Positions 1 to 64,000 of a stretch of DNA of 64,000 nt are shown piece after piece. The stretch is taken from positions 218,794 through 282,793 of the forward strand of contig JBAZTX010000003.1 of NCBI GenBank assembly GCA_041661725.1, written 5' to 3'. Source of the stretch: Patescibacteria group bacterium (GTDB lineage: Bacteria; Patescibacteriota; Patescibacteriia; 2-12-FULL-60-25). Position 1 is the stretch's first letter. Each line of letters opens with the position of its first letter. Position numbers and translations under genes: made by a program. The notes beneath the pieces are model-generated. The model was not told the DNA's origin. It made no database searches and saw only the letters and a list, made by a program, of their open reading frames with translations.

Positions 1-600
1 GCGGATGAGATCGCTCAGCAAAATAATCTGGCGGAAGGTCAGGTAAAAGTCGGCATGGCATTGGTAGTCCCCGGTGGGCAACCGGCGGCGATCGAACAAA
101 CGAGAATTTTAGCAGTCGGCAACAGTAAGGAAGCTGCAGCGCGCTTGTCAGAGCCGGGAGCGTCTTCAATTTCAGTGCCTCAAACAGCAAATCCGACTAA
201 AAAACCTTCAGATGTCGTAGAGAAACCTAATGCGGTAAAAACAAAATTGTTTTGGCCGACCAGTGGTCACGTTATCACTCAGTACTATGGCTGGAAGCAT
301 ACGGGTCTTGATGTTGACGGAGATTTTACTTCGCCTTTGTATGCGGCAGAGGATGGCGTAGTAGAAGTTTCCGGTTGGAACAGCGGCGGTTACGGTTTGA
401 TGGTTTTGATAGATCATCCGAACGGCATAAAAACTCGTTACGGCCATGCTTCAAAACTTTTCGTCAAAGCCGGCGACACTGTCCATCGCGGCCAAGTCAT
501 CGCCATGATGGGATCGACGGGCCGTTCCACCGGTTCGCACTTACACTTCGAGGTTTACGTCAACGGTAAGCGCGTGAATCCGTTGTTGTATATAAGATAA
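1..600 (+). CDS. LysM / M23-family peptidoglycan metallopeptidase, 5' end cut by window edge
   Basis: Frame 1 is open from base 1 (ADEIAQQNNLAEGQVKVGMALVVPGG looks like the end of a LysM repeat). The C-terminal half has M23 signatures HTGLDVDG, GYGLMVLIDHPNGIKTRYGH and GSTGRSTGSHLHFEV. Confidence 0.85.
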   Translation, partial: ADEIAQQNNLAEGQVKVGMALVVPGGQPAAIEQTRILAVGNSKEAAARLSEPGASSISVPQTANPTKKPSDVVEKPNAVKTKLFWPTSGHVITQYYGWKHTGLDVDGDFTSPLYAAEDGVVEVSGWNSGGYGLMVLIDHPNGIKTRYGHASKLFVKAGDTVHRGQVIAMMGSTGRSTGSHLHFEVYVNGKRVNPLLYIR

Positions 601-680
601 AACTAGAAACTGGAAACTAGAAAGAGCGATTCTGTTCAACTGTTAACTCTTTCCAGTTTCTAGTTGCAAGTTTTCAGTAT
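601..680. repeat. CTAG-rich palindromic element (family PE-1), full hairpin copy
   Basis: Arms aactagaaactggaaactagaaagagcg / ctctttccagtttctagtt surround a ~20 nt loop. There is a near-identical copy at 55283-55353, a split copy at 53231-53436 and a half copy at 26924-26951. Confidence 0.8.
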
Positions 681-767
681 TCGTTCTTGACCGTCAGGCC
701 GTTTTTAGCTAAACTCCACAAACTAAGCCCATCTATTTAATCAGGGCATACTGAGCAAAGTCGAAGT

Positions 768-2150
768 ATGGAACCAATAATCAACCAATTACCAGGCTCA
801 AAAGTCGAGCTAAAATTTACGGTCACGGCCGAAGAGGCGCAACCTTATATCGATCAGGCTGTTTCGGATATCAGCGAACATAAAACCATACCCGGTTTTC
901 GTCCTGGCAAAGCGCCTTATGCGGAAGTCAAAAAAGCTGTCGGCGAGATGGCTATTTGGGAAATGGCACTTGAACGTATTGTTAAAGCTTGGTTTGTAAA
1001 AAGCGTTTTGCAGCAAAACTTGGAAACTGTCGGCTCTCCGGAAGTTGCCGTCGATCAGCTTACGCCCGGTGCGGACATGAAGTTTACATGCACGGTTGCA
1101 GTAATGCCTGCGATGCAAAAAATTGAAGTTATCGCAGAACCATTTATTGAGCTGAAAAGCAAAGATGTCACCGAAGATGAAATCAACAAAGCGGTCGAGG
1201 ATTTGCGCAAGATGCGCCATCAAGAAGTTGTAACGGATGCACCGGCAGACAAAAATAGCTTGATGATCATCGATCTTGAGATGAAGAAAGACAATGTCGT
1301 GCTGGAGGGCGGCGTTGCAAAAAGCTATCGCGTTTATTTGACTGAGGAACATTACATTCCCAACTTCGCCGATCAGTTGATTGGATTAAAGAAGGGCGAT
1401 CACAAAGAGTTTAAACTGCCGTTCCCCAAAGAACATTTTCAAAAGATTTACGCCGGCCAGGAAATTGATTTTGACGTAACGGTCAACGACGTATACGAAA
1501 TTAAACTTCCGGACGTAAACGATGAATTCGCCAAAAGTCTCGGTCTTGAAAATCTGCAAGCATTGCGCGATCTGCTCAAAAAAAACATGCAATCGGAAAA
1601 CGACAGGCATGCGATGGATAAAGCGGAAGTCGAGCTGCTCGAAACGCTGGTTAACAAATCATCTTTCACCGAAACGCCGGAGATTCTCATCAAAGAAGAA
1701 GCGCGCAGAATGGTTGACGAAATTAAACGCGACGTGGAAAGCCGCGGCGGACGCATGGAGGATTATTTGTCCAGCCTCAAAAAATCAGTCGACGAGCTGC
1801 GTTTGGATTTTATCCCGCAGGCCATCAAACGCGTGCAGACCTCGGTTTATGTCCGCAACATTGCCAAAGAAAATAAACTCGAAGTCACTGATGCGGAATT
1901 GGATAACGAGATAGACAGATTGCTGGATGTTGCAAAAGATCAAGACAAAGACGTGCGCGACCAAATCAGCTCGCCGGAGTATCGCGATTACGTCCACACT
2001 GTGATGAAAAATAGAAAAACTTTGGAGCTTTTGAAGGAAAAAGGCATCAGAGATTACAAAAAATTCATGGAACGTTTTGCGCAGGAAGATGCCGAACATG
2101 TCCATGACCACGGCGAACACGTTCACGGTCCGGATTGCCAACACGAATAA
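768..2150 (+). CDS. tig: Trigger factor
   Basis: 460 aa with N-terminal ribosome-binding motif GFRPGKAP, a central FKBP-like region and a helical C-terminal arm. It ends in an unusual His-rich tail, AEHVHDHGEHVHGPDCQHE. Confidence 0.9.
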   Translation: MEPIINQLPGSKVELKFTVTAEEAQPYIDQAVSDISEHKTIPGFRPGKAPYAEVKKAVGEMAIWEMALERIVKAWFVKSVLQQNLETVGSPEVAVDQLTPGADMKFTCTVAVMPAMQKIEVIAEPFIELKSKDVTEDEINKAVEDLRKMRHQEVVTDAPADKNSLMIIDLEMKKDNVVLEGGVAKSYRVYLTEEHYIPNFADQLIGLKKGDHKEFKLPFPKEHFQKIYAGQEIDFDVTVNDVYEIKLPDVNDEFAKSLGLENLQALRDLLKKNMQSENDRHAMDKAEVELLETLVNKSSFTETPEILIKEEARRMVDEIKRDVESRGGRMEDYLSSLKKSVDELRLDFIPQAIKRVQTSVYVRNIAKENKLEVTDAELDNEIDRLLDVAKDQDKDVRDQISSPEYRDYVHTVMKNRKTLELLKEKGIRDYKKFMERFAQEDAEHVHDHGEHVHGPDCQHE

Positions 2151-2154
2151 ACGA

Positions 2155-2187
2155 ACAAAAAACCCCGACATCACGTCGGGGTTTCGT
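2155..2187. terminator. Bidirectional hairpin terminator between convergent genes
   Basis: aaaaaaccccgac-atcac-gtcggggttt has a 7 bp GC stem flanked by an A-run and a T-run. It lies between the tig stop and the stop of the minus-strand gene. Confidence 0.8.
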
Positions 2188-2815
2188 TTAGCCTTTGAAA
2201 ATCTTTTTTGAAAAAGATTTTGGAAAGATGAAAAATCGTGTGAGTGATAAAGTAGGCTGCGAAAACGTCGATGGAATAGTGCCAGTGTCCCAAAAGAACC
2301 GCGCATGCAAACAAGATCGAAACTGTCAGGAAAAAATAACGCAGGATTTTTTCGCGCCAAAATATAAGCGTCATTAAAAAAGGCAAACCGGTGTGGCCGG
2401 AAAAAAACAAATCTCCCGTAAAGTTGAACCAATCGACGATGCGGCTTTCGTCTATCGGCGCTTGTGTTGGAAATGGTCCAATGTGCGTCAGTGAAACTGC
2501 GAACGCGCGAATGAAGATGAAAAGCGCAACTGTCTTTAAGACGAATGGAATGCGTTTTGGTTCGAGCAAACAGATGAGCGTAACCAAGATTGCAAATATC
2601 GCAAAGCCTTCCACGAAAATAAAATCCAAATTTACAACCGGCAGATTGCTAAGTAACAGATCTGTCACGGAACTGCTGGCGCGGGAACTGGCGTAAGTGC
2701 CTGAAAAAAAGTTAGCTATCAAGCTAGCAATAAAAGTCAGAAAACCGAAAATAACAGAAATCGTAAAATCCCGTTTTGACCATAGAGCCCGATGTTTAGC
2801 TAAAAATTTGGGCAT
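2171..2815 (-). CDS. PAP2_C / sphingomyelin-synthase-like integral membrane phosphotransferase
   Basis: GDLFFSGHTG and HWHYSIDVFAAYFITHTIFH match the SMS D3 (C-G-D-x3-S-G-H-T) and D4 (H-Y-T-x-D-V-x3-Y) motifs. The protein has several hydrophobic helices. The ORF-track start at 2911 is TTG, so I used the first ATG (2815). Confidence 0.7.
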   Translation of the reverse strand: MPKFLAKHRALWSKRDFTISVIFGFLTFIASLIANFFSGTYASSRASSSVTDLLLSNLPVVNLDFIFVEGFAIFAILVTLICLLEPKRIPFVLKTVALFIFIRAFAVSLTHIGPFPTQAPIDESRIVDWFNFTGDLFFSGHTGLPFLMTLIFWREKILRYFFLTVSILFACAVLLGHWHYSIDVFAAYFITHTIFHLSKIFFKKDFQRLNETPT

Positions 2816-2907
2816 ATTTATATTACGAATCTTGTCAGGAATATAATTCAATCTTGCACCAAGCGCTTTATTTAAGCAAAGTAAAAAAAGAGCCGCCGAG
2901 GAGCGGG

Positions 2908-3768
2908 TCAAATCTTCGAAGGCTCGAAGATGAGCGAAGGGTCGTCGATCACGCGGTCGACGCGTTTATGGATGCGCACGCGCGAGAGGACGGAAAATAC
3001 TCCCAAGGCCGCGGCCAAGATGTAGACGGCGGTTGGCATGTCGGAGCCTAGCATCAGATAGACCTGGAAGAGCATGCAGATGGCAAGCCCGATGGCCTGA
3101 ATGGTACTCTTGGTCTTGCCGTAGTTCGTTGCTTTGCTGCCGCGCGCTAGACGTCGGCCGATCTTATCCATCCAAAACTTGAGCGGTCCCTGTTGTTTTT
3201 GCTTTTTAGCGGACCACCACATGCGAACGCCGATGTTGATCGGATTGCGAATCAGCGTGCCGAGCACATCCCAGACCACGATCCAAATGGTCACCCAGAG
3301 ATTGATGATGCCTCGTAGCGAGAACCAGACGATCATTGGAAGATACTTGAGCTTATCCAACGCAGGATCTCCGTACTTGCCAAAGCGTTTGGCTCGCGGG
3401 CTACGATAGATTCTATGCTTTTTCCAGAGTCTGGCCACTGTTCCGTCGGTCGTGTCCATGCTTGCACCGATTGTCGAGATGTTGAGCCAGACCGTAAAGA
3501 TGAGCCAAGTGCGCGGATCATTCAATGCTGAATGATGTGCTTGCGACACCAGGTTGTACCAGCAGTAGATGTATCCGGCACCCCCGATCCAGTAGATCAG
3601 AAAACCCCAGAGCGAAATCCAGTTGGGCGAAAAACACGGGAGCTTGATGCTCAACTTGTACAGCCAGTCCCCGGGAAAGAACTTGATGGAAAGAGCGATG
3701 ATTGCGGCGACTCCGTAAGGAACGCCGATTCTGATCCAAAGCGGTGATGACTGAAACAGTGCGTCCAT
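2908..3768 (-). CDS. CDP-alcohol phosphatidyltransferase-family membrane protein with atypically spaced motif
   Basis: DTTDGTVAR-x16-GKYGDPALD fits D-x2-D-G-x2-A-R...G-x3-D-x3-D but has 16 instead of 8 spacer residues. Multi-TM protein with ATG start and gggagg SD. Confidence 0.65.
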   Translation of the reverse strand: MDALFQSSPLWIRIGVPYGVAAIIALSIKFFPGDWLYKLSIKLPCFSPNWISLWGFLIYWIGGAGYIYCWYNLVSQAHHSALNDPRTWLIFTVWLNISTIGASMDTTDGTVARLWKKHRIYRSPRAKRFGKYGDPALDKLKYLPMIVWFSLRGIINLWVTIWIVVWDVLGTLIRNPINIGVRMWWSAKKQKQQGPLKFWMDKIGRRLARGSKATNYGKTKSTIQAIGLAICMLFQVYLMLGSDMPTAVYILAAALGVFSVLSRVRIHKRVDRVIDDPSLIFEPSKI

Positions 3769-3856
3769 GGCATTCCTCCCATTGCAGAAGTGACTGTCAA
3801 AACCGGTAAGGTTTTATCATGAAATATGGGGAAAAACAAGATAGGCCACAGGTGTT

Positions 3857-3881
3857 AAAAAAACAGAGCCAGTTTGGCTCG
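3857..3881 (-). terminator. Intrinsic terminator of the GC-rich orphan gene 3904-4392
   Basis: On the minus strand: gagccaaactggctc hairpin followed by tgttttttt. Confidence 0.7.
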
Positions 3882-3903
3882 AGCTGAAAGCTTGTGTTGT
3901 CTG

Positions 3904-4392
3904 CTATGCGCAGCTACTACCGTCTTTTGGGAATATCACTTCGTCGTCAGGATCTGGTGCCGGAAAGGCTTTGTGTATGCCGGGGCCTTGCGGCGGATGG
4001 CTGGAACGCATGCGCTCTCCCAGAGTTGCGGTGAGCACGTTCGCGTTGCTGTCCGATGCAGGAATCGGAGTTGCGTCAGGCGAGCTCACTGTACGAGCTG
4101 GCTGCGGTGCGGCCTCTGTCTTGCCGTAGAGGCCTTTGGTTTGCTTGAGCCTCTCGTACTCCTCTTTTGTGATCACCGTTTTGTCTCCGCGGCGATTAAA
4201 CACTTTTTCCGGATCGACTTTAATGCCCTCGATCCATCGGCAATGTTCTGTAAAGTACTCCCCGTTTTTATCAATCGCGGCGATGAAATGGATGACGTGC
4301 TTACGGGGAGTGTGTCTATCTCCAAACGTGCCTTCTTCCAGCAGCACGACGCCATTGATGCCTCGCGCCGCGTATTTTTCAGGAGAAATCAT
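3904..4392 (-). CDS. Hypothetical protein (GC-rich orphan cassette)
   Basis: 162 aa ORF with ATG start, strong SD (aaggagg), and its own promoter and terminator. It is visibly GC-richer than its neighbours. I recognise no motif. Confidence 0.65.
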   Translation of the reverse strand: MISPEKYAARGINGVVLLEEGTFGDRHTPRKHVIHFIAAIDKNGEYFTEHCRWIEGIKVDPEKVFNRRGDKTVITKEEYERLKQTKGLYGKTEAAPQPARTVSSPDATPIPASDSNANVLTATLGERMRSSHPPQGPGIHKAFPAPDPDDEVIFPKDGSSCA

Positions 4393-4432
4393 GGCGCCTC
4401 CTTATCGGCGTGAATACGTTTTTAGCTTATTA

Positions 4433-4461
4433 AACTTAACAGATATTGCTAAAAGTGGCAA
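4433..4461 (-). promoter_or_regulatory. Sigma70-type promoter for 3904-4392
   Basis: Minus strand reads TTGCCA, 17 nt spacer, TAAGTT, about 40 nt upstream of the ATG. Confidence 0.6.
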
Positions 4462-4659
4462 GGACACTTGAGTCTATAAAGTCCTTCCATCCCCGCATTA
4501 TATATAGGCTATGGTGGACCCGCCGTAGACTTGGGCGCAGGCGGGTAAAGTCTGTAAAGCATGCCCTGAGCGAGCATGAGTTAACGCGAGTCGAACGGGT
4601 CCTTAAAGTTCGTAGTAATGAAAAAAAGAGCAGTTTCGCGACTTGCTCCGGTCGAGTGG

Positions 4660-4824
4660 TTATCTGACGGTGATGGTCTTGGCGAGGTGGCGAGGCCGAT
4701 CCGGATTGAGTCCTTTGGCGATAGCGACTTCGTAGGCAAAGCGCTGCAACAGAATGGTCCAGAGAATCGGCGCCGTAAGCCGCGGGATTTGTCGGGGATT
4801 TTTAGCAGGTAAAAGGGATCTAGG
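4660..4824 (-). pseudogene. glmS: Relic of the 3' end of glmS (glutamine-fructose-6-phosphate aminotransferase); last ~45 codons only
   Basis: Minus-strand frame gives ...TAPILWTILLQRFAYEVAIAKGLNPDRPRHLAKTITVR*. This closely parallels the conserved GlmS C-terminus (PLQLLAYHVA..KG.DVDQPRNLAKSVTVE). It has no start codon, an in-frame TGA lies at 4825-4827, and it abuts the ASCH gene stop. Confidence 0.75.
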
Positions 4825-5167
4825 TCAACAGTGTCACAACCCTAAACCCAATCACAACCACCGTCTCATTATCTGCGACCGGTCTTTTGTACATCTTTTC
4901 AAATACTTGTCTTTGCTTTTCTTTTGATTCATATTTTTCATGCTCTTTGCCATCCAGTGGAAGATCGATAAAAGTCGTCCGAGAAACATTAGCGACTTCG
5001 ATTTCGGCAAAGGGCTGATTGGTCGAGCTGTCTTTGACTAAAATAGTGTCTCCATTTTTCAGAAAACCGTATTTGTCGCCCAAACGGTAAGTCAGGGTTT
5101 TTGAGCCGTCTTTAACAAGCGGAACAAGCTCCGCCGCAAAACCAAGGATGATGTCGGTATGGTGCAT
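4820..5167 (-). CDS. ASCH (PUA-like) domain protein
   Basis: 115 aa. The N-terminal pattern FAAELVPLVKDGSKTLTYRL...GDTILVKD is typical of small ASCH beta-barrel proteins. Confidence 0.6.
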   Translation of the reverse strand: MHHTDIILGFAAELVPLVKDGSKTLTYRLGDKYGFLKNGDTILVKDSSTNQPFAEIEVANVSRTTFIDLPLDGKEHEKYESKEKQRQVFEKMYKRPVADNETVVVIGFRVVTLLT

Positions 5168-5264
5168 ATTAATAATGATTCTAGCACCATCTGAGTTACA
5201 TTTGAAAGGTTATCCCCTTGACAATCTCATCAAAATATGGAACCGGGTATATATAGGACATGAG

Positions 5265-5315
5265 AGTCCATAAAGTCAAAAGTCCATAAAGTCCATAAAG
5301 TCCTTAAAGTCCTAG
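5265..5315. repeat. Tandem ~9 nt stutter repeat (agtccataa x ~6)
   Basis: agtccataa-agtcaaa-agtccataa-agtccataa-agtccttaa-agtcctag. A related ataaagtcc word occurs at 4475-4490. Confidence 0.85.
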
Positions 5316-5418
5316 TATTGATGTAAGATTAATTTTTATGTTGGCAGAAGGCATGTAGGGTGTAAGATCGATTTGTCGATGTTACGTGCTACGTGTTATA
5401 TGTTACATGACTATATAT

Positions 5419-7236
5419 ATGTTGAATTTGTTAAAAAAGCACTTTGGATACGAAACGTTTCGTCCGTTGCAAAAAGAGATTGTCGAGCATTGCGTTGCGG
5501 GCAAAGACGCGTTGGTGTTGATGCCGACAGGTGGAGGCAAGTCTTTGTGCTACCAGTTGCCGGCTCTTAAATTCTCGGGATTGACGGTCGTCATTTCGCC
5601 TTTGATCTCGCTCATGAAAGATCAGGTCGACGCATTGCGCGCCAACGGCATTGCTGCGGCTTACATGAATAGCTCGCAAAGTCCGACAGAGAACAGGCAG
5701 GTGGAAGAGTCTGCGGCACGCGGCGAGATTAAGCTTTTGTATCTTGCGCCGGAGCGGTTGGCTATGCCGCGCACCGTCGACTTTTTGCACGGCCTGCAAA
5801 TCAGCTTGTTCGCGGTTGACGAGGCTCACTGCATTTCCGAATGGGGGCATGATTTTAGGCCGGAATATCGCAATCTTGTTTCGTTGCGTGATTTGTTTCC
5901 CGGAGTTCCCGTCCTCGCTTTGACTGCGACGGCTAACGCCCGCGTACAAGGAGATATAATCGCACAACTTAAACTGCAAGGAGGACGAGTCTTCCGTTCC
6001 AGTTTTGACAGGCCGAATTTAACTTATCGCGTGCTGCCCAAAAAACGTTCGCTGGATCGTTTGGTGCAAGAAATCCGCAAGCTTCCGAGTCAAGCGGCCA
6101 TAGTCTACTGTTTTTCGCGCAAACGTACGGAAAAGTTTGCGGCGGATTTATGCGCCAACAACATCAAAGCCGCTGCCTATCATGCGGGTTTGACTGCGGA
6201 TGAGCGTTCGCGCATTCAAGATGATTTTATTCATGATCGAGTCCCCGTCATCTGCGCAACGATCGCATTCGGCATGGGCATCGACAAACCCGATGTTCGT
6301 CTCATCGCTCACATGGATTTGCCAAAGTCAGTCGAAGGCTATTATCAAGAGACGGGTCGCGCCGGCCGCGACGGTTTGCCTAGTGAATGTCTATTGTTTT
6401 TCTCGAACGGCGACCGTTTTTTGCATAATTATTTCATCAATCGGATGCAGGATGCCGATGAAAAGGTCCGCGCTCGACGTCAACTTGATCAAATCAGCAA
6501 TTATTGCGAACAGGACAAATGTCGCCGCGCATTTTTGCTCAAATATTTTGGCGAGGAATACGTCAAAGGTAATTGCAATGGTTGTGACGTTTGTCTGCCA
6601 AAAACGGAAGTCGCAACTGTGCAGGAAGTCGAGTTTGACCGCGAACTGTTTGAGGAACTTCGCTTGCTGCGCCGATCAATCGCACAAGAAAAGTCCATAC
6701 CGCCGTATTTGGTTTTTGGCGACAGGTCTTTGCAAGACATGTCGCGCTGGTATCCTCAAAGTAAAGAAAACTTTGCAAAAATCTTTGGAGTTGCGGAAAA
6801 TAAATTGCGGGAATACGGCACAGCTTTCATCGATTCGATTCGCGAATATGCTGAAGCAAACGGCATTGGCGAGCGTGAAATTCCGGAGGCGACAAATAAA
6901 CCGGCGAGAATTTCGCGTGCTCTCACTCCAACGTATTTGACGACCGTTGAAATGTACAAAAAGATGATGTCGCTTGAACAAATCGCGCAAGCGCGTGGCT
7001 TGGTGGTCGGTAGCATAGTCAATCACCTGGAAAAAGCTTTTGAGCTGGGAGTCGATCTGGATTTTTCGCGTTTATCTTTTCCGGAGGATCGTCTAAACCG
7101 CATTGAATCGGCTTTTAAAAAATCAGGCAATGATTTTTTAAGCTCGGCGCGGGAGATTTTGGGAGAAGGATTTGAATATGATGAAATCAAAATCGCGAGA
7201 ATGATTTTGAAGGCGAGGGAACGTTCGATGAATTAA
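5419..7236 (+). CDS. recQ: ATP-dependent DNA helicase RecQ
   Basis: Motifs [30 protein letters not shown] and LTATA, a Zn-binding C-x-C...C-x2-C region ([12 protein letters not shown]...CNGCDVC) and an HRDC-like tail. The ORF track starts at GTG 5386; in-frame ATGs lie at 5407 and 5419. Confidence 0.9.
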
Positions 7237-7240
7237 TTAT

Positions 7241-8101
7241 ATGTCTAAAACTATACAAGGTAAGACGACCGAAGCGATGATATCTATTGTCCGTTTCGAA
7301 AATTCGGCGATTCGACGACATTGGGACGAAGATCAAGAGAAACAATATTTTAGCGTTGTTGATATAATTGGGGCTATCACGGGGAGCAGCATCCCCAAGC
7401 GCTATTGGACGGACCTAAAAAAGAGACTCAAGGATGAGGGATTTGAGGTGTACGATAAAATCGTACAACTGAAGTTTCTGGCTAAAGATGGCAAAAAATA
7501 TGCAACTGACTGTGCAGACGTAGAAACAATGCTTCGTATTATTCAAAGCGTTTCGTCGCCAAAAGCAGATCCGATTAAGCAATGGCTTGCTCATATCGGT
7601 TATGAACGTATTGAAGAAACGATCGACCCGGAGAAAGCCATCGATCGCGGAATGGCAACTTATCTGTTGAAAGGTTATTCTCCGGAATGGATTAACCAGC
7701 GATTGCGCTCCATTGAAGTACGAAAAGAGCTTACGCAAGAATGGAGCCAGCGAGGAATCAAAAACGGCGGTGAATTTGCACAGCTTACTGACATACTGAC
7801 GCACAGATGGTCTGGATTGCGAACAAGAGATTATAAAAAGGTCAAAGGTTTGCAGGGTCATAACCTTCGCGACCACATGACGACGCTTGAACTTGTCTTA
7901 AACATGCTCGCCGAAGCCGGCACAACGGAGATTGCGCGCGCGGATGATGCTCAAGGTTTTGACGGTAACCGCGATGCGGCAGTCAAGGGCGGTGGGATTG
8001 CCGGAGATGCGAGGAAGAAACTTGAAGAAACAACAGGAAAGCCCGTCATATCTTCTAGTAACCGTTTGCCGAAATCGTCGGATCGCAAATTTTTGAATTA
8101 G
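7241..8101 (+). CDS. Bro-N domain / DNA-damage-inducible protein D (DinD)-like protein
   Basis: RRHWDEDQEKQYFSVVDIIGAIT...TDCADVETMLRIIQSVSSPKADPIKQWLAHIGYERIEE...NLRDHMTTLELVLNML matches the Bro-N + DinD pattern. The gene starts 4 nt after recQ. Confidence 0.75.
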   Translation: MSKTIQGKTTEAMISIVRFENSAIRRHWDEDQEKQYFSVVDIIGAITGSSIPKRYWTDLKKRLKDEGFEVYDKIVQLKFLAKDGKKYATDCADVETMLRIIQSVSSPKADPIKQWLAHIGYERIEETIDPEKAIDRGMATYLLKGYSPEWINQRLRSIEVRKELTQEWSQRGIKNGGEFAQLTDILTHRWSGLRTRDYKKVKGLQGHNLRDHMTTLELVLNMLAEAGTTEIARADDAQGFDGNRDAAVKGGGIAGDARKKLEETTGKPVISSSNRLPKSSDRKFLN

Positions 8102-8167
8102 TAAAATTGATTCAATAGAAATAATAAAAGCCCGTTTGGTGCAGGTGGGCGAGGCCTGTGGAGAGAA

Positions 8168-8596
8168 TTATGTGCTGTGCTCTGCGAGATCAATGCCGAT
8201 GTCGGCCGGGCCAAATGAGTGGGGCAGCAGATCGGAGAGCTGGACGATGCCCGTCGCGAGCATGATTTCGATGTCGTATTTGTTAAGCGATGACCATTCC
8301 ATCAATTTTTGCCTGCATTTGCCGCAGGGCGGAATGATGGTTGGCGCACAACCCTCCAGTGCACCGACTGCAACAACCAAGATTGGATGTCTTTCACCGG
8401 CCGCGACCATTGCGCACAGAGCGGCTTCCTCGGCATGGGTGTCGTCATTATCTACGCCCTGCACATTGCAACCGATATAGATGTTGCCCGTCTTGGTGAG
8501 GACAGCTGCCCCAACCATGAACTTAGTGTATGGCGCGTAGGCATTGACTTGCACGTCCATCGCCCGAGAGACGAGCTCTTCAACCTGGTGCATCAT
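8168..8596 (-). CDS. cdd: Cytidine deaminase
   Basis: AYAPYTKFMVGAAVL, zinc ligands HAEEAAL and PCGKCRQ. The start is uncertain (in-frame ATGs at 8617, 8596 and 8593); the ORF-track start at 8677 adds an implausible leader. Confidence 0.85.
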   Translation of the reverse strand: MMHQVEELVSRAMDVQVNAYAPYTKFMVGAAVLTKTGNIYIGCNVQGVDNDDTHAEEAALCAMVAAGERHPILVVAVGALEGCAPTIIPPCGKCRQKLMEWSSLNKYDIEIMLATGIVQLSDLLPHSFGPADIGIDLAEHST

Positions 8597-8787
8597 TGCT
8601 GATGGCTCTCTATTCATTGATAGTCCTTTGTGAGAAGTTGCTGCGGAGGTTGTAGCAGAAAAAATAAGAAAAGTCAATAGTATTAAACCCCCGATAACTC
8701 GGGGGCTTTTGTACGTTATGGCTTGTGAAACGTCGCTTCGATGTTATTTTGCAGGTTTCGAAAGTGGGGAAGGAGAAGGTGTGATTG

Positions 8788-9603
8788 TTATTTACCCCTT
8801 ATGCGGAACAACCAGGCCGCAATGGGCAGGCTAATAATGATTATGCCCAGGCACCACGCCAAAGATATCCAGGCGGAGTTGCCGGAAGGCGTGCCGACCA
8901 GCCATGTTCGCATTGCGTTCATGACATGCGTCAACGGTTGATTCTCGGCGAATGCTCTCAAGACAGTCGGCATCGTTTGCGTTGGAACGAAGGCACTCGA
9001 GATAAAAGTCAAAGGAAAGATGACCACGAAGCCGGTCCACTGTGCCGCTTCGAGGCTTTTTACCACAAGACCCAGAATCGCGGAAAGGCTTGAAATGGCG
9101 AGGCTGAATAACAGTGCCAGTCCGATCACATACAGCCATTCGATTAACCCGGCAGTCGGTCTGAATCCAACCAGCAAGCCGACCAGGATGATTATCACTC
9201 CGGAGATGGCGTTGCGGATGAGGTCGGCCGTGATGTGGCCGATTAACAGAGTACTTGGATACATTGGCAGAGAACGCAAACGATCGACGATGCCTTGCTG
9301 CAAGTCAACAGCCAAGTTCATGGTTGTGTAGTTGGCGCCAAATGCCAAAGTTTGCACAAAGATACCCGCGAACAAATAGTTGGCATAACTTACGTCGCCC
9401 GTGTCTATTGCTCCGCCGAGTACGTAACGATTTAACAGCATAAACATTATGGGGAACATGGCGACCGACATGAGTTGATCCATGCTTCTCGTAATATGCC
9501 TAACGCTTCGTTGAGTCATGATCCAAGCATCTGAAACATACCAAAATATTTTGGGTTTGATTTGTTGCGTTTGGGCATTTGATTCAATTGCAAGAGTAGT
9601 CAT
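8788..9603 (-). CDS. ABC-2 type exporter permease
   Basis: 271 aa with six hydrophobic segments. Its start overlaps the stop of the upstream ATPase gene (ATGA), the arrangement seen in DrrAB-type exporters. Confidence 0.8.
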   Translation of the reverse strand: MTTLAIESNAQTQQIKPKIFWYVSDAWIMTQRSVRHITRSMDQLMSVAMFPIMFMLLNRYVLGGAIDTGDVSYANYLFAGIFVQTLAFGANYTTMNLAVDLQQGIVDRLRSLPMYPSTLLIGHITADLIRNAISGVIIILVGLLVGFRPTAGLIEWLYVIGLALLFSLAISSLSAILGLVVKSLEAAQWTGFVVIFPLTFISSAFVPTQTMPTVLRAFAENQPLTHVMNAMRTWLVGTPSGNSAWISLAWCLGIIIISLPIAAWLFRIRGK

Positions 9604-10586
9604 AGTGTTGATGACGCATTCGTATATTGTTCCGCTTCTGCGGAAGCCGAATGGCCGGTAAGTGTGAGGAAAACGTCATCAAGAGTTGGACGGTGCAGTG
9701 AAAGACTCTCGACATCTATCTTGGATTCCTCCAGCATGGATAAAACTTTTTTCAGGTCAGTCGTTCCGTTTTTGGTGATGACGCTTAAGCTTCTGCGCTT
9801 TGTGTCGCCTTGCATCACGTCTGCCCCGAACAGTTTGAGGGCGTTAAGGTAGCCGCCGTTGTCTTTCATGATTATTTCCAGATGATCGGGTCCGATGCTG
9901 GTTTTAAGTTCGGTCGGCGTTCCCTGTGCGATGACAATGCCTTTATCTATGACGATAATTCTGTCGGCCAGCCTGTCGGCCTCCTCCATATATTGAGTGG
10001 TAAGCAAGATGGTCACGTTTGTTGCTGCGAGTCCCTTGATTATTTCCCACATGGTGATGCGGCTGTGTGGATCCAAGCCGGTCGTTGGCTCGTCGAGAAA
10101 CAGAATGGGCGGCGAGGCGATCAAACTCATGGCCAGATCGATTCTTCTGCGCATGCCTCCGGAATAGGTTTTTACTCGACGATTGCTCTGTTCCACCAGG
10201 TCGAGTCTTTCCAAAAGTTTTTGGCTTAGGTTTTTTGTTTCTTGTTCGCCGAGCCTGTAGAGCATACCTATCATCTCTAGGTTTTCCCTGCCGGTAAGAT
10301 ATTCATCGACAGCGGCATATTGTCCGGTTAAGCCGATGTTGGATCTGACTGCGCCAGACTCATTTCTGACGTCGAAACCGTTTACAGTCGCCGTGCCCTC
10401 ATCTTGCGAAAGCAACGTGCTGAGTATTCTGACGATTGTCGTTTTTCCGGCGCCGTTCGGTCCCAGCAGCGCCAATATTTCGCCGCGTCTCACGTTAAAA
10501 TCTATTCCATCGAGGACTTTTAATTTACCGTACGATTTTTTTAGGTCTTTTACCGCGATTGCGCGGTCCGTGGATGTATTAAGCAT
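9600..10586 (-). CDS. ABC transporter ATP-binding protein (DrrA-like)
   Basis: Walker A GPNGAGKTT, signature YSGGMRRR, Walker B ILFLDEPTTGLD, H-loop region. Confidence 0.9.
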   Translation of the reverse strand: MLNTSTDRAIAVKDLKKSYGKLKVLDGIDFNVRRGEILALLGPNGAGKTTIVRILSTLLSQDEGTATVNGFDVRNESGAVRSNIGLTGQYAAVDEYLTGRENLEMIGMLYRLGEQETKNLSQKLLERLDLVEQSNRRVKTYSGGMRRRIDLAMSLIASPPILFLDEPTTGLDPHSRITMWEIIKGLAATNVTILLTTQYMEEADRLADRIIVIDKGIVIAQGTPTELKTSIGPDHLEIIMKDNGGYLNALKLFGADVMQGDTKRRSLSVITKNGTTDLKKVLSMLEESKIDVESLSLHRPTLDDVFLTLTGHSASAEAEQYTNASSTL

Positions 10587-10775
10587 ATAGGAAAACTTAA
10601 AATACGCTGTTATCCCTGTGGGCGTTTTTTATGCAATCCATCGCAGTTCAGTAACCGTGCGGCTGCCCGGGCCGCGCGTAATTTGCGATGTTTAGTTTGA
10701 AATTTAATCACGGAGCAACCTGTAATTCAAAAGTATACTGACATTTAAAAGCCGTCAAGATATTTTTTATAAACA

Positions 10776-10804
10776 AAAATCCCCCGACATGTTGGGGGAT
10801 TTTA
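10776..10804 (-). terminator. Hairpin terminator after the VOC gene
   Basis: aaaaatcccccgacatgttgggggatttt, a GC stem with flanking A and T runs. Confidence 0.75.
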
Positions 10805-10807
10805 GCG

Positions 10808-11170
10808 TCACGGTCTGTGAAACGTTGCTTCGATGTTATTGCCCTCTGGATCGAGGACAAAGCCGCCATAATATTTCGGACCATAATCCGGACGCGGGCC
10901 GGGCGGGCCGTTGTCTTTGCCTCCGGAAGCAAGGGCGGCATCGTAGAAATCTTTTACCATCTGTTCTGATGTTGCCTTAAAACCGATGTGCGCATACTTG
11001 GCTTTTTCTTCGCCTAAGTTTAACCAAAAATCCCAGGCGTCGCCTTGCTTAAAGCCGGCATAGTCCTCGCCGTCCATCGCGAGCTCGTAGCCAAGCGGCT
11101 TGAGAGCTTTAACGTAAAAATCTTTGGCCCGCTGCATATCGCGGACAAACAATGAGACGTGATCGAGCAT
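10808..11170 (-). CDS. VOC (glyoxalase/bleomycin-resistance) family protein
   Basis: 120 aa. MLDHVSLFVRDMQRAKDFY...HIGF...FVLDPEGNNIE is the typical paired beta-alpha-beta-beta-beta pattern. Confidence 0.8.
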   Translation of the reverse strand: MLDHVSLFVRDMQRAKDFYVKALKPLGYELAMDGEDYAGFKQGDAWDFWLNLGEEKAKYAHIGFKATSEQMVKDFYDAALASGGKDNGPPGPRPDYGPKYYGGFVLDPEGNNIEATFHRP

Positions 11171-11306
11171 ATATTTGGGATTATGAATTATTTTTTTATC
11201 TTATCCGTTGTGCGGCATAAGTCAAACCGCCTGTTGATTGTTTTTGCACTTGCAATCAATAACGTACGGAGTAAGGTCAAAAGATAATTCATCTAACCGC
11301 AAACAT

Positions 11307-11648
11307 ATGAAAAAGTTTGTCGTATTATACATGGCGCCCATCGCCGAGCTGGACAAAATGATGCAAAACACAGACAAAGAAAAAATGCGTGAGATGGATG
11401 CGATTTGGTTAAAATGGATCGCTGACCACAAAGACAGTTTTGTGGATCAAGGCGCGCCGCTGGGTAAAAACAAACGCGTAACAAAAGAAGGAATTAACGA
11501 CATCAGGAACGAGGTAACGGGTTATGCCGTCGTCCAAGCCGAGTCGCACGAAGATGCCTGCAAAATTTTTGAGGATAATCCTATGTTTGAGATGCCGGGG
11601 GCGTATGTTGAGGTTCTGGCGTGGGTGGAGATGCCGACGACTAAGTAG
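11307..11648 (+). CDS. Hypothetical small protein (possible dimeric alpha/beta-barrel type)
   Basis: 113 aa from the first ATG (MKKFVVLYMAP...). The ORF-track start at 11238 is a non-ATG extension. I recognise no diagnostic motif. Confidence 0.55.
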   Translation: MKKFVVLYMAPIAELDKMMQNTDKEKMREMDAIWLKWIADHKDSFVDQGAPLGKNKRVTKEGINDIRNEVTGYAVVQAESHEDACKIFEDNPMFEMPGAYVEVLAWVEMPTTK

Positions 11649-11667
11649 TCGATTTGCTTTGGCAAAA

Positions 11668-11695
11668 TAAAAACGACGGTTTGTCCGTCGTTTTT
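11668..11695 (+). terminator. Hairpin terminator
   Basis: aaaacgacggtttgtccgtcgttttt. Confidence 0.75.
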
Positions 11696-11794
11696 ACATG
11701 GGATCACATTGTCGAGGTTGTCCGCACTGTTATAGCGAGTTTACCACTGTATTCATACATCTCTGTCTGGTCCAAGTTAATTTTTTTTAGACAT

Positions 11795-12112
11795 TTATTT
11801 CCACGTTCTTTTTTTATTGATTTCTTCTTTGTATCTGAATGATCGTTCAAGATCGATATTGTGCCGATTCGCAATTGAACACAGGAATATCAAGATATCA
11901 GCCAACTCCTCATCGATTGAACCAACGATTGAGTTTGGATCGGTACGCATTTTTTCGCTCTTTCTAATAGCTTTAAACAATTCACCGACTTCTTCTCCAA
12001 GCATTAATGACTTTTCTAGCACGGTTTGAGTTGTGAAACCTCTCTCTTTTTCTAATTCAACAACATATTGTTGAATGTTTTTTAGTGTTGGATCCTCTTT
12101 TAATTCTGGCAT
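11795..12112 (-). CDS. MazG-like all-alpha nucleotide pyrophosphohydrolase
   Basis: EEVGELFKAIRK...EELADILIFLCSIANRHNIDLERSFRYKEEINKKR is the MazG/YpjD-type metal-binding helix pair. First ATG used (MPELKED...). The region is AT-rich. Confidence 0.7.
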   Translation of the reverse strand: MPELKEDPTLKNIQQYVVELEKERGFTTQTVLEKSLMLGEEVGELFKAIRKSEKMRTDPNSIVGSIDEELADILIFLCSIANRHNIDLERSFRYKEEINKKRTWK

Positions 12113-12200
12113 ACTTTTTTCGTTACAGCTTATTTTAACAGAGGTGAAATAATTTAACAATAAAAAATGATGCAGACAGAGCGATTACTGCACCTTGCTT

Positions 12201-13112
12201 CTACGCTTTGTTCATCGATATACCGACGTACTTGTTAATGTGATTGCGCTTGTAAGGGTATCTTGCCCAGATGTCAGTCATGGATTCTGTTCTGAGATCT
12301 CCGAGATAAAGGACGCATTCCGGCTGGTCAAAGACGGGCCATGCATGGACTCGCTGATCGGGGTAGACGATGATAGCGTATCCTTCAGTGTTTTTCTCCC
12401 AGAAAGTAAACTTGATTCTAGGCTTCCATCCAAGTCTCTCTTTCAACTGCTTCAGTTCAACGAACTTAGCCATGATATCCGCTGAACTTGCGAAATCGTC
12501 GCCAATTAGGCTTTTTGCACGTCCTCGCAGGATAGGGATCACCATTTTGACCTTAACGATGTTCAAGATATCGGCTATTTGGATGACGTAGCTCAGATGA
12601 GGCAATGTCTTTTGGAGAATCACTGTAGACAATGACACTTCGATGTCTGCATCTCTCAGGGCAAGTAAGCCCTGAATGATGCCATCGAAATTGCCTCGAA
12701 CTTGGTCGTTAATCAGTCGTGGACCATCTAGCCCAGCGTTGACGTAGTGAACTTTTCCCTTGAGCTTTTTACAGACATCGGGAGTCATCAATATGCTGTT
12801 GGTTGGAAGTCCCAAGACTTGAAATGCTCCGTGGTACATTTCGATGACTTCGAAAATGTCCTTTCGAACGAGTGGTTCGCCGCCAGATAAATAAATTCTC
12901 GGAGTACCTGTCAGTTTTATTTTTAACGTTTCGAGATCTTCCTGGCTAGGTTCTTGATAGATTTCAGATTCACTACAGAATTCGCATGCAAGATTACATC
13001 GTCTGGTGACTTGAACGATCACGGAGAGAGGCCCGCTGACTTTTGCATAGTCAAGGCTACTGTTGTCTGCTGAGAATTCGTGATTCGCGAAATCGAAAAA
13101 GATTTTACTCAT
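12201..13112 (-). CDS. Radical SAM enzyme, 303 aa, no SPASM/twitch Cys cluster
   Basis: VTRRCNLACEFC (C-x3-C-x2-C) and SGGEPL. Its size and single-cluster layout resemble MoaA-core or viperin-size enzymes, but the family cannot be assigned by eye. It has an SD (aaaaggag). Confidence 0.8.
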   Translation of the reverse strand: MSKIFFDFANHEFSADNSSLDYAKVSGPLSVIVQVTRRCNLACEFCSESEIYQEPSQEDLETLKIKLTGTPRIYLSGGEPLVRKDIFEVIEMYHGAFQVLGLPTNSILMTPDVCKKLKGKVHYVNAGLDGPRLINDQVRGNFDGIIQGLLALRDADIEVSLSTVILQKTLPHLSYVIQIADILNIVKVKMVIPILRGRAKSLIGDDFASSADIMAKFVELKQLKERLGWKPRIKFTFWEKNTEGYAIIVYPDQRVHAWPVFDQPECVLYLGDLRTESMTDIWARYPYKRNHINKYVGISMNKA

Positions 13113-13172
13113 GGTTCCTACTCCTTTTCTTAACTTTCTCGTTGCCTCTTTGCGTTGTTAAGGGGCAGCATT

Positions 13173-13201
13173 ATTTGATCATAAATGATCATTTTGGTCA
13201 A
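13173..13201 (-). promoter_or_regulatory. Promoter with embedded perfect palindrome (candidate operator) for the radical SAM-MazG pair
   Basis: Minus strand reads TTGACC, 17 nt spacer, TCAAAT. The spacer and -10 box contain the inverted repeat tgatcat-aa-atgatca (13176-13191). Confidence 0.55.
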
Positions 13202-13320
13202 TACTTACACCTTGAATTCGTTTATAATCTGCCATGGAGTATACGATTTGCTTTTTGTTAGCACCCACCATAAACTCTCAACCAAAACAAAATCCGACCT
13301 TTTGCGAGATCGGATTTTGG

Positions 13321-13395
13321 TGGGGTGACCAGAGGGAGTTGAACCCTCGCCAGCGGGACCACAACCCGCTGTTCTACCGTTAAACTATGGCCACC
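13321..13395 (-). tRNA. tRNA-His (anticodon GTG), CCA encoded
   Basis: Reverse complement is GGTGGCCATAGTTTAACGGTAGAACAGCGGGTTGTGGTCCCGCTGGCGAGGGTTCAACTCCCTCTGGTCACCCCA. The acceptor stem includes a G-1:C73 pair, the anticodon loop is TTGTGGT and the T-arm is GGGTTCAACTCCC. Confidence 0.9.
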
Positions 13396-13508
13396 ATGCT
13401 CAATGAACAATGAACAATTAAAAATTTACAATTTAACTGCCGGTTGCTCACAAATAAAAGTACGCGGTGATATTTATACCGTATTTTGCGGTCTTTGGCA
13501 AGATTGGG

Positions 13509-13901
13509 TTATTCTTCAATCATTTTGCGCATTTTATCCCAATAGTGCTCTTTCCATCCGGCGGCGACCATGTCGTATTTGTCCTCCGGAATTCCGGTTT
13601 GGGTGAATATCAGTTTGCAGCCGTCGTCCGTGGGAAAAATCTCAAAAGTGACGGTGGAAAAATGTCCTTCCGGCCAATCTGAACCTCGCCAGGTTTGAAC
13701 GATTCTGGCATTGTGGTGCAGTTCCTCGTTAACCGCCTGGATCATACCGTCGTATGCGCTGACGGAGCCGCCGATCTCGCGGTTTATCTCCGCTTTGGCG
13801 CCGGTAAATTGCGAATGCTTGTCCGAATCCAGCAGCATCTCATAAATGACATGTGGGCCGGCTTTAAGCCCGATTTCTTGTTGCAGGCTTTTTGTGTTCA
13901 T
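13509..13901 (-). CDS. SRPBCC / AHSA1 (activator of Hsp90 ATPase-like) domain protein
   Basis: 130 aa. ...RIVQTWRGSDWPEGHFSTVTFEIFPTDDGCKLIFTQTGIPEDKYDMVAAGWKEHYW is typical of the family. Confidence 0.75.
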   Translation of the reverse strand: MNTKSLQQEIGLKAGPHVIYEMLLDSDKHSQFTGAKAEINREIGGSVSAYDGMIQAVNEELHHNARIVQTWRGSDWPEGHFSTVTFEIFPTDDGCKLIFTQTGIPEDKYDMVAAGWKEHYWDKMRKMIEE

Positions 13902-13970
13902 AGCGAGTTGAGTTAATTATAAATTTTGACGTTGCTAACGTTTTAGAAACCAAAGATCTTTTGGAACCTT

Positions 13971-14291
13971 TTATTTGGTTTGCAGTTTTTTGGATTTTTC
14001 GGCGCGCTTTAGTGCGAGTAAAAATCCGCCCCCGCCCTTTTTTACCCATTTGGACGTTCGGGCAACGGTCGTTGAGCTTAATGACGTGGCTTTTTGTATG
14101 TCCGCATAAGACATGCCGGCGTTAAGCATTTTTACAACTTGCCAGCGTTTTGCAAAATCCTCAATTTCTTCCGGGGTTAATAAATCATGAAAAAACAACT
14201 CAGCTTCGTGAAGAGTTTTTAAACTCAGGATAATATTATACAGTTCGATTTTATTTAACGCGCGTTTATTCATAAGTGCGAGGTTATGCAC
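13971..14291 (-). CDS. TrpR-like YerC/YecD family DNA-binding protein
   Basis: LLTPEEIEDFAKRWQVVKMLNAGMSYADIQKATSLSSTTVARTSKW matches the YerC/YecD pattern. Confidence 0.8.
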   Translation of the reverse strand: MHNLALMNKRALNKIELYNIILSLKTLHEAELFFHDLLTPEEIEDFAKRWQVVKMLNAGMSYADIQKATSLSSTTVARTSKWVKKGGGGFLLALKRAEKSKKLQTK

Positions 14292-14761
14292 TTACTTTAC
14301 TACGATAAAGGAGAAAGTCAAAGTTTATAAATAGTCTGATTTACGGCGATTTGATAAGTTTTATCACCGATTATCAACAAAGATGAGATAAAATACTTTA
14401 TTTGAGTAAAGTGCACATGTGGATAAAATGATGCAAGTTTAGCTCGGTTAAGCGTCAAAAATGTCTTTTTTGACAAGATGTGCAAAGGTATGGGAAGTTT
14501 AATGAAATAGAACTTGAAAATGGATGCATCGGAAGAAAGGTGCCATTAAATTTAACCATAATTTTCGGCAGGATCGGCAGCTTAAGGAGTCGGGTACAAT
14601 TAAAGATTGCAAACACGCGAATAATTTTTTGCGATTTGCGTTATTTTGAGAAGCCACGACCTGTCTGTCTTTTTCAAACTCTTTTTAAACCTTGAGCCGG
14701 TCATTAGTCATCAGTCATTTGTCTTTAGTCTTTAGTCATTAGTTTTCCTAACCCCACTGAT

Positions 14762-17700
14762 ATGATCTTCGAAGATCCAACCCGCAGACGCTGGCGGATT
14801 GCAGTCGCGTCCTTTACGCTCATGGCCTTGCTCGGCTTGGTTTTAGTTAGCCTTTCGGCGGCTGCACTTATGACCAACCCGGAGCTTCCGGGTTTGGATG
14901 ATGGGACTAAAACTGCAAACGCAGCGTCGAGCCAACAAACGTCGATAGATGTTTTTGATGCTGTGTCGCAACCAAAGACGACGGAACAATGGAAATACAC
15001 GGGACCTGCAGTCGATGCGACCTTGATGGGTGCGGCGGTTACCGGCACCGCGCTGCTTGCATCTGTTTCAAAAAAAGGTTCTGCACTCAGCTCGGCTTTT
15101 TTATTGCAGCAAGACTCAAACAGCGTGCGTTCTTTTAAGGGGCATACTGCAAATTTAGACGTTGTATATCCGGATTGGTTTTTTCTTTCGCGTACCGATT
15201 GTTCGGTCGATGAGCGCATTAACCCGGATGTGACTTCAGTGTTGCATTCATCCGGCGTAAATATTGTGGCAAGATTGACTGACGGTGAGGGTCAGGCGAG
15301 CTATCAAAAGCAAGCGTCCGCCGTGATGAACGATCCGACTCTGCGCACCTGCGTGGCGCAAAAGCTGGCGGAAGAGACAATAAAAAATGGTGGCAAGGGT
15401 TTGTTGGTAGACATCGAGTCGCTGGATCCTGCGGATGGAAATGCGTATTTGAGTTTTTTGATTGAGTTGCAAAAATATTTGCACGCGCAGAACATGTGGT
15501 TAATTGTTGTGGTGCCTTCGGGCAGCCAGGCTTATCCGGTTGATGCGATCTCCAAAATTTCCGATGCGGTTCTTGTCGTCATGCACGGCGAACATTACGC
15601 TGCGAGCGCGCCCGGTCCGCTCGCAAGCCAAGGTTGGTTTGAAGAAACTCTAAATCATTTTTCGCAGATTGTTCCCGCAGACAAGCTCTTGGTCGGCTTG
15701 GGATCTTACGGTATGGACTGGCCGATTGCGCCTACTGGTACTGCCAGCGGCCTGACTTACGGCGAAATCATGTCCACTGCAAAAGTCTCCGGGGCGTTGC
15801 CAAAACTTGCGCCGAAAAGTTTGAATACGACTTTCGGTTATCAAGATGCAAACGGAGCAGAGCACAACGTGTGGGTGCTGGATGCGCTTGCGTTGTGGAA
15901 TCAGTGGAAGAAAGTCCAAACCGAAAAATCTCTCGGCGTCGCGGTTTGGCGATTGGGTTCCGAAGATCCAAATATTTGGAGTTTTTTGGCGAAATCAAAT
16001 CCAAGTATTGATGCGCTTAAAACTATCGGATCTATTTACAGCGTTTATTCTTCCACCGGCTCAGAGATTTTTAAGATTCAGTCCAACCCAACAAACGGCA
16101 GCATAAACATTTCGCAAAACAAAGACGGTTTGATACAAAATGCTGATTATACCAAATTGCCGTCCGGTTATATTTTATCGAGAGTAGGGAGTGCGCCTCC
16201 GGAGAAATCTTTGGTCTTGGCTTTTAGCGGCGGTCCGGATCCGGTTTGGACTCAGCGCATCATGGATACGCTCTCTTCTTTTGGAGTTCCGGCAGTGTTT
16301 TTTGTCACCGGCAGTCAAGCTGGTAAATATCCCGACGTATTGCAAAAGATTTCTGCGGCCGGTTATGTCATCGGAAATCGCAGCGACATCAGCCCGTCTG
16401 ATTTGCAGAGCGTTCCGACCGATCAGTTGAGAACGGAAGTGAATGCAACGCAGCGCATGATTGAAAATGCGACAAACCGTCACAGTCTGTTGTTTGAAAC
16501 AAACTATCCAAATACTCCGGAAGACGTCGCGCCGCTGACAACCGTTGCGGATTTGGGTTATGTGATTGTTGCGCCGAATGTCACGCCTAAAGATTGGGAG
16601 TCGACGGATGCTGATCAGCTTGTGGCTGATATTGAAAAGCGGATTACGGCACCGGAAAGTCACATAATATCTTTGCATGACGGCGGAGGCGATCGATCGG
16701 TTTTGATTTCTGCACTCAAGACGTTGATTCCCGCACTGCAGTCAAAAGGATATAAATTTATACGCATGGACGAGGCGATCGGTGTCAGTCAAAATCAACT
16801 TCTTCCGTCATATAACGGCAATGAAGCGGTTTTTGTAACCGCGACAAACATCGTGGATCGTATGCGCAATTTGTTTTGGCCGACCATCTTTTGGCTTTTC
16901 TTGATGACCACGTCTTTCTCGCTGTTTAGAATTTTGTTCATGAGCATCTTTGTTCTGCGCTCGACTAAAAAACACGGACGCAACAAAATCAGGGCACCGG
17001 GGAACAAATTCGTTTCTGTTTTGATTCCGGCTTACAACGAAGAAAAAACGATAGGCAAAACATTAGAGTCTTTGCAGGCCAGTACTCATCAACGTATGGA
17101 GATGATTGTCATTGATGACGGAAGTACGGATAGGACGGCTGAAGTGGTTGAGGAATATGCGGCCAAAGATTCTCGCATACGCTTGATTCGCAAACCCAAT
17201 GGCGGCAAGGCGACGGCACTTAATATGGGAATGCGCGAAGCGACTTATGATATTGCGGTCACGATTGACGCTGACACGATTTTGTTGCCGGAAACGGTCA
17301 ATGAATTAATTAAGCCTTTCGGCGATCCCACGGTCGACGCGGTTTGCGGCAATGTAGAAGTCGGCAACGTGCACAATGTACTCACCGGTTTTCAGGCGCT
17401 TGAATATATCACGGCACAGAATTTTGATCGGCGTTGTTTTGAGGAATTAAATGCGATCAGCGTTGTGCCGGGCGCGACAGGCGCATGGAAACGTCAAAGG
17501 GTTTTGGATATCGGCGGTTATGAAAGCGACACGCTTACGGAAGATGCGGATTTGACCATCAAAATGCTGGCCAGCGGCGGTCGAATCGTTTACGCGCCAA
17601 ACGCGCGTTCCAGAACAGAAGCGCCGGATAACCTCAGAGATCTTTCCAAACAGCGTTTTCGTTGGAGCTTTGGCACCTTCCAGTGTCTGGGCAAATATTC

Positions 17701-18088
17701 AAACTACTTTTTTAGAGGCGCAGTCGGCTGGGTGGCTCTGCCTAACATTTTTATCTTTCAAATCATCTTTCCGCTGCTTGCTCCAATCGGCGATGCCGTA
17801 TTTATCTTGTCGTTGATCAGGGGGGATTTCTCAGTTTTGTTCTGGAGTTATATATTTTTTACGATCATGGACGTCATCGGTTCGATGTTCGCGTTTCTTT
17901 TGGAGCACAAACCAAAACGCCTGATGCTCTTTGTTTTGATTCAAAGGTTCTACTATCGTCAGTTCATGTACGTCACGATCATTCGTGCTATCATCGCCAT
18001 GCTGCGCGGCCGCCGTTACGGTTGGAACAAGCTTCAACGCACCGGCACGGTCGCCGCCGCTCCGTCGTTGGCTGAAAAAGCCGGTTGA
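14762..18088 (+). CDS. Tripartite membrane protein: GH18-like domain + degenerate NodB/CE4 deacetylase-like domain + GT2 processive glycosyltransferase (PgaC/IcaA-like)
   Basis: N-terminal TM, then a GH18-like region (GLLVDIESLD). The CE4-like region (PAVFFVTG, IISLHDGGG) has FSGGPD where TFDDG is expected. The GT2 region has VSVLIPAYNEE, DADT, TEDADLT and QRFRWSFG, followed by C-terminal TM helices. Confidence 0.8.
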   Translation: MIFEDPTRRRWRIAVASFTLMALLGLVLVSLSAAALMTNPELPGLDDGTKTANAASSQQTSIDVFDAVSQPKTTEQWKYTGPAVDATLMGAAVTGTALLASVSKKGSALSSAFLLQQDSNSVRSFKGHTANLDVVYPDWFFLSRTDCSVDERINPDVTSVLHSSGVNIVARLTDGEGQASYQKQASAVMNDPTLRTCVAQKLAEETIKNGGKGLLVDIESLDPADGNAYLSFLIELQKYLHAQNMWLIVVVPSGSQAYPVDAISKISDAVLVVMHGEHYAASAPGPLASQGWFEETLNHFSQIVPADKLLVGLGSYGMDWPIAPTGTASGLTYGEIMSTAKVSGALPKLAPKSLNTTFGYQDANGAEHNVWVLDALALWNQWKKVQTEKSLGVAVWRLGSEDPNIWSFLAKSNPSIDALKTIGSIYSVYSSTGSEIFKIQSNPTNGSINISQNKDGLIQNADYTKLPSGYILSRVGSAPPEKSLVLAFSGGPDPVWTQRIMDTLSSFGVPAVFFVTGSQAGKYPDVLQKISAAGYVIGNRSDISPSDLQSVPTDQLRTEVNATQRMIENATNRHSLLFETNYPNTPEDVAPLTTVADLGYVIVAPNVTPKDWESTDADQLVADIEKRITAPESHIISLHDGGGDRSVLISALKTLIPALQSKGYKFIRMDEAIGVSQNQLLPSYNGNEAVFVTATNIVDRMRNLFWPTIFWLFLMTTSFSLFRILFMSIFVLRSTKKHGRNKIRAPGNKFVSVLIPAYNEEKTIGKTLESLQASTHQRMEMIVIDDGSTDRTAEVVEEYAAKDSRIRLIRKPNGGKATALNMGMREATYDIAVTIDADTILLPETVNELIKPFGDPTVDAVCGNVEVGNVHNVLTGFQALEYITAQNFDRRCFEELNAISVVPGATGAWKRQRVLDIGGYESDTLTEDADLTIKMLASGGRIVYAPNARSRTEAPDNLRDLSKQRFRWSFGTFQCLGKYSNYFFRGAVGWVALPNIFIFQIIFPLLAPIGDAVFILSLIRGDFSVLFWSYIFFTIMDVIGSMFAFLLEHKPKRLMLFVLIQRFYYRQFMYVTIIRAIIAMLRGRRYGWNKLQRTGTVAAAPSLAEKAG

Positions 18089-18176
18089 TGAGTTTAGAGT
18101 TAGACGCAAGATTTTGCGTCTCTACACAAACTCTTCAACCCCTGTCGTCTGTCGTCTAATACCTGTTGTCTATATT

Positions 18177-18536
18177 ATGTTTACTGCCGCGAACGTTACA
18201 GTCATGGTTAAGGATTTGGATATGGCCATCGAATTTTATCGCGACGTGCTGGGTTTGGCATTGACAAATCGTTATCAAAATCATTGGGCGGAGATCAGAG
18301 GTCCTGATTTGTTGATAGGACTTCATCCTGCGGGCGATAAAAAAATCGAGAACAGCGGCAATCTCTCAATCGGTTTTGGGACGATGACTTTTGATCAAGA
18401 TGTATTGATGCTCGAAGAAAAAGGAATAAGACTTGAAGTTAAAGATGCAGAATTGAGCCGTATGGCCTATTTTAAAGATCCCGATGGCACGCCGCTTTAT
18501 GTGCGCGAGATGAAGGTGAGTGAAAGCGAGATGTAA
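18177..18536 (+). CDS. VOC (glyoxalase) family protein
   Basis: MFTAANVTVMVKDLDMAIEFYRDVLGL...YFKDPDGTPLYV. First ATG in the frame; the upstream part of the ORF-track ORF overlaps the previous gene. Confidence 0.75.
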   Translation: MFTAANVTVMVKDLDMAIEFYRDVLGLALTNRYQNHWAEIRGPDLLIGLHPAGDKKIENSGNLSIGFGTMTFDQDVLMLEEKGIRLEVKDAELSRMAYFKDPDGTPLYVREMKVSESEM

Positions 18537-18578
18537 AAAAAGATCGACCGAGAAGGTCGAACGAGAACGGGCCGACGT

Positions 18579-19307
18579 TTAGGCGTTGATCAGAGATTCC
18601 GCCATGTCAACCAGGTTGCGGAAGTAAGGGACGCCGGGGTAGTTGGACGGGCGGTAGATTCCTTGCGCGTCAAACAGAATCGGACACGCTCCGGCCGTGT
18701 ACGCTCCCTGGACGTCCGCCACAGGATGATCTCCGACGTGGGCGACGAGCTCTGCCGGCACGTCGGCTCTTGCGAATGTCCGGCGAAAGATTTCCGGATC
18801 GGGTTTACTGACGTCTTCGGTGCCGCTGTCGGTGACGAAGGCGAAGTGTTCCCGAATACCCAAACGCTTGAGGTCGCGTTCTAAATTGCCGTTGGCATTG
18901 GAGATGACTCCGAGCGTAAACCGAGTCTTGAGCAACTCGAGTGCCGGAATCACATCAGTGCCGAGGCCCATGAACCAGTTGTGGGTCATATGGTACTCGT
19001 TCGCCAGAATCGCGAATCTGCAGAGTCCGTCATCCGATACATGTCCGAGGCAACCCTCGACGATTGCGGTGTAGTAATCGACAGCGTTCTGCGGAATCGG
19101 AATTGCTGCGTGGTTAGTCATCTTGAACGGAGGCATGATCTTGGCACGGAAGGTGCGTTCGGCTTGCATGACTTGAGCTGTAGAAACTTCTGTGTCGAAG
19201 AAGTCGTTGATTGCAGTGGCCAGCGTGTTGTATCGCGGCCACATCAAGGTATGGCCGAGATCCAGCGTGATGAGTCTGGTCGCGGGGTTAAAAGATCGAC
19301 TTTGCAT
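18579..19307 (-). CDS. HAD-superfamily hydrolase-like protein (GC-richer, own promoter)
   Basis: Motif I-like LITLDLGHTL (second Asp replaced), ISNANG, VGDHPVADVQGAYTAGA. Strong SD (aggagg). Confidence 0.6.
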   Translation of the reverse strand: MQSRSFNPATRLITLDLGHTLMWPRYNTLATAINDFFDTEVSTAQVMQAERTFRAKIMPPFKMTNHAAIPIPQNAVDYYTAIVEGCLGHVSDDGLCRFAILANEYHMTHNWFMGLGTDVIPALELLKTRFTLGVISNANGNLERDLKRLGIREHFAFVTDSGTEDVSKPDPEIFRRTFARADVPAELVAHVGDHPVADVQGAYTAGACPILFDAQGIYRPSNYPGVPYFRNLVDMAESLINA

Positions 19308-19334
19308 CGGGTGCCTCCTGATTGGTGTGCGATT

Positions 19335-19363
19335 TTATTATCATTTGCCGATAAAACGGTCAA
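19335..19363 (-). promoter_or_regulatory. Sigma70-type promoter for 18579-19307
   Basis: Minus strand reads TTGACC, 17 nt spacer, TAATAA. Confidence 0.55.
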
Positions 19364-19485
19364 GATGAAAGCAGGTCGATCGAGGTGCGCCGGATGCGGC
19401 GCTTATTGTGTTTTGATCTTTAAAAGAGTAAATTGATTACCAATAACAATTCTACACATGTCGTCTGTTGTCTCTCGTCTAAACT

Positions 19486-20421
19486 ATGACCATCAAACTT
19501 TTTAATCAACTCTCCAAATCCGACGTCAACATCGCGGGCGGCAAAGGCGCATCGCTGGGCGAGATGACGCAGGCCGGCATTCCGGTGCCGCCGGGATTTG
19601 TAATTCTAGCTCAGGTTTTTGACGAGTTTCTAGCCAAGACGGATTTGACCCAAGAAATTAAATCTCAACTCGCCAAAGTCAATTATGATGACGTGTCATC
19701 GGTTGAACGCACATCGCGAATTATCAACGACTTGATCGACGACGCAAAGTTTCCGGAAGATTTGCAGGTAGAAATAATATCGGAATTTAAAAAATTTGGC
19801 ACAGAGTTCGTCGCTGTCCGTTCGTCTGCAACCGCGGAAGATTCTTCTGTCGCAAGTTGGGCGGGCGAATTGGAAAGTTTTTTGAATACGACGGAATCGA
19901 CATTGCTTGCGAACGTCAAAAAATGTTGGGCATCTTTGTTTACGCCGCGTGCTATCGTCTACCGCAACGAAAAAGGCATGAAGGACACACATGTATCCGT
20001 CGCGGTCGTTGTGCAGAAAATGGTGCAGTCAGAAGTCGCGGGCATCTGTTTTACTGTCCATCCCGTCACCAAAGACACCAATCAGATGATTATCGAAGCC
20101 TGTTGGGGCCTGGGAGAGTTTATCGTCGGCGGAATCGTTACTCCGGATTCTTATGTCATCGACAAGCGTGACGGAAAAATGATCGACGTCAATATCGCAG
20201 AACAAGAGACGATGCTCGTGTGCGGCAAAAACAGTAATGAGACAGTCGGCGTCCCGTCCGATAAAAAAGCCGCGCAAAAACTCGACGTTGTTCAAATCGG
20301 CAAACTCGCTTCCATCTGTCTTAACATCGAAAAGCATTACGGCTTTCCCTGCGATATCGAGTGGGGAATGGAAAACGGGGAGTTTTTTATTGTGCAGAGC
20401 AGGCCGATAACAACGTTATAA
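19486..20421 (+). CDS. Stand-alone PPDK_N-type ATP-grasp (PEP/pyruvate-binding family nucleotide-binding module)
   Basis: 311 aa. VNIAGGKGASLGEM...GIPVPPGFV...FVAVRSSATAEDS...WASLFTPRAIVYR...VAVVVQKMV...DIEWGMENGEFFIVQSRPIT matches the N-terminal module of PpsA/PPDK/rifampin phosphotransferase. No swivel or TIM-barrel domain is present. Confidence 0.85.
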   Translation: MTIKLFNQLSKSDVNIAGGKGASLGEMTQAGIPVPPGFVILAQVFDEFLAKTDLTQEIKSQLAKVNYDDVSSVERTSRIINDLIDDAKFPEDLQVEIISEFKKFGTEFVAVRSSATAEDSSVASWAGELESFLNTTESTLLANVKKCWASLFTPRAIVYRNEKGMKDTHVSVAVVVQKMVQSEVAGICFTVHPVTKDTNQMIIEACWGLGEFIVGGIVTPDSYVIDKRDGKMIDVNIAEQETMLVCGKNSNETVGVPSDKKAAQKLDVVQIGKLASICLNIEKHYGFPCDIEWGMENGEFFIVQSRPITTL

Positions 20422-20427
20422 CTCACC

Positions 20428-21510
20428 ATGCCCTTGTCACAGATCAAGTCCATCGAATTTTGGGCACGCGAATATCGCTTGCCGCTTTGGTGGTTGAACG
20501 ATCCGCGGCACGTATCAATTGGCGACAATACTTTCTTTATATTTAAGAATCCAATTTTGCATTGTTACTATGTCAACGGAAGAATGCAAAAAGAACATTC
20601 GTCCGGGCATGTTTATTTTTCAAAAGCTGACAGTTTTGCGCGATACATTGAACGGTCGCAAGCGATGATTGAGAAAATGCAAAAGGCTGAAGCGGATTTT
20701 TTTTGCAAAGATCTCAAATCTTTGACTGACAAAGAATTTTACGATGTATTTGACGGCTTTAGGGTTTTGTTAAAAGATTTTACCGCCCTGTACACCAGGA
20801 CTGAGGCTGAAAAGTTAAAAAAATTCGAAGGGACTAAAGACAAAAAAATAAAAGAAGAACTTTTTAAAGTCGGCAAAATTCGTTTCGAGCTAAGAAAATC
20901 CGTAGAGTCAATTTTTCATATTCTGCTCGGCGATGTTTTAAAAGAAATTGCCAGACGTTTTAAAATTAAATCAAAAGACTGGTTTTTCTATGATTGTGCC
21001 GAGGCGCAAAGTTTGTTTAATGGCCGAAAAGTCAGTCCGCGAGTGATAATGCAAAGACAAAAGGGTTACGCCGTGTTGAACATTAACGGCAAAAGGGAAC
21101 TTTTAGTCGGCAACGACTATAAAAAAGCCTGGGCGCTTGTAAAAAAAATGACTGTCCAAGATGATAAAAAGATTTTGCGGGGCTTGGTCGCACAGCCCGG
21201 AAAAGTCAAAGGAAAAGTTGAGCTGATTTTGCACAATGTGCGCAATTTATCAAAAAAAGTAAACGCATTTAAAGTCGGGAATATTCTGGTCACGGAAATG
21301 ACGACACCTGCGACCGTCGTCGCCTGCAAAAAGGCTGCCGCCATAATCACCGACGAAGGCGGAGTATTGTGTCATGCTGCAATCATCAGCCGCGAACTTA
21401 AAAGACCATGTATCGTCGGCACCAAAATTGCAACGCAAGTTTTGCATGACGGCGACGAGGTGGAGGTTGATGCGGATAAGGGAACGGTCATTATTATCAA
21501 GCGTATCTAA
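20428..21510 (+). CDS. Helical N-terminal domain + PEP-utilizer mobile (phosphohistidine swivel) domain protein, paralog A
   Basis: 360 aa. The C-terminus GKVKGKVELI...VTEMTTPATVVACKKAAAIITDEGGVLCHAAIISRELKRPCIVGT...EVEVDADKGTVI is a PEP-utilizers swivel with the catalytic His. The ~270 aa N-terminal region is of unknown function. Confidence 0.8.
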   Translation: MPLSQIKSIEFWAREYRLPLWWLNDPRHVSIGDNTFFIFKNPILHCYYVNGRMQKEHSSGHVYFSKADSFARYIERSQAMIEKMQKAEADFFCKDLKSLTDKEFYDVFDGFRVLLKDFTALYTRTEAEKLKKFEGTKDKKIKEELFKVGKIRFELRKSVESIFHILLGDVLKEIARRFKIKSKDWFFYDCAEAQSLFNGRKVSPRVIMQRQKGYAVLNINGKRELLVGNDYKKAWALVKKMTVQDDKKILRGLVAQPGKVKGKVELILHNVRNLSKKVNAFKVGNILVTEMTTPATVVACKKAAAIITDEGGVLCHAAIISRELKRPCIVGTKIATQVLHDGDEVEVDADKGTVIIIKRI

Positions 21511-21589
21511 GCGTCCAATATTCAGAATTCGATATTCAGCGCGCGATATAGTATAGTAGCGAGCGGATATTCGATATTCGTCATATAAT

Positions 21590-22699
21590 ATGAAACCCGT
21601 AATAAATTCATATCAGCCCTCGATGACCGAGTGGTTTGCGGCCATCGGCGAGGAAGAAGAGTCAAAAGCTTTTCGCGATGAGGATAATCGCAAAGTCGAC
21701 AGGCTGGAGATGTTGTATCAAGAAATCGGTTTGCCTTATGAAAGACCGGAAGAAATGTCAGCCAGGGATTTGGCGGACATGACGCCTCGATTCAAAATTA
21801 TCTTCGATGAGCGCGGTGATGAATTGTGTGCTATTCGTCTTGTCCCAAATAAACCCGAACTTCCAAAATTGCGCCAGCGAGGCGTGTCGATCCGTCAGTG
21901 TTACGAAAATTGGTTTTTAAAACAAGATATAAATCCGGATGATTATACGGCATATATTTGTCCGCATTCAGAGACGCTTAACTGGTCGGCGACAATTATC
22001 GTCGGCGATGAAAAAATTTACGGCGAGATGATCCGCGGTTTGCATAGTCAGTTGACACACGGCGAAACGGACGGAGAACTGCTGCATTTTGAGTATGACT
22101 TTAACGATTGGAAGTGGTCCAAACAAGACGACGAAGCGCAGTCGGTTATCCAAAGAATGATTGAGCTACTGCATGTCGAAGATAGATTGAAACAGCGCGC
22201 GCTTGAAGAAAAATTTAATTGCGAATTTTCTCACGACTATCTGAAAGGTTATTTTGAATCAACCGTTTGGCCGGATAATAAAGTTTATATAATTGATTAC
22301 AATCGTCTTTTGCCAAAATACTTGCCATCCGATTGGTCTGTCCGCGAAACAGCGGAAGCGACGTCGCAAGAAATAACAGGCGTAACGGCGCATCCGGGAA
22401 AAGTCAGCGGACGAGTTAGAATCGTTACGACTGAAAATATCGAAAATATGCAAATCGAAGATGGGGAAATTTTGGTTTGCGACAATACCGACGTTAGATT
22501 TTTGCCGCTCATGAAAAAAGCCGGCGCGATCGTCACCGACCGCGGAGGAATTTTGAGCCACGCGGCCATCATCTCTCGCGAGCTCGGCAGGCCCTGTATT
22601 ATCGGCACTAAAGTTGCGTCGCAAGTTTTGCATAATGGCGAGATGGTGGAGGTTGACGCGAGCAATGGAATTGTTACGATGCTGAAACGCGCTGCGTGA
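21590..22699 (+). CDS. Unrelated N-terminal domain + PEP-utilizer mobile domain protein, paralog B
   Basis: 369 aa. Swivel: GKVSGRVRIV...AGAIVTDRGGILSHAAIISRELGRPCIIGT...MVEVDASNGIV. The N-terminal ~270 aa is dissimilar to paralogs A and C by eye. Confidence 0.8.
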   Translation: MKPVINSYQPSMTEWFAAIGEEEESKAFRDEDNRKVDRLEMLYQEIGLPYERPEEMSARDLADMTPRFKIIFDERGDELCAIRLVPNKPELPKLRQRGVSIRQCYENWFLKQDINPDDYTAYICPHSETLNWSATIIVGDEKIYGEMIRGLHSQLTHGETDGELLHFEYDFNDWKWSKQDDEAQSVIQRMIELLHVEDRLKQRALEEKFNCEFSHDYLKGYFESTVWPDNKVYIIDYNRLLPKYLPSDWSVRETAEATSQEITGVTAHPGKVSGRVRIVTTENIENMQIEDGEILVCDNTDVRFLPLMKKAGAIVTDRGGILSHAAIISRELGRPCIIGTKVASQVLHNGEMVEVDASNGIVTMLKRAA

Positions 22700-22700
22700 T

Positions 22701-23852
22701 ATGGACATGAACCCCGATGAGCTGATAGCTTATTTAAAATCGCAAAAATGGTTTTATGGCGTGCGGATTGATTCCGCATTGCTTTTTTATTCCGCCAAAC
22801 AAGAGGGAATGCGCAAGCATGTTAAAAATATGCACGGCATCGATTTTGCCGAGACGCTTCGTGTCCCTTTAGACGGCAAGCCCGTCCGTGTAATTAATAC
22901 GGAGCAGGCTAAAGCGTTCCATGGCGTCAGTCTGACGAAGATCCAGAAAGATCCGTCAATTTTGTCATTGTGCATCAAAGAGAATGATGAACTTTGGGCG
23001 CGTATTGCCGGAGAATGCGATGATCTGGATCGAGTGATAAATGTCGGGGACGATCAAACCGCGATTCAGATGTTCAAAAAAATATCATCATCTTATGCCG
23101 AGGCCAGTGCGCAATTTATAGTCATTTTTTCTTTGGGTTTAAAGCTTACGGAACTCGGCGCCACAGGGGCGACAAAGCTGATTCTTGAGCAGCATGACAG
23201 TTGGCGTAATCAAATTGCGTTTAAAGAAGAACGGATGGGCGAGCATTGGTATCGTTTTTTTGATCTCATGCGTCAAAAGTATGATTTGAAAAGTTCGGCT
23301 AAGGATTTGATGGGTTGTCTCTCGTTGCCGGAAGTTTTGGCCTGGCTCGACGACAGATCGGTCGATGTTGATAATCTTGTTGCCACGCGTCAAAAGCAAG
23401 ATTTTGTTTATCACGATTCTTGTAAAGAACGTTACGTTGTCGATGATGCCGATCTTGTTTCACGAATCGTTTCGCAACTTAGTTCACAGACACAGGATGT
23501 ATCATCGTCCGCTGAGATCAAAGGCCAGCCGGCATTCGTCGGAGACGATTTTGTGACGGGAGAAGTCTTGGTTATAAAAACTAAAAATGAACTTAATGCG
23601 AAAGCGCCTTTTATGTCCGGTAAGATAATCGTCGCAGAACAAACAACGCCGTATTACATTCAATATCTTAAAAATGTAAAAGCGATTATCACCGACGAAG
23701 GCGGAATTACTTGCCATGCCGCTATTGTCAGCCGAGAGATGTGCATCCCATGCATCATCGGTACGAAAAACGCGACTCAAATTTTGCAAGACGGTGATTT
23801 GGTGGAAGTAGACGTCGGGCGTGGAATTATTAAGGTTATAAAGTCAGTATAA
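22701..23852 (+). CDS. Helical N-terminal domain + PEP-utilizer mobile domain protein, paralog C
   Basis: 383 aa. Swivel: VTGEVLVIK...VKAIITDEGGITCHAAIVSREMCIPCIIGT...LVEVDVGRGII. The start lies 1 nt after the previous stop. Confidence 0.8.
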   Translation: MDMNPDELIAYLKSQKWFYGVRIDSALLFYSAKQEGMRKHVKNMHGIDFAETLRVPLDGKPVRVINTEQAKAFHGVSLTKIQKDPSILSLCIKENDELWARIAGECDDLDRVINVGDDQTAIQMFKKISSSYAEASAQFIVIFSLGLKLTELGATGATKLILEQHDSWRNQIAFKEERMGEHWYRFFDLMRQKYDLKSSAKDLMGCLSLPEVLAWLDDRSVDVDNLVATRQKQDFVYHDSCKERYVVDDADLVSRIVSQLSSQTQDVSSSAEIKGQPAFVGDDFVTGEVLVIKTKNELNAKAPFMSGKIIVAEQTTPYYIQYLKNVKAIITDEGGITCHAAIVSREMCIPCIIGTKNATQILQDGDLVEVDVGRGIIKVIKSV

Positions 23853-23926
23853 AAAACGAGTACAAATGATGATGCCCGCCGGAGAGTCTCCGACGGGCGT
23901 TGTATTGAAGCGAAATCGAGTGGATG

Positions 23927-24442
23927 CTAGAGACGGAACTCCGAGGTGACAATCAGGCCGGACGCTGTAGATGAGAGTATCACGCCATGACACTCTTCTA
24001 GTGGCGCGATGACAGTGCTTGTCAGGCCGTAGACCAGACACTCGATGAACGGCGAGTGCCCAACTCCGAGCAGGTGCACATTCAGGCCGAGGTGACCGAG
24101 TTCGTGTAGAAACTCTAGCGTCATGCGAGCCGCTTCCTCGCGAACCAGCTCATTTTCCGGAACAAGGTTCTGGTCATACTTGGCGAAATATGCTCGCCAA
24201 GCGCCCATGCGTTTTGTGTCGAGAGCGTCGAGTTCGTGGCACTGTCGAATGAGCGGAAAGTCGCTGGCGCCTTCAGCGAAGGCTTGCAGGGTCCCCGACG
24301 TGCGCGGCTGATGGGATATCGCAAAGTGCGTATACCCTTTGCCTCGCATCTGCTCGCGGCCGACCACGATCGCATGTGCGATGCCTTTCGGGGCGAGCTC
24401 GCCGTTGATGTGATGCGCGTGTCGACGCAGTTCGATGAGCAT
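23927..24442 (-). CDS. Histidine phosphatase (phosphoglycerate-mutase-like) superfamily protein, GC-richer
   Basis: MLIELRRHAHH (RH(G/A)-type catalytic motif) and a second catalytic His in LLGVGHSPFIE. First ATG with SD aaggagga used. Confidence 0.65.
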   Translation of the reverse strand: MLIELRRHAHHINGELAPKGIAHAIVVGREQMRGKGYTHFAISHQPRTSGTLQAFAEGASDFPLIRQCHELDALDTKRMGAWRAYFAKYDQNLVPENELVREEAARMTLEFLHELGHLGLNVHLLGVGHSPFIECLVYGLTSTVIAPLEECHGVILSSTASGLIVTSEFRL

Positions 24443-24508
24443 TGCGCTCCTCCTTGTGAAGTTTCGACGTCTTTTGCGAAGGGCTAATTCCCTGGGCATT
24501 GACTGAAG

Positions 24509-24537
24509 AACATACAGGAAAATGACTTACTAGTCAA
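24509..24537 (-). promoter_or_regulatory. Sigma70-type promoter for 23927-24442
   Basis: Minus strand reads TTGACT, 17 nt spacer, TATGTT. Confidence 0.55.
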
Positions 24538-24566
24538 GGGTCGTATTAGACACTTTGTAGCTTTGT

Positions 24567-25577
24567 ATGCAAAATGGCCTTAAGTCTATGCAGGTCGCTT
24601 CACACAAAAAAATCGTTGTCCTCGGCGGCGGAACGGGTACGTTTACCGTTCTTTCCGGACTCAAATATCATCCCGTCGACCTTTCAGCTGTCGTTTCCAT
24701 CGCCGATGACGGCGGCTCGACCGGGATTTTACGCGACGAACTCGGTGTTTTGCCGCCGGGCGACATTCGGCAGTGTCTGGTTGCTCTTGCAAACGGCGAT
24801 CAGGTTTTGCGCGATCTTTTTAATTACCGTTTTACGCAAGGCGGACTGGACGGTCACAACTTTGGAAATATATTCCTGTCTGCTCTTGAAAAAATCACCG
24901 GCGATCCGTTGGCCGCGGTGCGAGAAGCTAATCGAATTTTAAACGTCAAAGGCCGCGTTATTCCGGTTTCTTCGCGCGCCACGGATTTGTATGCAGAGTT
25001 GGATGATGCAACTGTGGTTAAGGGCGAACATGCGATAGACAAGCCGTCTTCAAATCGTGCGGCCATTCGACGCTGCTTTCTTTCTCCCGAGGTCCCCGCA
25101 AACCTCGAAGCGCTTGATGCGATTCGTGCGGCCGATATCATCGTGATGGGTCCGGGCGATTTGTATACGAGTTTGATTCCGGTTCTTCTCGTCAAAGGAA
25201 TTGCGCAAGCAATGGCGGAAAGCAAAGCCAAAAAAGTTTTGGTCATCAATTTGACTTCCAAGAACGGACAAACGCAGGGTTACAAGGCGAGTGATTTTTG
25301 TGAAGTCGTATCCAGACACATCTTGCCCGCATCGATCGACGTCGCCATTCTCAATTCTGCAAAACCATCGGATGAAGTGGCGCGGAGATACATTGAGGCA
25401 GGAGATCATGTTATTGAGGACGATTTGGATGTCGGCTCTATGCAGATTTGGCGCAGTGATTTACTGTCAGATGATATAGTGCCAAATGTTCCGGGGGATA
25501 GGCTTAAGCGCAGTCTTTTGCGCCATGATCCCGATAAATTAGCGGCTGCTATTCTTGCCGCGGCAGGAGTGGCATAA
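24567..25577 (+). CDS. YvcK / CofD-family (UPF0052, gluconeogenesis factor-like) protein
   Basis: KIVVLGGGTGTFTVLSGLK...SIADDGGSTGILRDELGVLPPGDIRQCLVAL...GPGDLYTSLIP. Confidence 0.85.
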   Translation: MQNGLKSMQVASHKKIVVLGGGTGTFTVLSGLKYHPVDLSAVVSIADDGGSTGILRDELGVLPPGDIRQCLVALANGDQVLRDLFNYRFTQGGLDGHNFGNIFLSALEKITGDPLAAVREANRILNVKGRVIPVSSRATDLYAELDDATVVKGEHAIDKPSSNRAAIRRCFLSPEVPANLEALDAIRAADIIVMGPGDLYTSLIPVLLVKGIAQAMAESKAKKVLVINLTSKNGQTQGYKASDFCEVVSRHILPASIDVAILNSAKPSDEVARRYIEAGDHVIEDDLDVGSMQIWRSDLLSDDIVPNVPGDRLKRSLLRHDPDKLAAAILAAAGVA

Positions 25578-25636
25578 TGACAATTAACAATGAATAATTA
25601 ACAATGAATAATTTCATTAAGAAACGACTAATAACT

Positions 25637-26944
25637 ATGAAATACGCCTACGCTATTGCTATAAGTCTCGCTTTGTTCGGAGCGGGATGCTTTTCGAATC
25701 GTCCCACGTCGCTCGTCCCACGTCCCACGTCGACGGAGCAGAATGCGACGACGACAGTGGATCAAAATCAGTCTGCACCCGGGACGGGAAGCTGGCTGCA
25801 ATACAGAAACTACAATTATGGTTTTGATTTCAAATATCCTGCGAATGCAGTCGAGACTTATAGAAGCGATTCGGCGACAGGGACTGTTTTTACTTTGGAT
25901 CTCGGTCCGACCGTTGCAAGCTCAACCGCGCTTTCTGTACCGGAAGATACGCTTGATGTTAAAATTATTTCTGACGAGATGAGTGCTGATCTTAAAAGCA
26001 GAATTAATATCGAAAACAATTGTTATAATGAGGACGGAGAGTCAGCGCGGGTAACGCCAGGAGTAATCTATAACGGACAACAGGTCTGCGTCGTCGAAAG
26101 CGCGGGCGCGGCTGCAGGGAATCGTTACAATCAATATTGGTATACTATTCCGCTCGGTAAAAAGAATCTGGTTTTTGCTTTCACGATTCACTCGGTCAAT
26201 TGTCAAAACTTCGATAAACCGGGTGCGTGTCTGGCGTTTGATGAAAGCCGCGATTCGCTGGTGAGCAAAATGATAATGTCTACGCTAAATACTTTTACAC
26301 CTAGTAAGAGCAAAGAGAATTTGAATTTGCGATTTGAGACAAAGTCGATTAAAGAAGAGGCTAAAGATCATTCGGTTGATGTGAAATATCCGGTCATGTT
26401 TGGCGGAGATGCTGCGGTGAGAGGTGTGATCAACGGCGCGATCAATACTTACATCAGCACAACGACGCAGACTTTTGCTAGATTGCTTAAGACGGAAGGT
26501 AAAGCGTCACCTGGACCTTTTGTGTTACAGGGCAATTATTCGATTTATAACGTCAGTTCGAATGTTGTCAGTATCGTTTTTAACGGCTACGAATACACGG
26601 GCGGTGCACATGGGATTTCGATTTTCGAGACTTTTGTTTTTGACACTACGACAGGCAACCGTTTGTCGTTTGATGACATCTTCAAATCCGACAGCGGTTA
26701 CCTAAAAATCGTTTCAGATTATGCAATCGCTGAACTTTCCAAGAAGCCGGATATGGATGTTGAGGGCTTAAAATCAGGCGCCGCACCGGATTTGAAAAAT
26801 TATCAATATTACTACTTGAATCAAGATGGCCTCGTTATCATCTTCCCGGAATATCAAGTTGCGCCGTACGCAGCGGGTCCACAGGTTGTGACCGTGCCTT
26901 ACGCCTCACTGAAAGACATAATGAAACTGGAAACTAGAAACTAG
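25637..26944 (+). CDS. Lipoprotein with DUF3298/DUF4163-type (RsiV/PdaC-like) C-terminal domains
   Basis: Lipobox LALFGAGC and YEYTGGAHGISIFETFVFDTTTGNRLSFDDIF...LVIIFPEYQVAPYAAGPQVVTVPY. The last codons and the stop lie inside a PE-1 half element. Confidence 0.75.
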   Translation: MKYAYAIAISLALFGAGCFSNRPTSLVPRPTSTEQNATTTVDQNQSAPGTGSWLQYRNYNYGFDFKYPANAVETYRSDSATGTVFTLDLGPTVASSTALSVPEDTLDVKIISDEMSADLKSRINIENNCYNEDGESARVTPGVIYNGQQVCVVESAGAAAGNRYNQYWYTIPLGKKNLVFAFTIHSVNCQNFDKPGACLAFDESRDSLVSKMIMSTLNTFTPSKSKENLNLRFETKSIKEEAKDHSVDVKYPVMFGGDAAVRGVINGAINTYISTTTQTFARLLKTEGKASPGPFVLQGNYSIYNVSSNVVSIVFNGYEYTGGAHGISIFETFVFDTTTGNRLSFDDIFKSDSGYLKIVSDYAIAELSKKPDMDVEGLKSGAAPDLKNYQYYYLNQDGLVIIFPEYQVAPYAAGPQVVTVPYASLKDIMKLETRN

Positions 26945-26955
26945 AAAGAGCAAAT

Positions 26956-27201
26956 ATGCAAAAAAGATCCTTTGTACCCAATTGGCTCGGGTTGATCAAG
27001 TATTTACGTGACCCGAAATCAGATTGGAAACCGAAGGCTACAATCGTCGTAGCAATCTTGTATTTAATCTGGCCGATAGATCTCTTGCCTGACATAGCGC
27101 CAATACTCGGTTGGCTGGATGATATCGGCATCACGTCGCTCGCCATTGCATATTTGCTGCATGCGTCAGGTCAGTACTCAAAACAAATAGAAAAAGAATA
27201 A
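26956..27201 (+). CDS. DUF1232 (YkvA-like) small membrane protein
   Basis: WPIDLLPDIAPILGWLDDIGI is the family signature. Confidence 0.75.
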   Translation: MQKRSFVPNWLGLIKYLRDPKSDWKPKATIVVAILYLIWPIDLLPDIAPILGWLDDIGITSLAIAYLLHASGQYSKQIEKE

Positions 27202-27204
27202 TTT

Positions 27205-28023
27205 ATGTTCAACTTTATATCCGCAGTCGTACTCGGTTTGGTGGAAGGCGTGACGGAATTTTTGCCGGTGTCATCAACGGGACATTTGATTTTAATCAAT
27301 CAATGGTTTTCTTTCGGCGAACCTTTTACAAAACTTTTTGATATCGTCATTCAATCCGGCGCGATTCTGGCGGTGATAGTTTTATTTTGGAAAGATGTCT
27401 GGCCACCCGCCCTCACCCCAAACCCCTCTCCCACAAGAGCAGGAGAGGGGCTTTCGAAAGAGAGTTGGTTAAGAAACTGGAAGACGGTTTTGATTGCATT
27501 CGTGCCAACTGCGATCATTGGACTGTTATTCGGCAAGATCGCAGAGCAATATCTTTTCACTCCGACGGTTGTCGCCTTGGCGTTGATTTTTTACGGGATT
27601 GTTTTTTTGATTTTGGAAAAACACGACTCGCGAAACGAAAAGTCAGTTGTGACTTTTGGCGATGCTGCAATTATCGGTCTGATCCAAGCTCTCGCACTTG
27701 TGCCTGGCACATCAAGGTCCGGTGCGACGATTATTGGTATGCTTATTTTGGGCTATACGCGCCCGGTTGCCGCTAAGTTTTCTTTCTTGCTCGCGATTCC
27801 GACTTTAATCGCTGCCGGCGGATACTCGCTTTTAAAATACGATGCTTCGATTTCGAGTTCGGAGTGGCTGTTACTGTTTATCGGTTTTATTGTATCTTTC
27901 GCCTCGGCTTTTTTGGTAGTCAAATGGTTTATGGCGTACATCAGCCGCAAAAGCTTCGTTCCTTTTGCCTGGTATCGCCTGATTTTGGGCTTAGTTGTCA
28001 TATTATTCGTCATTTGGGGTTGA
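27205..28023 (+). CDS. uppP: Undecaprenyl-diphosphate phosphatase
   Basis: VEGVTEFLPVSSTGHL and PGTSRSGATI motifs with 8 hydrophobic segments. It carries an in-frame hairpin-repeat insertion (see 27405-27457). Confidence 0.9.
   Translation: MFNFISAVVLGLVEGVTEFLPVSSTGHLILINQWFSFGEPFTKLFDIVIQSGAILAVIVLFWKDVWPPALTPNPSPTRAGEGLSKESWLRNWKTVLIAFVPTAIIGLLFGKIAEQYLFTPTVVALALIFYGIVFLILEKHDSRNEKSVVTFGDAAIIGLIQALALVPGTSRSGATIIGMLILGYTRPVAAKFSFLLAIPTLIAAGGYSLLKYDASISSSEWLLLFIGFIVSFASAFLVVKWFMAYISRKSFVPFAWYRLILGLVVILFVIWG
27405..27457. repeat. GC-rich hairpin element inserted in frame in uppP
   Basis: cccctctcc-cacaagagca-ggagagggg (27423-27450) encodes ...LTPNPSPTRAGEGLS... in a loop region. Related ccccc..ggggg hairpins occur at 43930-43985, 44826-44843 and 58907-58930. 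Confidence 0.75.
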
Positions 28024-28096
28024 CAATGTTTATAAATTAGTACAATCTAAGATATTCCTCGGAATGGTTCCGAGGTTGCACCTTGAGAGGATCATC

Positions 28097-29746
28097 ATGA
28101 AGATGAGAATTGTGGCGCTGCTCATTGCAGCCGTTGTTCTCTGTTTCGGTACGCGGGCTATGGCCCAAGCGCCGTCGCAGGGTCCGACGTCGGCATACCC
28201 GGGCGGCCGCTACACGCGGTACCCGGATCTCAATAGTGCAGTTTGCGACGACAAAATCGCCGCAAACTGTGTCATCACAGTTGACGGGACTGACTATGTC
28301 CCGGGCCTCGTGCACGGCCGCACGCGGCGCGAGACAGCGCTCGCCAACTGCAAGTTGGCGTTCACCCTCCGCCTGCCGGTTCTTGCGCGTTCTGCGCGGG
28401 CACCTCAGCAGTTGGGGGACTTGTTTACGTCAACCGGGGCGCCTCGTGCCTCCGTGTCGTTGAACGCAGCGTGTTTGAAAGCTCTGGGCCGTCGTGATTT
28501 TGATGCCCAGATGCGTGCCCGCGATGCAGCATTCGAAGCTCGTCGTCGCGCGGCAGCTGCCGCTGCAGCATCCTCAGCGACTGTCGTCGCGCGAGCGCCT
28601 GCGCCGTCCGCGGCTCCGGCGCCAACGTACGTCATGACTCCGGAAGAGGCAGCGCGTCTCAAGCAGCTCGAAGCTGCTCTGGAAGCAGAGAGCGCGAGCA
28701 CTCGTGCTCGCGCGCCCAGCAAGCCGGCCGCAAGGCCGACTGTGACCGTAGCGCGAGTTCGTCCCGCAACTGCGCCAAGCGATTGGTGCGGCCTGGGCGA
28801 CAACCTGCAGCTCGTATCCGTCAACGACACCGACGTTGCACGCATCAGGGTTCTCCCCGGTGCGCAGTTCGCGAGCGTTCAGCGCTCGTGCATCGCCAAG
28901 AAGTTCAATGTAGAGTGGGGGATGGCTTACGCCGACTCGCACAACAGCTACAAGAATTTCATCGGAGCCTGTTTCATGCCCGACCGCAAGGTCGAGCTCG
29001 ATACTGACCGCATGTCGGTCAAGTCGTGGGACAAGACCAAGCTCGACGGTCCTGTCGACGTCACATTCATGAAGGACTGCGAGGCCAAGGGCGGCGAGTT
29101 TCGATTCGCTCTCCAGGCCGGACAGATCATCACTCTCTCGGCAAAGAACTCAGAAAGCGAGAGTCAGCCGACTCCGCCGACGGTAAGCGCGCCCAACGAG
29201 GCGCCCGACGAGACTCCGCCTCTCGAGGCAGAGTCCAACCCCGCACCTTCAACGGATCCGACAGCCGTCGCCCTGGCGACGCCGCCGGTGCCAGAATCGT
29301 CTGCGGGAAGTCCCGCGCCTGTTGCATCGCTCGAGGGGGCCGTTGCCTCCTCACCGACTGCGTCAGCTTCGAATGTGTTGCCTCCCGTTAACGTCGCGGC
29401 AACGCGTCCCGCGCCTAGCGGGGACTTCCAACGGGCCGTGCAACAACATGAAGCCGCTCAGCGGCTCATGAAGTGGCCGGCATACATAGCGCTGTTGCTC
29501 GCAGCAGCGCTAATGATCGTTTGGATTGTGGTACGGAGGCGGAGGATTGAACTCCGCGACCCGTACGTCCCAATACGTATGCGGACAGAAGAGGGGGTTC
29601 CCTCAAGAATAACGATAGTACCCGCGCCTGAGCCTCCGCCTCTCGAGGCAGTGAGCATCTCGTTGGAGACCAGCGAGGAACTGAGCGCTTCTGACCCGTT
29701 CCCTTCGATACGTCCGCCGCAGAATGCGCCCGGCGGAATCAGTTGA
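28097..29746 (+). CDS. GC-rich secreted, C-terminally membrane-anchored Ala/Pro-rich protein, hypothetical
   Basis: Signal peptide [25 protein letters not shown], Cys-containing domains, low-complexity A/P/R tracts and a C-terminal TM + stop-transfer (ALLLAAALMIVWIVVRRRR). G/C-ending codons dominate. SD gagagg, with TTGACA at 28020 and TACAAT at 28041. Confidence 0.7.
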   Translation: MKMRIVALLIAAVVLCFGTRAMAQAPSQGPTSAYPGGRYTRYPDLNSAVCDDKIAANCVITVDGTDYVPGLVHGRTRRETALANCKLAFTLRLPVLARSARAPQQLGDLFTSTGAPRASVSLNAACLKALGRRDFDAQMRARDAAFEARRRAAAAAAASSATVVARAPAPSAAPAPTYVMTPEEAARLKQLEAALEAESASTRARAPSKPAARPTVTVARVRPATAPSDWCGLGDNLQLVSVNDTDVARIRVLPGAQFASVQRSCIAKKFNVEWGMAYADSHNSYKNFIGACFMPDRKVELDTDRMSVKSWDKTKLDGPVDVTFMKDCEAKGGEFRFALQAGQIITLSAKNSESESQPTPPTVSAPNEAPDETPPLEAESNPAPSTDPTAVALATPPVPESSAGSPAPVASLEGAVASSPTASASNVLPPVNVAATRPAPSGDFQRAVQQHEAAQRLMKWPAYIALLLAAALMIVWIVVRRRRIELRDPYVPIRMRTEEGVPSRITIVPAPEPPPLEAVSISLETSEELSASDPFPSIRPPQNAPGGIS

Positions 29747-29909
29747 TGACGGCCTGCCGACGCCGTCCTTAAACTCAAGTCGACCGTCCCCATTTCGGAC
29801 GCTTCAGCTCTCACTCTGCTGCCCTTAGCTTTATAGCGCAGGCAGCTCTTTTTTTTAACTAAAATTTTTTAATTGTACATTGTTCCTTGTTAATTGTATG
29901 ATTGTTCCC

Positions 29910-30497
29910 ATGTCATTGGTTGATTACCAAAAAAACACAGATGAGGAACTGGCGTCCATAGTGCCTACGGACCACAGGGCTTTTGTGCCTTTGGTGAGGC
30001 GTTATGAATCCAAACTTTTGGCTTATATCAGGCGCATCAGTGGATTCCAAAAGGAGGATGCGGAAGATATTTTGCAGGATGCTTTTGTCGATGCTTACCG
30101 CCATATTGCCGGTTTTGATCCGCATTTGAAGTTTTCCAGCTGGATTTATCGTATAGTACATAACAGGACGATCTCGGCTTACCGCAAGCACAAGTCATCT
30201 TTTAACAATGTTTCCATAGATGACGAGGATATGGGTTTTGAAAGATTGCTGGCCGCAAAAGAGGAAAGTCAGAATTTGGTAGAAAGTTCATTAAACTCAA
30301 AAGTCATAAAACAAATATTAGACAAATTACCTCCTCGCGATAAGGAGGTGTTGGTCTTGGCATATATCGAAGAAAAGTCATACGAGGAAATGAGCGACAT
30401 TTTGCAGGCTCCCATTGGCACTGTAGGCACATGGATCAGGCGCGCCAGGCAAAAGTTCGCAAAATTGGGAGATGAGTATCCCAACCTAATAAGATAA
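29910..30497 (+). CDS. ECF-type RNA polymerase sigma factor
   Basis: Region 2 (EDILQDAFVDAYRHIAGFD...FSSWIYRIVHNRTISAYRK) and region 4 (LPPRDKEVLVLAYIEEKSYEEMSDILQAPIGTVGTWIRRARQKF). Confidence 0.85.
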   Translation: MSLVDYQKNTDEELASIVPTDHRAFVPLVRRYESKLLAYIRRISGFQKEDAEDILQDAFVDAYRHIAGFDPHLKFSSWIYRIVHNRTISAYRKHKSSFNNVSIDDEDMGFERLLAAKEESQNLVESSLNSKVIKQILDKLPPRDKEVLVLAYIEEKSYEEMSDILQAPIGTVGTWIRRARQKFAKLGDEYPNLIR

Positions 30498-30500
30498 AAT

Positions 30501-31250
30501 ATGAGCATAGCCGATCAATTTGAGAAAAAAATTCAAACCGGAGAACTTGCCACGCCCATTCCGCGCTGGGTGGTTATCCTTAAGCACGCCGCGCTATGGA
30601 CGGCATTTACGTTGGTCGCAATGTTTGCCGCGGTTTCCGCAGGCGTGTTTGTTTGGTTTATTTTAGACCCCGTAAATTTGACGATTGATGCAGGCAGATC
30701 AATATCCCTTGATAGATTTTTGGATGTACTGCCTCTGCTGTGGGCTATCGTGAGTTTTGCATGCGCTCTGCTGGCCGTTTGGATCTTTACAAAATCTCCG
30801 CGCGGTTACAGATTCAGAGTTGCTGCGGTTTTAGTGATTTGTTTTTTTGCCATTGCATCTTTGGGAGTAGCGGCTGCTTCCTCCGGCATCGCCAACCGCG
30901 TAGAAGAAATGGCCTCCAGATTCGTTCCCGAATATTCGTTGATGGCCAGACCGCGAATTTTAAAAATGATGAACCCCGGCATGGGCATGATTGTCGGCCG
31001 TATAGAATCCTTTGGAACCTCCACTCTGGAATTGAGCGATCCGGAAGGTTTTTTTTGGACGTTCAGTATTAATCCGCAGGACATGCCTCAAATGATAAGG
31101 TCTATGCAGCCGGGCGCCTGCGTTCGCATTGTGGGTGACGTTAGCAGCACGAGCAGAACAGGTGAAGTTGAGATTCTTAGGCCATGCCCTCGCGGCGTGC
31201 GTTTGCATCCTCCGGTAATGCCTCCGGTAATGCCTTTATTCAATCGATAA
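30501..31250 (+). CDS. Multi-pass membrane protein, candidate anti-sigma partner
   Basis: Starts 3 nt after the sigma gene stop. It has four hydrophobic segments followed by a soluble C-terminal domain. No zf-HC2 motif is seen. Confidence 0.5.
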   Translation: MSIADQFEKKIQTGELATPIPRWVVILKHAALWTAFTLVAMFAAVSAGVFVWFILDPVNLTIDAGRSISLDRFLDVLPLLWAIVSFACALLAVWIFTKSPRGYRFRVAAVLVICFFAIASLGVAAASSGIANRVEEMASRFVPEYSLMARPRILKMMNPGMGMIVGRIESFGTSTLELSDPEGFFWTFSINPQDMPQMIRSMQPGACVRIVGDVSSTSRTGEVEILRPCPRGVRLHPPVMPPVMPLFNR

Positions 31251-31286
31251 TGTTTTTGAGTTTTGTTGTTGTGCTATGATGTTCGC

Positions 31287-31736
31287 ATGACTGGAAAGCG
31301 CACTTACGCAGCTCATGCGATCAGCATGTTGGGAAGCTGGTGGGGAATTGCCTGCTCGGTTATTTTGGTTTTTATAATTCATCCCGTACCTTTGGAAAAA
31401 GGATTGAATTTGCTACTTTGGGTTTTTGTCCCGACGATAGCATCTGAAGGATTTAAATTAATTATTCGCCGTCCGCGCCCTGCGATGAGAGGCGAGACAG
31501 TTAAAGTCAAAGCATACGGATATAGCTTTCCAAGCTCGCACACGGTTGCCGCAACGATGCTTGCCGCTTGGATTTTGCTTGTGCCGGAAATCCGTTGGTG
31601 GTCGTGGCTGTTTTTAACCTGGCCGATCGCAGTCGGCTGGTCGCGCGTATGGCTACGTGCGCACGACGCGATCGACGTTGCGGGCGGTATTGCGTTCGGA
31701 GCGATTTGGTCGCTTTTGTTCAGCTTGTTGTTCTAA
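31287..31736 (+). CDS. PAP2-family lipid phosphatase
   Basis: KLIIRRPRP, PSSH and SRVWLRAHDAIDV match K-x6-RP / PSGH / SR-x5-H-x3-D. First ATG in frame. Confidence 0.8.
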   Translation: MTGKRTYAAHAISMLGSWWGIACSVILVFIIHPVPLEKGLNLLLWVFVPTIASEGFKLIIRRPRPAMRGETVKVKAYGYSFPSSHTVAATMLAAWILLVPEIRWWSWLFLTWPIAVGWSRVWLRAHDAIDVAGGIAFGAIWSLLFSLLF

Positions 31737-31823
31737 AAAAATAACAAATAACAAATAACAAGAGCAACTAAGCGACTCTTGATATTTGTATTTAAAAAAA
31801 GAGCCTCGTCAGCAGTCGATGGG

Positions 31824-32309
31824 CTAGTGGGAGAAGCTGCTTGCGAGGCGCGAGAGAGTCGCGCGATCAAGATCTATTTCGAGGTGAGTTAGCTTGTATT
31901 CGCGGATGATATTCATCGCATTCAGCAGATCCGCTTCAGTGCCGCCGTCGAGTAATGCTTTGACGGTTTGGAGCGCATGTTTGCGAAGAAGGATGTCGAG
32001 AAATATCGGAGAGATCTCAGCGCTCACGCAGGTCACCACTGCTTTGCACTGACCGTTGCATTGCAGCATGGAATTCAGCTCAACGGCCGCCTGAACGTCT
32101 GCGTGAGCTTTGCAGCGCATCGCCAAGTCGTGTGCGTGATGAAGCAGGTGAGTCTGAAGTTCCGTGGGTTCCAGATCAAGCTCTTCGAAAGAGATATGCT
32201 TGTTAAGTATTAGCTTGTCCAAACCGTGAGCATGCTCCGTGTCGCCGTTCCTGCATTGAGCCAGAAAAGCTTTTGCAAGATGAACCAGGAATGTCTTGTC
32301 GATCGTCAT
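31824..32309 (-). CDS. Hypothetical protein (GC-richer orphan cassette)
   Basis: 161 aa, helical and His-rich. It has an SD (cggagga) and its own promoter. Confidence 0.6.
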   Translation of the reverse strand: MTIDKTFLVHLAKAFLAQCRNGDTEHAHGLDKLILNKHISFEELDLEPTELQTHLLHHAHDLAMRCKAHADVQAAVELNSMLQCNGQCKAVVTCVSAEISPIFLDILLRKHALQTVKALLDGGTEADLLNAMNIIREYKLTHLEIDLDRATLSRLASSFSH

Positions 32310-32348
32310 CGGTTATCCTCCGAGGAAAGAGCGTGGTTGATAAAAAAT

Positions 32349-32377
32349 ACCATAAGATATTTTTAACGTTTTGTCAA
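32349..32377 (-). promoter_or_regulatory. Sigma70-type promoter for 31824-32309
   Basis: Minus strand reads TTGACA, 17 nt spacer, TATGGT. Confidence 0.6.
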
Positions 32378-32425
32378 TCCTGGACTGTTCTGTTGCGGTA
32401 AACGTGCTAAGCTTTAAGTATCATT

Positions 32426-33571
32426 ATGCTGTCATCCAAACCCAGAGCGATTTTGATTGATGTTATTCCGCCTCGCATGCCGGATAAAGAAGCGAAGCGG
32501 CGCATTTATGAATTGGAAAATTTAACGCAAACATACGGCGGCATAGTCGTTGTCAAAATCATTCAAAAACGCGCGATTCCTGATTACAAAACCTTTGTCG
32601 GTTTGGGCAAGTTGGAAGATATTGTTGCGCTTGCGAAAGAAGAGAAAGTGGAGCTTATTGTCCTCAACAATATTTTAAAACCGCATCAGATTTTTAATAT
32701 CGAAAAGCGCGTGGAAAAAGAGCGCATCGCGGTTTGGGATCGCATCGATATGATACTTAAAATTTTTCAAAAGCATGCGACGACCATCGAAGCTAAATTG
32801 CAGATAAGGCTCGCAGGTATTCGTCACATGGGGCCGCGCATCTTTCGCATGGGTTTGGAGTTGGGCCAGCAGCAAGGCGGTATCGGCGTGCGCGGCGGCG
32901 GCGAGACCAACATCGAGATCATGAAACGCCATCTGGCCGAGCAGGAAAGATCGATTAAAAATCAGCTCGCGAAAATTTCCAATACGCGTGGCCAGCATCG
33001 CGCGCGTCGCGATCGTCTGGGGCTCAAAACAATTTCAATCGTTGGTTACACCAATGCGGGCAAATCATCGCTCTTAAACGCGCTGACTCGCAAAGGCGCC
33101 TACGTCGCCGATGAACTTTTCGCGACGCTGGACACTCGCGTCGCCAAACTCTGGCTGCCGCTGCAGACAACAGACGACAGACAACAGACGACAGCAGAAG
33201 CTGCGGGACGATCGGTTTTGCTGTCCGACACCATCGGCTTCATTCAAGATCTTCCGCCGGAACTCATCGACGCATTCAAATCCACGCTCGAAGAAACGAT
33301 AGAAGCGGAATTAATTCTGCATGTCATCGACGTAAGCGATCCTTTTGTCCACGAAAAAATAGAAGAAGTCGAACAGATTCTAGATCAACTCGGCGTGAGT
33401 AAGACGCCTAAAATTTACGTCTTCAATAAAACCGATTTGGTAAAAAGAATTCCCAAAACAACATTGCTTAAGCGCTACAAACAAATGACGCCGGTTTTTG
33501 TGTCGGCGTTGAAGGGTGAGGGGTTGGAAGAGTTGAAGAAGCAGATCGCCCGTGTTTTATTGACGTTTTAG
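32426..33571 (+). CDS. hflX: GTPase HflX
   Basis: HflX N-domain, G1 GYTNAGKSSLLNAL, G3 DTIGF, G4 NKTD. It has an in-frame repeat insertion between G2 and G3. Confidence 0.9.
   Translation: MLSSKPRAILIDVIPPRMPDKEAKRRIYELENLTQTYGGIVVVKIIQKRAIPDYKTFVGLGKLEDIVALAKEEKVELIVLNNILKPHQIFNIEKRVEKERIAVWDRIDMILKIFQKHATTIEAKLQIRLAGIRHMGPRIFRMGLELGQQQGGIGVRGGGETNIEIMKRHLAEQERSIKNQLAKISNTRGQHRARRDRLGLKTISIVGYTNAGKSSLLNALTRKGAYVADELFATLDTRVAKLWLPLQTTDDRQQTTAEAAGRSVLLSDTIGFIQDLPPELIDAFKSTLEETIEAELILHVIDVSDPFVHEKIEEVEQILDQLGVSKTPKIYVFNKTDLVKRIPKTTLLKRYKQMTPVFVSALKGEGLEELKKQIARVLLTF
33164..33197. repeat. cagacgaca/cagacaaca stutter repeat inserted in frame in hflX
   Basis: cagacaacagacgacagacaacagacgacagcag encodes LQTTDDRQQTTAEAA. 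It is the reverse complement of the gtcgtctgt word blocks found just upstream of the ATGs at 18177, 19486 and 61021. Confidence 0.8.
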
Positions 33572-33624
33572 CCCAGTTTTGTTATTCTTGGCTAACAATA
33601 ATAGTTTAATTTTTTAATTTTTGT

Positions 33625-35619
33625 ATGAATTCATACCTACTGTTCGCGCTGATTTCGGCGCTAGTTGCGTTGGGATGGGGAGCTTATCTTGTTAGTTGGA
33701 TTCTTAAACAGAATCATGGCGAGGGCAAGATGGTGGAGATTTCCAAAGCCATCCAAGAAGGCGCGCAAGCTTATTTAAAGCGTCAATATACCGTTATCGC
33801 CTACATCGGAGCGGCTATTTTTGTTCTGCTCTGGCTGACTCTTGGCTGGAAGATGGCGCTCGGCTTTTTGGTTGGTTCAGTTCTTTCCGGTCTTGCGGGT
33901 TATGTTGGCATGAGCGTTTCGGTTCGCGCCAATGTGCGCACAACTCAAGCCGCAAAGAAAGGTATGAAGGAGGCTTTGGACGTTGCGGTTAAAGGCGGAA
34001 CGGTTACCGGACTTTTCGTTGTCGGTCTCGCTCTTCTTGGTGTAACCGGTTTTTATTGGTTGGTCGGTGACTTGAGAGCTCTGATCGGTCTTGGTTTTGG
34101 CGGATCTTTGATCTCACTTTTTGCCCGTCTTGGCGGCGGTATCTTCACTAAAGCCGCGGACGTGGGTGCGGATCTCGTGGGTAAAGTCGAAGCGGGTATT
34201 CCGGAAGACGATCCTCGCAATCCGGCTGTGATTGCAGATAACGTCGGCGATAACGTCGGCGATTGCGCCGGTATGGCCGCAGATTTGTTCGAGACGTATG
34301 TTGTGACGGCTGTGGCTGCGATGTTGCTTGGGTCGTTGGCTTTTAAAGGCAATTCAAATGTTTTGCTTTATCCGTTGGTGATAGGCGGCGTATCCATCAT
34401 CACCTCGATTGTCGGCACATTCTTTATTCGCCTGGGTGAAAATAAAAACATCATGGGTGCGTTGTACAAAGGCTTGATTGCAGCCGGTGTTTTGGCGGCG
34501 ATTGCTTTCTGGTTTGTTGCATTCAAATTTTTCCCGGCCGGTTCCGCCGTCAGTGCTTACGCGATATTCAAATGTTCATTTATCGGTTTGCTCGTGACTG
34601 CTGGCATGGTTTGGATTACGGAATACTACACTTCGACAAAATATAAACCTGTTCAGAAAATCGCCGAAGCTTCGCAGACAGGACATGGCACGAACGTGAT
34701 TGCAGGTCTTGCCATGAGCATGAAGTCGACCGCGTTACCGGTCATCTTAATCAGCATTGCGATTTTGTGGGCTTATTCGTTGGCCGGTCTTTACGGCATC
34801 GCCGTTGCGGCTATGGCCATGCTTTCGCTCGCGGGTATCATCGTCACGATTGATGCATACGGTCCTATCACGGATAACGCCGGCGGCATCGCCGAGATGG
34901 CCGAGTTGCCGGAAGAAGTTCGTGAAGTCACCGATCCTCTTGATGCTGTCGGTAACACAACTAAGGCTGTCACCAAAGGTTACGCTATCGCATCAGCCGG
35001 ACTTGCGGCTTTGGTTCTCTTCGCCTCTTACACTCAAGAGTTTGCAGATGCTGGCAAGACGCTCGTATTTGCTTTGCAGGATCCTAAGGTCATCGTAGGT
35101 TTGTTCATCGGCGGTTTGCTGCCGTATCTTTTTGGCGCATTTGCCATGGAGGCTGTCGGCAAAACAGCCGGCGCAGTGGTGGAAGAAGTTCGTCGTCAAT
35201 TCCGCGAAATTCCAGGTATCATGGAAGGTACAGGCAAGCCTGAATATGGAAAAGCCGTCGATATTGTGACGCGCGGTGCTTTAAAGAGCATGATTGTTCC
35301 CGCTTTGTTGCCGGTTCTAGCTCCGATTGTTGTCGGCTGGTTGCTTGGCCCGGTTGCATTGGGCGGCTTGCTCGTCGGTTCAATCGTCACTGGTTTGTTC
35401 GTTGCGATTTCGATGACTTCAGGCGGCGGCGCATGGGACAATGCAAAGAAATATATTGAATCAGGACATTTTGGCGGCAAGAAATCATTTGCTCACCAAG
35501 CTGCGGTCACTGGCGATACTGTCGGCGATCCGTACAAAGATACCGCCGGCCCGGCCATCAACCCGATGATCAAGATTTTGAACATCGTTGCGCTGTTGAT
35601 TGCGGCGTGGATGATGTAA
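33625..35619 (+). CDS. hppA: Membrane-bound ion-translocating pyrophosphatase
   Basis: [38 protein letters not shown] and [18 protein letters not shown], with ~15 TM helices. Confidence 0.95.
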
Positions 35620-35637
35620 AAACGTCCCCGTTTTTAT

Positions 35638-35667
35638 CGTAGGGACAGGTCGCGACCTGTCCCTACG
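35638..35667. terminator. Perfect 13 bp palindrome between convergent hppA and glpK
   Basis: cgtagggacaggtcgcgacctgtccctacg. It overlaps the glpK stop codon. Confidence 0.7.
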
Positions 35668-37258
35668 TCGAAATTGACGCCCAACCGCGGGCGCGTTCTA
35701 TCGCGCGTTCGTATTGGGCCAGAAACGCACGGCCTCGTTCCGGGCGTTTTTGTATAAATGTTTTTTCGCATTTTGAAAATTTGGATGCCTGCTCCCAGGT
35801 CTTCCAAACGCCCGCACCAAGACCTGCAATCATGGCGGCTCCTGCGGCGGTTGATTCCAGATTGTTGGATCGGCAGATTTTGACATTACTCATGTCAGCC
35901 TGACTTTGCATCAGGGGATTGGAGCGCGCCAGTCCGCCGCTGACTTTCCAGAAAGTTGTTTTGCTGTTTGTCTGTTCATCCAACAGCGTGGACATTCTGG
36001 CGGCTTGGCAGGCAATCGCCTCGATTGCGGCGCGGCACAAGTGTGCTTTGGTTGTTCCGCGATTCAAGCCGATAATCAGGCCGCGCGCCGCCGGATCCCA
36101 ATCCGGCGCTGCCAAACCGCTGAAGGCCGGCACAATGGTTACGCCGCCGGTTGTAGTCACGGTTTCCGCAAGAGCGTCGAGTTCTTTCATGTCTTTGACC
36201 AAACTCATTTGATTTTTAAACCATTCGAGCATTGCGCCGCCCGTCAACGCACTTGTCTCAAATGCGTATTCAATCGGATATTCGGGACGATGCCAAGCGA
36301 CCGTCGTCAAAATCCCGCTGGCCGCCGGGTGTGGCAAGTCACCGATCGTTTTGAGGGCAAAAATTCCGGTCCCATACGTCACCGCGGTCATGTTCTTGCC
36401 AAGCGGGCCGTGGCTGAATAGCGCGGCTTGCTGATCTCCCAAGATTCCGGTGATGGGTATCTCGCAACCGAAAAGTTTTTTATCTGTTGTGTCGAATTGT
36501 CCTTCGGACGGCATGAGAAGAGGCATCTGTGATTCTTTGATGCCGAAGAATTTTAATAAATCTTCATCCCAAGTAAGTGTCTTCAAATTAAACAACATGG
36601 TTCTGCTCGCATTCGACGGTTCTGTAGCGTGCAGACGTCCGCCAGTCAAATTCCAAAGTATCCACGAGTCAATCGTACCAAAAATCAACCCTCTCCCTCC
36701 GTCATTGCGAGCGAAGTCAGACGTAGCGCGGACGTAAAATCCCCGTGGGGACCACGTCCCCTCTACGGGGCAATCTTCCTCTTTGTCATTCCTGCGTAGG
36801 CGGGAATCCATCCGATTATATTTATTGTTCAACCACTCAATCTTTGTGGCGCTAAAACTCGGGTCGACGACCAGCCCCGTTGCCGCGCGAATACGGCGCG
36901 CCAGATCGCGATGACTCTCGATCTCTTTGCAGCGCTCCGCCGTTCTCCTGTCTTGCCACACGATGGCTCGCGCAACCGGCTTGCCGTTTTTGGAATTCCA
37001 ACCGACCACCGTTTCTCTTTGATTTGCAATGCCTATGCAAGCGATGTTTTTGGCGTTGACTTTAGTTGCTTTTAAAACTCTTCTTGCGCAGCTTAAAGTT
37101 TTTGTCCAAATTTCAATCGGGTCTTGTTCCACATTTCCATCTTCCCCCGCAAAGATGTTAAGCGGCAAAGAAACTTGCCCGAGTTTTTTAAGTTTGTCGT
37201 CAAAGACAATCGCGCGCGTCGATGTTGTGCCAATGTCCAAAGAGAGGATGTGTTGCAT
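35663..37258 (-). CDS. glpK: Glycerol kinase with ~40-codon in-frame repeat insertion
   Basis: LSLDIGTTSTRAIVFD, GIANQRETVV, LFGTIDSWILWNLTGG and GDQQAALF are FGGY-kinase signatures. Confidence 0.9.
   Translation of the reverse strand: MQHILSLDIGTTSTRAIVFDDKLKKLGQVSLPLNIFAGEDGNVEQDPIEIWTKTLSCARRVLKATKVNAKNIACIGIANQRETVVGWNSKNGKPVARAIVWQDRRTAERCKEIESHRDLARRIRAATGLVVDPSFSATKIEWLNNKYNRMDSRLRRNDKEEDCPVEGTWSPRGFYVRATSDFARNDGGRGLIFGTIDSWILWNLTGGRLHATEPSNASRTMLFNLKTLTWDEDLLKFFGIKESQMPLLMPSEGQFDTTDKKLFGCEIPITGILGDQQAALFSHGPLGKNMTAVTYGTGIFALKTIGDLPHPAASGILTTVAWHRPEYPIEYAFETSALTGGAMLEWFKNQMSLVKDMKELDALAETVTTTGGVTIVPAFSGLAAPDWDPAARGLIIGLNRGTTKAHLCRAAIEAIACQAARMSTLLDEQTNSKTTFWKVSGGLARSNPLMQSQADMSNVKICRSNNLESTAAGAAMIAGLGAGVWKTWEQASKFSKCEKTFIQKRPERGRAFLAQYERAIERARGWASIST
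36690..36810. mobile_element. Composite palindromic (MITE/RPE-like) element inserted in frame inside glpK
   Basis: gtcattgcgagcgaagtcagacgtagcg ... ccccgtggggaccacgtcccctctacgggg ... gtcattcctgcgtaggcgggaatc encodes RLRRNDKEEDCPVEGTWSPRGFYVRATSDFARNDGG, placed between the conserved W-L and LFGTID blocks. Related words occur at 48876-48922, 50246-50362, 51036-51075 and 53283-53410. Confidence 0.75.
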
Positions 37259-37317
37259 ATGACCGGATTATATCACGATCCTGGACTTTGGAGTCGTAAC
37301 ACGCTATCCTGTCAACC

Positions 37318-37950
37318 ATGTCTGAAATTATAGAATTTTTTTCGCGCCTGCATAATTTGGAAGATTTAATACGCTGGGGAGGATACACTGTTTTGGCGGT
37401 TATTGTCTTTGCCGAGTCCGGTCTGTTGATCGGTTTTTTCTTACCCGGTGACTCTCTCCTTGTAACCGCGGGGCTTCTTGCGTCTCAGGGTTATTTGAAC
37501 ATTTGGGAGCTTTGGATATTGTTGTCCGTGATGGCGATTGCGGGTGATTCGGTCGGTTATTATTTTGGCAAAGTCACGGGACCGAAAATTTTTACGCGTG
37601 AAAAATCGATTCTTTTCAATAAAGATCATTTACTGCGCGCGCAGGCTTTTTATGAAAAACACGGCGGTAAAACAATTGTGCTTGCGCGCTTCATGCCTAT
37701 CATCCGAACTTTTGCGCCGATTATTGCAGGAGTCGGTAAAATGCCTTATCGCAAATTCGTGACATATAACGTTGTAGGCGGAATCGGTTGGGTGACATTG
37801 ACTTTGGGTCTTGGATATTTTTTGGGCAGAGTGATACCTGACGCGAGCAAATATTTGCACTGGATCATCATTGCAGTGATTTTTATTTCAATCAGCCCGG
37901 GCGTGATCGCGTGGCTGCGTGAGAGGAACAAACGTACATCACGTACATAG
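37318..37950 (+). CDS. dedA: DedA-family membrane protein
   Basis: FFLPGDSLLVTAG...YFGKVTGPKIF...ARFMPIIRTFAPIIAGVGKM. The last codons and the stop lie in the gtacat repeat. Confidence 0.85.
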   Translation: MSEIIEFFSRLHNLEDLIRWGGYTVLAVIVFAESGLLIGFFLPGDSLLVTAGLLASQGYLNIWELWILLSVMAIAGDSVGYYFGKVTGPKIFTREKSILFNKDHLLRAQAFYEKHGGKTIVLARFMPIIRTFAPIIAGVGKMPYRKFVTYNVVGGIGWVTLTLGLGYFLGRVIPDASKYLHWIIIAVIFISISPGVIAWLRERNKRTSRT

Positions 37951-38008
37951 CGTTTATAGCGTGCATAACGTTGTACGTCAGATACGCGATGTACGCTATG
38001 TACGTTTT
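37928..38008. repeat. gtacat/atgtac palindromic element (family PE-2), copy 1
   Basis: aaacgtacatcacgtacatagcgtttatagcgtgcataacg / ttgtacgtcagatacgcgatgtacgctatgtacg. The copies at 46377-46473 and 47122-47218 are clearly related. Confidence 0.8.
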
Positions 38009-38060
38009 TATGTTTTAAGCTATACTAATGTCACTTAAAGGCTATTAGCCACGTTTTAAT

Positions 38061-38630
38061 ATGGCGGAACAAAAAATTGATTTGGAACAAGAAAAAGCGC
38101 TGTTTATGCAGATAAAAAGCGACCCACAGGCCATTGGCCTGGTTTACGACCGTCATGCAGGGCAGCTGTATGGGTATTTACTCAAACGCTGCGGGCATAA
38201 AGAAACGGCCGAAGATTTGGTGGCGCAGTCGTTTATGAAGCTCCTGCAATCGGCGCCAAATTTGGAATGGCAGGGCGTGCCGATCGGCGCATGGCTTTAC
38301 CGTGTTGCATCAAACGCATTGGCCGATCATTGGCGCAGCAGCGCTGTGCGCAAACAAACTTCGCTGGATGACGAAGATGATAATTGGGATCCGCCATCGC
38401 TTGATGATCCGGCTTGGTCCGCGGAGATGTCGCTTGAAGGCGACAGGTTGCGCGCGGCCATCGATCAACTTTCACGCCGCGATCAGGAAGTTCTGACTTT
38501 AAAATTTTATGGAGAATACTCCACGGAAGAAATTGCATCGCAGTTGGGCATCTCCAATAATCACGCGGCAGTTTTGATTTATAGATCGCTGGGCCGGATG
38601 CGCAAGATTCTAACTCAAACTACAAAATAG
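38061..38630 (+). CDS. ECF-type RNA polymerase sigma factor
   Basis: Region 2 (AEDLVAQSFMKLL...GAWLYRVASNALADHWR) and region 4 (LSRRDQEVLTLKFYGEYSTEEIASQLGISNNHAAVLIYRSLGRMRK). Confidence 0.85.
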   Translation: MAEQKIDLEQEKALFMQIKSDPQAIGLVYDRHAGQLYGYLLKRCGHKETAEDLVAQSFMKLLQSAPNLEWQGVPIGAWLYRVASNALADHWRSSAVRKQTSLDDEDDNWDPPSLDDPAWSAEMSLEGDRLRAAIDQLSRRDQEVLTLKFYGEYSTEEIASQLGISNNHAAVLIYRSLGRMRKILTQTTK

Positions 38631-38631
38631 T

Positions 38632-41600
38632 ATGTCATTTAACGAAGAACAAATCGCGCAACGCATAGACGAGGCGCTCGAAGGCAATGAAAGCAAGGCG
38701 ATGCCAGAGGACAGGCCTTATTTGCGCATGGCAAAAGCTCTTAAGCAACATGCCGCATGGAAACAGGACAAAATGGATCCGAAAGTTATGGCTGCACAAA
38801 AAGAGCATCTGCTTGAGGCGGCGAAAAACCTTGAATCCCGAATCCCGAATCCCGAAATCCGAGATTCAGCGCAGCGGACATTCAGCGAAGCGGACATTCG
38901 ACATTCGACCCAAGTTCGTCGGCCCTGGTTCCTCTGGGTCGGCGGAGCGGTTGCTGTTGCGGCCGTCGTGCTGCTCGTCTTTGCTGCACAGACGGGGACT
39001 ATTCCTTTTAAACAATTATTCAAAACTCAATCGCAGAGCGGTTTGTCAAAACTTTCGTTGGTTATTCCCGCCGCCAACGCAGGTGATGCATTCAGTATGC
39101 TGGTTGAAAAACAAAATGACGGCACAGCGGAGCTTGATACTTCTTTTCAAATAAATTCTAAGGTTGATATTGATCAAGATAAGCTTAAGCAGAGTTTGCG
39201 CGTGGTTAAAGTTTCGGATCAGGGCGATGAAAGCGTGCCTTTTGATTTTAACAAAACGGGCGACAATCAATTTAACGTTAAGCCTCAAAATGAGTTGGAA
39301 ACGGGCAGTGTTTACCGCGTAGTGATTGCAACTGCAGTGCAGGGCGAAACGGGAGATTTGCGCCAGCGCGATTTTTCGTGGGCAGTGCAAACAAAGGATG
39401 TTTTTAAAATCATTCGCGCCGTACCCGGCGATGCGTCCACCGGCGTACCTCTTGATACGGCAATTGAGCTTACTCTTTCGCAGGTCGGTTGGCAGGATCC
39501 GGCGCAGTATTTTGCCGTCGAACCGCAGGTCGATGGTCGATTCGAAACGCACGGCCGCACGTTGGTCTTTTTGCCGAATAAGCCTTTGTCGCCTTTGACT
39601 CTGTATACCGTGACTTTTAAAAAAGGTTGGGGTTTAGGCGACGGCGGATCAACTTTGAACGATGATTATTCTATACGTTTTCAAACCAGCTCCGGCAAAG
39701 TCAGCTCTGCGCAAAAATACATCAATGTCACATCGTACTTGTTTGAATCTGCGCCCGGTACGGAGCCGGTTATCGGCGTTTGGTACAGCGATGTAGATAA
39801 GCCGGTTACGGTTACAGGTTATTCATTATCATTTGATGATGCCAAATCAGTCATTCAAAAAATCGAAAGCCAGCCTTCGTGGATTGATGCAACTGACATT
39901 CGAAATAAAACATTGGCAGACAAAGTCGGCGGTCAGGCGTTTACGCAACAGGCGAATTTGGAAAATGTGGGTGAATATAGCAAAGGAATAAGATTGTCGA
40001 ATTCCATTTCGGCAGGTTTTTACGCCATTCGTTTGGATCAAGAAGGTGTGCAGCCCACTTGGGTTTTGTTGCAAGTTACAAATCTGGCGGCATATTCGAT
40101 GGCCGACAAGGATCAGATTTTGGTTTGGACCGTTAACACGGAAACCGGCAAACCGGTCGAGACAACCGTATCCATGGATGGACAAGCTGTCAAAACAGAT
40201 TCGCAGGGTACAGCTCGCCTTAAAACTCCGGAATCGTGGTCAGCTAGTGATACGAATATCACGAGGAACGCACCGGCGGTCGTCTTAGAACTGGGCGAGG
40301 GTTCCATGCGATTGCTCAGCGTTTTGCGTAAAGATTGGGAATTCATGTATTTTGGTTCTTCTTACGGAGGTAACGGCGCATCTTTCGACACGTGGTCCTA
40401 TCTTTATAGCGACAGGCCGCTGTATCGCTCGCAAGATAAAATTAATGTCTTTGGTTTGCTGCAGGATAGAAATTCCAATCGCGGCACGGGAACTGCGGAG
40501 GTGAGGTTGATGAATCGCAGTTTCATTGATTACGGAACTTACGACAGCAAGGTTTATGCCAAAGCGGATCTTAACGAAGACAATGCGGGATTCTTTAGCG
40601 GTCAGATTTCGTGGAGCGGTACGCTTACGCCCGGATACTATGAATTGGTTTTGTTTAAAGACGGCCAACGCGTGACTTCGCGTTCAATCGAAATCAGAGA
40701 CACGGTGAAACCGGCTTATTACTTGCAGGTCGTGCCTGAGCGTGTGAACGTTTTTACGGGCGAACAAGCAAAAGGCCAGTTGATTGCAAAATTTTTTGAT
40801 GGTACGCCGGTTGCAAAGGCAAAGATATTATTGAATGCTTCCGGCGGATTCGATTCCACCAATCAACCGTTGACAGTCACGACGGATGATGCCGGTTATG
40901 CAAGTTATTCTTTTAACCTCGGTACGCCCAAGTGCGATTTGGGGGAACGCTATCAAAATTGCTACGCGCAAACCAATTTGAGCATAGAGGCCAGACCGGC
41001 TGTCGGTGAAGAAGGAGAGATCTACGCTTACGCAAGTTATAACGTTTGGCGCAGCCATTCTTCGCTTAATGAAGATTCGATTAAAGAAGATAACGGAAAC
41101 GCAACTTTGCGTTATAGAGTGCGCAAGGTTGATCCGAGTAAGGCCAACGGCCGCACGGACGATTCTGTTTTAACAGATGGCCAAGCCAGCGTAAGCGTAA
41201 AAGCGAAATTTATCGAGCAGCATTGGGATAAGACTCAGACGGGAACGTACTTTGATTCTCTGGAAAAGAAAGTAGTACCGCAATACAGGTATGTGCAGCG
41301 CGATGTAGAAGCCGGGAATTTTGATGCAGTGACGGATACTAACGGTTATGCGACTTTCAACTATCAGCTTAAAGACAATATTTCTTATCGCGTTGTTGTA
41401 TGGACCGATAATGGCGGCGCAACGCAGTCTGTAACGTCTTACGTATCAAAAGGTTGGTATGACCGTTCGGGCAACGATGCTCCGAGTTTGGTATCGACGG
41501 ACGCAGCTGATAATCGTAACTCATTTAATTTGGGAGATAAAGTTTCGTTAAGCTTTACTCAATCCGGACAAAAAATGAGCGGTGAAAATGAAAGTTTTAT

Positions 41601-43932
41601 GTTTGTGCACGCCGCGCGCGGAATTCGCAGCTTGCAAGTTTCATCCAACGCTACGCATGAGTTTGATTTTACCGAAGAGGATGTGCCCAACATGACGGTT
41701 TACGGAGTCGTATTTTCCAAAAACGGTTTTGCCATGTCGCAATACAGCGTTATGTTTGATTCGCAAAGCCGCGAATTAAACGTAGTTATCGAACCGGATA
41801 AAACAAGCTATGCTCCGGGTGAAAATATAAATTTCCGCGCAAAAGTAACGGACAAAAACAGCAATGTAATAAAAGATGCGCATATCGCGGTTTCGGTTGT
41901 TGATGAAGCCCTGCTTTCGATAGCCCAGCTTGGAGCTGACGAGATGCCGTTGAACACGCTTTATCAATTATTGCCGGACGGCATAGTCGCAACCGGTGCA
42001 ACTCACTTGGCTGATCAGGCTAGCGGTTTTGCGGGCGGCGGCGCGGAGATGGGCGGCGGTGAGCGCAGCAATGCAGTGCGCAAAAACTTTAAAGACCAAG
42101 CGTCTTTCATGTCGCTCTTAACCAACGGCGACGGAGTTGCGACCGGTTCGTTCACTTTGCCGGACAACATTACATCGTGGCGCTTTACCGCAGTTGCGAT
42201 GACGCAGGATTTGCGCGCCGGTGCGGCCAAATTGAATGTCAGCGCAAGCAAGCCATTGTTTGTGGAAGCTGTTATTCCGCAAAATATTCTATCTGCCGAT
42301 AAGCCGGTATTAAAATTACGCGCTTTTGGAACGGCCTTGCCAAAGACCGGCGAGGTGGCGTACACGGTTGACGCGCCGACTTTGGGAATTAACAAGCAAG
42401 AGGTCAAAGGCCAGGTAAATCAAGCTGTTTATCTTGCATTGGACAATCCGATTGTCGGTTCGCACAAGGCGACGATCGGCATATCGGTAAACGGTCAGGC
42501 TAAAGATGCGATTGAGCACACGATAAACGTGGCTGCATCCGGCGCCACGCATGATGAGCGCGTTTCCATCGAGCTTGCACCCGGAACGGAGCTCTCTGAC
42601 ATTGGTGAGGCCACGGAAGTTCAACTTGCTTTTGAATCCAAAACGCGTTCCGCCGCCAGATCTGAATTGGATGCTTTGGCAAATCCGTGGTCTGCAAGAT
42701 TGGAATCCGCCGTTGCCGGCCGCGTATCAAGAGAGTTGTTGCGCGATTATTATCAATCCAACGAATTGGATCCGAATGATATAAGTTTGACGAGTTATCA
42801 ACTGCTAAGCGGAGGTTTGGGGGTCTTGCCTTATTCGTCCGAAGACGTGACCTTGAGTTCCAAAGTCGCCGCAGTCGCACCGCAGGGAGTCGACCAAGCT
42901 GCGCTTGCCAATTATTTTTGGAGCGTGACGGATAATGCAAAAGCTTCGCGTGAAGAATCGATTCAAGCTTTGGCCGGTTTGGCTGCACTTGGTCAGCCGG
43001 TGATTTCCCGCTTGCATCAGGTTGCGGAACTTACGGATCTTTCGTGGCGCGAAACGCTGGCCTTGGCTCGCGGTTTGGATGAGATCGGTGAACGCGAAGC
43101 AGCGCGAACACTGTTGGACGGATTAATTTCAAAGTCAGAAGAACATGATGGTTCGATGACATTAAACGTCAGCAAATCCCAAGGCGAAACAATTGAAGCG
43201 ACTGCGGAAGCGGCGGCTTTAGCTGCGTCCATGGCGCATCCTTCGGCGGATAAGTTGATGGCTTACGTGGAATCAAACTGGAACAACGAAGCTTTAACGG
43301 ATTTGGATCGCGTCATGTATTTGCAAAAAGTCGTGCCGACAATGGTTTCGGGTAATGTTAAAATAAGTTACGCTATCGGTCAGGATCAAAAAACAATCGA
43401 GCTGAGCGACAATGAACCGGTGCATTATGAGACATTGACTGCAGATGAGGTTAGAGCTTTCCGTGCAGTCAGCGTGGACGGCCCGGCGTCCGTGTCTTAC
43501 GTCAAACGCGTAAACGGAAATCTCAGCGCATCATCCGATTTACTGAAAGTTGGTCGTGATTATAAAATAGATGGCGCGGCGGCGCAGACGTTCCACGAAG
43601 GGGATTTGGTTACGGTAAGTTTGAACGCGACATGGGATCAAAAGGCTCAAGATGGTTGTTATGTGCTGCGTGATCGTCTGCCGGCGGGATTCATGCCCGT
43701 GGTCAATATCAATTACGATCGTTACGGCAACATGCCTTTGTACTTTCCATTCAACGTGCAAAACAACGAAGTGTCCTTTGTTGTTTGCGAACATGATAAG
43801 CCCGCAGCAATCAATTATTTGGCGCGCGTCGTTTCCCTAGGCACTTACAATGCGGCAGGTGCTTTGTTGCAATCCATGCAAACTCCGTCGCTCGCGACGG
43901 TTTCCACGCCGGCGGTTGTAGAGGTGAAATAG
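38632..43932 (+). CDS. Membrane-anchored alpha-2-macroglobulin-family giant protein with a cytoplasmic N-terminal (anti-sigma-like) segment; no thioester motif
   Basis: 1766 aa, starting 1 nt after the sigma gene stop. About 95 aa are cytoplasmic, followed by one TM (WFLWVGGAVAVAAVVLLVFAA), Ig-like repeats and the A2M signature FTLPDNITSWRFTAVAMT...ASKPLFVEAVIP. The expected CxEQ position reads PWSARLES. Confidence 0.8.
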   Translation: MSFNEEQIAQRIDEALEGNESKAMPEDRPYLRMAKALKQHAAWKQDKMDPKVMAAQKEHLLEAAKNLESRIPNPEIRDSAQRTFSEADIRHSTQVRRPWFLWVGGAVAVAAVVLLVFAAQTGTIPFKQLFKTQSQSGLSKLSLVIPAANAGDAFSMLVEKQNDGTAELDTSFQINSKVDIDQDKLKQSLRVVKVSDQGDESVPFDFNKTGDNQFNVKPQNELETGSVYRVVIATAVQGETGDLRQRDFSWAVQTKDVFKIIRAVPGDASTGVPLDTAIELTLSQVGWQDPAQYFAVEPQVDGRFETHGRTLVFLPNKPLSPLTLYTVTFKKGWGLGDGGSTLNDDYSIRFQTSSGKVSSAQKYINVTSYLFESAPGTEPVIGVWYSDVDKPVTVTGYSLSFDDAKSVIQKIESQPSWIDATDIRNKTLADKVGGQAFTQQANLENVGEYSKGIRLSNSISAGFYAIRLDQEGVQPTWVLLQVTNLAAYSMADKDQILVWTVNTETGKPVETTVSMDGQAVKTDSQGTARLKTPESWSASDTNITRNAPAVVLELGEGSMRLLSVLRKDWEFMYFGSSYGGNGASFDTWSYLYSDRPLYRSQDKINVFGLLQDRNSNRGTGTAEVRLMNRSFIDYGTYDSKVYAKADLNEDNAGFFSGQISWSGTLTPGYYELVLFKDGQRVTSRSIEIRDTVKPAYYLQVVPERVNVFTGEQAKGQLIAKFFDGTPVAKAKILLNASGGFDSTNQPLTVTTDDAGYASYSFNLGTPKCDLGERYQNCYAQTNLSIEARPAVGEEGEIYAYASYNVWRSHSSLNEDSIKEDNGNATLRYRVRKVDPSKANGRTDDSVLTDGQASVSVKAKFIEQHWDKTQTGTYFDSLEKKVVPQYRYVQRDVEAGNFDAVTDTNGYATFNYQLKDNISYRVVVWTDNGGATQSVTSYVSKGWYDRSGNDAPSLVSTDAADNRNSFNLGDKVSLSFTQSGQKMSGENESFMFVHAARGIRSLQVSSNATHEFDFTEEDVPNMTVYGVVFSKNGFAMSQYSVMFDSQSRELNVVIEPDKTSYAPGENINFRAKVTDKNSNVIKDAHIAVSVVDEALLSIAQLGADEMPLNTLYQLLPDGIVATGATHLADQASGFAGGGAEMGGGERSNAVRKNFKDQASFMSLLTNGDGVATGSFTLPDNITSWRFTAVAMTQDLRAGAAKLNVSASKPLFVEAVIPQNILSADKPVLKLRAFGTALPKTGEVAYTVDAPTLGINKQEVKGQVNQAVYLALDNPIVGSHKATIGISVNGQAKDAIEHTINVAASGATHDERVSIELAPGTELSDIGEATEVQLAFESKTRSAARSELDALANPWSARLESAVAGRVSRELLRDYYQSNELDPNDISLTSYQLLSGGLGVLPYSSEDVTLSSKVAAVAPQGVDQAALANYFWSVTDNAKASREESIQALAGLAALGQPVISRLHQVAELTDLSWRETLALARGLDEIGEREAARTLLDGLISKSEEHDGSMTLNVSKSQGETIEATAEAAALAASMAHPSADKLMAYVESNWNNEALTDLDRVMYLQKVVPTMVSGNVKISYAIGQDQKTIELSDNEPVHYETLTADEVRAFRAVSVDGPASVSYVKRVNGNLSASSDLLKVGRDYKIDGAAAQTFHEGDLVTVSLNATWDQKAQDGCYVLRDRLPAGFMPVVNINYDRYGNMPLYFPFNVQNNEVSFVVCEHDKPAAINYLARVVSLGTYNAAGALLQSMQTPSLATVSTPAVVEVK
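38831..38910. repeat. cgaatcccgaa / gcggacattc stutter block in frame in the cytoplasmic segment of the A2M-like gene
   Basis: ttgaatcccgaatcccgaatcccgaaatccgagattcagcgcagcggacattcagcgaagcggacattcgacattcgacc encodes LESRIPNPEIRDSAQRTFSEADIRHST. Confidence 0.8.
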
Positions 43933-43998
43933 CATAACTCACCCCGTCCCTCTCTTTGCTAAAGAGAGGGGCTGGGGGTTAGTTAGGCTCAACAACCT

Positions 43999-44940
43999 AT
44001 GAACAAGAAAAACTTGTTTGGTGTTTTTATAGCATTGACTCTCGCCTGTGTTTTTTCCGGTTGCGGTAAAAGTCAAAATCATGTCGAACCCGTCAAGAGT
44101 ATCAAGCAAGAAGTGACATCAACTGCGTTGACGATGGAGCGTCCGACTTCTTCCATTCCGATAAGCACGGTGTTTATTGATCCTCAAGCTTTTAACGCCA
44201 CTAACGCATTAAAACCATTTGCGTTAAAGGGATCGCCGATTGCCGGCGTCGTCAATCATCATGTTCTGGCTGCGGACATCTTGGCGCAATTTTTTAAAAC
44301 CATAAAAACCACGCGTCCGGATTTTGAAACTTTTATTATTATCTCGCCTGATCACTTTAGCCGCGGCAGAGGAGTGTCGACTCATGGATTGACGTATGTG
44401 ACGCCGGCTGGCGATGCGGTTGTACGTAAACGCTGGGTTTTTGAATTGGGAAAGATCGGGGTTTGGGACGGAACGGATAAGCGTGCATTTGAAAATGAAC
44501 ATGGCGTTGGCGCTCTTGTGCCTTTTATTGAACGCGAATACCCGCAAGCTAAGATTTTGCCTCTTTTTTTGCGTGCCGACGTAAAACTTGATCAAGCCAA
44601 ACAGATAGGTGAGGCGCTTGCTAAACTTTCTGACGAAAAGACGTTTGTCGTCGTATCATCAGATATGAGCCACGGCTTAAAAGAGTTCGACGCAGCTCAA
44701 CGCGATGTCGAGACTCTGCAATGGTTGCGTAACGGCAATTGGGATCGTCTGACTTCCGCGACCGACAAAAATACCGACAGTGCTGTCGGTTTTGCTGTCC
44801 TGCACGCTTACTTGCAAAAAAAACTCCCCCTTGGCAAAGGGGGGCAGGGGGGATTTCTTTTGCTCTCTCACAAACAGAGCACTGACTACGTCGCTGATCC
44901 GACCAACGTCACGACTTACATCTCGGGAGTTTGGGAGTGA
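43999..44940 (+). CDS. MEMO1-family (AmmeMemoRadiSam system protein B-like) lipoprotein
   Basis: Lipobox LACVFSGCG plus AGVVNHHVLAADI, IIISPDHF, ENEHGVGALVPFI and VVSSDMSH. An in-frame hairpin (cccccttggcaaaggggg, 44826-44843) encodes KKLPLGKGGQGG. Confidence 0.75.
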   Translation: MNKKNLFGVFIALTLACVFSGCGKSQNHVEPVKSIKQEVTSTALTMERPTSSIPISTVFIDPQAFNATNALKPFALKGSPIAGVVNHHVLAADILAQFFKTIKTTRPDFETFIIISPDHFSRGRGVSTHGLTYVTPAGDAVVRKRWVFELGKIGVWDGTDKRAFENEHGVGALVPFIEREYPQAKILPLFLRADVKLDQAKQIGEALAKLSDEKTFVVVSSDMSHGLKEFDAAQRDVETLQWLRNGNWDRLTSATDKNTDSAVGFAVLHAYLQKKLPLGKGGQGGFLLLSHKQSTDYVADPTNVTTYISGVWE

Positions 44941-45372
44941 TTAAGCCTCCAGCCTGCGCAAGACATCCAGCATGGGAGCTTTTGCAATATTTACTTCCAA
45001 AACTTTTGTCACAATTGTTTTAATATTACTCGGCAATCCGTCTTGCAACCGGCGGCACATTTCCGCAGGCATAATCAGGTTGATGGATTGAATGTCGTTT
45101 GATTTTTGAAGTTCTACTATTTTATCGACAATCTGTTTTGTATATCGAACGCGTCTCGCTCCTTCGTCCACGTCTGTCGATGGATTTGCCGTGCGTCCTC
45201 CGCCGATCGTTACAGAACCTTCCGTATCCGGTTGGTGCAATTCCGGCGCTTCTATCGTCGCGACTTCCGTAAGATCTTTGTCGTGTGCAAGATGAATGAC
45301 AGCATGTTCAAAATCACCGACTACGATTAACGTCGGATGTTCGTAGTGTTGAAGCTCTTGTGGGATCTGCAT
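44941..45372 (-). CDS. Host-attachment-protein / baeRF (eRF1-like) family protein
   Basis: 143 aa. The C-terminal pattern INLIMPAEMCRRLQDGLPSNIKTIVTKVLEVNIAKAPMLDVL resembles the L.APP..LG.LR..L......KDL....P pattern of that family. Its start overlaps the gpsA 3' end by 59 nt. Confidence 0.5.
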   Translation of the reverse strand: MQIPQELQHYEHPTLIVVGDFEHAVIHLAHDKDLTEVATIEAPELHQPDTEGSVTIGGGRTANPSTDVDEGARRVRYTKQIVDKIVELQKSNDIQSINLIMPAEMCRRLQDGLPSNIKTIVTKVLEVNIAKAPMLDVLRRLEA

Positions 45373-46363
45373 ATTGCAAGTTGGTTAAATAATTAACAAA
45401 CGGTTTGCTGAAATCCTTTTTGTTACGTATGCATTTTTGAATAACCGTGAGCAAAGGAGTTTTGACGTTTAATTTTTTTGCGAGTTTCAATCCCGTATCA
45501 GTGGCTGCAATACCTTCGACCGTTCTAATACCAAGTTTGTGCGGTTCGCTGCGGCGCGCATGCATCAGTTTTTCGCCGTACAAGCGATTGCGTCCGTGCG
45601 AAGAAAATCCCGTCACCAGCAAATCGCCTAGTCCCGCAAGCGACGTCGCTGTATTTGTGTCAGCTCCGGCTTTGGAAAGCAGCTCGGACATCTCGCGGAT
45701 TGCGATTGTAACGATTATTGATTTTGTATTGGTCGGATATTTTAGTCCGTCGCAAAAACCCATGGCAATGGCATAAGCGTTTTTAAGCGCTCCGGCCAAA
45801 CTGACGCCCAATAAATCATCTGAAAGTTCTGTTTTAACGTTTCTGCCTTTGATTATTTCGGAAACTGTTTGACGCGCTTTTGCATTTTGACCTGCAATGA
45901 CAAAAGCCATCGTCGCGTCTTTGACTATTTCGTTGGCAATAGCCGGTCCGCCCAGCATACAAACGCGTTCGCTAAGTTGTCTTGACAGCACTTTTTGCAA
46001 ATATACGGCCATCGGATCAAGCGTATTTTCATTCAGCCCCTTTGAAATGGTTACAACTAAAGTATCCCTTTTAAGATATGGTTTGGCAAGCAGCATCACC
46101 ACGTCAACGGCATTTGACGGAACGGCTACGATTACGAGTTTTGCATCTTTAAGACTTGCTTCGATATCGCCGGTCGCACTGACATTCTCTGGCAACTTAA
46201 CGCCTTTCAAATATTTATTGTTGCGATGCTTTTTATTGATGCGCTTTTCGACTTTCTTCTCGATGCAATAAAGACTGACGTGATGCCCGAGATTCCCAAG
46301 ATGCCATGCGAGCGCCGTTGCCATATTTCCTGCGCCCAATATTGAAATGTGCTGTTTTGTCAT
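45314..46363 (-). CDS. gpsA: NAD(P)H-dependent glycerol-3-phosphate dehydrogenase
   Basis: ISILGAGNMATALAWHL Rossmann motif, KGLNENT, GGPAIANEI, LKNAYAIAMGFCDGL. Confidence 0.9.
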   Translation of the reverse strand: MTKQHISILGAGNMATALAWHLGNLGHHVSLYCIEKKVEKRINKKHRNNKYLKGVKLPENVSATGDIEASLKDAKLVIVAVPSNAVDVVMLLAKPYLKRDTLVVTISKGLNENTLDPMAVYLQKVLSRQLSERVCMLGGPAIANEIVKDATMAFVIAGQNAKARQTVSEIIKGRNVKTELSDDLLGVSLAGALKNAYAIAMGFCDGLKYPTNTKSIIVTIAIREMSELLSKAGADTNTATSLAGLGDLLVTGFSSHGRNRLYGEKLMHARRSEPHKLGIRTVEGIAATDTGLKLAKKLNVKTPLLTVIQKCIRNKKDFSKPFVNYLTNLQYADPTRASTLRTSDVNRSR

Positions 46364-46376
46364 AAGGACATTTTAA

Positions 46377-46473
46377 CAAAAAACGTACATCGCGTACATA
46401 GCGTGCATAGCGTACATCGCGTTTTTTTTCGCCATGTACGTCAGGTACGCGATGTACGTTATGTACGCTTCGC
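46377..46473. repeat. PE-2 palindromic element, copy 2 (left flank of GC-rich cassette)
   Basis: aaaaaacgtacatcgcgtacatagcgtgcatagcgtacatcgcg-ttttttttcgcc-atgtacgtcaggtacgcgatgtacgttatgtacg. Confidence 0.8.
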
Positions 46474-46475
46474 GT

Positions 46476-46518
46476 AGAAACACATCGAGCCCGATCAGGA
46501 GTAAACCTGTCGGGCTCG
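46476..46518 (-). terminator. Intrinsic terminator of 46542-47021
   Basis: Minus strand: cgagcccga-loop-tcgggctcg followed by atgtgtttct. Confidence 0.65.
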
Positions 46519-46541
46519 GAAAGTGGCGCGCGTTCTGCGGA

Positions 46542-47021
46542 TCAGAACGCCTGCGCCCTGAGGATGATGTTGTTGGAGACGGCCAAGATCTTGACTGACT
46601 CGAGAGAGATCTCGTTGCCATGAAGATCGACTGCGAAGAAGTTGCAATCTTCTGCTCCGATCTTCTCCATGAACTCGAGATCGTGGCACACGGTCATGCA
46701 GATGCATGCCTGTTTTGCGCCGATCGTCGGCCTGAATCCGACGTAGTACCCGGCACGTGCATGTTCTGCACCGACCCTGCAGAAGACCCCCATCTTGCGG
46801 GTGTACTTCGACTTTGCATTCGTCACCAGACCGTCTGTCGGCGTGGCGCAGGCATCTCCCTTGACCAGCGTGCCGTTGATCGGCCCGCTGAAATTCATCC
46901 AACCGTAGAAGATACGCAGGGCGAGCCATGACCACACGATCTCGCCGACGTTCTTGCGATTGAAGTGGTAGGCCTCGGATCGCGCGCTCAGGAAGGCGAT
47001 GATTGCCATCAGAGTCTTCAT
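46542..47021 (-). CDS. GC-rich, Cys-rich secreted hypothetical protein
   Basis: 159 aa from ATG 47021 (MKTLMAIIAFLSARSEA signal-like), SD aaggaga, 8 Cys. The ORF-track N-terminal extension (to 47243) reads through the promoter and a repeat. Confidence 0.65.
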   Translation of the reverse strand: MKTLMAIIAFLSARSEAYHFNRKNVGEIVWSWLALRIFYGWMNFSGPINGTLVKGDACATPTDGLVTNAKSKYTRKMGVFCRVGAEHARAGYYVGFRPTIGAKQACICMTVCHDLEFMEKIGAEDCNFFAVDLHGNEISLESVKILAVSNNIILRAQAF

Positions 47022-47088
47022 TATCTGTCTCCTTGTAAAGAACGGCAAAGCCGCCTCTTTGTTGACGTAAAAAACGACTATGAGGCTA

Positions 47089-47117
47089 AGTATAGCATAA
47101 AAATGGGGTTTTGTCAA
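47089..47117 (-). promoter_or_regulatory. Near-consensus sigma70 promoter for 46542-47021
   Basis: Minus strand reads TTGACA, 17 nt spacer, TATACT. Confidence 0.7.
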
Positions 47118-47121
47118 CCCC

Positions 47122-47218
47122 CGCCACGCGTACTTAACGTACATAACGTTCATAACGTACCTGACGTCGTCGGACGCTATGCACGCGATGTACGTGATGT
47201 ACGTTAGGTACGTTATGG
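47122..47218. repeat. PE-2 palindromic element, copy 3 (right flank of GC-rich cassette, inverted relative to copy 2)
   Basis: cgcgtacttaacgtacataacgttcataacgtacctgacgt...acgctatgcacgcgatgtacgtgatgtacgttaggtacg. It aligns best with the reverse complement of 46377-46473 (shared gcgtac.taacgtacat, gtacctgacgt, acgctatgcacgc). Confidence 0.75.
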
Positions 47219-47220
47219 TC

Positions 47221-48330
47221 CTATTGTTTGATGAGCGGTACAACTATTCTGTATCTTTGCGGACCTAGATTTGTAGATCTGACGGCCTCGGCCACAACTG
47301 CTGGTACAAGATATGAGTAATCGTAAGTTTGAGTTTTGGAAAGTCTGACAAAGGCAAAAGAAATATCTGTGATTTGTTTATAGCCAGGCAGGTCACCTGC
47401 AAGTCCGCCGCGTTCCAATAGGCTTTGCAGGGTCGCGGTATCAATGGCAGCGTAATCAGATCTTTGCGGTTCGTCGGGGAAAGTCATCCAGCCCGAAACC
47501 ATTTCGCCGGTTTGTGAATTAACCAAAATTTGTCCGCCCAGTTCCGGCTGCCCGTCTTTATCCACGATATTCCAGCCGTCGAGAAAGCGTTCAAAAGAAA
47601 CGGGCAAGATGCTTGGGTAGCTTGCAACGCATCCTGTCGTCGGTACTTCTGGCAAAGCGGGCGGAGCTTTGTCAAACATTTGGTCGGAAGTTTGCAGCGC
47701 GACGATTTGATTGCGAACGTCTGTCGGCGCGCAGCCTTGCAGTCTGTCGAGCTTGTCGAGCCAGACGCTCCATGCCGGGGCGATTTGAATATTTTTTAAC
47801 AACTGTTCGTTGATGCCGCGTAGTTTTAAAAATACGTCGACTTTATCTATCAGTTGCTCGTTGCCCATCCATGAATTGACGATGGGATTTTTGGGTTTTG
47901 TCGTGTCATTCGTAAAAGTCAGTTTATGATCAAGCGAATAATATTTCCAAACAGCGCTTTCTTTGTTGGTCCACGTAAGTGCGTAGCCAAGATTGCGAGT
48001 GTCATCGCCGACAAGACCGGCTGGCAAGCCGATGGCCTGGGTCAAGTTTTGAAATTCAGTCAGATTCAAATCGCCGGCGGGTAAACGCACAACAGTCACA
48101 GTCGGCTGTATTGTCGGCAGATCTGTATCGATGTTTATCACGTCGGTGCTTTTGCCTGTCGGAAAATTAATTTTTGGCAAGATTCCAAAACCGCCGTTTT
48201 GCGAAGGAGCGCCTCCGATTTCCGCAGGGCCGAGCGTTTCCGCAATCTGCGGGACTGTAATCGGTTGATTGCAGCCGGCAGCCATCAAGGGCACGACAAT
48301 CAGCAGAAGGAACGAATGTTTTGGTCTCAT
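47221..48330 (-). CDS. Hypothetical lipoprotein
   Basis: MRPKHSFLLLIVVPLMAAGC lipobox, 369 aa. I recognise no catalytic motif. Confidence 0.7.
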   Translation of the reverse strand: MRPKHSFLLLIVVPLMAAGCNQPITVPQIAETLGPAEIGGAPSQNGGFGILPKINFPTGKSTDVINIDTDLPTIQPTVTVVRLPAGDLNLTEFQNLTQAIGLPAGLVGDDTRNLGYALTWTNKESAVWKYYSLDHKLTFTNDTTKPKNPIVNSWMGNEQLIDKVDVFLKLRGINEQLLKNIQIAPAWSVWLDKLDRLQGCAPTDVRNQIVALQTSDQMFDKAPPALPEVPTTGCVASYPSILPVSFERFLDGWNIVDKDGQPELGGQILVNSQTGEMVSGWMTFPDEPQRSDYAAIDTATLQSLLERGGLAGDLPGYKQITDISFAFVRLSKTQTYDYSYLVPAVVAEAVRSTNLGPQRYRIVVPLIKQ

Positions 48331-48454
48331 ACGCCGTATATAATACCTCTTTTTATGACTTCTTGACACCCGTACCGGTTTGCTATATATTCCTAGCCAG
48401 CCACTAGGCTTTTGTCCGGTGCTACATGCTCCATGTTATGTGTTACATGACCAT

Positions 48455-48862
48455 ATGAACAGTTTATTTCGCGTTTCCGCGCGCAATCATGCGGGATTGA
48501 TCCTTATGACGATGATTGCCGAAGCCAAAAGCTCCGGTGATTTTGTGAGCTTAAAAGATGTTGCCGGGCGCATGAGTCTTTCACAAGGCTTTTTGGAAGA
48601 GATCGCCATGGCGCTGAAAAAGTCCGGTTTGATCAAGGGCCGCAAAGGACCGGGCGGCGGATACAGATTGGCCAAGCCTGCATCAAAAATTACGGCTGAA
48701 CAGATTTTAACTGCACTCGAAGGTCCGATTGCGCTTGTTGAATGCAACGGCGGAAAGTGTCCCGTCGCTTCGCATTGCTCTTCCAAGTCGCTTTGGAACT
48801 TTTTGCAAAAAGACGTTTTAGCTTCATTAAAAAAGACGACACTCGCTAAGTTGGTAAATTAA
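48455..48862 (+). CDS. Rrf2-family transcriptional regulator (IscR-like)
   Basis: wHTH SLKDVAGRMSLSQGFLEEIAMALKKSGLIKGRKGPGGGYRL and Cys ligands VECNGGKCPVASHC. First ATG used; the upstream extension is made of gttacatg-type repeat words. Confidence 0.85.
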   Translation: MNSLFRVSARNHAGLILMTMIAEAKSSGDFVSLKDVAGRMSLSQGFLEEIAMALKKSGLIKGRKGPGGGYRLAKPASKITAEQILTALEGPIALVECNGGKCPVASHCSSKSLWNFLQKDVLASLKKTTLAKLVN

Positions 48863-48863
48863 T

Positions 48864-50231
48864 ATGTCTGAATCCCCATTGTCATTTCGACCGAAGCGTA
48901 AAAGCGAAGTGGAGAAATCTCATCGCTCAAAACCTTCAACAGCTCATCGAGTTGGTCATGGTTTGAGATCGGTTTATTTGGATAACGCCGCAGCCTCGCC
49001 GCTTGATGCAAAAGTTTTAAAAGCGATGTTGCCTTATTTTAGTTCCATTGCTGCTAACCCGTCATCTTTACATTCCGCGGGACAAGCTGCTAACAAAGCC
49101 GTGACACAGGCGCGAAAGTCAATTGCTGAAATCATAAATGGCCATGCCGATGAGATCATTTTTACTTCGGGGGGAACCGAGTCGGATAATTTGGCGATTA
49201 ACGGTGTCATTGCGGAATGTCGTACAACGTACAACGTACAACGTACCAACGTCGAAAGCGGGTTGCCGCATGTCGTCACGACCGCGATCGAGCACCATGC
49301 GATATTGGAGTTGCTGACGCGTTTACAAAAGAAGGGCGAGATTGATTTGACTATCGTCAAACCGCAAAAGAATGGCGTCGTGAAAGTCGACGACGTGATG
49401 TCGGCCATAAATGACAGAACCGTCTTGGTCAGTGTTATGTATGCCAACAACGAGATCGGCACGATCCAACCAATCGGCGATATCGGACGGGCGATACTCA
49501 AATATCGAAGCTCGAAGCTCGAATCTCGAAACATCGAACGTGGTACGTCGTACGATGTACGTGGCACGTTTCCTTTGTTTCATTCCGACGCCTGTCAGGC
49601 CGCGGGTTATCTTGATTTGAATGTTGAAAAATTGCATGTTGATTTGCTGACTTTAAACGGCGGAAAAATTTACGGACCAAAAGGCATCGGATTTTTGTTT
49701 GTCCGCCGCGGAGTAAAACTTGCACCGACTGTTATCGGCGGAGGTCAGGAAAGAGGTTTAAGATCCGGCACGGAAAACGTGCCGGGAATCGTCGGCATGG
49801 CAAAAGCATTGGAGCTGGCGCAAAAAGATCGCGATAAAGAATCAAAACGTCTTGCGCAGCTTCGCGACAGATTGATAAAAGGACTTTTACGCATTCCAAA
49901 GTCGCGCTTAAACGGCGATCCTGTCGAGCGTTTGCCTAATAACGTTAACATCTCGTTTATGGACATCGAGGGCGAGGCAGCGATGTTGTACTTGGATGCA
50001 AAAGGCATCTCGTGTTCAACCGGTTCGGCCTGTGCATCAACTTCGCTCGATCCATCGCATGTCATTCTCGCACTCGGCATGTCGTACGAAGCTGCACACG
50101 GTTCACTTCGTTTTTCTCTCGGTCACGACACGACAAAGTCGGACGTTGACTACGTAATAAAAGTAATGCCCGGCATTGTCGAGATGCTGCGCAAGATTAG
50201 TCCGGTAACATTGGACATGTCGCATTTCTAA
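48864..50231 (+). CDS. iscS: Cysteine desulfurase (NifS/IscS class) with three repeat-derived in-frame segments
   Basis: VYLDNAA, FTSGGTESDNLAI, HSDACQAAG and active-site loop STGSACAS. The true start is uncertain because the first ~30 codons derive from a gtcatttcgaccgaagcg repeat. Confidence 0.9.
   Translation: MSESPLSFRPKRKSEVEKSHRSKPSTAHRVGHGLRSVYLDNAAASPLDAKVLKAMLPYFSSIAANPSSLHSAGQAANKAVTQARKSIAEIINGHADEIIFTSGGTESDNLAINGVIAECRTTYNVQRTNVESGLPHVVTTAIEHHAILELLTRLQKKGEIDLTIVKPQKNGVVKVDDVMSAINDRTVLVSVMYANNEIGTIQPIGDIGRAILKYRSSKLESRNIERGTSYDVRGTFPLFHSDACQAAGYLDLNVEKLHVDLLTLNGGKIYGPKGIGFLFVRRGVKLAPTVIGGGQERGLRSGTENVPGIVGMAKALELAQKDRDKESKRLAQLRDRLIKGLLRIPKSRLNGDPVERLPNNVNISFMDIEGEAAMLYLDAKGISCSTGSACASTSLDPSHVILALGMSYEAAHGSLRFSLGHDTTKSDVDYVIKVMPGIVEMLRKISPVTLDMSHF
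49221..49255. repeat. cgtacaa stutter block in frame in iscS
   Basis: cgtacaacgtacaacgtacaacgtaccaacgtcg encodes RTTYNVQRTNV, placed between the conserved NLAI and HV.T..IEH blocks. Confidence 0.8.
49503..49568. repeat. cgaagctcgaa + gtacg stutter block in frame in iscS
   Basis: atatcgaagctcgaagctcgaatctcgaaacatcgaacgtggtacgtcgtacgatgtacgtggcacg encodes YRSSKLESRNIERGTSYDVRGT, just before FHSDACQ. Confidence 0.8.
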
Positions 50232-50245
50232 CTTAATGACTTGTC

Positions 50246-50362
50246 TGTCATTCCGAGCGAAGTGCCCAAACTCATGGCACGTAGTCGAGGAATCCCTTGT
50301 TAAACAGTTGGATTGTTATGTAAGGGATCCCTCCACTTCGCTACGCTACGGTCGGGATGACA
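50246..50362. mobile_element. MITE-like imperfect palindrome (gtcattccgagcgaag family)
   Basis: tgtcattccgagcgaagtg...gaggaatccctt / aagggatccctccacttcgctacgctacggtcgggatgaca, intergenic between iscS and nifU. Confidence 0.7.
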
Positions 50363-50372
50363 AATAGAACTT

Positions 50373-51029
50373 ATGACCAAACCTACCACAAACTCACCAG
50401 ACATAACTCCGCGCAAAAACTCGGACGGCGGTTTTTATTCGGATGTCGTTAAAGATCATTTTTTTCATCCCAAGAATTTCATGGAAGATGAATCCGCTTA
50501 TAAGGCCGACGGACAAGGCGTTGTCGGATCTCCGGCCTGTGGCGATGTTATGCGCGTTTGGATTAAAGTCGATCCAAAAACGGAACGCGTTACTGATTGC
50601 CGTTGGAAAACTTTTGGATGCGCTTCTGCGATCGCCGCGACTTCCATGATGTCGACGATGGTTATTGAAAACAACGGCATGACTCTCGATCAGGCGCGTC
50701 AAATCCGTCCGCAAGATATTATGGAGCGCCTCGGCGGTTTGCCTGCACGCAAAATCCATTGTTCCGTTTTGGGAGACAAAGCTCTGCGCTCCGCGATCAA
50801 CGATTATTATCGTAAGTCGGGACAAATCGACAAGATCGAAATCGAGCAGGGCCGCGTCATCGACAAGGTTTTGAAAATCACAGATCACGACATCGAGGAA
50901 GCCGTGCTCGAAGGCGCAGATACATTGGACAAGATCCAATCCAAAACAAAAGTCGGCACCGGCGATCCTTCCTGCATTCCGGAAGTCGAGCAGCTGATGA
51001 AGTTTTATAAGGAGAAGTATTTCGGATAA
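50373..51029 (+). CDS. nifU: Fe-S cluster scaffold, IscU/NifU N-domain + BFD-like middle domain
   Basis: GSPACGDVMRVWIKV, WKTFGCASAIAATS, HCSVLGDKAL and the C-terminal ITDHDIEEAVLEGADTLDKIQSKTKVGTG. Confidence 0.85.
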   Translation: MTKPTTNSPDITPRKNSDGGFYSDVVKDHFFHPKNFMEDESAYKADGQGVVGSPACGDVMRVWIKVDPKTERVTDCRWKTFGCASAIAATSMMSTMVIENNGMTLDQARQIRPQDIMERLGGLPARKIHCSVLGDKALRSAINDYYRKSGQIDKIEIEQGRVIDKVLKITDHDIEEAVLEGADTLDKIQSKTKVGTGDPSCIPEVEQLMKFYKEKYFG

Positions 51030-51082
51030 ATTTAATTGTCATTGCGAGGGAAGTCGGAGCGACGTGGCAATCTTCAAATGGA

Positions 51083-51107
51083 AACAGCTGCCGAGAGCAG
51101 CTGTTTT
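51083..51107. terminator. Hairpin terminator
   Basis: aacagctgc-cgaga-gcagctgtt followed by ttgttt. Confidence 0.65.
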
Positions 51108-51113
51108 GTTTAT

Positions 51114-51193
51114 AACAAAATAGCTCCGAACCAACTATTGCTAATTGACTCGGAGCTATTCCTATCTATTGAGACCCGATAGGAAGGGTGAGA
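51114..51193. repeat. 80 nt perfect direct repeat, copy 1 (two-hairpin element)
   Basis: aacaaaatagctccgaaccaactattgctaattgactcggagctattcctatctattgagacccgataggaagggtgaga is identical to 51808-51887 (offset 694 nt). It contains an 11 bp stem (aatagctccga/tcggagctatt) and an 8 bp stem (ttcctatc/gataggaa). Weaker similarity extends ~15 nt on both sides. Confidence 0.9.
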
Positions 51194-51223
51194 GAGTTGG
51201 AGGCGGACTACGAGTGAGGCGCT

Positions 51224-51721
51224 TCAGCCTAAGGAGACCTCGATCAAGTCGGACTGCCATCTTTTGTCGTCGCCTTCCGGGCTTGCAAGCTCCTTCCAAA
51301 GCTCCTTGACCTCGGCGAGGAGCGCATCGACTCCGGCCTCATCGGCCTTGCGCCACGGCGACCTTTGCTTCCTGTCTGTACAGTACTGCAGGTTGTCGTG
51401 ACCCTCGATTCGGACCTCGAACCAGAGGCGCACTGCCCAGCGTTCGTCCATGTGGAACACCTTGCTTGACGTGTCCACGACCTTCCAGCAGCGACCGGGG
51501 CCGACCTTCTCGATCTGGATTGCAAACTGCGTGGAGTCCACGTGCTCGCTGAATCCGGTGAGGCAGATCCTAACCTCGGAGTTGGGGAGATCGTTCTCGA
51601 GCCTCGCGACAAGCTTCGCTATCGCTGCGTACGATTCCGGCCGTGTACGGCCTGGGCTGAAGGTTGCGAAGATCTGTTTCAGGGCGTCCAGTCCTACTTC
51701 GATGAGCGGTCTCTCTTCCAT
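51224..51721 (-). CDS. Hypothetical protein (GC-rich cassette flanked by the 80 nt repeats)
   Basis: 165 aa from the second ATG, which follows SD gaaggagg. I recognise no motif. Confidence 0.65.
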   Translation of the reverse strand: MEERPLIEVGLDALKQIFATFSPGRTRPESYAAIAKLVARLENDLPNSEVRICLTGFSEHVDSTQFAIQIEKVGPGRCWKVVDTSSKVFHMDERWAVRLWFEVRIEGHDNLQYCTDRKQRSPWRKADEAGVDALLAEVKELWKELASPEGDDKRWQSDLIEVSLG

Positions 51722-51749
51722 TGCTACCTCCTTCATCGTTGGTACGGGT

Positions 51750-51778
51750 TATTTAGCACCTTCAGTACTGACGGTCAA
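51750..51778 (-). promoter_or_regulatory. Sigma70-type promoter for 51224-51721
   Basis: Minus strand reads TTGACC, 17 nt spacer, TAAATA. Confidence 0.55.
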
Positions 51779-51807
51779 GCCAAAAAAACGACAGCTGTTA
51801 TATAAAA

Positions 51808-51887
51808 AACAAAATAGCTCCGAACCAACTATTGCTAATTGACTCGGAGCTATTCCTATCTATTGAGACCCGATAGGAAGGGTGAGA
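51808..51887. repeat. 80 nt perfect direct repeat, copy 2
   Basis: Identical to 51114-51193. It lies ~45 nt downstream of the stop of 51937-52185. Confidence 0.9.
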
Positions 51888-51936
51888 AAGGTGGGTGGCT
51901 AGTCGTCCTCGTAGTCGTAGTACTCCTCGGTTTGCC

Positions 51937-52185
51937 CTAGCGGTTACGTGCGTGAGTTCTCGCCCGCTCGAAGTTGAAGTCGTCGAACAATTGGAAGACA
52001 ACGATGAGCATCCAGAAGCAAATGCTCAGAGTTGCCATTCCGACAGTCTCGAGCTTCAGAGTCTCCACGTCGCTGATTCCTCGCGCGGTGATCATGAGGA
52101 TCCAGCTCATCGCGAACAATGGTACTGTGATGATGGTTGCGAAGAGCGCCGCGTCTTTTACGCACGATAGCAAGATCTTGAACAT
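51937..52185 (-). CDS. Small two-TM membrane protein, hypothetical (GC-rich)
   Basis: 82 aa, ATG start, SD gggaga, two hydrophobic helices. Confidence 0.55.
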   Translation of the reverse strand: MFKILLSCVKDAALFATIITVPLFAMSWILMITARGISDVETLKLETVGMATLSICFWMLIVVFQLFDDFNFERARTHARNR

Positions 52186-52209
52186 GAGATTCTCCCTCGC
52201 GTTTTATGT

Positions 52210-52467
52210 TCAAAGCCAGCGGTTGTCGAGGTTGTGATGGAAGTCGCATTCCTCGGCATAGCGCTGGCGGAGTCGCCTGGGTGAGAAAATGAATTCGCCG
52301 ACCAAGGCCGCACGGCAGTCTTCGGGTGTGATAGGCCACAACCTGCGCAACATACGCAGATCCTCGCGCACTGTCTCCATTACACGGGGTGCTGCAGCCC
52401 AGAGCCCGACGATGTAGTAGAAACCAATGATGTTCAGGATCGTGCGAATCGCTCTTGTCATAGCCAT
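52210..52467 (-). CDS. Small membrane-anchored hypothetical protein (GC-rich)
   Basis: 85 aa from MAMTRAIRTILNIIGFYYIVGLWAA, SD aaggag. Confidence 0.55.
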   Translation of the reverse strand: MAMTRAIRTILNIIGFYYIVGLWAAAPRVMETVREDLRMLRRLWPITPEDCRAALVGEFIFSPRRLRQRYAEECDFHHNLDNRWL

Positions 52468-52578
52468 CTCCTTGTGGTGGAAGTTGCGAAACCGGTTACT
52501 GCCCCCGAATGAGACAAGCAAATTATCTCCTTTGGGGGAAGTTGCTCGCCGACTGGGTGCCGGCGAGCGAGGGTGGGA

Positions 52579-52965
52579 CTAATGATTGCAGAGTTTTGAG
52601 GTGAACCCGGCCAGCGTGCGTGTGATCGCGCCGAGCTTGAGGAGGCGAGCAAACTGTCCGTTGAATCGCGAAAGATGCACCCACTCGTCCTCTGTCCAGC
52701 GGTGCCAACTCCATGGAAATACCTGGAACCAGACACGTTCGAACGAGGACTTCTGATCATCGGGGAATCCGATGGGCCAGCCGTCGGCACCGAAGAACTC
52801 TGTCCGAGGGATCTCGCATTCCGTGACGCTCGCGCTGGGAGAATTCTCGGCGGTGAAATCCACTTTGAACACCGCTCCCGACGGCCAGGAATCAACATTC
52901 TCCGCTTCATCACGGAACGTGGGGCGCGGATCGTCTTCAGTGCCGAGAAAGTTGCTGCGGTTCAT
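52579..52965 (-). CDS. Hypothetical Trp-rich soluble protein (GC-rich)
   Basis: 128 aa from the first ATG. The ORF-track start at 52998 is TTG, so the start is uncertain. Confidence 0.5.
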   Translation of the reverse strand: MNRSNFLGTEDDPRPTFRDEAENVDSWPSGAVFKVDFTAENSPSASVTECEIPRTEFFGADGWPIGFPDDQKSSFERVWFQVFPWSWHRWTEDEWVHLSRFNGQFARLLKLGAITRTLAGFTSKLCNH

Positions 52966-53160
52966 GATCTCTCTGTCGTCTTGAGGGAACAGCGACAAAT
53001 ATCCGTCGCGCTTTAGCCGTTGATGCGGCTCCTCAAGACAGGTACTGTTTTATCAGTTCAATGTGCACCTCTTTGATTCCGGGGGTTGGATGATTTCCGG
53101 AATGCGTGACAATGATTTGGGTACAAATCAACATTACGCATTTCATAAATCTGATGCAAT

Positions 53161-53189
53161 AATTTAGCATAAATTAGCCATTTTGTCAA
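53161..53189 (-). promoter_or_regulatory. Sigma70-type promoter for the 52965-51937 gene string
   Basis: Minus strand reads TTGACA, 17 nt spacer, TAAATT. It would give a ~190 nt leader. Confidence 0.55.
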
Positions 53190-53230
53190 GGATAAGAAGT
53201 TCTGTTTTTGGTGTTTTTGGCTAACTAATG

Positions 53231-53436
53231 ACTAGAAACTGACAACTGTAAACTGGAAAGAGCGAATTAAGTTGTTAAGCACTGAGATTTCTCTCCCGCC
53301 TCCAACTGATACATGTCTGCGGGATCCCGAAGGAAGCGGGACACTTCGCTTTTACGCTACGGTCGAAATGACAGGAGGGGAGGAACTTTCCGGTAGAAAT
53401 GACGGAGGGTACTCTTTCCAGTTTACAGTTTCTAGT
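53231..53436. mobile_element. PE-1 element whose arms are separated by ~150 nt of other repeat-family sequence (nested insertion)
   Basis: Left arm actagaaactgacaactgtaaactggaaagagcg (53231-53264) and right arm ctctttccagtttacagtttctagt (53412-53436). The interior carries gggatcccgaaggaagcggg...cgctacggtcgaaatgaca, related to 50246-50362. Confidence 0.7.
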
Positions 53437-53451
53437 TTATCCTGTTGCAGT

Positions 53452-53673
53452 ATGAAAAAGATTACTAAAATAGTCGTTGATCGTGAGCTCTGCATTGGCG
53501 CAGCCCCGTGCGTAGTCGTGGCGCCGAAAGTTTTTCAGTTGGATAATGAAAATAAAGCAATCGTCGTAGATGCGCACGGAGCGGACGATGATACGATTTT
53601 GCTGGCAGCTCAATCTTGTCCGGTGCAGGCAATCAGTTTGTTTGACGAAGAGGGGAATCAGATTTATCCGTAA
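53452..53673 (+). CDS. Small ferredoxin (single-cluster type)
   Basis: 73 aa. VVDRELCIGAAPCVVVAPKVF...AAQSCPVQAI is typical of Fer4_13/15-type ferredoxins. First ATG after the repeat. Confidence 0.75.
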   Translation: MKKITKIVVDRELCIGAAPCVVVAPKVFQLDNENKAIVVDAHGADDDTILLAAQSCPVQAISLFDEEGNQIYP

Positions 53674-53777
53674 AATCCCACCCACAGGATCTCTCCGAAC
53701 GAAAGTAAATAAAAAAGAGCCCCACTTAGCCGAGGCTTCGTGGGGCAAGTAAGCTAGAGCGGAGCGTCCGCTCTTTT

Positions 53778-55136
53778 TTATTTCTTGCGCGCTGGAGGCG
53801 GATCGACGAAGTCTTGAATAGCTTGGTCGTTCACGCTGTCGCGCAATCCGCTGAAAATGTCGTCATTACTTCCTTCGGCGACATGCTCAGCGTGGGTGAG
53901 CGGACGAACATTTCGGATTTCGTCCGGAATGCCGATCGAAGATGTTTGGGTCCCATCGAAGGCAGGATCTCTTTCGACGCCCGTAGGAACATTGATCCCT
54001 CGCGGCCGTGAAGAAGTCTCGGGTCGTGAACCGAATTCCGCTGTGCGCCGAGGGTCGAAATGTGATTGAGCTACTGGAAGCGGCGGCGGTGTTATTCGTC
54101 TCGCCGGAGCCGGCCTAGGTGCGCGCGCCGGCGGCGGGATGACGACCGGTGCGGAAGGTTCTTCTGGCTCGAGTCCGATCGACATAGTCTCTCTTGGTTC
54201 TGCCAGGCTTACGCTCGCCGGCGATTCGTCATCCGCAATAACTTCGAGTTCGCCGGTAGAAACGTCATCCCAGTCGATTGAGTCGTCTGCTTGTGCTGCT
54301 GACGGCTCGACGGAATCCAGGAATCGGAGAGACAGTGCCTCGATATCGTCTTCATCAGCCGGCGGCGGTTCCTCACCTAAGAGCAAGTGCAGTGCCGCGT
54401 CGCGGATGAACATCTTGGGATTGTCGCGACTGATCATGTCCAGTCCGCGCTGAATACGATTCGCGTGCAGCTCGAGCTCGCTCTGGCGTTGTCGAGCTTC
54501 TTCAATGACGCGCTGCGCCGCTTCCGCTGCCTGCGTCGCTTTTTCGGCAAGGGTCTTGTAGCGCTCCAAGGCGTTGTCACGCAGCGCCTTCCAGTCAGCA
54601 TGCTCTTCGTCCATCCTGATAGTCCGACGGCGCATAGAATCAACGAGCTGCTTGAACTTGCCGTTCTCTTGGATCTGCAATTCGAGCTCTTCCTGGATAC
54701 TCTCGAGAAGTGCGAGATCGCCGCGGTTGGCAGCTGGATTTTTAGGCAGGCAGCCGGTAGCTACGATGCCTTGCAGAACCAAAGACTGCTGCGAGACGGA
54801 CAGGACGACTTCCTTGAGCATGAGCATACTCGCCAGGATGTCGGGTACGGGAATCGCCTCGATTACCGCGCGTTCACTGACGACGCGATAGCGGATTCGG
54901 TATCCCATGTTTTGCGTCGATGCTGGGTGAAAACGGAAGTAGTCACCCTCTTCCAGGCGGTCGACGGTTTTGAACTGGTTTGCTGACTCCAACTCAATAT
55001 CCACGGAGCCCGCCTTCACCTTAAAGACGCAACCCGGATATTTGTCGACGTCGATCAGCTTGTCCCTGGCGCGGACAAGAGTTGATCTCGAAGCAGACTG
55101 TGAAGATACGAAACGGTTGAGCTTGTCGCTTGCCAT
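53778..55136 (-). CDS. GC-rich hypothetical protein: N-terminal beta-barrel-like domain, coiled coil, long Pro-rich acidic tail
   Basis: 452 aa from ATG 55136 (SD gaggag). The ORF-track TTG start at 55274 lies inside the -35 box. GDYFRF within the N-domain is faintly cNMP-binding/cupin-like. Confidence 0.65.
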   Translation of the reverse strand: MASDKLNRFVSSQSASRSTLVRARDKLIDVDKYPGCVFKVKAGSVDIELESANQFKTVDRLEEGDYFRFHPASTQNMGYRIRYRVVSERAVIEAIPVPDILASMLMLKEVVLSVSQQSLVLQGIVATGCLPKNPAANRGDLALLESIQEELELQIQENGKFKQLVDSMRRRTIRMDEEHADWKALRDNALERYKTLAEKATQAAEAAQRVIEEARQRQSELELHANRIQRGLDMISRDNPKMFIRDAALHLLLGEEPPPADEDDIEALSLRFLDSVEPSAAQADDSIDWDDVSTGELEVIADDESPASVSLAEPRETMSIGLEPEEPSAPVVIPPPARAPRPAPARRITPPPLPVAQSHFDPRRTAEFGSRPETSSRPRGINVPTGVERDPAFDGTQTSSIGIPDEIRNVRPLTHAEHVAEGSNDDIFSGLRDSVNDQAIQDFVDPPPARKK

Positions 55137-55246
55137 TAGACTCTCCTCGTAGATCCCCGCAGCATTATGCGCAGGGGAAAGAACGATTGTTTTTGTTTTA
55201 AATCTTTCATCCGGCGCTACTCGCAAAGAGCTTAGCCGAACGTGTG

Positions 55247-55274
55247 ATTGTACATTTTTTTGGGACTTTGTCAA
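55247..55274 (-). promoter_or_regulatory. Near-consensus sigma70 promoter for 53778-55136
   Basis: Minus strand reads TTGACA, 16 nt spacer, TACAAT, giving a ~110 nt leader. Confidence 0.7.
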
Positions 55275-55282
55275 CCCTATTT

Positions 55283-55353
55283 AACTAGAAACTGGAAAGA
55301 GCGATTCGGTTTAACACATAACTCTTTCCAGTTTCTAGTTTCCAGTTTTCAGT
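55283..55353. repeat. PE-1 palindromic element, full copy
   Basis: aactagaaactggaaagagcgattcggtttaacacataactctttccagtttctagtttccagttttcag. Its right arm encodes the last codons (ILKTGN) and the TAG stop of the methyltransferase gene. Confidence 0.85.
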
Positions 55354-56534
55354 ATCCTTACGTTCCTACGCAGATGCTGTCCGGTTCTTTCGTAATACAT
55401 GTCCATTTGCCTTAGATTGGCGGGCAAATCCTCCAAAGCGAATCCCAGTGACGCAAAGTCGATGTCCGAATCCGTTGCAATGATTTGCGAGCCGACTTTG
55501 TAAGACGGAAAAATGGCAACAATGCGTCCATCTTTTTTCATCAATGGTTTAAGCGCTGCCAGAGCATCTTTCCAAAGTTGAGTGATTTGAGATGCGTTTT
55601 TTTGAATCTCGCTCAACGATTCGCGGCCTCTCAAGGCAGGTCCGAGCCAGCCTTCCGTAACAACCGCATCAATCGATTTCGGCGAAAGATAGTGCCCGAC
55701 TTCTTTTACATCAGAAGTAAAAACTTTAAAACGAGTTTCATCGTCTTGCGATAAAATATTTTTATTCAAAAGCCATTCTAAGTTTCCGGAAGTGTCATCC
55801 GTTTGTCGTTCGTCGATGTCGCTGCCGATTATTTTTGTTTCGCTTGTCGCCAAAGCGGCTTCCATTAAAATAGTGCCTGATCCGCAAAACGGATCCAACA
55901 AAGTTCCGCCGTCCGGCGTTTGTGCAAGATTGACCATCATGCGCGCAAGTTTTGGCGGCAACATTCCGTTGATATCATCGCGGCATGGGCGGCCGTAATC
56001 GCGCAAACTCCACGCGTCAGCATCTTGTACCTGCGTTGTGCGTCCCAAAAAAGTTTTGCCTTTGTCGAGCATCAAACAAAAATCTGCGTTTGGTTGTTCG
56101 GTCAGATGGCATTTGGCCACCGCGGCAGGGGAGAGCGGCTGCCCGCCTTCGCCGCTGACCCAACGGATCTTCCATCCCAATTCTTTTAATGCACGTTTAA
56201 TGTGCAATGGATATTTTTCAAAAATCTTTTTTTCTTTTCCATTTCCTCCAAAGGACGTCCAACCGAATTCAAGACCTGTCATCTCTTGTTTGCCGGAGGC
56301 GAGCTGTGCAATATCTGCAGCTTTCAAATCCGTGCCTTTTGACTCCAAAATCACGTCGCCGAGCTTAATGACTCCGCCAAGTTGGCTCATTAGAACATCA
56401 GCCTGCCAGTCGTTCATCTCCACGATGCAGGTGTTTGGAGTTTGGGAGACTATTTTCGCCTTTGGTTTAAAAGCCAAAAATTCCGCTAAAGATAGCCGTG
56501 GATGGTTGCCGAAGACAAGAAAGTGGAGAGCCAT
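55335..56534 (-). CDS. THUMP-like + class I SAM-dependent RNA (guanine-N2-type, Trm11/RlmL-like) methyltransferase
   Basis: N-terminal FLVFGNHPRLSLAEF, SAM motif I LLDPFCGSGTILMEAAL, motif IV-like DAVVTEGWLGP. Start taken at MALHF; the upstream extension consists of cgtccc repeat words. Confidence 0.65.
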   Translation of the reverse strand: MALHFLVFGNHPRLSLAEFLAFKPKAKIVSQTPNTCIVEMNDWQADVLMSQLGGVIKLGDVILESKGTDLKAADIAQLASGKQEMTGLEFGWTSFGGNGKEKKIFEKYPLHIKRALKELGWKIRWVSGEGGQPLSPAAVAKCHLTEQPNADFCLMLDKGKTFLGRTTQVQDADAWSLRDYGRPCRDDINGMLPPKLARMMVNLAQTPDGGTLLDPFCGSGTILMEAALATSETKIIGSDIDERQTDDTSGNLEWLLNKNILSQDDETRFKVFTSDVKEVGHYLSPKSIDAVVTEGWLGPALRGRESLSEIQKNASQITQLWKDALAALKPLMKKDGRIVAIFPSYKVGSQIIATDSDIDFASLGFALEDLPANLRQMDMYYERTGQHLRRNVRILKTGN

Positions 56535-56712
56535 AATAAACGCCAATATGATACAGCGTCCCGCGTCCCGCGTCCATCGTCCCACGTTAGCGGTCAAACC
56601 TTGACTTTTTGAGTTATTTATGGTGGTCTATGCGTATCTCGTATATTCTATACGAAGGTCTTCGACAACCTAAAAGACGGCTATGGCGGCCGTCAAACCA
56701 GGGAGAAAGACA

Positions 56713-58716
56713 ATGTCTCACCACGTACTGTCCGTACTGTATTCGATCGTTGGACGGAGGGGAGCGTTGTCGCTGGTAACCCTCCTCGTCACTCTTCTCG
56801 TCGCGCTGACTGCGCAGACCGCGCGTGCCGACGACAACCCGTACGCTTCTGAAGCCTGCGTGACGACGATCAACCCCGACAAGGTGATTGGCGACAAGCA
56901 CTTCAGCGTCATCACCATCAACAAAAGATTGGCGCACGAGAGTCCTAAGACGTGCAGTCTTCGGACCGCGCATCAGATACACCCGATCGTCGTCGACGGC
57001 AAGCAGCTTGATGTCGAGTCCTGGTTGCGCAGCGTGTACGCCGCCAATCAGAGCGAGCATCCGACGGTTTTGTGCCGTTGCGTGTCGCGCTCCGGAAAGG
57101 TGTCGCAGTGCTCAACCGGAACAGATTCGTTCTGCTCCGATGGCACAGTAGCCAACATCATGGGCGTACCATCCAACGGGTGGAAGGCTTATATTCTCAT
57201 TCCGAGCACGTTAATGCTTACTCAAGAGCAGAGGAACATCGCTGCCGCCAAGGCCGCATGTGCCGAGGCAAGCGGTGCGAGCGCCATTAATGCGTGTCGC
57301 GAAGCAGGCCTTCTTCTGCAGACTCCCGGTCCCGCGGTCCCTTATGTCAGCGATGCAGAGATCTTCAAGAAGGAGATGGAAGCTTCGAAGGCCAAGGTCG
57401 CGGAGATGACGACCAGGCTCGCGCAGATGGATGAACAACTGGTCGAAACCCAGAAGGCGCTTGCCGCTGCGCGCTCTGATGCGAACTCATGGTTGTTGGG
57501 AGTCGTAATAGAGGCGATTGCGTACGCCGTTCTTAACTTGGTTCTCGCCTGGTACATCTGGACCAAGCGAAAGCTCGCAAAAGAGCTCAAGAAAGAACGC
57601 GCGGCAAACGAGGAACTCAACCGTGCAAACCTGGAGTTGCATGCAGGGCTGGCTAAGGCCGGCGACTTCTTGAAACAACAAGGCCTCGAACATCGCAAGG
57701 CCATGTCGCGGCTTGAGAACGAAGCGCGTGATGAAATCAGGCGCCTCAAGGATGAAAACAAAAAGCTCGATCAAGAGCTGAACAAGACCAAGAATGTCTT
57801 GCGCAACGTCAATATCGACAAGGCGACGAAAGAGGTTGAGGAAATCCGACAGGAAATTGCTAGACTCAACCTGCTCCGCACCGGCGACGTCGAGGTCTTG
57901 AGTCAGCGCTTGAGTCAGATTCCCGGCGAAGCCGCCGCTCTAACTCAGCCGTCCGACAGACGTGCTGACAAGATGAATAAGGTCATTGAATTCTACAGCG
58001 GTGAGCTTGGTGATCTCATCCAGGGCTGTGCGCCGGACGGTTACAGTCTCGTGCCGCCGGCTATGGACGACATGGATCAGGCGAAGCGTTTGGTTGCCAA
58101 GATCGCGCGCCTTGTCGCCGACAAGGAAATTGAACTCGAGGCGCTGCGCCAAGCGGCTCCTCTCGCAGTTCGGCCTTTGAACGACAACGCCGCTAGTGCG
58201 GCTGACTCTGCATCTTCCGCGGGCGCGGCTGATTCAGCCCCCGCAGGAAGTCCTAAGGACATCGACGACGCGACCATGATTCGCGCCGTGGACAAAGTTG
58301 TTGACCTCTTGTCCCACTGGTTCGAAGCTCTGCGCCGCGTTGCAGAACTTGAAACGCGCATCAAGACGTCGCAAGACGTTGTTCGCGCTCTCAAAGATCC
58401 GTTCAATATACCGGCAGTGCAGTCGGGGCTCGATGCGCATCGCATCGAGTTGGGAGACGCTCGCAAAGAGGAGAATGAGCTAAGTAATAAGCTCAACTCG
58501 CTGGGAGCGAATCGACTCACGCTCCGCGCGGCGGAAGTCTCCAAGGATGACTACGTTGATCTTGTGAAGGTAAAGTCGATCATTCTCCAAGAACTGATTG
58601 ACGTCTTGAACCATGCGGCTCCGGCCGCAAGAGTTGGCGCTGCGCCTACTGCGTATGCGCATACTATTCCGCCGCCAAACGGCACAGACGATCCAAATGG
58701 TGGACACTCCACCTGA
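56713..58716 (+). CDS. GC-rich membrane protein: Cys-rich extracytoplasmic domain, one TM, long cytoplasmic coiled coil
   Basis: Signal/anchor LVTLLVTLLVALTAQTARA, 12+ Cys in the first 230 aa, TM WLLGVVIEAIAYAVLNLVLAWYIW, then heptad-rich K/E/L sequence. SD gggaga. Confidence 0.7.
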   Translation: MSHHVLSVLYSIVGRRGALSLVTLLVTLLVALTAQTARADDNPYASEACVTTINPDKVIGDKHFSVITINKRLAHESPKTCSLRTAHQIHPIVVDGKQLDVESWLRSVYAANQSEHPTVLCRCVSRSGKVSQCSTGTDSFCSDGTVANIMGVPSNGWKAYILIPSTLMLTQEQRNIAAAKAACAEASGASAINACREAGLLLQTPGPAVPYVSDAEIFKKEMEASKAKVAEMTTRLAQMDEQLVETQKALAAARSDANSWLLGVVIEAIAYAVLNLVLAWYIWTKRKLAKELKKERAANEELNRANLELHAGLAKAGDFLKQQGLEHRKAMSRLENEARDEIRRLKDENKKLDQELNKTKNVLRNVNIDKATKEVEEIRQEIARLNLLRTGDVEVLSQRLSQIPGEAAALTQPSDRRADKMNKVIEFYSGELGDLIQGCAPDGYSLVPPAMDDMDQAKRLVAKIARLVADKEIELEALRQAAPLAVRPLNDNAASAADSASSAGAADSAPAGSPKDIDDATMIRAVDKVVDLLSHWFEALRRVAELETRIKTSQDVVRALKDPFNIPAVQSGLDAHRIELGDARKEENELSNKLNSLGANRLTLRAAEVSKDDYVDLVKVKSIILQELIDVLNHAAPAARVGAAPTAYAHTIPPPNGTDDPNGGHST

Positions 58717-58745
58717 CCCCCACACTTCTCGGGGTCTCTTTTTTT
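58715..58745 (+). terminator. Intrinsic terminator
   Basis: gacccc-cacacttctc-ggggtc followed by tcttttttt. Confidence 0.75.
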
Positions 58746-58814
58746 ATCCCTCCTTGCTGGGATGGTCGGAACCCCCTCGCCCTCATGCCGGACTACCACC
58801 TCCCCCTTCGGGTA

Positions 58815-58979
58815 CTCCTCCTTCGCAAGGAGGAGAGTCGGAAAACCTCAGTCTCGTCGGACTCGCCAGCTCCTTTATCAAGGAGCAGTTTTGAGTAACT
58901 TAGTAACTACCCCCTAGGCAAAGGGGGTAGGGGGGTTTTCGGAAACTCACAAACTACTCTCCTCCTGGTGTAGGAGGAG
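58815..58979. repeat. String of four short GC hairpins
   Basis: ctcctcc-ttcgcaa-ggaggag (58815-58835), gctcc-tttatcaa-ggagc (58869-58886), ctaccccc-taggcaaa-gggggtag (58907-58930), ctcctcc-tggtgta-ggaggag (58959-58979). Confidence 0.8.
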
Positions 58980-59139
58980 TGGCGAACGCGTAGAGAGCCG
59001 AGGTGGTAGACGGCTGGTCTTGACTGAAAGCAGGTAATATATTAAGTTATAGGCCATTAATACCTAACCTTTGCCGGCCAAAATCCCGAATTTTTAGCCA
59101 AAAACGGGGTTTCCGCAAATAGCGGACGTGCAAAAAACT

Positions 59140-59685
59140 ATGCGACTTTACGAGTTGCTTTACATCATCCCGGCTACCCTGGCTGAAGAAGAAGTCAGCC
59201 AAGCCGAGAATGAGATCCAGGCGCTTATCCAGCGCTACAACGGCGTGCCAAAAGAAACGCGCCGCTTGGGCAAGTTCAAGTTTACATATTTAATTAAAAA
59301 GGTCAGACATGGCCATTACGTGCTTTCTTATTTTGAGGCAGAACCGGTAGAGGTCGCCAAAATCAACGAGGCGCTGCGCATTCATGAAAAAGTTTTGCGC
59401 CATCTGATTTTGCGCGCCGAAGAAGCGGGCGGAAGCGAGTTTAATCTGGTACAATTCCAAGAGGTGGTTGTGGAAGGCGGCGCCAAAGATGACCGCACAA
59501 GACGCCGCAAGATGGAGGCTGAAAAATCCAAGGCAGCAGAAGATGTCAAAGTCGCCGCGGAGTTAGACGCCAAGCCTGAAGAAAAAACGGAAGACGAGGA
59601 AGGCTCTGTAAAAGAAGAGGCTGAAAAAATCAGCCCCGAAGAGCTCGACCGCAAAATCGACGCTGCGCTCACTGAAAATACGTAA
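59140..59685 (+). CDS. rpsF: 30S ribosomal protein S6 with long K/E-rich C-terminal extension
   Basis: MRLYELLYIIP...HGHYVLSYFEAEP...LRHLILR, followed by ~85 aa of charged tail. The ORF-track start is GTG at 59128. Confidence 0.9.
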   Translation: MRLYELLYIIPATLAEEEVSQAENEIQALIQRYNGVPKETRRLGKFKFTYLIKKVRHGHYVLSYFEAEPVEVAKINEALRIHEKVLRHLILRAEEAGGSEFNLVQFQEVVVEGGAKDDRTRRRKMEAEKSKAAEDVKVAAELDAKPEEKTEDEEGSVKEEAEKISPEELDRKIDAALTENT

Positions 59686-59731
59686 TTTATTCATTGTTAA
59701 TTGTTATTTGTAAATTGTTAATTGAATAAGT

Positions 59732-60181
59732 ATGTCCATGAGCTTGAATCGCGCCACGATCATCGGCAATCTGACCAGGGATCCGGAAATGCGCACAACC
59801 ACCAGCGGCCAGAGCGTTGTAAACTTTTCAGTCGCAACATCGTCGCAGTGGACTGATGCTGCCGGTCAGCGCCAAGAGCGCACCGAGTATCATCCCATTG
59901 TCGCTTGGGGCAAGTTGGCGGAAATCTGCCATCAGTACCTTGGCAAGGGCCGCAAGGTCTATATCGAAGGACGCTTGCAAACCCGCGAGTGGGAAACTCC
60001 GGACGCGCAAAAGCGCCAGCGCACCGAAATCGTTGCCGACAACATGATCATGTTGGATAAAGCCGGCCAAGGCGGGGCAGTTGCACCGACCACGGTTAGA
60101 ACGCCTGATGACAGTCCGGTACCGCAGGTCGAACCTGGCGTGGGCGATCAAGAAATCAGGATAGAAGATATTCCATTTTAA
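59732..60181 (+). CDS. ssb: Single-stranded DNA-binding protein
   Basis: LNRATIIGNLTRDPEMRTT..G..V.NFSVAT OB fold, with the C-terminal acidic tip EDIPF. Confidence 0.95.
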   Translation: MSMSLNRATIIGNLTRDPEMRTTTSGQSVVNFSVATSSQWTDAAGQRQERTEYHPIVAWGKLAEICHQYLGKGRKVYIEGRLQTREWETPDAQKRQRTEIVADNMIMLDKAGQGGAVAPTTVRTPDDSPVPQVEPGVGDQEIRIEDIPF

Positions 60182-60186
60182 ACTCT

Positions 60187-60402
60187 ATGAATAAAAAAAC
60201 TCCGCATAATTGTTATTTCTGCCACTCGAACATCGAAGAGATCAACTATAAAGACACTAACTTGCTGCGCCGCTATCTTTCCTCTTTCGGCAAGATAGTA
60301 GCCCGCAAGCGCTCCGGCGCCTGCAGCTGGCACCAGCGTAAGTTGGCCGGCGCTATCAAACGCGCACGCTTTATGGCCATCCTTCCATTCGTAGTCAGAT
60401 AA
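60187..60402 (+). CDS. rpsR: 30S ribosomal protein S18
   Basis: CYFC...INYKDTNLLRRYLSSFGKIVARKRSGACSWHQRKLAGAIKRARFMAILPF. Confidence 0.95.
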   Translation: MNKKTPHNCYFCHSNIEEINYKDTNLLRRYLSSFGKIVARKRSGACSWHQRKLAGAIKRARFMAILPFVVR

Positions 60403-60405
60403 GTT

Positions 60406-60434
60406 AAAAACCCCGACTTGACGTCGGGGTTTTG
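60406..60434 (+). terminator. Intrinsic terminator of the rpsF-ssb-rpsR operon
   Basis: aaaaaccccgac-ttga-cgtcggggtttt. Confidence 0.85.
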
Positions 60435-60469
60435 ATTAGCGTGTTCATTTGTGATTTACTATCAATCAT

Positions 60470-60967
60470 ATGACAGATCAATCTTTAGAGCATCATCGTC
60501 CTTCAGCGGACGAATATTTCCTCGAAATAGCCAAGACCGTCGGCTCGCGCGGCACTTGCGACCGCGGACGCATCGGCGTCGTTCTTGTCAAAGATAAAAG
60601 AATCTTGGCAACCGGTTATGTCGGTTCGCCGATCGGCACGCCGCATTGCGACGAGGTCGGACACCAAATGCACAAAGTCACGCATGAGGACGGAACCGTG
60701 ACTCAACACTGCGTGCGTACTTCCCACGCCGAGATAAATGCAATCTGCAATGCGGCCCGTTACGGCGTTGCCATCGACGGCGCAACTTTGTATGGTAAGT
60801 TTGAGCCGTGTTATACTTGTGCCAAAGCGATGATAAACGCCGGCATCAAGCGCGCTGTTTACGAGCGTTGCTATCACGCGGCAAGCGAATCCAGAGAACT
60901 GTTCAAACAAGCCGGCGTGGAGCTTGTCGTGTTGTCCGACGAAGTCGAGCAGTACGCGAATCAATAA
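60470..60967 (+). CDS. comEB: dCMP deaminase (ComEB-type)
   Basis: DEYFLEIAKTVGSRGTC.R..IGVVLV, HAEINAI, PCYTCAKAMINAGIKRAVY. Confidence 0.9.
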   Translation: MTDQSLEHHRPSADEYFLEIAKTVGSRGTCDRGRIGVVLVKDKRILATGYVGSPIGTPHCDEVGHQMHKVTHEDGTVTQHCVRTSHAEINAICNAARYGVAIDGATLYGKFEPCYTCAKAMINAGIKRAVYERCYHAASESRELFKQAGVELVVLSDEVEQYANQ

Positions 60968-61020
60968 ATGACATTTAATAACCAATAAACAATTCTGGCT
61001 ATCGTCTATCGTCTAATAAT

Positions 61021-61947
61021 ATGAACAATCCCGAACAAATACAGTCCGCCGCGCAAGAGAGTGAAGACTCCGGAGTGCGGGAGAAAAATGAAAGATTGAC
61101 GCTGCGTGTCAAACCGGATGAGGCGCTTGAGCCATACGAAGAAAACATTAAGCCTCAATTGGAGAGATATGTCGCAAATGCGGGGGAGTTTTTGAATCAA
61201 CTGCATGTTTTGCGCGATCTCGAAAAAAGTAATTTTTCCAAAGATAAAGAATCAATAAAAAATGCAAAAGAAAACTTACTTTCTTTGTTCAATGCAAAGT
61301 TGTTTGTAGATTTTTACGGTCGCGACAGCGGTGAGGCGCTTGAGAGTTTGTCCGGTCTGCTGGATCTGCCGGAAGATGTAAAAGAAGAATTGCAAAATAG
61401 GGTTTTAGCACGTTCTTCAAAAGATGTTGCAACTTTGCGGCAAAAGCAAGAGGAGATAACACAGACGGAGATTGATGTTAATCCTCCAATTGCATCAGCG
61501 TTTGAAGATGCACCTGTGGCAATCCCTGTGGCGGAAGTTTCTACATCCCGTCAAATCCCCAAAGAAAAACCTGCAGCTGAGACGGAAAGCGAAAATGAAT
61601 TAATGATGAAATTGACGCTTGCCAAAAGAGTTTTGCGCGATATGGAGAAAGAGCTCAGGAAGAACTATGCAGACGCTGAAGGTGATGAGAGAAAAACTAT
61701 AAAATTAAAATTGGATGAAAACGGCAAGCTGCAAGATCGTTTGGCAAATGAGTTAGATGACGTTTTAAGTCAAATGCCATCGCTGCATCAAGGAGAAAGA
61801 GATTTGTTTCCTGATCAAGGCAGCGAGCATATGGTTGTTGTAAGGCAGTCTCTTGCTAAGGTTCTGACTGATATTAATAAATTCATTGAGAAGCAGACGA
61901 ACGGCGTCATTCATCAGCCTTCTGATTGGCTCGAGCTAAATAGATAA
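61021..61947 (+). CDS. Acidic, helical/disordered hypothetical protein
   Basis: 308 aa, E/K/D/L-rich, ending ...HQPSDWLELNR. It is convergent with a small CxxC protein gene 21 nt away. Confidence 0.65.
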   Translation: MNNPEQIQSAAQESEDSGVREKNERLTLRVKPDEALEPYEENIKPQLERYVANAGEFLNQLHVLRDLEKSNFSKDKESIKNAKENLLSLFNAKLFVDFYGRDSGEALESLSGLLDLPEDVKEELQNRVLARSSKDVATLRQKQEEITQTEIDVNPPIASAFEDAPVAIPVAEVSTSRQIPKEKPAAETESENELMMKLTLAKRVLRDMEKELRKNYADAEGDERKTIKLKLDENGKLQDRLANELDDVLSQMPSLHQGERDLFPDQGSEHMVVVRQSLAKVLTDINKFIEKQTNGVIHQPSDWLELNR

Positions 61948-61967
61948 AAAAAGAGGACCCAGATGGG

Positions 61968-62330
61968 TCAAGATGCGCAGAGCTCGATCATAGCTCTGCG
62001 TATTTCGTTTAGCTTGTTAGTCGCCTGCCTTGAGACGCCGAGTTGTTCCGCTTTTGGCAGAGCGGCGGCAATGCAGCGCGGGAAATTTTCGAAGTGTTCC
62101 CAGTCCGGCATATCGTCGGCAAATGCTTCATTGAGCTGCGGTGTTCCCCGCAGAATGTCAAGAAAGGCATTGATCAACACTACGAAATCCCATTGCTTGA
62201 AGGTGCTTTCGCGAGCAACCTTCCTACACATCTCGTGGGTCGGGTTGCCGTTGCCGTCAATCACGATCTCTTCGGCCGTTGATCCGGGTTGATTACAATG
62301 GATGCAGACGAGATTGGAGTTCACGTCCAT
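61968..62330 (-). CDS. Small GC-rich CxxC...HxxC (zinc-ribbon-like) protein, paralog 1
   Basis: 120 aa. N-terminus is VCIHCNQP-x17-THEMC. SD gaggtg. The 5' region is homologous to that of 63451-63879. Confidence 0.65.
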   Translation of the reverse strand: MDVNSNLVCIHCNQPGSTAEEIVIDGNGNPTHEMCRKVARESTFKQWDFVVLINAFLDILRGTPQLNEAFADDMPDWEHFENFPRCIAAALPKAEQLGVSRQATNKLNEIRRAMIELCAS

Positions 62331-62442
62331 GATGCACCTCGTTTTGAGCGGTTTGGAGCATGACCGAGTAGTCCTCGGCCGAATGGAGCACCTTGGCAGA
62401 TATATTGAATCATGTCAAGGCTAAAAGGTAAAAAAACCGGCT

Positions 62443-62471
62443 TTGACAAAAGGGTAAAAAAATGCTATACT
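62443..62471 (+). promoter_or_regulatory. Near-consensus sigma70 promoter upstream of 62601-63404
   Basis: TTGACA, 17 nt spacer, TATACT. The ~125 nt leader ends in the hairpin cccaagc-gatta-gcttggg + tttaaaatt (62558-62585), 16 nt before the ATG. Confidence 0.65.
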
Positions 62472-62600
62472 GTATTAAGTAAATCAAAATAAAAGCTAAG
62501 TTATGCAGAGTTCGCGTATTGATTCAAGATTTTATACATCATAAAAAGTTAAAAACGCCCAAGCGATTAGCTTGGGTTTAAAATTAACAAAAACAAAAAT

Positions 62601-63404
62601 ATGTATTCACCCGAAATGAAGTTATCGCCCGAGAACATACCGCAGCTTCCGGACAAGGACGTTGAGTCTGTAAGGACATCGCCTTCTGAAATGGCGCCGA
62701 CTATTAAGATGCTTAAGCCGGAAGATGTGCACGGCCCGTTGGAAGCGATGCCGGAGACTTTGGTGAAAACAGTCAGGCCGGAGGCCGTTGGGATGGAAGA
62801 GTATGTTGAGCCGGACGAGTCTATTACTTTAAAAACAGATGCTACTGTCGCTCGCGAAAAACAATCGCTCGCCGAAAAAGCGCCGACAGTCAGAACTGAG
62901 GAATCTGTTGCGCTTAAAGCTTCGGAAGTCCAAACATTTAAAACAGGCGAGACGGTCGCAAGAGAAGATGCTTTGGCAAAAGCGAGAGCCGATTTTCATG
63001 AAAGCGGGATTGCGGCATCCAAAGAAACGATTAGAAATTTCGATCAGATGCACATGGAGTATGATGCAATCCACGATCGCGTAACAAAGTGGCTGGATAA
63101 GCTGGACGAGATGCTTGCACAACCAAGTCCTTTGTCCGAACTTGCCGGTCTTAAAGATCAGGCGATGAAAGCAAAAGCACAGATCGAGGGCCAGCTTGAT
63201 TTGGAACAGTACGGTATTGCAAAATCAGAATCGGGTGCTGCCCCGTTTAAGGTTGAAGTTCCCACCGACTGGCCGCAGCTTGAGGCTCGTTTAAATGAAA
63301 TAGCGGAAACGATGAAAGCCGGACATACTTTGAGGGAGCAGCCATTGCCCACCATCAAAGAACAGCCGACAGCCAACGCTCAAGGTCCTGAAGCAACGGC
63401 GTAA
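62601..63404 (+). CDS. Acidic, disordered/helical hypothetical protein
   Basis: 267 aa with repeated (K/R)(T/P)E-type segments. It contains ...VPTDWPQLEARLNE, reminiscent of the PSDWLELN end of 61021-61947. Confidence 0.65.
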   Translation: MYSPEMKLSPENIPQLPDKDVESVRTSPSEMAPTIKMLKPEDVHGPLEAMPETLVKTVRPEAVGMEEYVEPDESITLKTDATVAREKQSLAEKAPTVRTEESVALKASEVQTFKTGETVAREDALAKARADFHESGIAASKETIRNFDQMHMEYDAIHDRVTKWLDKLDEMLAQPSPLSELAGLKDQAMKAKAQIEGQLDLEQYGIAKSESGAAPFKVEVPTDWPQLEARLNEIAETMKAGHTLREQPLPTIKEQPTANAQGPEATA

Positions 63405-63450
63405 AATTATTAAAAAAAGAGCCCTCACTTCCAGAGTCGAAGTGGGGGTT

Positions 63451-63879
63451 TTAGTTTGCGCCGGTAGAAGCCAGATGTCGTATCCGGTCCCGCAGACCGT
63501 CGACCGTCTCGACCAGACGGGATTTGTTGTTGGTTGTGAAAGACGAGCTCTCAACCAACTTCGACGCCTGATCCAGACACTTGATGTAGTCGATGATGGT
63601 AGCCTCTCCGGGCACCCAGTATTCCCTGAAAAGCTCCATGAGCTCGTCAAGGGGTTTCGGTAATTCGCGGCAGAGCGCGGTGTATGCCTTGAGCCAGAGG
63701 CCATGGGCTGTGGACGCGATCGCGAGCTGATGCACATCTTTTTTCAAGCAGCGGCGATGCATATTCGCCTCGCTCTCGTATTTATACTCCGGGCCGTGCA
63801 GAATCGGTTGTTCGCAGAGCTTGCAGACCGGTTGTGTCGAGGATGAATCCAGGGGCTGTCTGATGGTTTTGGTGCTCAT
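63451..63879 (-). CDS. Small GC-rich CxxC...HxxC (zinc-ribbon-like) protein, paralog 2
   Basis: 142 aa. N-terminus is VCKLCEQP-x15-MHRRC. SD gaggtg. TTGACA lies at 63959-63964 (minus strand). Confidence 0.65.
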   Translation of the reverse strand: MSTKTIRQPLDSSSTQPVCKLCEQPILHGPEYKYESEANMHRRCLKKDVHQLAIASTAHGLWLKAYTALCRELPKPLDELMELFREYWVPGEATIIDYIKCLDQASKLVESSSFTTNNKSRLVETVDGLRDRIRHLASTGAN

Positions 63880-64000
63880 GACTCACCTCGTTTTTGGTTG
63901 GGAGCGCGGCTCCGCGTGAACGGAACCGAATGGGATAGCTTGGCAAAAATCCGGGTTTTTGTCAAGATGTCTGTATATGAATTTGGACAAAGTTATTATA

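Follow-up and report, generated by a model that had tools for sequence, protein, structure and literature searches.

A one-to-many arrangement of one ATP-grasp gene and three swivel-domain genes in a Patescibacteria bacterium, a candidate split dikinase system

What might a single ATP-grasp gene be doing directly upstream of three genes that each end in a phosphohistidine swivel domain? In the window analysed here (the whole stretch of 64,000 nucleotides, from a Patescibacteria (CPR) bacterium), four such genes, g1 to g4, lie on the plus strand with spacers of 6, 79 and 1 nt (Table 1). A sequence-only reading of the locus had described these lengths, gaps and directions, which match the open reading frames exactly, and had quoted three swivel peptides, which we found verbatim in the translations of g2, g3 and g4. 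We suggest that the four genes probably make up a split 'X, water dikinase' in which one ATP-grasp serves several partners, and which would extend a recently described two-part small-molecule kinase from one-to-one to one-to-many.

Table 1. Coordinates of the gene cluster and its flanking genes in the window.
Feature	Position	Strand	Description
HAD-family hydrolase gene	18579..19307	-	divergent, upstream of g1; PF00702, PF13419
g1	19486..20421	+	311 aa; stand-alone PEP-synthase-type ATP-grasp (PPDK_N) subunit
g1 stop codon TAA	20419..20421	+	followed by the 6-nt spacer CTCACC and g2 in the same frame
g2	20428..21510	+	360 aa; RPH-like compact helical domain (predicted) and C-terminal swivel domain
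g3	21590..22699	+	369 aa; divergent ATP-grasp-like domain (predicted) and swivel domain
g4	22701..23852	+	383 aa; N-domain probably distantly related to that of g2, and swivel domain
putative histidine-phosphatase-superfamily gene	23927..24439 (ORF to 24499 with upstream ATG)	-	171 aa, convergent

Domains and predicted folds of the four proteins

The sole Pfam domain of g1 is PF01326 (PPDK_N; E 3e-99, profile positions 2-311 of 328), its translation carries the motifs GGKGASL, VAVRSSATAED and DIEW...VQSRP, and among NCBIfam models it scores best with the PEP synthase N-terminus (339 bits, with PPDK at 71 bits). It is thus a stand-alone PPDK_N subunit encoded 6 nt upstream of a swivel subunit, and we propose that it is the shared ATP-binding, His-charging component. 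Each of g2, g3 and g4 has one C-terminal PF00391 match (E 3e-23, 2e-23 and 8e-25, respectively); these swivel domains are 39-50% identical to one another in pairs, and the motif T/S-x-x-G-G-x-x-x-H with its catalytic His is invariant in all three families. Similar to g1, all three are nearest in sequence to PEP synthase of the water-dikinase type in NCBIfam, with PDB matches of the same type (9dae, 8a8e and 2ols). The N-terminal regions of g2, g3 and g4 showed no similarity to each other by BLASTP. When only these regions were compared by hhalign, g2 and g4 gave a weak match (probability 66%, E 5e-5, 186 columns) and g3 matched neither, in agreement with the earlier view that the middle gene is unrelated to the other two.

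The PEP/pyruvate TIM barrel, PF02896, is absent by Pfam from g1-g4 and from every large ORF of the window, so that the domain content is that expected by the sequence-only reading. Moreover, we found no GTNDL hallmark motif in six-frame translations of the window and of the first 32 related loci (L001-L032), using a test which as a positive control flagged eight genuine PEP synthases in metagenome loci. The g1-g4 cluster is therefore not a fragmented ppsA or ppdK, as had been claimed at the outset. It could still be argued that these are decayed or fragmented tandem ppsA/ppdK copies with no function of their own, considering that every part derives from PEP-synthase-type domains and that the N-domain of g3 is ATP-grasp-like; however, no TIM-barrel remnant was found, and the g2, g3 and g4 families are full-length, frameshift-free and conserved (29-91% identity among aligned homologues, with 1,075-5,347 hits at E<=1e-3 in searches with g2-g4). 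Together with the invariant catalytic His and the family-specific swivel clades kept across genomes, this conservation effectively refutes decay, whose probability we consider negligible.

In g2 the N-domain (residues ~1-245) precedes a swivel at ~250-360, with the catalytic His316 at 21373-21375. An AF2 model (pLDDT 92.8) found as its best PDB matches by Foldseek the rifampin phosphotransferase (RPH) structures 5fbt, 5fbu, 5hv1 and 5fbs (E 1e-10 to 3e-11, 230-408 columns), in alignments that extend past the swivel domain, and the NCBIfam RPH, PRK06241 and PigC models reach back to residue ~170-180. Across 35 homologues, neither His316 nor the TDEGG motif varies. From this model the N-domain of g2 resembles the rifampin-binding domain of RPH. 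The N-domain of g4 (~1-268, swivel ~274-381, catalytic His339 at 23715-23717) belongs to a conserved family of its own in which His339 is invariant, and PRK06241/RPH-type models align to it from residue ~168-224 onward; judged by the hhalign match it is probably a distant relative of the g2 N-domain, and the profile alignments weakly support an RPH-like nature. That g1 and g2 together follow the domain order of RPH, as had been noted, is literally true in a close strain: contig L033, with 99.8% identity over 11.3 kb, has CAA in place of the g1 stop codon TAA, and this single change fuses g1 and g2 into a 674-aa ORF of PPDK_N, g2 N-domain and swivel. The same fusion occurs in other genomes (L015, L098 and P0043).

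An RPH-like N-domain, which the sequence-only reading had proposed to look for with Foldseek in all three swivel partners, is thus supported for g2; g3 has another fold, which had not been foreseen. The N-domain of g3 occupies residues ~1-250 (21590-22339) and its swivel ~262-367, with the catalytic His324 at 22559-22561. Its AF2 model (pLDDT 88) matches PPDK 1kbl/1dik over 315 columns (TMq 0.41), with the swivel docked on the N-domain as in those structures, and also swivel-free proteins, namely D-Ala-D-Ala ligases, PurD, MdnC and the isolated RPH ATP-binding domain 5hv6 (E about 1e-5, 206-302 columns). According to this one AF2 model and its Foldseek matches, with TM-scores of only 0.24-0.44, the domain is a divergent, highly conserved ATP-grasp fold. 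Pfam gave no PF01326 match in g3, its N-domain profile did not match the g1 family significantly (E 0.46), and the PRK05878 model aligns to the swivel domain only. The g3 family has a mean column identity of 63% and 57 invariant columns, among them R83, K93, R95, R97, E223 and D236. The family of its N-domain is narrow: a set of 1.84e9 proteins yields 186 representative clusters. Fusions of this N-domain to PPDK_N also occur.

Such a fold raises the question of whether g3 needs g1. VadK (Rv1127c) of Mycobacterium tuberculosis joins a PPDK-derived ATP-grasp to a swivel, likewise with no TIM barrel, and autophosphorylates on His (PMC13400623). In g3, similar to VadK, an ATP-grasp-fold domain is followed by a phosphohistidine swivel, and g3 could accordingly be an autonomous VadK-like or mini-PPDK autokinase that charges its own His, leaving only g2 and g4 dependent on g1. 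The docking of the modelled swivel, the conserved E223, D236, N238 and R239, which are of the Mg/nucleotide type and resemble the E...Q-S-R motif of g1, and the two more distant g3-type genes with no g1 within 10 kb (L037 and L039) would all suit such an enzyme. However, VadK has a recognisable PPDK_N, whereas sequence comparison does not reveal one in g3, whose N-domain has no counterpart of the N-terminal region with the GGK motif and is shorter than PPDK_N by 60 aa. Moreover, g3-type genes adjoin g1 in 13/13 of the g1-anchored loci that have them, and in at least five independent fusions of 632-699 aa (P0375, P0390, P0401, P0407 and P0364) a complete PPDK_N stands upstream of the g3 N-domain and swivel, where there would be no need for another charging domain. 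Autonomous charging of g3 is thus improbable in our view. That g3, having an ATP-grasp-like domain of its own, might self-charge like VadK without g1 does count against the split-dikinase reading.

Composition of related batteries

Exactly one g1 is present in all 26 informative g1-anchored loci, with a swivel gene within 10 kb in 25/26 and two or more in 17/26 (range 0-6), and metagenome contigs carry g1 with seven or with six swivel genes, and in one case a run of nine. The swivel genes are co-directional with g1 nearly throughout (one opposite-strand case, L019), have at least 19 N-terminal domain families and are shuffled in order between relatives. Some polypeptides hold one PPDK_N and two, three or six swivel modules (P0376, P0379, P0421; L006, L042, L046). 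Taken together, the single g1 per locus, the varying number of swivel genes and the polyproteins with one PPDK_N and 2-6 modules strongly support, from comparative genomics, one ATP-grasp common to several swivel-bearing subunits, as first suggested for this locus. The swivel domains cluster by family across genomes (66-71% identity within families, 47-52% between), which argues that they are old, maintained paralogues. By the GTNDL test no TIM-barrel gene accompanies the batteries of L001-L032, and the arrangement, whose conservation in relatives had been put forward as a check, is widespread in CPR bacteria and apparently unstudied there. With the N-terminal regions conserved instead of decayed, none of the three outcomes that the sequence-only reading had named as refuting it came about.

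A proposed mechanism and its known counterparts

By homology with PEP synthase, RPH, PpsAB and HpeHI, we propose that g1 would bind ATP and, in a transient complex, pyrophosphorylate the swivel His of each partner (His316 of g2, His324 of g3 and His339 of g4), after which the gamma-phosphate would leave as Pi. The swivel would then swing back onto its own N-domain, where a bound acceptor would take over the beta-phosphate, for a net reaction of ATP + X + H2O -> AMP + Pi + X-P in which X differs from partner to partner. We infer that g1 charges several partners in trans and that the acceptors are small molecules rather than proteins. The N-domains of g2 and g4 would be compact helical acceptor domains related to the substrate-binding domain of RPH and HpeH, and that of g3 a remodelled ATP-grasp serving as a second site, which makes a nucleotide-like or otherwise strongly anionic acceptor probable for g3.

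The closest known systems are split 1:1 dikinases (PMC12167813, PMC12624787), i.e. the phenylphosphate synthase PpsAB of Thauera aromatica, CreHI of Corynebacterium glutamicum, AcvAB of Sphingobium SYK-6 and HpeHI of Rhodococcus rhodochrous GD02 (PMC12167813). For HpeHI and PpsAB, the ATP-grasp subunit is separate and forms no stable complex, activity depends on the His, and AMP is a product (PMC12167813). Similar to these systems, the locus has a separate PPDK_N subunit, partners with a C-terminal swivel His after a putative substrate-binding domain (of RPH-like type in the g2 model, weakly so in g4 and not in g3), adjacent genes and no TIM barrel, and the chemistry expected by analogy is the same, with ATP giving AMP, Pi and a phospho-acceptor via a pyrophospho/phospho-His. 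However, where those systems have a single swivel subunit per ATP-grasp, there are three here, a number that rises to 6-9 in relatives; the acceptor domains have ~240-270 aa as opposed to ~470-500 aa; the g3 partner has an ATP-grasp-like second domain; and the genes belong to a CPR bacterium, in which aromatic-catabolism genes were not seen near g1-g4 among the ORFs of the window. The PRK08296 model (PpsA/HpeH-type, NF006153) gave g2-g4 only 83-100 bits against a cut-off of 578, in the swivel region only, whereas a true PpsAB/HpeHI-type 1+1 pair from the same scan (L029; 592 aa) reached 830 bits with PRK08296.1-5. All curated family cut-offs are missed by g2 and g4 (47-107 bits versus 578-999), which speaks against the split-dikinase reading. 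The sequence-only reading had named no described system with a one-to-three split; the 1:1 split is known, and only the 1:N form appears new. Apparently undescribed, too, are the new acceptor domains of this battery and the histidine-phosphatase-superfamily genes that recur beside such batteries.

RPH is a single polypeptide whose RIF-binding domain has three subdomains and ~430 aa (residues 327-754), and HpeH has ~640 aa. The acceptor domains of g2 and g4 are far below either in size, an observation that counts against the split-dikinase reading. RPH and the single-chain RPH-like superfamily, including PigC/RedH (PMC4844700), share with g1 and g2 the order of ATP-grasp, acceptor domain and swivel His, although here the chain is split and the middle domain about half the size. 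The sequence-only reading had gone further and pointed to inactivation of antibiotics or xenobiotics. In favour of an RPH-like battery of this kind are the structural match of g2, for which RPH ranks best, and the fact that the RPH authors describe small-molecule dikinases as a broad superfamily whose middle domains diverge (PMC4844700). However, we found nothing specific for it: with the RPH equivalogs NF041857 and NF000283, g2-g4 scored 30-62 bits and g1 183-268 bits, far from the cut-offs of 999 and 1700, the acceptor domains are about half-sized, PADLOC gave no hits, no viral or mobile association of the batteries was found, and the batteries, far from being resistance islands, are conserved, core-like CPR loci among housekeeping or cell-envelope genes. 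We consider such a role very improbable. With PEP synthase (PpsA) and PPDK the likeness is that of g1 and the swivels to the N-terminal and central domains of PEP synthase, whereas the PF02896 barrel is missing here and the N-domains of g2-g4 have no counterpart there.

Neighbouring genes and a possible phosphorelay

The 171-aa product encoded convergently downstream of g4 is, judged from its sequence family, probably a divergent histidine-phosphatase-superfamily protein and a candidate accessory phosphatase. Its homologues (a 173-aa family) adjoin batteries in 7 loci, including ones of otherwise different gene context (L003/L013, L014, L047, L061 and L069), and the motifs RRH[AS], RT, GH[ST]PFIEC and EC.G are invariant in the 4 homologues compared. 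Three homologues independently match PF00300 (His_Phos_1) with E-values of 7e-4, 7e-3 and 8e-3, at 16-20 bits and thus below the 21.7 cut-off; the copy in the window gave no PF00300 match, and a profile of the family gave none in the PDB. Other members of the superfamily also stand beside batteries, namely a 309-aa family in 4 loci (E 6e-9) and a protein in L006 (E 1e-8). In the dikinase mechanism proposed here, such a protein might either return the His~P to its uncharged state or act as a hydrolase on a product.

The same neighbours leave room for a regulatory phosphorelay, in which g1 would be a charging kinase like PTS Enzyme I or VadK, the swivel proteins phospho-regulated effectors or carriers with N-domains as outputs or protein-docking modules, and the histidine-phosphatase-like neighbour a phosphohistidine phosphatase of the SixA type, by which the signal is reset. 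VadK, which besides its autophosphorylation regulates enzymes through protein interaction (PMC13400623), offers a precedent. Similar to the PTS (EI -> HPr -> EII), one charger would serve many downstream specificities, and the swivel phosphohistidine domains are homologous; however, EI is charged by PEP via a TIM barrel whereas an ATP-grasp would do so here, the swivels sit on the specificity subunits themselves, and no HPr or EII homologues were seen. Swivel proteins of sister batteries are fused to HTH_26, MarR-like and HTH_17 domains and in one case to GHKL/MORC, free swivel-only ORFs of 132 aa follow g1 in two loci (L026 and L032), and TrmB-like regulator genes adjoin batteries in 8 loci. 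These HTH- and GHKL-fused proteins and the phosphatase neighbours suit a phosphorelay at least as well as metabolism. By contrast, the likeness of g2 and g4 is to the domain with which small-molecule dikinases bind their substrates, Pfam finds no DNA-binding or other recognisable output domain in g2, g3 or g4, the N-domains keep Arg, His, Tyr and Trp invariant at many positions that look like catalytic pockets, and at least 19 N-domain families under one kinase would be unusual for a signalling pathway. The phosphatases are ambiguous as evidence, since their superfamily mostly acts on small phosphoesters. We therefore regard a phosphorelay as rather unlikely, though worth keeping in view, and continue to favour the split dikinase.

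Two further kinds of neighbour were observed. The HAD-family hydrolase gene upstream of g1 is kept only in close syntenic relatives (L018, L009, L011 and L008), and we treat it as context only. In 4 loci, batteries lie next to genes for Na+:solute symporters, which fits uptake of a substrate followed by its trapping through phosphorylation.

Domain content of the four genes and their known relatives

The four packed, co-directional genes proposed by a sequence-only reading of the window were confirmed as open reading frames that match its account exactly; all lie on the + strand, with intergenic gaps of 6, 79 and 1 nt. Pfam likewise agrees with its account of a stand-alone ATP-grasp gene (g1, PPDK_N only) followed by three partners (g2, g3 and g4) that each end in a phosphohistidine swivel domain, the latter with PF00391 matches at E about 1e-23 to 1e-25, and PF02896 was found in none of the four. 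The swivel domains are mutually 39-50% identical, and the ~250-270 aa ahead of them show no mutual similarity by BLASTP. The reported lack of a TIM barrel also held: Pfam scans of the remaining large ORFs in the window found no PEP-utilizers_C domain, and the hallmark GTNDL motif is absent from all six frames of the window and of the first 32 related loci, while the same motif test flagged 8 genuine PEP synthases (761-890 aa) in metagenome loci as a positive control. A hidden TIM-barrel partner was therefore rejected. The other large ORFs of the window are ordinary, among them those for trigger factor, RecQ, an ABC transporter, a radical SAM protein, a GT2/deacetylase/GH18 protein, a CofD-like protein, BacA, a sigma factor, HflX, an H+-PPase, glycerol kinase, an alpha-2-macroglobulin and GpsA. 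A promoter and terminator scan was uninformative: its consensus matches were all weak, one of them being a possible promoter in the 79 nt between g2 and g3. Two antisense ORFs over the g3 swivel, 'conserved' in up to 8 loci, are the opposite-strand shadow of conserved swivel coding sequence and not genes.

Coordinates of the battery genes (a battery being one g1 with its adjacent swivel genes), their neighbours and selected features of related loci (L numbers)
Feature	Sequence	Coordinates	Strand	Description
g1	window	19486-20421	+	311 aa; PF01326 PPDK_N only, E 3e-99, essentially full-length
g2	window	20428-21510	+	360 aa; C-terminal PF00391 swivel only
g3	window	21590-22699	+	369 aa; C-terminal PF00391 swivel only
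g4	window	22701-23852	+	383 aa; C-terminal PF00391 swivel only
171-aa neighbour	window	23927-24439 (ORF to 24499)	-	convergent with g4; start probably ATG at 24439
Antisense ORFs	window	22297-22779; 22259-22708	-	160 aa; 149 aa
1108-aa protein	window	14762-18088	+	GH18-like, polysaccharide deacetylase and GT2/chitin-synthase-like glycosyltransferase; unusual all-in-one exopolysaccharide enzyme
583-aa protein	window	27995-29746	+	Ala/Pro/Ser-rich, no Pfam match; on local GC spike, 0.59 vs about 0.47 elsewhere in window
H+-pyrophosphatase	window	33625-35619	+	membrane protein; H+-PPase near battery in L003 too
Alpha-2-macroglobulin	window	38632-43932	+	1766 aa, bacterial
Polyprotein	L006	2996-7999		1667 aa; PPDK_N plus three swivels
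Recurrent neighbour families, HD protein, symporter	L007; L044; L109; L059; L007	7169-8098; 1790-2677; 9486-10418; 10362-10829; 9611-10975
GHKL/HTH-swivel fusions	L004; L015; L020; L028; L006	4502-5767; 8310-9980; 2799-4481; 8100-9989; 13769-15430
Swivel-only ORFs	L026; L032	10870-11268; 10870-11268		132 aa

The sequence-only reading knew of no described system with a one-to-three split. The split principle itself, ATP-grasp on one chain and substrate-binding plus swivel domains on the other, is already established for PpsAB, CreHI, AcvAB and HpeHI, most thoroughly for the last, in which HpeI is the ATP-grasp and HpeH carries the RIF-binding-like and swivel domains (PMC12167813). AMP is a product of the heterodimeric AcvAB/HpeHI kinases, unlike the unrelated kinase MarK (PMC12624787), and rifampin phosphotransferase (RPH) holds the ATP-grasp (1-314), RIF-binding (327-754) and swivel (767-865) domains in a single chain and belongs to a broad superfamily whose middle domains are divergent (PMC4844700). 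We found no description of a one-to-many dikinase system from the candidate phyla radiation (CPR) in the open-access literature. What appears to be new, and substantially so, is the modular 1:N architecture with its numerous novel acceptor domains, of which one is ATP-grasp-like. The recently defined subfamily of two-component dikinases, so far tied to aromatic catabolism, is thereby carried into another biological setting. A true 1+1 pair of PpsA/HpeH type was recovered in the deltaproteobacterial locus L029 (PRK08296.1-5, 830 bits). No CPR module comes near the cut-off of any curated NCBIfam family, and PEP synthase, the nearest for g1 and the swivel domains, is like the others missed by far. 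Current annotation of the battery loci reads only 'PEP-utilizing enzyme' or 'PEP synthase', and this labelling probably inflates gluconeogenic capability in metabolic reconstructions.

Conservation, composition and fusion of the batteries

A large part of microbial diversity belongs to CPR bacteria and DPANN archaea, organisms with tiny genomes that depend on scavenged metabolites and in which much of the conserved gene content has no assigned function. Homologue searches place the window in a Patescibacteria (CPR) genome and each of g2, g3 and g4 in a conserved full-length family of its own; on several long contigs two of these families, or all three, are represented. Scanning species-representative genomes for g1 gave 26 loci, which were classed by custom HMMs and their N-terminal regions clustered. 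We found exactly one g1 in every locus. Within 10 kb of it, 25 of the 26 informative loci have one or more swivel genes and 17 have at least two, with a maximum of six (L007, L010); nearly all swivel genes run in the same direction as g1, a single exception lying on the opposite strand in L019. A metagenome scan added g1 with seven (L045) or six (L061) swivel genes and a run of nine (L054). A battery combines one ATP-binding subunit with up to nine interchangeable acceptor and carrier subunits, with at least 19 N-terminal (acceptor-domain) families in the small 26-locus sample. Gene order is reshuffled even among close relatives (g1-g2-g3-g4 in the window, g1-g3-g2-g4 in L018, g1-F4-g4-g3 in L012 and g1-g4-g3 in L003). 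Swivel identity is 66-71% within a family across genomes vs 47-52% between families within a genome, which shows that the paralogues are old and maintained and are neither recent duplicates nor decaying copies. Decayed tandem pps genes were rejected as an explanation, since the families are conserved with an invariant His and their swivels fall into family-specific clades. Hence none of the three circumstances that the sequence-only reading had named as counting against it (decay, an adjacent TIM-barrel gene, lack of conservation) was found.

Fusion proteins tie the parts of the battery together physically. PPDK_N is fused to g2-type modules in P0043, a homologous protein from the searches, and in L015, L098 and L075, to g4-type modules in P0261, P0271 and P0275, and to the N-terminal domain of g3 (g3N) plus swivel in five independent representatives of 632-699 aa. 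Moreover, a single PPDK_N precedes two, three or six swivel modules in P0376 (1047 aa), P0379 (1494 aa) and P0421 (2648 aa), respectively, and L042 and L046 each encode one polyprotein with one PPDK_N and three swivel modules. In L006, an archaeal MAG, the polyprotein is followed by five more swivel genes and a sixth, HTH_17-fused, that runs past the end of the locus. The most notable case is L033 (metagenome contig Ga0172379_10010313), which is 99.8% identical to window positions 18139-29476: the g1 stop codon TAA (20419-20421) is CAA there (position ~2280), and because g2 follows in frame after the 6-nt spacer, L033 encodes a single 674-aa ATP-grasp/g2N/swivel protein with the domain order of RPH. 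In two nearly identical strains, then, one nucleotide separates the split form from the fused one, although either record may carry a sequencing error. The 1:N batteries are widespread in CPR and DPANN genomes, and this new combinatorial architecture occurs in natural split, fused and polyprotein forms whose modules could serve as phosphorylation biocatalysts. Separately, CPR-like batteries are carried by TPA-assembly MAGs labelled 'uncultured Gammaproteobacteria bacterium' (L017, L020, L022-L026, L032), whose g1 genes are 67-71% identical to Patescibacteria g1; these labels may be wrong.

Predicted folds of the N-terminal domains

The AF2 model of g2 (pLDDT 92.8) shows a beta-hairpin and long-helix domain followed by the swivel, and its best PDB matches are RPH structures (E about 1e-10 to 3e-11, 230-408 aligned columns) with Foldseek TM-scores of 0.39-0.40, where a swivel-only match would give about 0.25-0.27. 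Together with the NCBIfam RPH, PRK06241 and PigC models, which extend back to g2 residue ~170-180, these matches show the N-terminal domain g2N to be related to, and more compact than, the RPH/HpeH substrate-binding domain. Similar to g2, g4 aligns partially to RPH-type NCBIfam models, and comparison of the N-terminal regions only (hhalign E 5e-5, probability 66%, 186 columns) makes a relationship of g4N to g2N weak but plausible.

The g3 model (pLDDT 88) matches PPDK 1kbl/1dik over 315 columns (TM-score 0.41), with the swivel docked at the nucleotide-binding side in this match, and also matches swivel-less proteins at E about 1e-5 over 206-302 columns, namely D-Ala-D-Ala ligases, PurD, MdnC and the isolated RPH ATP-binding domain. 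Judged from structure prediction alone, these two kinds of match point to a divergent ATP-grasp fold for g3N. A sequence-level link to PPDK_N was rejected: hhalign gave a non-significant E of 0.46, pairing ELCAIRLVP with EFVAVRSSAT, and profile searches of the PDB reached the swivel only. The g3N family is narrow: among 1.84 billion proteins it makes up 186 representative clusters. Its 63% mean column identity with 57 invariant columns indicates a domain that has not decayed. Among the invariant columns are an Arg/Lys cluster (R83, K93, R95, R97) as well as E223...D236-x-N238-R239, a series similar to the nucleotide/Mg motif E...Q-S-R in g1. P0378 (736 aa), in which NTPase_I-T (DUF84) and a methyltransferase are joined to g3N and a swivel, hints weakly at a link to nucleotides.

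Proposed phosphoryl transfer, neighbouring genes and possible roles

The evidence best supports reading the batteries as one-to-many split 'X, water dikinases', which offers dozens of uncharacterised protein families a concrete biochemical hypothesis that can be tested. In a transient complex g1 would use ATP to charge each partner's swivel His, and each partner would then phosphorylate an acceptor, presumably a small molecule, bound to its own N-terminal domain, for a net reaction of ATP + X + H2O -> AMP + Pi + X-P. In g3 the second site would be the remodelled ATP-grasp, and since g3 consistently pairs or fuses with a complete PPDK_N we argue that this is an acceptor site and not a redundant charging site; its acceptor is probably nucleotide-like or strongly anionic. 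The sequence-only reading is supported in part: its split system with a shared ATP-grasp is retained, and a specific antibiotic-resistance role is unsupported. We likewise rejected a defence system, there being no PADLOC matches and no g1 relatives found on viral contigs.

Homologues of the 171-aa protein adjoin batteries in 7 loci, including otherwise unrelated contexts, and share the invariant motifs RRH, RT and GH[ST]PFIEC; three of them independently match His_Phos_1, all below threshold. The window copy has no Pfam match, a profile search against the PDB found nothing, and single-sequence PDB matches were discarded as His-tag artefacts. The 171-aa protein is probably a divergent member of the histidine-phosphatase superfamily, possibly SixA-like. 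A 309-aa family of the same superfamily recurs in 4 battery loci (His_Phos_1, E 6e-9), another member lies in L006 (E 1e-8), and two further recurrent families carry RHGE or IRHS motifs and have no Pfam match. These recurrent genes also fit the main rival, a regulatory phosphorelay of VadK or EI type, in which the charged swivel would signal; VadK of M. tuberculosis, which has ATP-grasp and swivel domains and no TIM barrel, phosphorylates itself and has a regulatory function (PMC13400623). The phosphorelay gains as well from swivel proteins of sister batteries that are fused to HTH domains (HTH_26, MarR-like, HTH_17) or to a GHKL/MORC-S5 ATPase module, neither of which would be expected as the acceptor domain of a metabolic kinase. 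TrmB-like regulators occur in 8 battery loci, an HD-domain protein in 5 and an Na+:solute symporter in 4.

Within the dikinase reading we can only speculate on a wider role, and the following combination is, taken jointly, unlikely. The batteries would be a CPR/DPANN-specific phosphoryl-distribution hub in which one ATP-grasp charging enzyme supplies an entire set of swivel-His carrier-enzymes that jointly replace many conventional salvage kinases in metabolite scavengers, loosely parallel to E1 serving many E2s or EI many EIIs; at its second, remodelled ATP-grasp site g3 would transfer phosphoryl or pyrophosphoryl from its His to an acceptor of nucleotide type (e.g. NMP -> NDP/NTP at the cost of ATP -> AMP, a reaction that to our knowledge has no precedent in the dikinase superfamily), and the carriers would be reset by members of the histidine-phosphatase superfamily dedicated to that task.

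Synteny of the cell-envelope genes around the window battery extends to close relatives only (L001, L009, L011, L018), and since the context differs in L003, L005 and L014 we claim no link to the GT2/deacetylase/GH18, CofD/YvcK-like, PdaC/DUF3298 or BacA genes; an upstream HAD hydrolase, kept in syntenic relatives only, was rejected as a partner. Finally, free-standing swivel-only ORFs lie directly after g1 and overlap its end in L026 and L032, and may represent diffusible phosphocarriers or be artefacts of ORF calling or of a frameshift.

Follow-up and report, generated by a model that had tools for sequence, protein, structure and literature searches.

Composite hairpin repeat inserted in frame in the glycerol kinase gene of an uncultured Patescibacteria bacterium, and its link to small Ssn-like GIY-YIG genes

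Can repeat DNA settle inside a conserved metabolic gene and be carried along in its protein without destroying the enzyme? This question is raised by glpK (positions 35663..37258, minus strand) in the window, i.e., the whole stretch of 64,000 nucleotides analyzed here, which stems from the 1.37-Mb MAG (13 contigs) of an uncultured Patescibacteria bacterium. The ORF is intact (531 aa) and its product was assigned to glycerol kinase (FGGY family) by full-length homology, fold and conserved residues, with GlpK matches down to an E-value of 4.5e-120 in a PDB sequence search. A previous reading based on the letters alone (hereafter the sequence-only reading) had counted 48 residues between two conserved blocks of the protein and had attributed the surplus to a palindromic repeat element; this spacing was recovered between W142 and L191, and the peptide quoted for it is present exactly.

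The gene was aligned with ten Patescibacteria orthologues, and a larger alignment comprised 14 sequences. In eight of the ten orthologues a short form resembling 'WLNKKYNHNGNKQLVFGT' was found, with six codons (HNGNKQ) where the window gene has 42 (codons 149-190, RMDSRLRRNDKEEDCPVEGTWSPRGFYVRATSDFARNDGGRG; positions 36689..36814, minus strand), so that close relatives lacking the segment do exist. Residues 149-190 thus stand in place of six, and the extra codons, previously put at ~40, are real but amount to a net gain of 36 (~108 bases net, the segment itself measuring 126 nt). Neither a target-site duplication nor a clean empty-site junction is definable at the insert, because the ancestral 18 nt were replaced and do not flank it. 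The site falls within the codons of a loop that joins a helix of residues 136-148 to the strand LIFGT (191-195).

As orthologues of the same genus are devoid of the segment, while the segment is 97% identical to intergenic copies of a repeat, it is an insertion and not an ancestral loop, which was also the outcome anticipated by the sequence-only reading. If it were instead an old, lineage-specific GlpK loop that resembles the repeats by chance, with no insertion at all, one could point to G002/L010 and G013/L005, which likewise carry extra residues there; however, in these two other species the extras are different modules of the same repeat superfamily, the short form is present in G010, G012, G014 and six further orthologues, and G013 (71% identity) is no closer to the window GlpK than G010 (76%), whose site is empty. 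Moreover, the 97% identity of the insert to intergenic copies stands against a glpK synonymous divergence of 0.675 from the nearest relative. The ancestral-loop explanation is already contradicted by these data, and we give it practically no chance.

The insert had been described as one element of ~120 nt, which holds for the in-frame repeat DNA but not for its unity: it is a composite of module A, a 9-nt C/T spacer and a separate 24-nt module B, both modules standing in tandem and antisense to glpK. Module A (75 nt, 36701..36775, plus strand, encoding DCPVEGTWSPRGFYVRATSDFARND) is built as GTC + ATTGC...GCAAT + C, a 36-nt hairpin shell whose loop holds a nested double hairpin of ~39 nt (ACGTAAAATCCCCGTGGGGACCACGTCCCCTCTACGGGG; 36732..36770, plus strand, ends uncertain by 1-2 nt), and its single-stranded DNA fold reaches -16.3 kcal/mol (z -2.4). 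The genome contains 14 copies of module A with 92-100% identity to a reference copy (97% for the one in glpK), the 13 other near-full copies being retrieved with BLAST E-values of 1e-23 to 1e-34. The shell minus its double hairpin (GTCATTGCGAGCGAAGTCCGACGGAGCGCGGCAATC) corresponds to a common family of 35-nt modules (the census described below has 34 copies sharing this head and length), and a related double hairpin, about 90% identical, stands alone at C3:134964, C1:365859, C1:295920, and C1:418985. The C/T-rich spacer (TTCCTCTTT; 36776..36784, plus strand) encodes KEE; tandem modules elsewhere in the genome are likewise separated by C/T spacers. Module B (GTCATTCCTGCGTAGGCGGGAATC; 24 nt, 36785..36808, plus strand, encoding DSRLRRND) is an NTS/dRS3-like hairpin with an 8-bp stem and a 4-nt loop (z -2.55), has about 30 genome copies, and nearly matches both the published NTS CGTCATTCCCGCGMAVGCGGGAATCYRG and the NTS copies beside a gonococcal ssnA-like ORF. 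An Rfam scan of the insert region gave no match near the gathering score, the sole related match being a weak one to FtrB on the module B hairpin. Readings as an intein, an intron or a programmed frameshift were dropped, as the segment consists of 126 nt of repeat DNA, lacks intein or intron features and has a continuous frame.

That the words quoted from the insert are repeat words was confirmed both in the window, where GTCATTGCGAGCGAAGT has 4 matches at ≤ 3 mismatches vs. 0.3 expected, and by copies across the genome. Modules A and B belong to a superfamily of about 255 non-nested "GTC + hairpin + C" modules, in each of which an invariant GTC precedes a palindrome closed by ATyxC/GxrAT that is followed by an invariant C. 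These counts are approximate, the census having been run with a regular expression that demanded GTC and a complementary tail (446 raw matches vs. 92 in the shuffled genome). The search imposed neither the C after the palindrome (present in 251 of 255 modules) nor the base preceding GTC (240 T and 13 C, i.e., T or C in 253/255), which gives the tag TGTC in 94% and CGTC in 5% of the copies. Compared with the NTS, most modules have longer and weaker hairpins, and the folding of some is no better than that of shuffled sequences.

The insert does not interrupt glpK: a single one of its six reading frames is open, and this is the frame used by the gene, so the claim of a preserved frame stands. A repeat-induced chimeric join could in principle have placed repeat DNA in the gene during assembly, given that the MAG consists of 13 contigs and that assemblers can be misled by short repeats. 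Against such an artefact, however, the sequences on either side belong to a single gene, whose halves remain in register and in frame, typical reads or k-mer paths are longer than the 126-nt insert, modules occupy the same site in independent assemblies of two other species, and the in-frame arrangement recurs in at least 13 other genes; we regard it as extremely improbable.

Whether the enzyme still works was approached through substitution rates, alignment columns and modeling. Over the whole gene, dN/dS vs. the closest relative (L010/G002) is 0.083, a value that averages also over the time before the insertion and that points to strong purifying selection, which argues that glpK is not a pseudogene. 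All invariant columns of the 14-sequence alignment are kept in the window protein. In the AlphaFold (AF2) model (mean pLDDT 81.8, TM 0.85-0.92 to GlpK crystal structures) low confidence is confined to residues 151-188 (pLDDT below 50), which are predicted to form a disordered surface loop, and every solved GlpK structure can be aligned to residues 2-145 and 183-527, leaving out the insert; a surface-loop position, which the sequence-only reading had raised as a point to check, is supported at the level of a model. The alternative that the insertion inactivated the enzyme and left a young pseudogene, its frame open by chance, draws on the recency of the module A burst, which would have allowed little time for decay. 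It is opposed by the low dN/dS (with the averaging just mentioned), the retention of every invariant column, the position of the insert in the sole open frame of six, the unperturbed AF2 core, and the fact that in relatives, too, this loop holds modules within a gene that is otherwise conserved, and it appears to us very unlikely. We consider that the extra 36 codons are very probably selfish repeat DNA and not enzyme sequence.

Besides glpK, at least 13 genuine genes (supported by Pfam domains or by sequence conserved on either side) carry modules in frame, namely those for an AddA-like helicase, UvrB, UvrC, XseA, TGT, TrmD, a TrmA-like enzyme, PrmC, YmdB, Wzy, GH5, an HI0933-like protein, and GT4, where the modules sit inside or between Pfam-matched domains. 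A second intragenic module A, in a glycosyltransferase, is read in a frame identical to that of glpK. Modules near ORF N-termini (P-type ATPase, ScpB, GrpE, Mur-ligase-like, cysteine desulfurase) and the one in DinB, past the last domain, were not counted as secure because they could fall outside the true start or stop sites. In several species, modules occupy the same loops of GlpK, TGT, and GT4; the modules at a given loop differ among species and are missing in many, with no sequence conserved there. Module A itself was recovered as a single full copy in the closest relative (G002) and was absent from the 29 other relatives searched, so that its burst is recent; in uvrB, two extra 30-nt units were gained after the split from G002.

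Six small Ssn-like GIY-YIG ORFs, four intact and two broken, were found in the genome, and their products are single-domain proteins (94-103 aa) with Pfam GIY-YIG scores of 50-58 bits. NCBIfam provided no informative or specific name for the GIY-YIG proteins, and a PDB sequence search with an Ssn-like protein returned just weak UPF0213 matches. The Ssn-like proteins share 40% identity (91 residues aligned, E 3e-20) with an ORF of N. gonorrhoeae of 94 aa, which is flanked by NTS, contains Y6, Y17, and E64, i.e., the residues mutated in SsnA, and was identified through these sequence features as the putative SsnA. Judged by homology, the proteins encoded here are relatives of SsnA, with the GIY-YIG tyrosines and the catalytic Glu, and are candidate nucleases; Ssn-like genes are present in 26 of the 31 related genomes.

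The modules are linked to these genes. In the census, three of the four intact and both broken Ssn-like genes have inward-facing inverted modules within 4-30 nt, whereas the fourth intact gene (C1:308078-308389) is adjoined only by BLAST matches of module B; one copy of module A lies 11 nt from the stop of an Ssn-like gene, and, in a departure from the published NTS/Ssn system, there are several paralogues, each of which has its own module subfamily. Ssn is a family of GIY-YIG single-strand DNA nucleases that recognize NTS/SRM repeats (PMC11893778), and, as found by Chenal et al. (2025, PMC11893778), cleavage by SsnA depends critically on the 3 nt preceding the palindrome and binding on the C that follows it; these are the positions of GTC and of the trailing C in the modules.

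This linkage also bears on the idea that RAYT or another transposase moves the modules as ordinary REP/REPIN or MITE elements, with the GIY-YIG genes as bystanders. Clustered short hairpin repeats that flank a cognate gene do look like REP/BIME, or like REP/REPIN with RAYT, and other transposases were left possible for CGTC repeats by Di Nocera et al. (PMC3733652). However, the GTAG tag is missing and replaced by GTC, no Y1/RAYT transposase was found above the cut-off in the genome (best PF01797 match 18.5 bits vs. 23), neither long terminal inverted repeats nor target duplications were seen, and the gene bracketed by inverted modules, in three of four intact and both broken cases, encodes a GIY-YIG nuclease-like protein. 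We see hardly any likelihood in a transposase-driven origin and favor the link with Ssn-like genes.

RPE-1-type palindromic repeats of Rickettsia, roughly 100-150 nt long, were reportedly found by Ogata et al. as in-frame inserts of functional genes, the genome being a reduced one. Such RPE-1 inserts are tolerated because they are located in surface-exposed parts. The insert in glpK differs in being two small tagged hairpins in tandem and not one long palindrome, a comparison made by description (also from the summaries in PMC3733652 and PMC1779305). The Rickettsia parallel drawn by the sequence-only reading proved closer than claimed at another point: RPE-4 and RPE-6 of R. conorii form, together with Neisseria dRS3, one "CGTC-tagged" hairpin superfamily (Di Nocera, De Gregorio & Rocco 2013, PMC3733652), and the likeness of the modules to RPE-4/RPE-6 rests on their common design and on this CGTC assignment. 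In-frame intragenic copies of CGTC-tagged repeats have been reported, as has a bias of intragenic CGTC/GTAG REPs to repair and tRNA enzymes (PMC3733652). Like the modules, CGTC-tagged REPs are short stem-loops, one end of which bears a conserved unpaired tag containing GTC, have many subfamilies per genome, are often clustered or paired, and have no associated RAYT; their in-frame minority adds 10-80 residues, a striking share of the hosts being uvrA/B, UvrD-type helicases, recombination nucleases and tRNA enzymes, and the pattern in this genome is the same. The modules differ by their tag (mostly TGTC, as given above), by being for the most part longer (31-47 nt) with weaker internal pairing, by one 75-nt nested composite, and by their host phylum, Patescibacteria being outside the 2013 survey.

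With the NTS/SRM system, the genome shares a module that is almost an NTS, the invariant GTC before and C after the palindrome, small GIY-YIG genes bracketed by inverted repeats as in NTS-ssn-NTS, and a load of hundreds of repeats in a genome as small as that of a symbiont. The flanking orientation is, in contrast to the gonococcal NTS locus, reversed (GTC heads outward, pointing in). The published SRM pattern HGTCWYN(0-2)YYVSBRHN(0-5)WNVSBRGN(0-2)RNCYNB is not enriched in the genome (7 matches vs. a Markov-1 mean of 4.75); the module loops exceed the length that it permits. Neither in-frame intragenic copies nor CPR bacteria, both seen here, are mentioned by Chenal et al. (PMC11893778), where it was only proposed that Ssn nucleases move their repeats, and no description of in-frame hairpin repeats in CPR bacteria was found in a literature search. 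The view of the sequence-only reading that such an insert would be notable in this lineage nevertheless holds only in part.

Taken together with this proposal, the modules may have spread through a process that requires single-stranded hairpin DNA and an Ssn-like nuclease. Selection would then filter the insertions, the survivors being those in tolerant loops with a stop-free frame and a net length divisible by three; the glpK insert would be translated into a disordered surface loop tolerated by GlpK, and a loop that once held a module could be prone to further additions or swaps. The insert might also have been co-opted, as an Ssn cut site against incoming single-stranded DNA, as an mRNA hairpin or as a new functional loop. 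Ssn cutting of incoming strands would limit recombination in core genes, and co-option would be compatible with a selfish origin of the insert. In Neisseria, NTS sites together with SsnA reduce the integration of transforming DNA (PMC11893778), and both the recurrence of modules in the same GlpK, TGT, and GT4 loops of several species and the wide occurrence of Ssn-like genes in related genomes speak for such a role; against it, the loop modules vary by species, are often absent and have no conserved sequence, the RNA fold of the region is unremarkable (z -1.72), and the loop is predicted to be disordered. We consider co-option unlikely and retain the selfish reading. In a broader and speculative extension, which we hold to be possible but rather doubtful, the Ssn-type nuclease/hairpin system of Patescibacteria would be an active, multi-lineage mobile system that repeatedly re-targets the same permissive loops or resident modules by cassette exchange and thereby remodels the loops of repair, tRNA-modification, and metabolic enzymes, while intragenic hairpins might also label core genes as places where Ssn cuts incoming single-stranded DNA, in bacteria living by DNA uptake.

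The kind of phenomenon is already known from CGTC-tagged REPs and Ssn/SRM repeats, and nothing is overturned: in-frame hairpin repeats in working genes, an oddity of Rickettsia, of Neisseria-type repeats and of other Proteobacteria, are now extended to the candidate phyla radiation. The case joins the 2013 puzzle of CGTC repeats without a transposase to the Ssn nucleases of 2025, an aspect for which the papers do not cite each other, and one genome displays nuclease genes, private repeat subfamilies, a recent burst (14 vs. 1 copies), and in-frame insertions. Such inserts inflate and blur CPR protein alignments and annotations, and they flag loops that tolerate 10-40 additional residues. The composite nature of the insert, the linked Ssn-like GIY-YIG genes and the at least 13 other affected genes were absent from the earlier claims on this DNA.

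Elsewhere in the window, intergenic modules of the superfamily were located at 50247..50294 (plus strand, 47-nt family, GTCATTCC...GGAATC), at 50326..50361 (minus strand, 35-nt family, GTCATCCC...GGGATC), which is the inverted partner of the former, and at 51038..51072 (plus strand, 34-nt family, GTCATTGCGAGGGAAGTCGGAGCGACGTGGCAATC). A further module (48881..48919, plus strand, 38-nt family, GTCATTTC...GAAATC) lies at the 5' end of the cysteine desulfurase ORF and may be part of the 5' UTR if this gene starts at a downstream TTG.

The glycerol kinase gene glpK (531 aa, minus strand, window 35663..37258) was matched by solved GlpK structures in two pieces, residues 2-145 and 183-527 (best E 4.5e-120), and the residues between 145 and 183 were matched by none of them. 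An alignment was built of this protein, three distant GlpKs and 10 orthologues from MAGs of other Patescibacteria; the orthologues are 63-87% identical to it by tblastn and 67-92% as aligned. At the insert site, where the window GlpK reads 'WLNNKYN-RMDSRLRRNDKEEDCPVEGTWSPRGFYVRATSDFARNDGGRG-LIFGT', eight of the 10 orthologues carry the short form 'WLNKKYNHNGNKQLVFGT' or similar, so residues 149-190 (window 36689-36814) stand in place of six residues, a net gain of 36 codons. The sequence-only reading had described a palindromic repeat inserted in frame here, and ORF translation together with the orthologue alignment bore out its coordinates, peptide and spacing.

The gene is not a pseudogene: its ORF is intact with the insert in frame, all invariant alignment columns are kept, and it is under purifying selection (dN/dS 0.083 at dS 0.675 against the closest relative, G002; Nei-Gojobori). 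An AlphaFold2 model built on the alignment (mean pLDDT 81.8) resembled the E. coli, Thermus and Thermococcus enzymes (TM 0.85-0.92, normalised by target length), and its sole segment with pLDDT < 50, residues 151-188, falls within the insert; it is bordered by helix 136-148 (with a further short helix, 150-156) and by strand 191-195. The 126-nt insert has stops in five of the six reading frames, the open one being the frame in use. The intact ORF, dN/dS, model and open frame argue for a loop that is probably translated, disordered and tolerated; the site would lie apart from the regulatory loops known in the E. coli enzyme (fructose-bisphosphate loop, about 230-236; IIA-Glc site, near 472-481).

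When the region was compared by BLAST with the genome containing the window (1.37 Mb, 13 contigs, 48% G+C; placed in Patescibacteria by its relatives), the insert split into units and revealed two repeats of the form "GTC + hairpin + C", hereafter modules. Module A (75 nt, window 36701-36775) lies on the plus strand, antisense to glpK, and recurs in near-full form at 13 other places in the genome; identity to the reference copy at C1:94402-94479 (C1 to C3 being contigs of this genome) is 92-100% across the 14, and 97% for the glpK copy. Module B, GTCATTCCTGCGTAGGCGGGAATC (24 nt, window 36785-36808), has about 30 copies. Between modules A and B lies a C/T spacer; module A is preceded on its 5' side by a C/T run (CCCTCTCCCTCC), module B is followed by CATCCG, and tandem modules elsewhere in the genome are joined by similar spacers. 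Module A has a nested structure: the outer 36 nt are the common module GTCATTGCGAGCGAAGTCCGACGGAGCGCGGCAATC, whose loop holds a ~39-nt double hairpin, and relatives of this double hairpin (about 90% identical) stand alone at four other places. These free-standing mini-repeats (GGGCAGGGCGTAAAGCCCCGTGGGGGCCACGCCCCTCTACGGGGG) were located at C3:134964-135002, C1:365859-365897, C1:295920-295948 and C1:418985-419013, one of them in the N-terminal part of a TrmA-like ORF. Folded as single-stranded DNA, module B forms an 8-bp stem with a 4-nt loop and module A reaches -16.3 kcal/mol (z -2.4); for several longer modules, the fold is no better than that of shuffled sequences. A weak Rfam match to the Francisella sRNA FtrB at window 36767-36826 is caused by an NTS-like hairpin (GTCATTCCcGCGTAGGCGgGAATC) in that model, so this curated sRNA family seems to contain a copy of the cross-phylum repeat.

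A genome-wide census (GTCA + 4 nt, then the complementary tail within 120 nt), whose pattern is biased to perfect 5-bp closing stems, gave 446 matches vs 92 in a shuffled genome; 305 also carry a conserved inner signature, and 255 are non-nested units. Modules are typically 31-47 nt long and divide into subfamilies whose closing stems covary (ATTGC/GCAAT, ATTTC/GAAAT, ATTCC/GGAAT, ATCTC/GAGAT, and ATCCC/GGGAT). Two features that the search did not impose are nearly constant among the 255 modules: a C after the palindrome (251) and, before GTC, a T (240) or else a C (13). Truncated 5' module halves (GTCATCTCGAGCG... plus C/T spacer) also occur in tandem arrays that repeat every 30-31 nt and precede one complete module (C1:143020-143114 in uvrB, C1:236029-236123, C1:81153-81236). 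Other, unrelated palindromic families of stuttered 7-9-nt words (CGTACATNN; AAACTAGAAACTGG) occur at gene ends in the window (37927-38009, 46375-46476, 47114-47224; 597-680, 26916-26958, 53231-53438, 55272-55363).

The Neisseria NTS repeat, CGTCATTCCCGCGMAVGCGGGAATCYRG, which includes dRS3, is a substrate of SsnA, a 94-aa GIY-YIG protein that binds and cuts it in single-stranded form only and whose gene has NTS copies on both flanks; cleavage is governed by the three bases before the palindrome and binding by the C after it (Chenal et al. 2025, PMC11893778). Module B nearly reproduces NTS, and the positions that govern SsnA cleavage and binding are the ones found invariant among the modules. 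Besides UvrC, the genome encodes ten small GIY-YIG ORFs, six of which (four intact, two with stops) share the pattern YFVYI..GTLYxGV..EREKQIKxW..NPxWxDL. According to the census, inward-pointing modules flank three of the four intact Ssn-like genes and both broken ones on both sides; the fourth intact gene (C1:308078-308389) has only BLAST matches of module B beside it, and the Ssn-like gene at C1:465367-465660 is followed, 11 nt past its stop, by a copy of module A. With tblastn, an Ssn-like protein matched a 94-aa N. gonorrhoeae ORF located between NTS copies (40% identity, E 3e-20 by BLASTP) and carrying Y6, Y17 and E64, the residues mutated in SsnA (PMC11893778). Ssn-like genes were present in 26 of 31 related genomes, and no Y1/RAYT transposase was found in the window's genome. 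Two observations do not fit a link to the NTS/Ssn system: the published degenerate SRM pattern is not enriched in this genome (7 matches vs 4.75 expected), and the modules flanking Ssn-like genes face the opposite way from those at the gonococcal locus. A second class of four small GIY-YIG genes, all outside the window (C2:164718-165122, C3:164082-164489, C2:357745-358002, C1:137610-137882; loci L062, L065, L064, L068), lacks flanking modules; each lies directly downstream of a same-strand tRNA gene (tRNA-Met, Ala-GGC, Ala-UGC, and Asn), and in two cases the ORF extends through tRNA sequence.

Within 22 long ORFs of the genome (gene calls were ORF-based) there are forty-odd modules, and Pfam domains on both sides of, or around, the module identified real genes as hosts. 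These encode an AddA-like helicase-nuclease (three modules between helicase N and C domains), UvrB, UvrC, XseA, TGT, TrmD, PrmC, a TrmA-like methyltransferase (four modules), YmdB, a Wzy-type ligase, a GH5 glycosidase and an HI0933-like flavoprotein. Together with a GT4 glycosyltransferase, whose sequence is conserved on both sides according to its orthologues and whose own module A, the second inside a gene, is read in the frame used in glpK (DCPVEGTWSPRGLYVRATSDSARND), they make 13 secure hosts besides glpK; P-type ATPase, ScpB, GrpE, DinB and a Mur-ligase-like protein, with modules at ORF ends, were not counted. The modules give rise to recurrent peptides: DCRAPSD[FYS]ARND, LSLRAKSDxARQS, and DSRLRRND or VIPAQAGI. 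In the stretch 48864-48960 of the window, a cysteine desulfurase ORF begins 2 nt past the stop of an upstream Rrf2-type gene and has a 38-nt module (48881-48918) within its first 20 codons; translation could instead begin at an in-frame TTG immediately preceding 'RSVYLDNAA', and the module may be translated or belong to the leader.

This host list closely resembles that of the 'CGTC-tagged' palindromic repeats, which were equated with dRS3 and two Rickettsia conorii elements, RPE-4 and RPE-6; no transposase accompanies those repeats, and the copies that they have in frame inside genes are concentrated in enzymes of excision repair, of UvrD/RecBCD type and of tRNA (Di Nocera et al. 2013, PMC3733652). 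The likeness to Rickettsia palindromic elements drawn in the sequence-only reading holds for behaviour, and by design the modules probably belong with the CGTC-tagged REP / NTS-SRM class. They differ from it in having T instead of C before GTC, hairpins that are longer and weaker, several Ssn-like paralogues with their own module subfamily each, reversed flank orientation, a nested 75-nt composite, and a different host phylum. In the literature searched, we found no description of such in-frame repeats in CPR bacteria.

Modules may spread via single-stranded hairpin intermediates aided by the cognate Ssn-like nuclease, a role for nucleases in repeat spread that has only been proposed, by analogy with IS200/IS605 (Chenal et al. 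2025, PMC11893778). Selection would purge insertions except in tolerant loops, in stop-free frames and with net lengths divisible by three, and a module already in place would favour further additions, swaps or tandem growth, possibly by recombination among copies, slippage (30-nt units) or nuclease targeting of the module itself. At the glpK insert, neither a target duplication nor a clean junction was found.

Full-length module A was found once in G002 and in none of 29 other relatives searched. The glpK of G002 (92% amino-acid identity) holds a 34-nt module from another subfamily, a little decayed and placed in the same loop and orientation, which agrees with copies in the window's genome at 32 of 36 positions, and that of G013 (71% identity) holds a third module type; G010, G012, G014 and six further orthologues are empty at the site. 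As G013 is no closer than the empty G010, the orthologue comparison indicates that this loop was struck at least twice independently. In uvrB, four genus members have no insert, G002 has one module, and the window's genome has that module plus two truncated 30-nt units, which add 'KGEPKFAQDD KGEPDYARDD' relative to the closest relative. The TGT and GT4 loops are hypervariable across the genus (L091-L100; orthologues of G001, G002, G010, G012, and G013), with peptides such as '...FEIQRSGNSS', 'ILADAGIQ...RLRRKDD' and 'SVILSEVSPRTESKDL'. Each species has different repeat-derived peptides in these corresponding loops, and therefore further repeat families take part.

Follow-up and report, generated by a model that had tools for sequence, protein, structure and literature searches.

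An ECF sigma factor gene in a patescibacterial genome is followed directly by the gene for a thioester-less alpha-2-macroglobulin (A2M) that crosses the membrane once, and comparison of related loci lends good support to the prediction that the cytoplasmic tail of this macroglobulin is an anti-sigma factor. A third gene, for a Memo-like lipoprotein, lies downstream. On balance, the three genes (sigma, A2M, Memo) are probably one operon, transcribed from two overlapping promoters, one with a housekeeping-type -10 box and one of ECF type (Table 1). The neighbors of the A2M gene in the window (the whole 64-kb stretch of DNA that was analyzed) were, by Pfam, VTT/DedA, sigma, Memo, baeRF-like and GpsA. 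The gene structure, the A2M membership, the absence of the thioester, the conserved linkage that joins tail and promoter to the sigma gene, and the conserved Memo partner are established here.

Table 1. Features of the sigma-A2M-Memo locus, numbered from the first nucleotide of the window
Feature	Position	Strand	Basis
Sigma-70-like -10 box TATACT, directly 5' of the ECF promoter	38021..38026	+	read from sequence
Bipartite promoter of ECF type, TGTCAC-N17-CGTT; its 3' end is 5 nt from the sigma ATG	38029..38055	+	conserved motif
ECF sigma factor gene (189 aa), regions 2 and 4	38061..38630	+	Pfam, NCBIfam
A2M gene (1766 aa)	38632..43932	+	
Cytoplasmic three-helix domain, residues 1-70, candidate anti-sigma	38632..38841	+	AF2, conserved motifs
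Variable low-confidence linker, residues 71-96	38842..38919	+	alignment, AF2, repeats
Single transmembrane (TM) helix, residues 97-121, PWFLWVGGAVAVAAVVLLVFAAQTG	38920..38994	+	hydrophobic segment
A-x-A-G-D-x-F motif (ANAGDAF, residues 148-154), 27 residues past the TM helix	39073..39093	+	conserved
N-terminal Ig-like and macroglobulin domains: Big_5 259-352, MG2 590-687, A2M_BRD 961-1096	39406..41919	+	Pfam
Bait-position loop GGGAEMGGG, residues 1135-1143	42034..42060	+	alignment
A2M (MG7) domain, with FTLPDNITSWRF and KPLFVEAVIP	42118..42315	+	Pfam A2M 1163-1228
Helical thioester-domain-like region, residues 1337-1570	42640..43341	+	AF2, Foldseek
C-terminal bMG10/MG8-like domain	43570..43887	+	Pfam bMG10 1647-1752, ECAM alignment
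Memo-like lipoprotein gene, third gene of the operon	43999..44940	+	PF01875, AmmeMemoRadiSam-B-like

The sigma protein has regions 2 and 4 only, as do group 4 sigma factors, with matches to Pfam Sigma70_r2 (E=1.7e-14) and Sigma70_r4_2 (E=3.5e-12) and a score of 83 bits with the NCBIfam sigma70-ECF superfamily model (cut-off, 43). The top NCBIfam model was that of the BldN family, with a score (111 bits) far under the family cut-off of 206. BldN-type ECF sigma factors pair with the single-pass anti-sigma factor RsbN, which has a class III anti-sigma domain. RsbN is similar to the candidate described here in that a non-canonical helical anti-sigma head is carried on a single-pass protein. However, the sigma score is well below the BldN cut-off and a profile search of the PDB with the tail gave no match, and the comparison is a lead only.

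An ECF-type promoter upstream of position 38061, which the sequence-only reading had proposed as a check, is present, conserved and specific to sigma-linked loci. By a strict regular expression, at least 32 of the 48 distinct loci with a sigma gene carry TGT(C/A)A-N17/18-CGTT 5 to 11 nt 5' of the sigma start codon (shuffled-sequence control: mean, 1.3; maximum, 6), several further copies being truncated by the edge of the interval searched. Where the sigma gene is lacking, the motif is absent from the DNA in front of the A2M gene (2/39). The short spacing between promoter and ATG implies a leaderless or near-leaderless transcript. The TATACT-type box is kept in most sigma-linked loci, and many relatives have TTGnnn-N17 before it. 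In L010, a 93% relative, TATACT is identical and the ECF-type motif is perfectly preserved despite diverged flanking DNA, the DNA farther upstream being unrelated. The conserved TGTCA-N17/18-CGTT sequence is described here as a candidate autoregulatory ECF-type promoter tied to the sigma gene. When the 64-kb window was searched for further regulon members, the one other strict match (45962-45987, minus strand) was inside gpsA and at chance level; autoregulation is all that is visible inside the 64 kb.

The survey of relatives covered 76 distinct loci, 48 with a same-strand sigma gene upstream and 28 without. A domain of 74 to 116 aa preceded the TM helix in 48 of 48 sigma-linked loci versus 3 of 28 sigma-less loci (Fisher p=4e-17). 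Two of these three are upper-bound artefacts, and the sole clear exception is L079, in which the tail is kept without an adjacent sigma gene; the other sigma-less homologues have 20- to 50-aa anchors or lipoprotein signal peptides with a lipobox. In a neighbor-joining tree of the A2M bodies, sigma-less, tail-less members were nested in sigma-linked clades (L002; L029/L042; L036; L071; L082; the L061-L073 clade), with about six independent joint losses or gains of sigma gene and tail. A sigma gene downstream of Memo in L061 belongs to another pair, with a 243-aa multi-TM protein. The A2M start was described from sequence alone as 1 nt past the sigma stop, and the TAG-t-ATG junction was read in the open reading frames; across loci this gap is mostly -4, -8 or +1 to +4, so spaced that the two genes are nearly always translationally coupled. 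The adjacency on which the sequence-only reading had staked its proposal is thus conserved, in 48 distinct loci.

The topology proposed earlier, ∼95 cytoplasmic residues followed by one TM helix and a large outer body, was borne out, with about 96 residues preceding the helix. The segment at about residues 97 to 121 is the only hydrophobic one in the protein and has Arg/Lys on its N-terminal side; it is Gly/Ala-rich and conserved, with a W-x-GG...VAAV pattern in the alignment. The locus has the layout of a sigma/anti-sigma pair: the downstream, co-transcribed gene encodes a protein that crosses the membrane once with its N terminus inside and has a short, predicted helical head and K/R ahead of the TM helix. 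The head helices (residues 3-16, 25-42 and 50-69) were modeled by AF2 with a pLDDT of about 80-92 but pack poorly alone (pTM, 0.41), as expected for a domain that folds on a partner. The linker is coded by short tandem repeats (GAATCCC x3.4, a 16-mer x2.2 and GACATTC x2.4). Sigma distances and tail distances were correlated after the A2M-body signal was removed (partial Mantel r=0.33, p about 5e-4), which is weak evidence of sigma-tail co-evolution.

No recognizable anti-sigma domain of class I (ZAS/RskA-type), class II or class III was found in the tail. When 38 tails were run against Pfam at E<=10, the one match, to NrsF, was a stray, and Foldseek of the AF2 tail model gave nothing below E=5. 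In the tail sequence comparison, a weak match to the NCBIfam CU044_5270 family (E=0.007) was noted. The possibility of a widespread modular anti-sigma head carried on other sensor proteins was rejected, as an exhaustive profile search of 1.84e9 representative proteins returned only this A2M family or its fragments. Thus, with the tail restricted to one protein family, it is no proven modular sigma-binding unit. The anti-sigma proposal of the sequence-only reading is well supported by the co-occurrence, the joint loss and gain, the coupling and the promoter, but not by a match to any known anti-sigma class.

The A2M hallmark motifs noted in the sequence-only reading are in place (FTLPDNITSWRF, residues 1174-1185; KPLFVEAVIP, 1207-1216; PWSARLES, 1352-1359), and the macroglobulin domains, bait region and thioester-domain (TED)-like toroid were all found in HMM and structure searches. 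Pfam MG2, A2M_BRD, A2M and bMG10 were all above cut-off and in superfamily order, and the Pfam TED model had no match on the protein. The family profile matched E. coli ECAM/YfhM (E=9e-20), Salmonella A2M, TEP1, human A2M, CD109 and C5, and an AF2 model of residues 1150 to 1766 (pLDDT, 86) matched ECAM from MG7 to the C terminus in Foldseek (E=8e-27). By these profiles and the predicted structure, the 1766-aa protein is a member of the alpha-2-macroglobulin/thioester-containing superfamily, with the CUB/TED-like toroid and C-terminal macroglobulin domain present. The earlier claim that the thioester is replaced was also correct: in hhalign profile-profile comparison, R1356-L-E-S1359 (42697-42708) aligned on the C-x-E-Q of thioester-bearing relatives, R1356 is invariant in the family, and no CxEQ was found in the 1766-aa protein, which has four Cys in all. 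The GGGAEMGGG loop is nearly invariant in the family and falls on RFGGDGDELKRGG in the alignment to ECAM; members of a sister clade have a Hint domain inserted at this very position (about residues 1095-1225 in P0036).

The Memo-like protein, missed in the first reading of the sequence, has a signal peptide and a lipobox (...ACVFSG|C). Its gene is directly 3' of the A2M gene in 65 of the 76 distinct loci, including sigma-less and Bacillota forms, and is kept with A2M more widely than the sigma gene. Therefore, the conserved core of the locus is A2M plus Memo, and, as judged from the distribution of the genes, the sigma gene, tail and promoter are an add-on module to that core. We rate the A2M-Memo locus as a third genomic type of bacterial A2M, present in Patescibacteria, Bacillota and Chloroflexota. 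To our knowledge, A2Ms have not been studied in these phyla.

The best structural and sequence matches were type I A2Ms (ECAM/YfhM and Salmonella A2M; PDB 5a42, 4ziq and 4u48), which have the same order of macroglobulin domains, bait-region domain, MG7, CUB/TED and MG10. However, the protein described here has no thioester, lipobox or PBP1C (pbpC) neighbor, and its bait-position loop is conserved. Type II A2Ms such as P. aeruginosa MagD and E. coli YfaS (PMC5764988, PMC3735191) likewise have the A2M architecture without CxEQ, are bound to the cytoplasmic membrane and work with operon-encoded partners. Those partners are MagA/B/C/E/F rather than Memo and sigma, whereas the protein described here is anchored by an N-terminal TM helix that carries a cytoplasmic domain, and its hosts are monoderm-type or CPR lineages. 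Sequence similarity to YfaS-annotated proteins is only distant (E about 1e-11 to 1e-27), and neither the window nor any of 80 related loci had a homologue of the Mag/Yfa partners (YfaA, P, Q, T) among the neighboring genes. The earlier reading, which took covalent trapping to be unlikely, needs a correction here: thioester-less (type II) bacterial A2Ms are known, for which non-covalent protease trapping is still possible (PMC5764988).

Receptor-type anti-sigma factors that are freed by signal-peptidase cleavage provide a further comparison: RsiV, the lysozyme receptor that controls sigma-V (PMC4183432, PMC6066255), and RsiP, which controls sigma-P (PMC8844934). These pairs and the present locus share several features: after the ECF sigma gene comes a gene whose single-pass product has its N terminus inside, with a short helical head in the cytoplasm and an ectodomain that senses, or here would sense, a ligand; the operon appears to be autoregulated; and an AxA motif lies outside the membrane. 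In contrast, a 1640-aa A2M body takes the place of the small receptor domain, the head resembles none of the known anti-sigma classes, a Memo-like lipoprotein gene is present as a third gene, and cleavage and release are hypothetical. No paper tying anti-sigma factors or Memo to macroglobulins was found in the literature, and neither A2M nor Patescibacteria is mentioned in the ECF re-classification paper.

In the explanation that we consider, on the whole, somewhat probable, the head holds the sigma factor, the thioester-less A2M body and Memo act as the sensor, and cleavage or consumption of the body releases the sigma factor so that the operon is transcribed again. The A2M protein would begin in the cytoplasm with a family-specific three-helix anti-sigma domain of ∼70 residues that keeps the co-translated ECF sigma factor at the membrane, while the A2M body would work outside the cell with the Memo-like lipoprotein. 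Cleavage or consumption of the body, with a protease that acts at or close to the conserved bait-position loop as the most probable cause, would lead to loss or rearrangement of the ectodomain, and regulated intramembrane proteolysis would then clear the remaining membrane stub. The conserved AxA motif is a candidate for site 1, by analogy with RsiV and RsiP. The freed sigma factor would then transcribe its own operon, replacing the spent A2M and Memo. We infer that sigma and tail bind and that release is proteolytic, and likewise what the signal is and how large the regulon is. A crude motif search for a site-2 protease (HExxH plus xDG, M50) among window open reading frames of >=150 aa, proteins >300 aa, found none. 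The ANAGDAF motif could either serve as a site of the signal-peptidase type or form the first ectodomain strand; D152 is invariant in the family, and the motif is present in patescibacterial forms and absent from Bacillota and Chloroflexota forms. It may be structural, because sigma-less forms carry it too.

That a protease is what the A2M body senses we infer purely. A more specific version is tentative: the body would be a self-reporting, single-use protease trap whose consumption is signaled through its own TM helix and a new type of head, freeing the sigma factor so that trap and Memo are remade, with the Hint domain of the sister clade making the trigger autocatalytic or thioester-forming. 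Broad-spectrum A2Ms have hypervariable baits, whereas the bait-position loop here is nearly invariant, which speaks against promiscuous sensing of proteases. The invariant loop also favors a different reading, which we consider possible but rather improbable, in which the tail is an anti-sigma domain and the body reports contact with the surface of a host or partner cell (the bacteria that carry the locus are probably episymbionts), envelope damage or Memo-dependent chemical modification instead of protease attack. The Big_5 Ig-like domains in the N-terminal part, the very large patescibacterial surface proteins discussed for adhesion (PMC13059738) and a conserved extracellular Memo-like partner without known link to protease inhibition are consistent with such a signal. 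However, members from three phyla retain every A2M domain, the bait-region domain and the TED-like toroid among them, and this architecture is known for protease trapping even when thioester-less (PMC5764988).

It seems unlikely that the N-terminal segment does not bind sigma and is instead a signal-anchor with another function in the cytoplasm (a cue for export or assembly, for example), with sigma as the operon's dedicated transcription factor, controlled elsewhere. Such a role would fit a tail that has no homology to any anti-sigma class, is limited to this A2M family and occurs in L079 away from a sigma gene, but it does not account for the way in which sigma gene, tail and promoter are repeatedly, and almost without exception, gained and lost together, or for translational coupling as the rule. 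Homologues that only need anchoring make do with the short anchor or the lipobox, and in P0040 only the helix-3 motif of the head is kept and the sigma gene is upstream nonetheless. A plain signal-anchor was rejected: the protein does occur in true anchor and lipoprotein forms, and precisely these lack the sigma gene. It is very unlikely that signal peptidase cuts the AxA motif constitutively and releases the body, with sigma and tail only setting its level by stoichiometric feedback without an external signal: AxA-x-D-x-F is conserved in all patescibacterial forms, sigma-less ones included, but it is 20 to 35 residues past the TM helix, far for a signal-peptidase site, and a constitutively cut anti-sigma factor would leave sigma permanently active with no reason to conserve the tail.

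The small parts of the anti-sigma system (the sigma factor, the 96-aa head and the 27-bp promoter) are testable in E. coli or B. subtilis. If the proposed mechanism is correct, A2M-fold proteins would join the transmembrane sensors of bacteria, and a new anti-sigma head would stand beside the three known structural classes. A self-reporting trap, if true, would be a bacterial, cis-acting counterpart of the receptor recognition of activated A2M in animals. Patescibacteria have few regulators and are uncultivable, and this would be among the few predicted signal-to-gene circuits in these organisms. The locus points to a hitherto undescribed means by which a cell might report on the fate of its surface armor.

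On sequence evidence, the product of the first gene is an ECF sigma factor: it matched Sigma70_r2 and r4_2 (Pfam) and scored above the cut-off for the sigma70-ECF superfamily (NCBIfam), and its best specific NCBIfam model was the BldN family, with a score far under that model's cut-off. The alpha-2-macroglobulin (A2M) protein encoded after the TAG-t-ATG junction has a sole hydrophobic helix (approximately residues 97 to 121) and carries Big_5, MG2, A2M_BRD, A2M, and bMG10 in canonical order (Pfam). The A2M family profile matched E. coli ECAM/YfhM (E = 9e-20) and, further, Salmonella A2M, insect TEP1, human A2M, CD109, and C5. An AlphaFold model of residues 1150 to 1766 (mean pLDDT, 86) comprised beta domains, a helical toroid (1337 to 1570), and a C-terminal beta domain, and was nearest to ECAM in Foldseek (E = 8e-27). 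The protein has four cysteines in all and no CxEQ thioester motif; in a profile-profile comparison with relatives that have the thioester (YPYGCTEQ), R1356-L-E-S1359 aligned on C-x-E-Q, and R1356 is invariant across the A2M family. Thus, the ORF, domain, fold, and thioester results confirmed in all details the sequence-only reading, in which a sigma gene is followed by the gene for a single-helix A2M with a replaced thioester site.

Features of the operon within the window
Feature	Position	Strand	Description
ECF-type promoter, window copy	38029-38055		preceded by TATACT, 38021-38026
ECF sigma factor ORF	38061..38630	+	189 aa
A2M protein ORF	38632..43932	+	1766 aa
AxA motif	39073-39093		ANAGDAF, residues 148-154 of the A2M protein
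Memo-like lipoprotein	43999..44940		PF01875, AmmeMemoRadiSam-B-like; signal peptide ...ACVFSG, then C

Full-length homologues (~1750 aa; 34-62% identity) were found in Patescibacteria, named in the sources as 'alpha-2-macroglobulin family' or 'Ig-like domain-containing' proteins, and Bacillota and Chloroflexota also carry this A2M type. Eighty loci from species-representative genomes and 9 from contig look-ups were sampled, all ORFs were translated and searched iteratively with the sigma and Memo-like (Memo) proteins of the window, and 76 loci were kept after duplicates and contig-edge cases were dropped. The source organisms are uncultured, and start codons of homologues were assigned by rule. 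A 93% identical locus (L010) came from a 'Patescibacteria group bacterium' MAG; many other loci carry the label Candidatus Uhrbacteria, and those of a more distant clade Magasanikiibacteriota or Falkowbacteria. Many records with this locus, itself typical of Patescibacteria (L015-L018, L021, L024, L028, L029, and others), bear the title 'uncultured Gammaproteobacteria bacterium' (TPA assemblies), a label that looks wrong in view of their 36-46% identity and the synteny that they share with Uhrbacteria loci.

In 48/76 loci, the A2M gene is immediately preceded, on the same strand, by an ECF sigma gene, a recurrent adjacency in the family; the distance from sigma stop to A2M start is mostly -4, -8, or +1 to +4. 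The presence of the sigma gene was strongly associated with a cytoplasmic tail ahead of the transmembrane (TM) helix (Fisher p = 4e-17, 76 loci). All 48 sigma-linked proteins have 74-116 residues before the helix, and 25 of the 28 sigma-less ones have 0-59, maximum estimates based on the longest ORF; 10 Bacillota A2M proteins have ordinary lipoprotein signal peptides. There were three apparent exceptions among the sigma-less loci. L008 and L029 were rejected as over-extended ORFs with unrelated low-complexity sequence. L079 has a genuine tail, resembling that of its sigma-linked neighbour L050, and 390 nt of non-coding DNA upstream. A separately found protein (P0040, locus L090) has a 55-aa tail that keeps just the third-helix motif, with the sigma gene still upstream; its A2M gene, flanked by the sigma gene and Memo, is broken into two ORFs (1286 + 394 aa). 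Because related genomes are not independent, a neighbour-joining tree was built from the A2M bodies. In this simple tree, made without support values, sigma-less members are nested within sigma-linked clades approximately six times (L002; L029/L042; L036; L071; L082; and the L061-L073 group), and the tail was lost in each. L061, which lacks both the sigma gene and the tail, has a different ECF sigma gene after Memo, and 4 nt past that gene comes one for a 243-aa multi-TM protein (10547-11855); this is a separate sigma/anti-sigma-like pair beside the same A2M-Memo core.

The ECF-type promoter sought upstream of the window's sigma gene was also found. The bipartite motif TGT(C/A)A(T/C)-N17/18-CGTT was detected with a strict regular expression in 32 of the 48 distinct sigma-linked loci (shuffles, 1.3; maximum, 6), a lower bound, as several more copies fell outside the extraction window. 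In loci that lack a sigma gene, the DNA ahead of the A2M gene does not carry the motif (2/39). B. subtilis sigma-X promoters read TGTAAC-N17-CGAC and sigma-W promoters TGAAAC-N16-CGTA, and by this likeness the motif is typical of ECF-type promoters. Similarity between the window and L010 sets in abruptly ~48 nt upstream of the ATG and is near-perfect from there on; the DNA further upstream is unrelated. In the window (38052-38063) and at orthologous loci, the -10 element CGTT closes 5-11 nt before the sigma ATG, which leaves space for neither a leader nor a Shine-Dalgarno sequence, and none is present. The sigma mRNA is therefore predicted to be leaderless or near-leaderless. Between the end of the VTT/DedA gene and the promoter lies a degenerate run with a 9-bp period (37925-38010; ACGTACATC / ACGTACATA / GCGTTTATA ...), of which TRF scores only 37983-38004; L010 has another, dissimilar short-period repeat at the equivalent place.

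Memo is directly downstream of the A2M gene in 65/76 loci, often with a 1- or 4-nt overlap, and its product contains NHH, DH, EHG, and SSDxSH, which are putative metal-site motifs. Memo is kept in sigma-linked (43/48) and sigma-less loci (22/28, Bacillota lipoprotein forms included) alike, and was not detected beside A2M in the Chloroflexota loci surveyed. This distribution indicates that the conserved core is the pair of extracytoplasmic A2M and Memo, and that the sigma gene, tail, and promoter are an add-on module, present in certain patescibacterial lineages and in at least one lineage of Peptococcia. A baeRF-family/'Host_attach' gene (PF18856/PF10116; 44941-45372, minus strand) is convergent to the operon and is followed by gpsA, a synteny also seen in L001, L002, L004, and L006.

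We consider most likely, with moderate confidence, a mechanism in which the tail would act as an anti-sigma domain on the ECF sigma factor, the operon would be autoregulated, and the sigma factor would be freed when the A2M ectodomain is lost or rearranged, so that A2M and Memo are replaced. Proteolysis would be the likeliest trigger. All points beyond gene structure and conservation are inferred, and the regulon was examined within 64 kb. The GGGAEMGGG loop (1135-1143), which joins the bait-region domain to MG7, is near-invariant in the family, whereas broad-spectrum A2Ms have variable baits. This invariance, and the view of giant patescibacterial surface proteins as adhesins (PMC13059738), favor the rather unlikely alternative that the same wiring responds to another signal, such as cell contact, envelope damage, or Memo chemistry. 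In a sister clade of Magasanikiibacteria type, a ~130-aa Hint (intein-like) domain, CF..GT.I......YVHN, lies exactly within this motif, between ...GGAE(K/G)GG and (D/E)K.GGG, at a site corresponding to window 42034-42060. The insert was seen directly for P0035-P0037 only (Pfam, P0035/P0036; alignment, all three); L009 encodes P0036, and L057, L069, L070, L074, L076, and L077 were assigned by clade and protein length. Because the residue after HN (+1) is Asp or Glu, canonical splicing is impossible, and established intein chemistry would predict either self-cleavage or, in this otherwise thioester-less A2M, a thioester where Gly adjoins Cys. Insertion here points to the loop as the intended breakage place of the protein.

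Patescibacterial forms share A-x-A-(G/A/Q)-D-x-F ~20-35 residues past the TM helix, with or without a sigma gene; the Bacillota and Chloroflexota forms examined lack it. It could be a candidate signal-peptidase-type site, as RsiV and RsiP undergo site-1 cleavage at such sites (PMC4183432, PMC6066255, PMC8844934), or may simply form the ectodomain's first strand. The TM helix, with a conserved W.GG...VAAV pattern, recalls site-2 protease substrates, which is only a resemblance.

Thirty-eight tails align as A..LD.AL, then P(F/Y)L.(M/T)A.AL...A, then (M/L)D..V...Q(K/R)..L..MA, followed by a variable linker and the TM helix. AlphaFold predicted three confident helices (3-16, 25-42, and 50-69) that alone pack poorly (pTM, 0.41). 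The correlation of distances among sigma proteins with those among tails persists after removal of the signal shared with the A2M body (partial Mantel r = 0.33, p ~5e-4), which we count as weak support because this test is known to be liberal. The tail matched no Pfam anti-sigma family or PDB sequence, and its predicted fold matched no PDB fold; when 1.84 billion representative proteins were searched exhaustively by profile, it turned up solely at the N terminus of the same A2M family or in fragments of its members. Should the tail prove to be an anti-sigma domain, that domain would be new and confined to this family. Among the alternatives, a tail that does not bind the sigma factor is improbable, and cleavage that is constitutive, with simple stoichiometric feedback, is very improbable. 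In the window, tandem repeats (38833-38909; GAATCCC x3.4, a 16-mer x2.2, and GACATTC x2.4) encode the variable linker; gain or loss of a 7-bp copy would change the reading frame immediately ahead of the TM helix, so that only a soluble head would remain.

In its working, the system that we propose is likened to RsiV/sigma-V and RsiP/sigma-P, pairs whose single-pass anti-sigma factor undergoes proteolysis under the control of a receptor ectodomain, but it is not in the RsiV or RsiP families. The literature search returned no paper tying anti-sigma factors to macroglobulins and none describing A2M-Memo pairing, and the paper that re-classified ECF sigma factors contains no mention of A2M or Patescibacteria. 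Two bacterial A2M types are recognised in published work: type I, with a thioester, and type II, e.g., MagD, without a thioester, encoded in the mag operon and retaining non-covalent protease trapping (PMC5764988). The window protein belongs to the A2M superfamily but has neither the thioester, lipobox, and pbpC that define type I nor the mag/yfa partners that define type II. We would class the system as ECF sigma/anti-sigma signalling in which both sensor and head are new, and the window A2M as a third genomic type of bacterial A2M.
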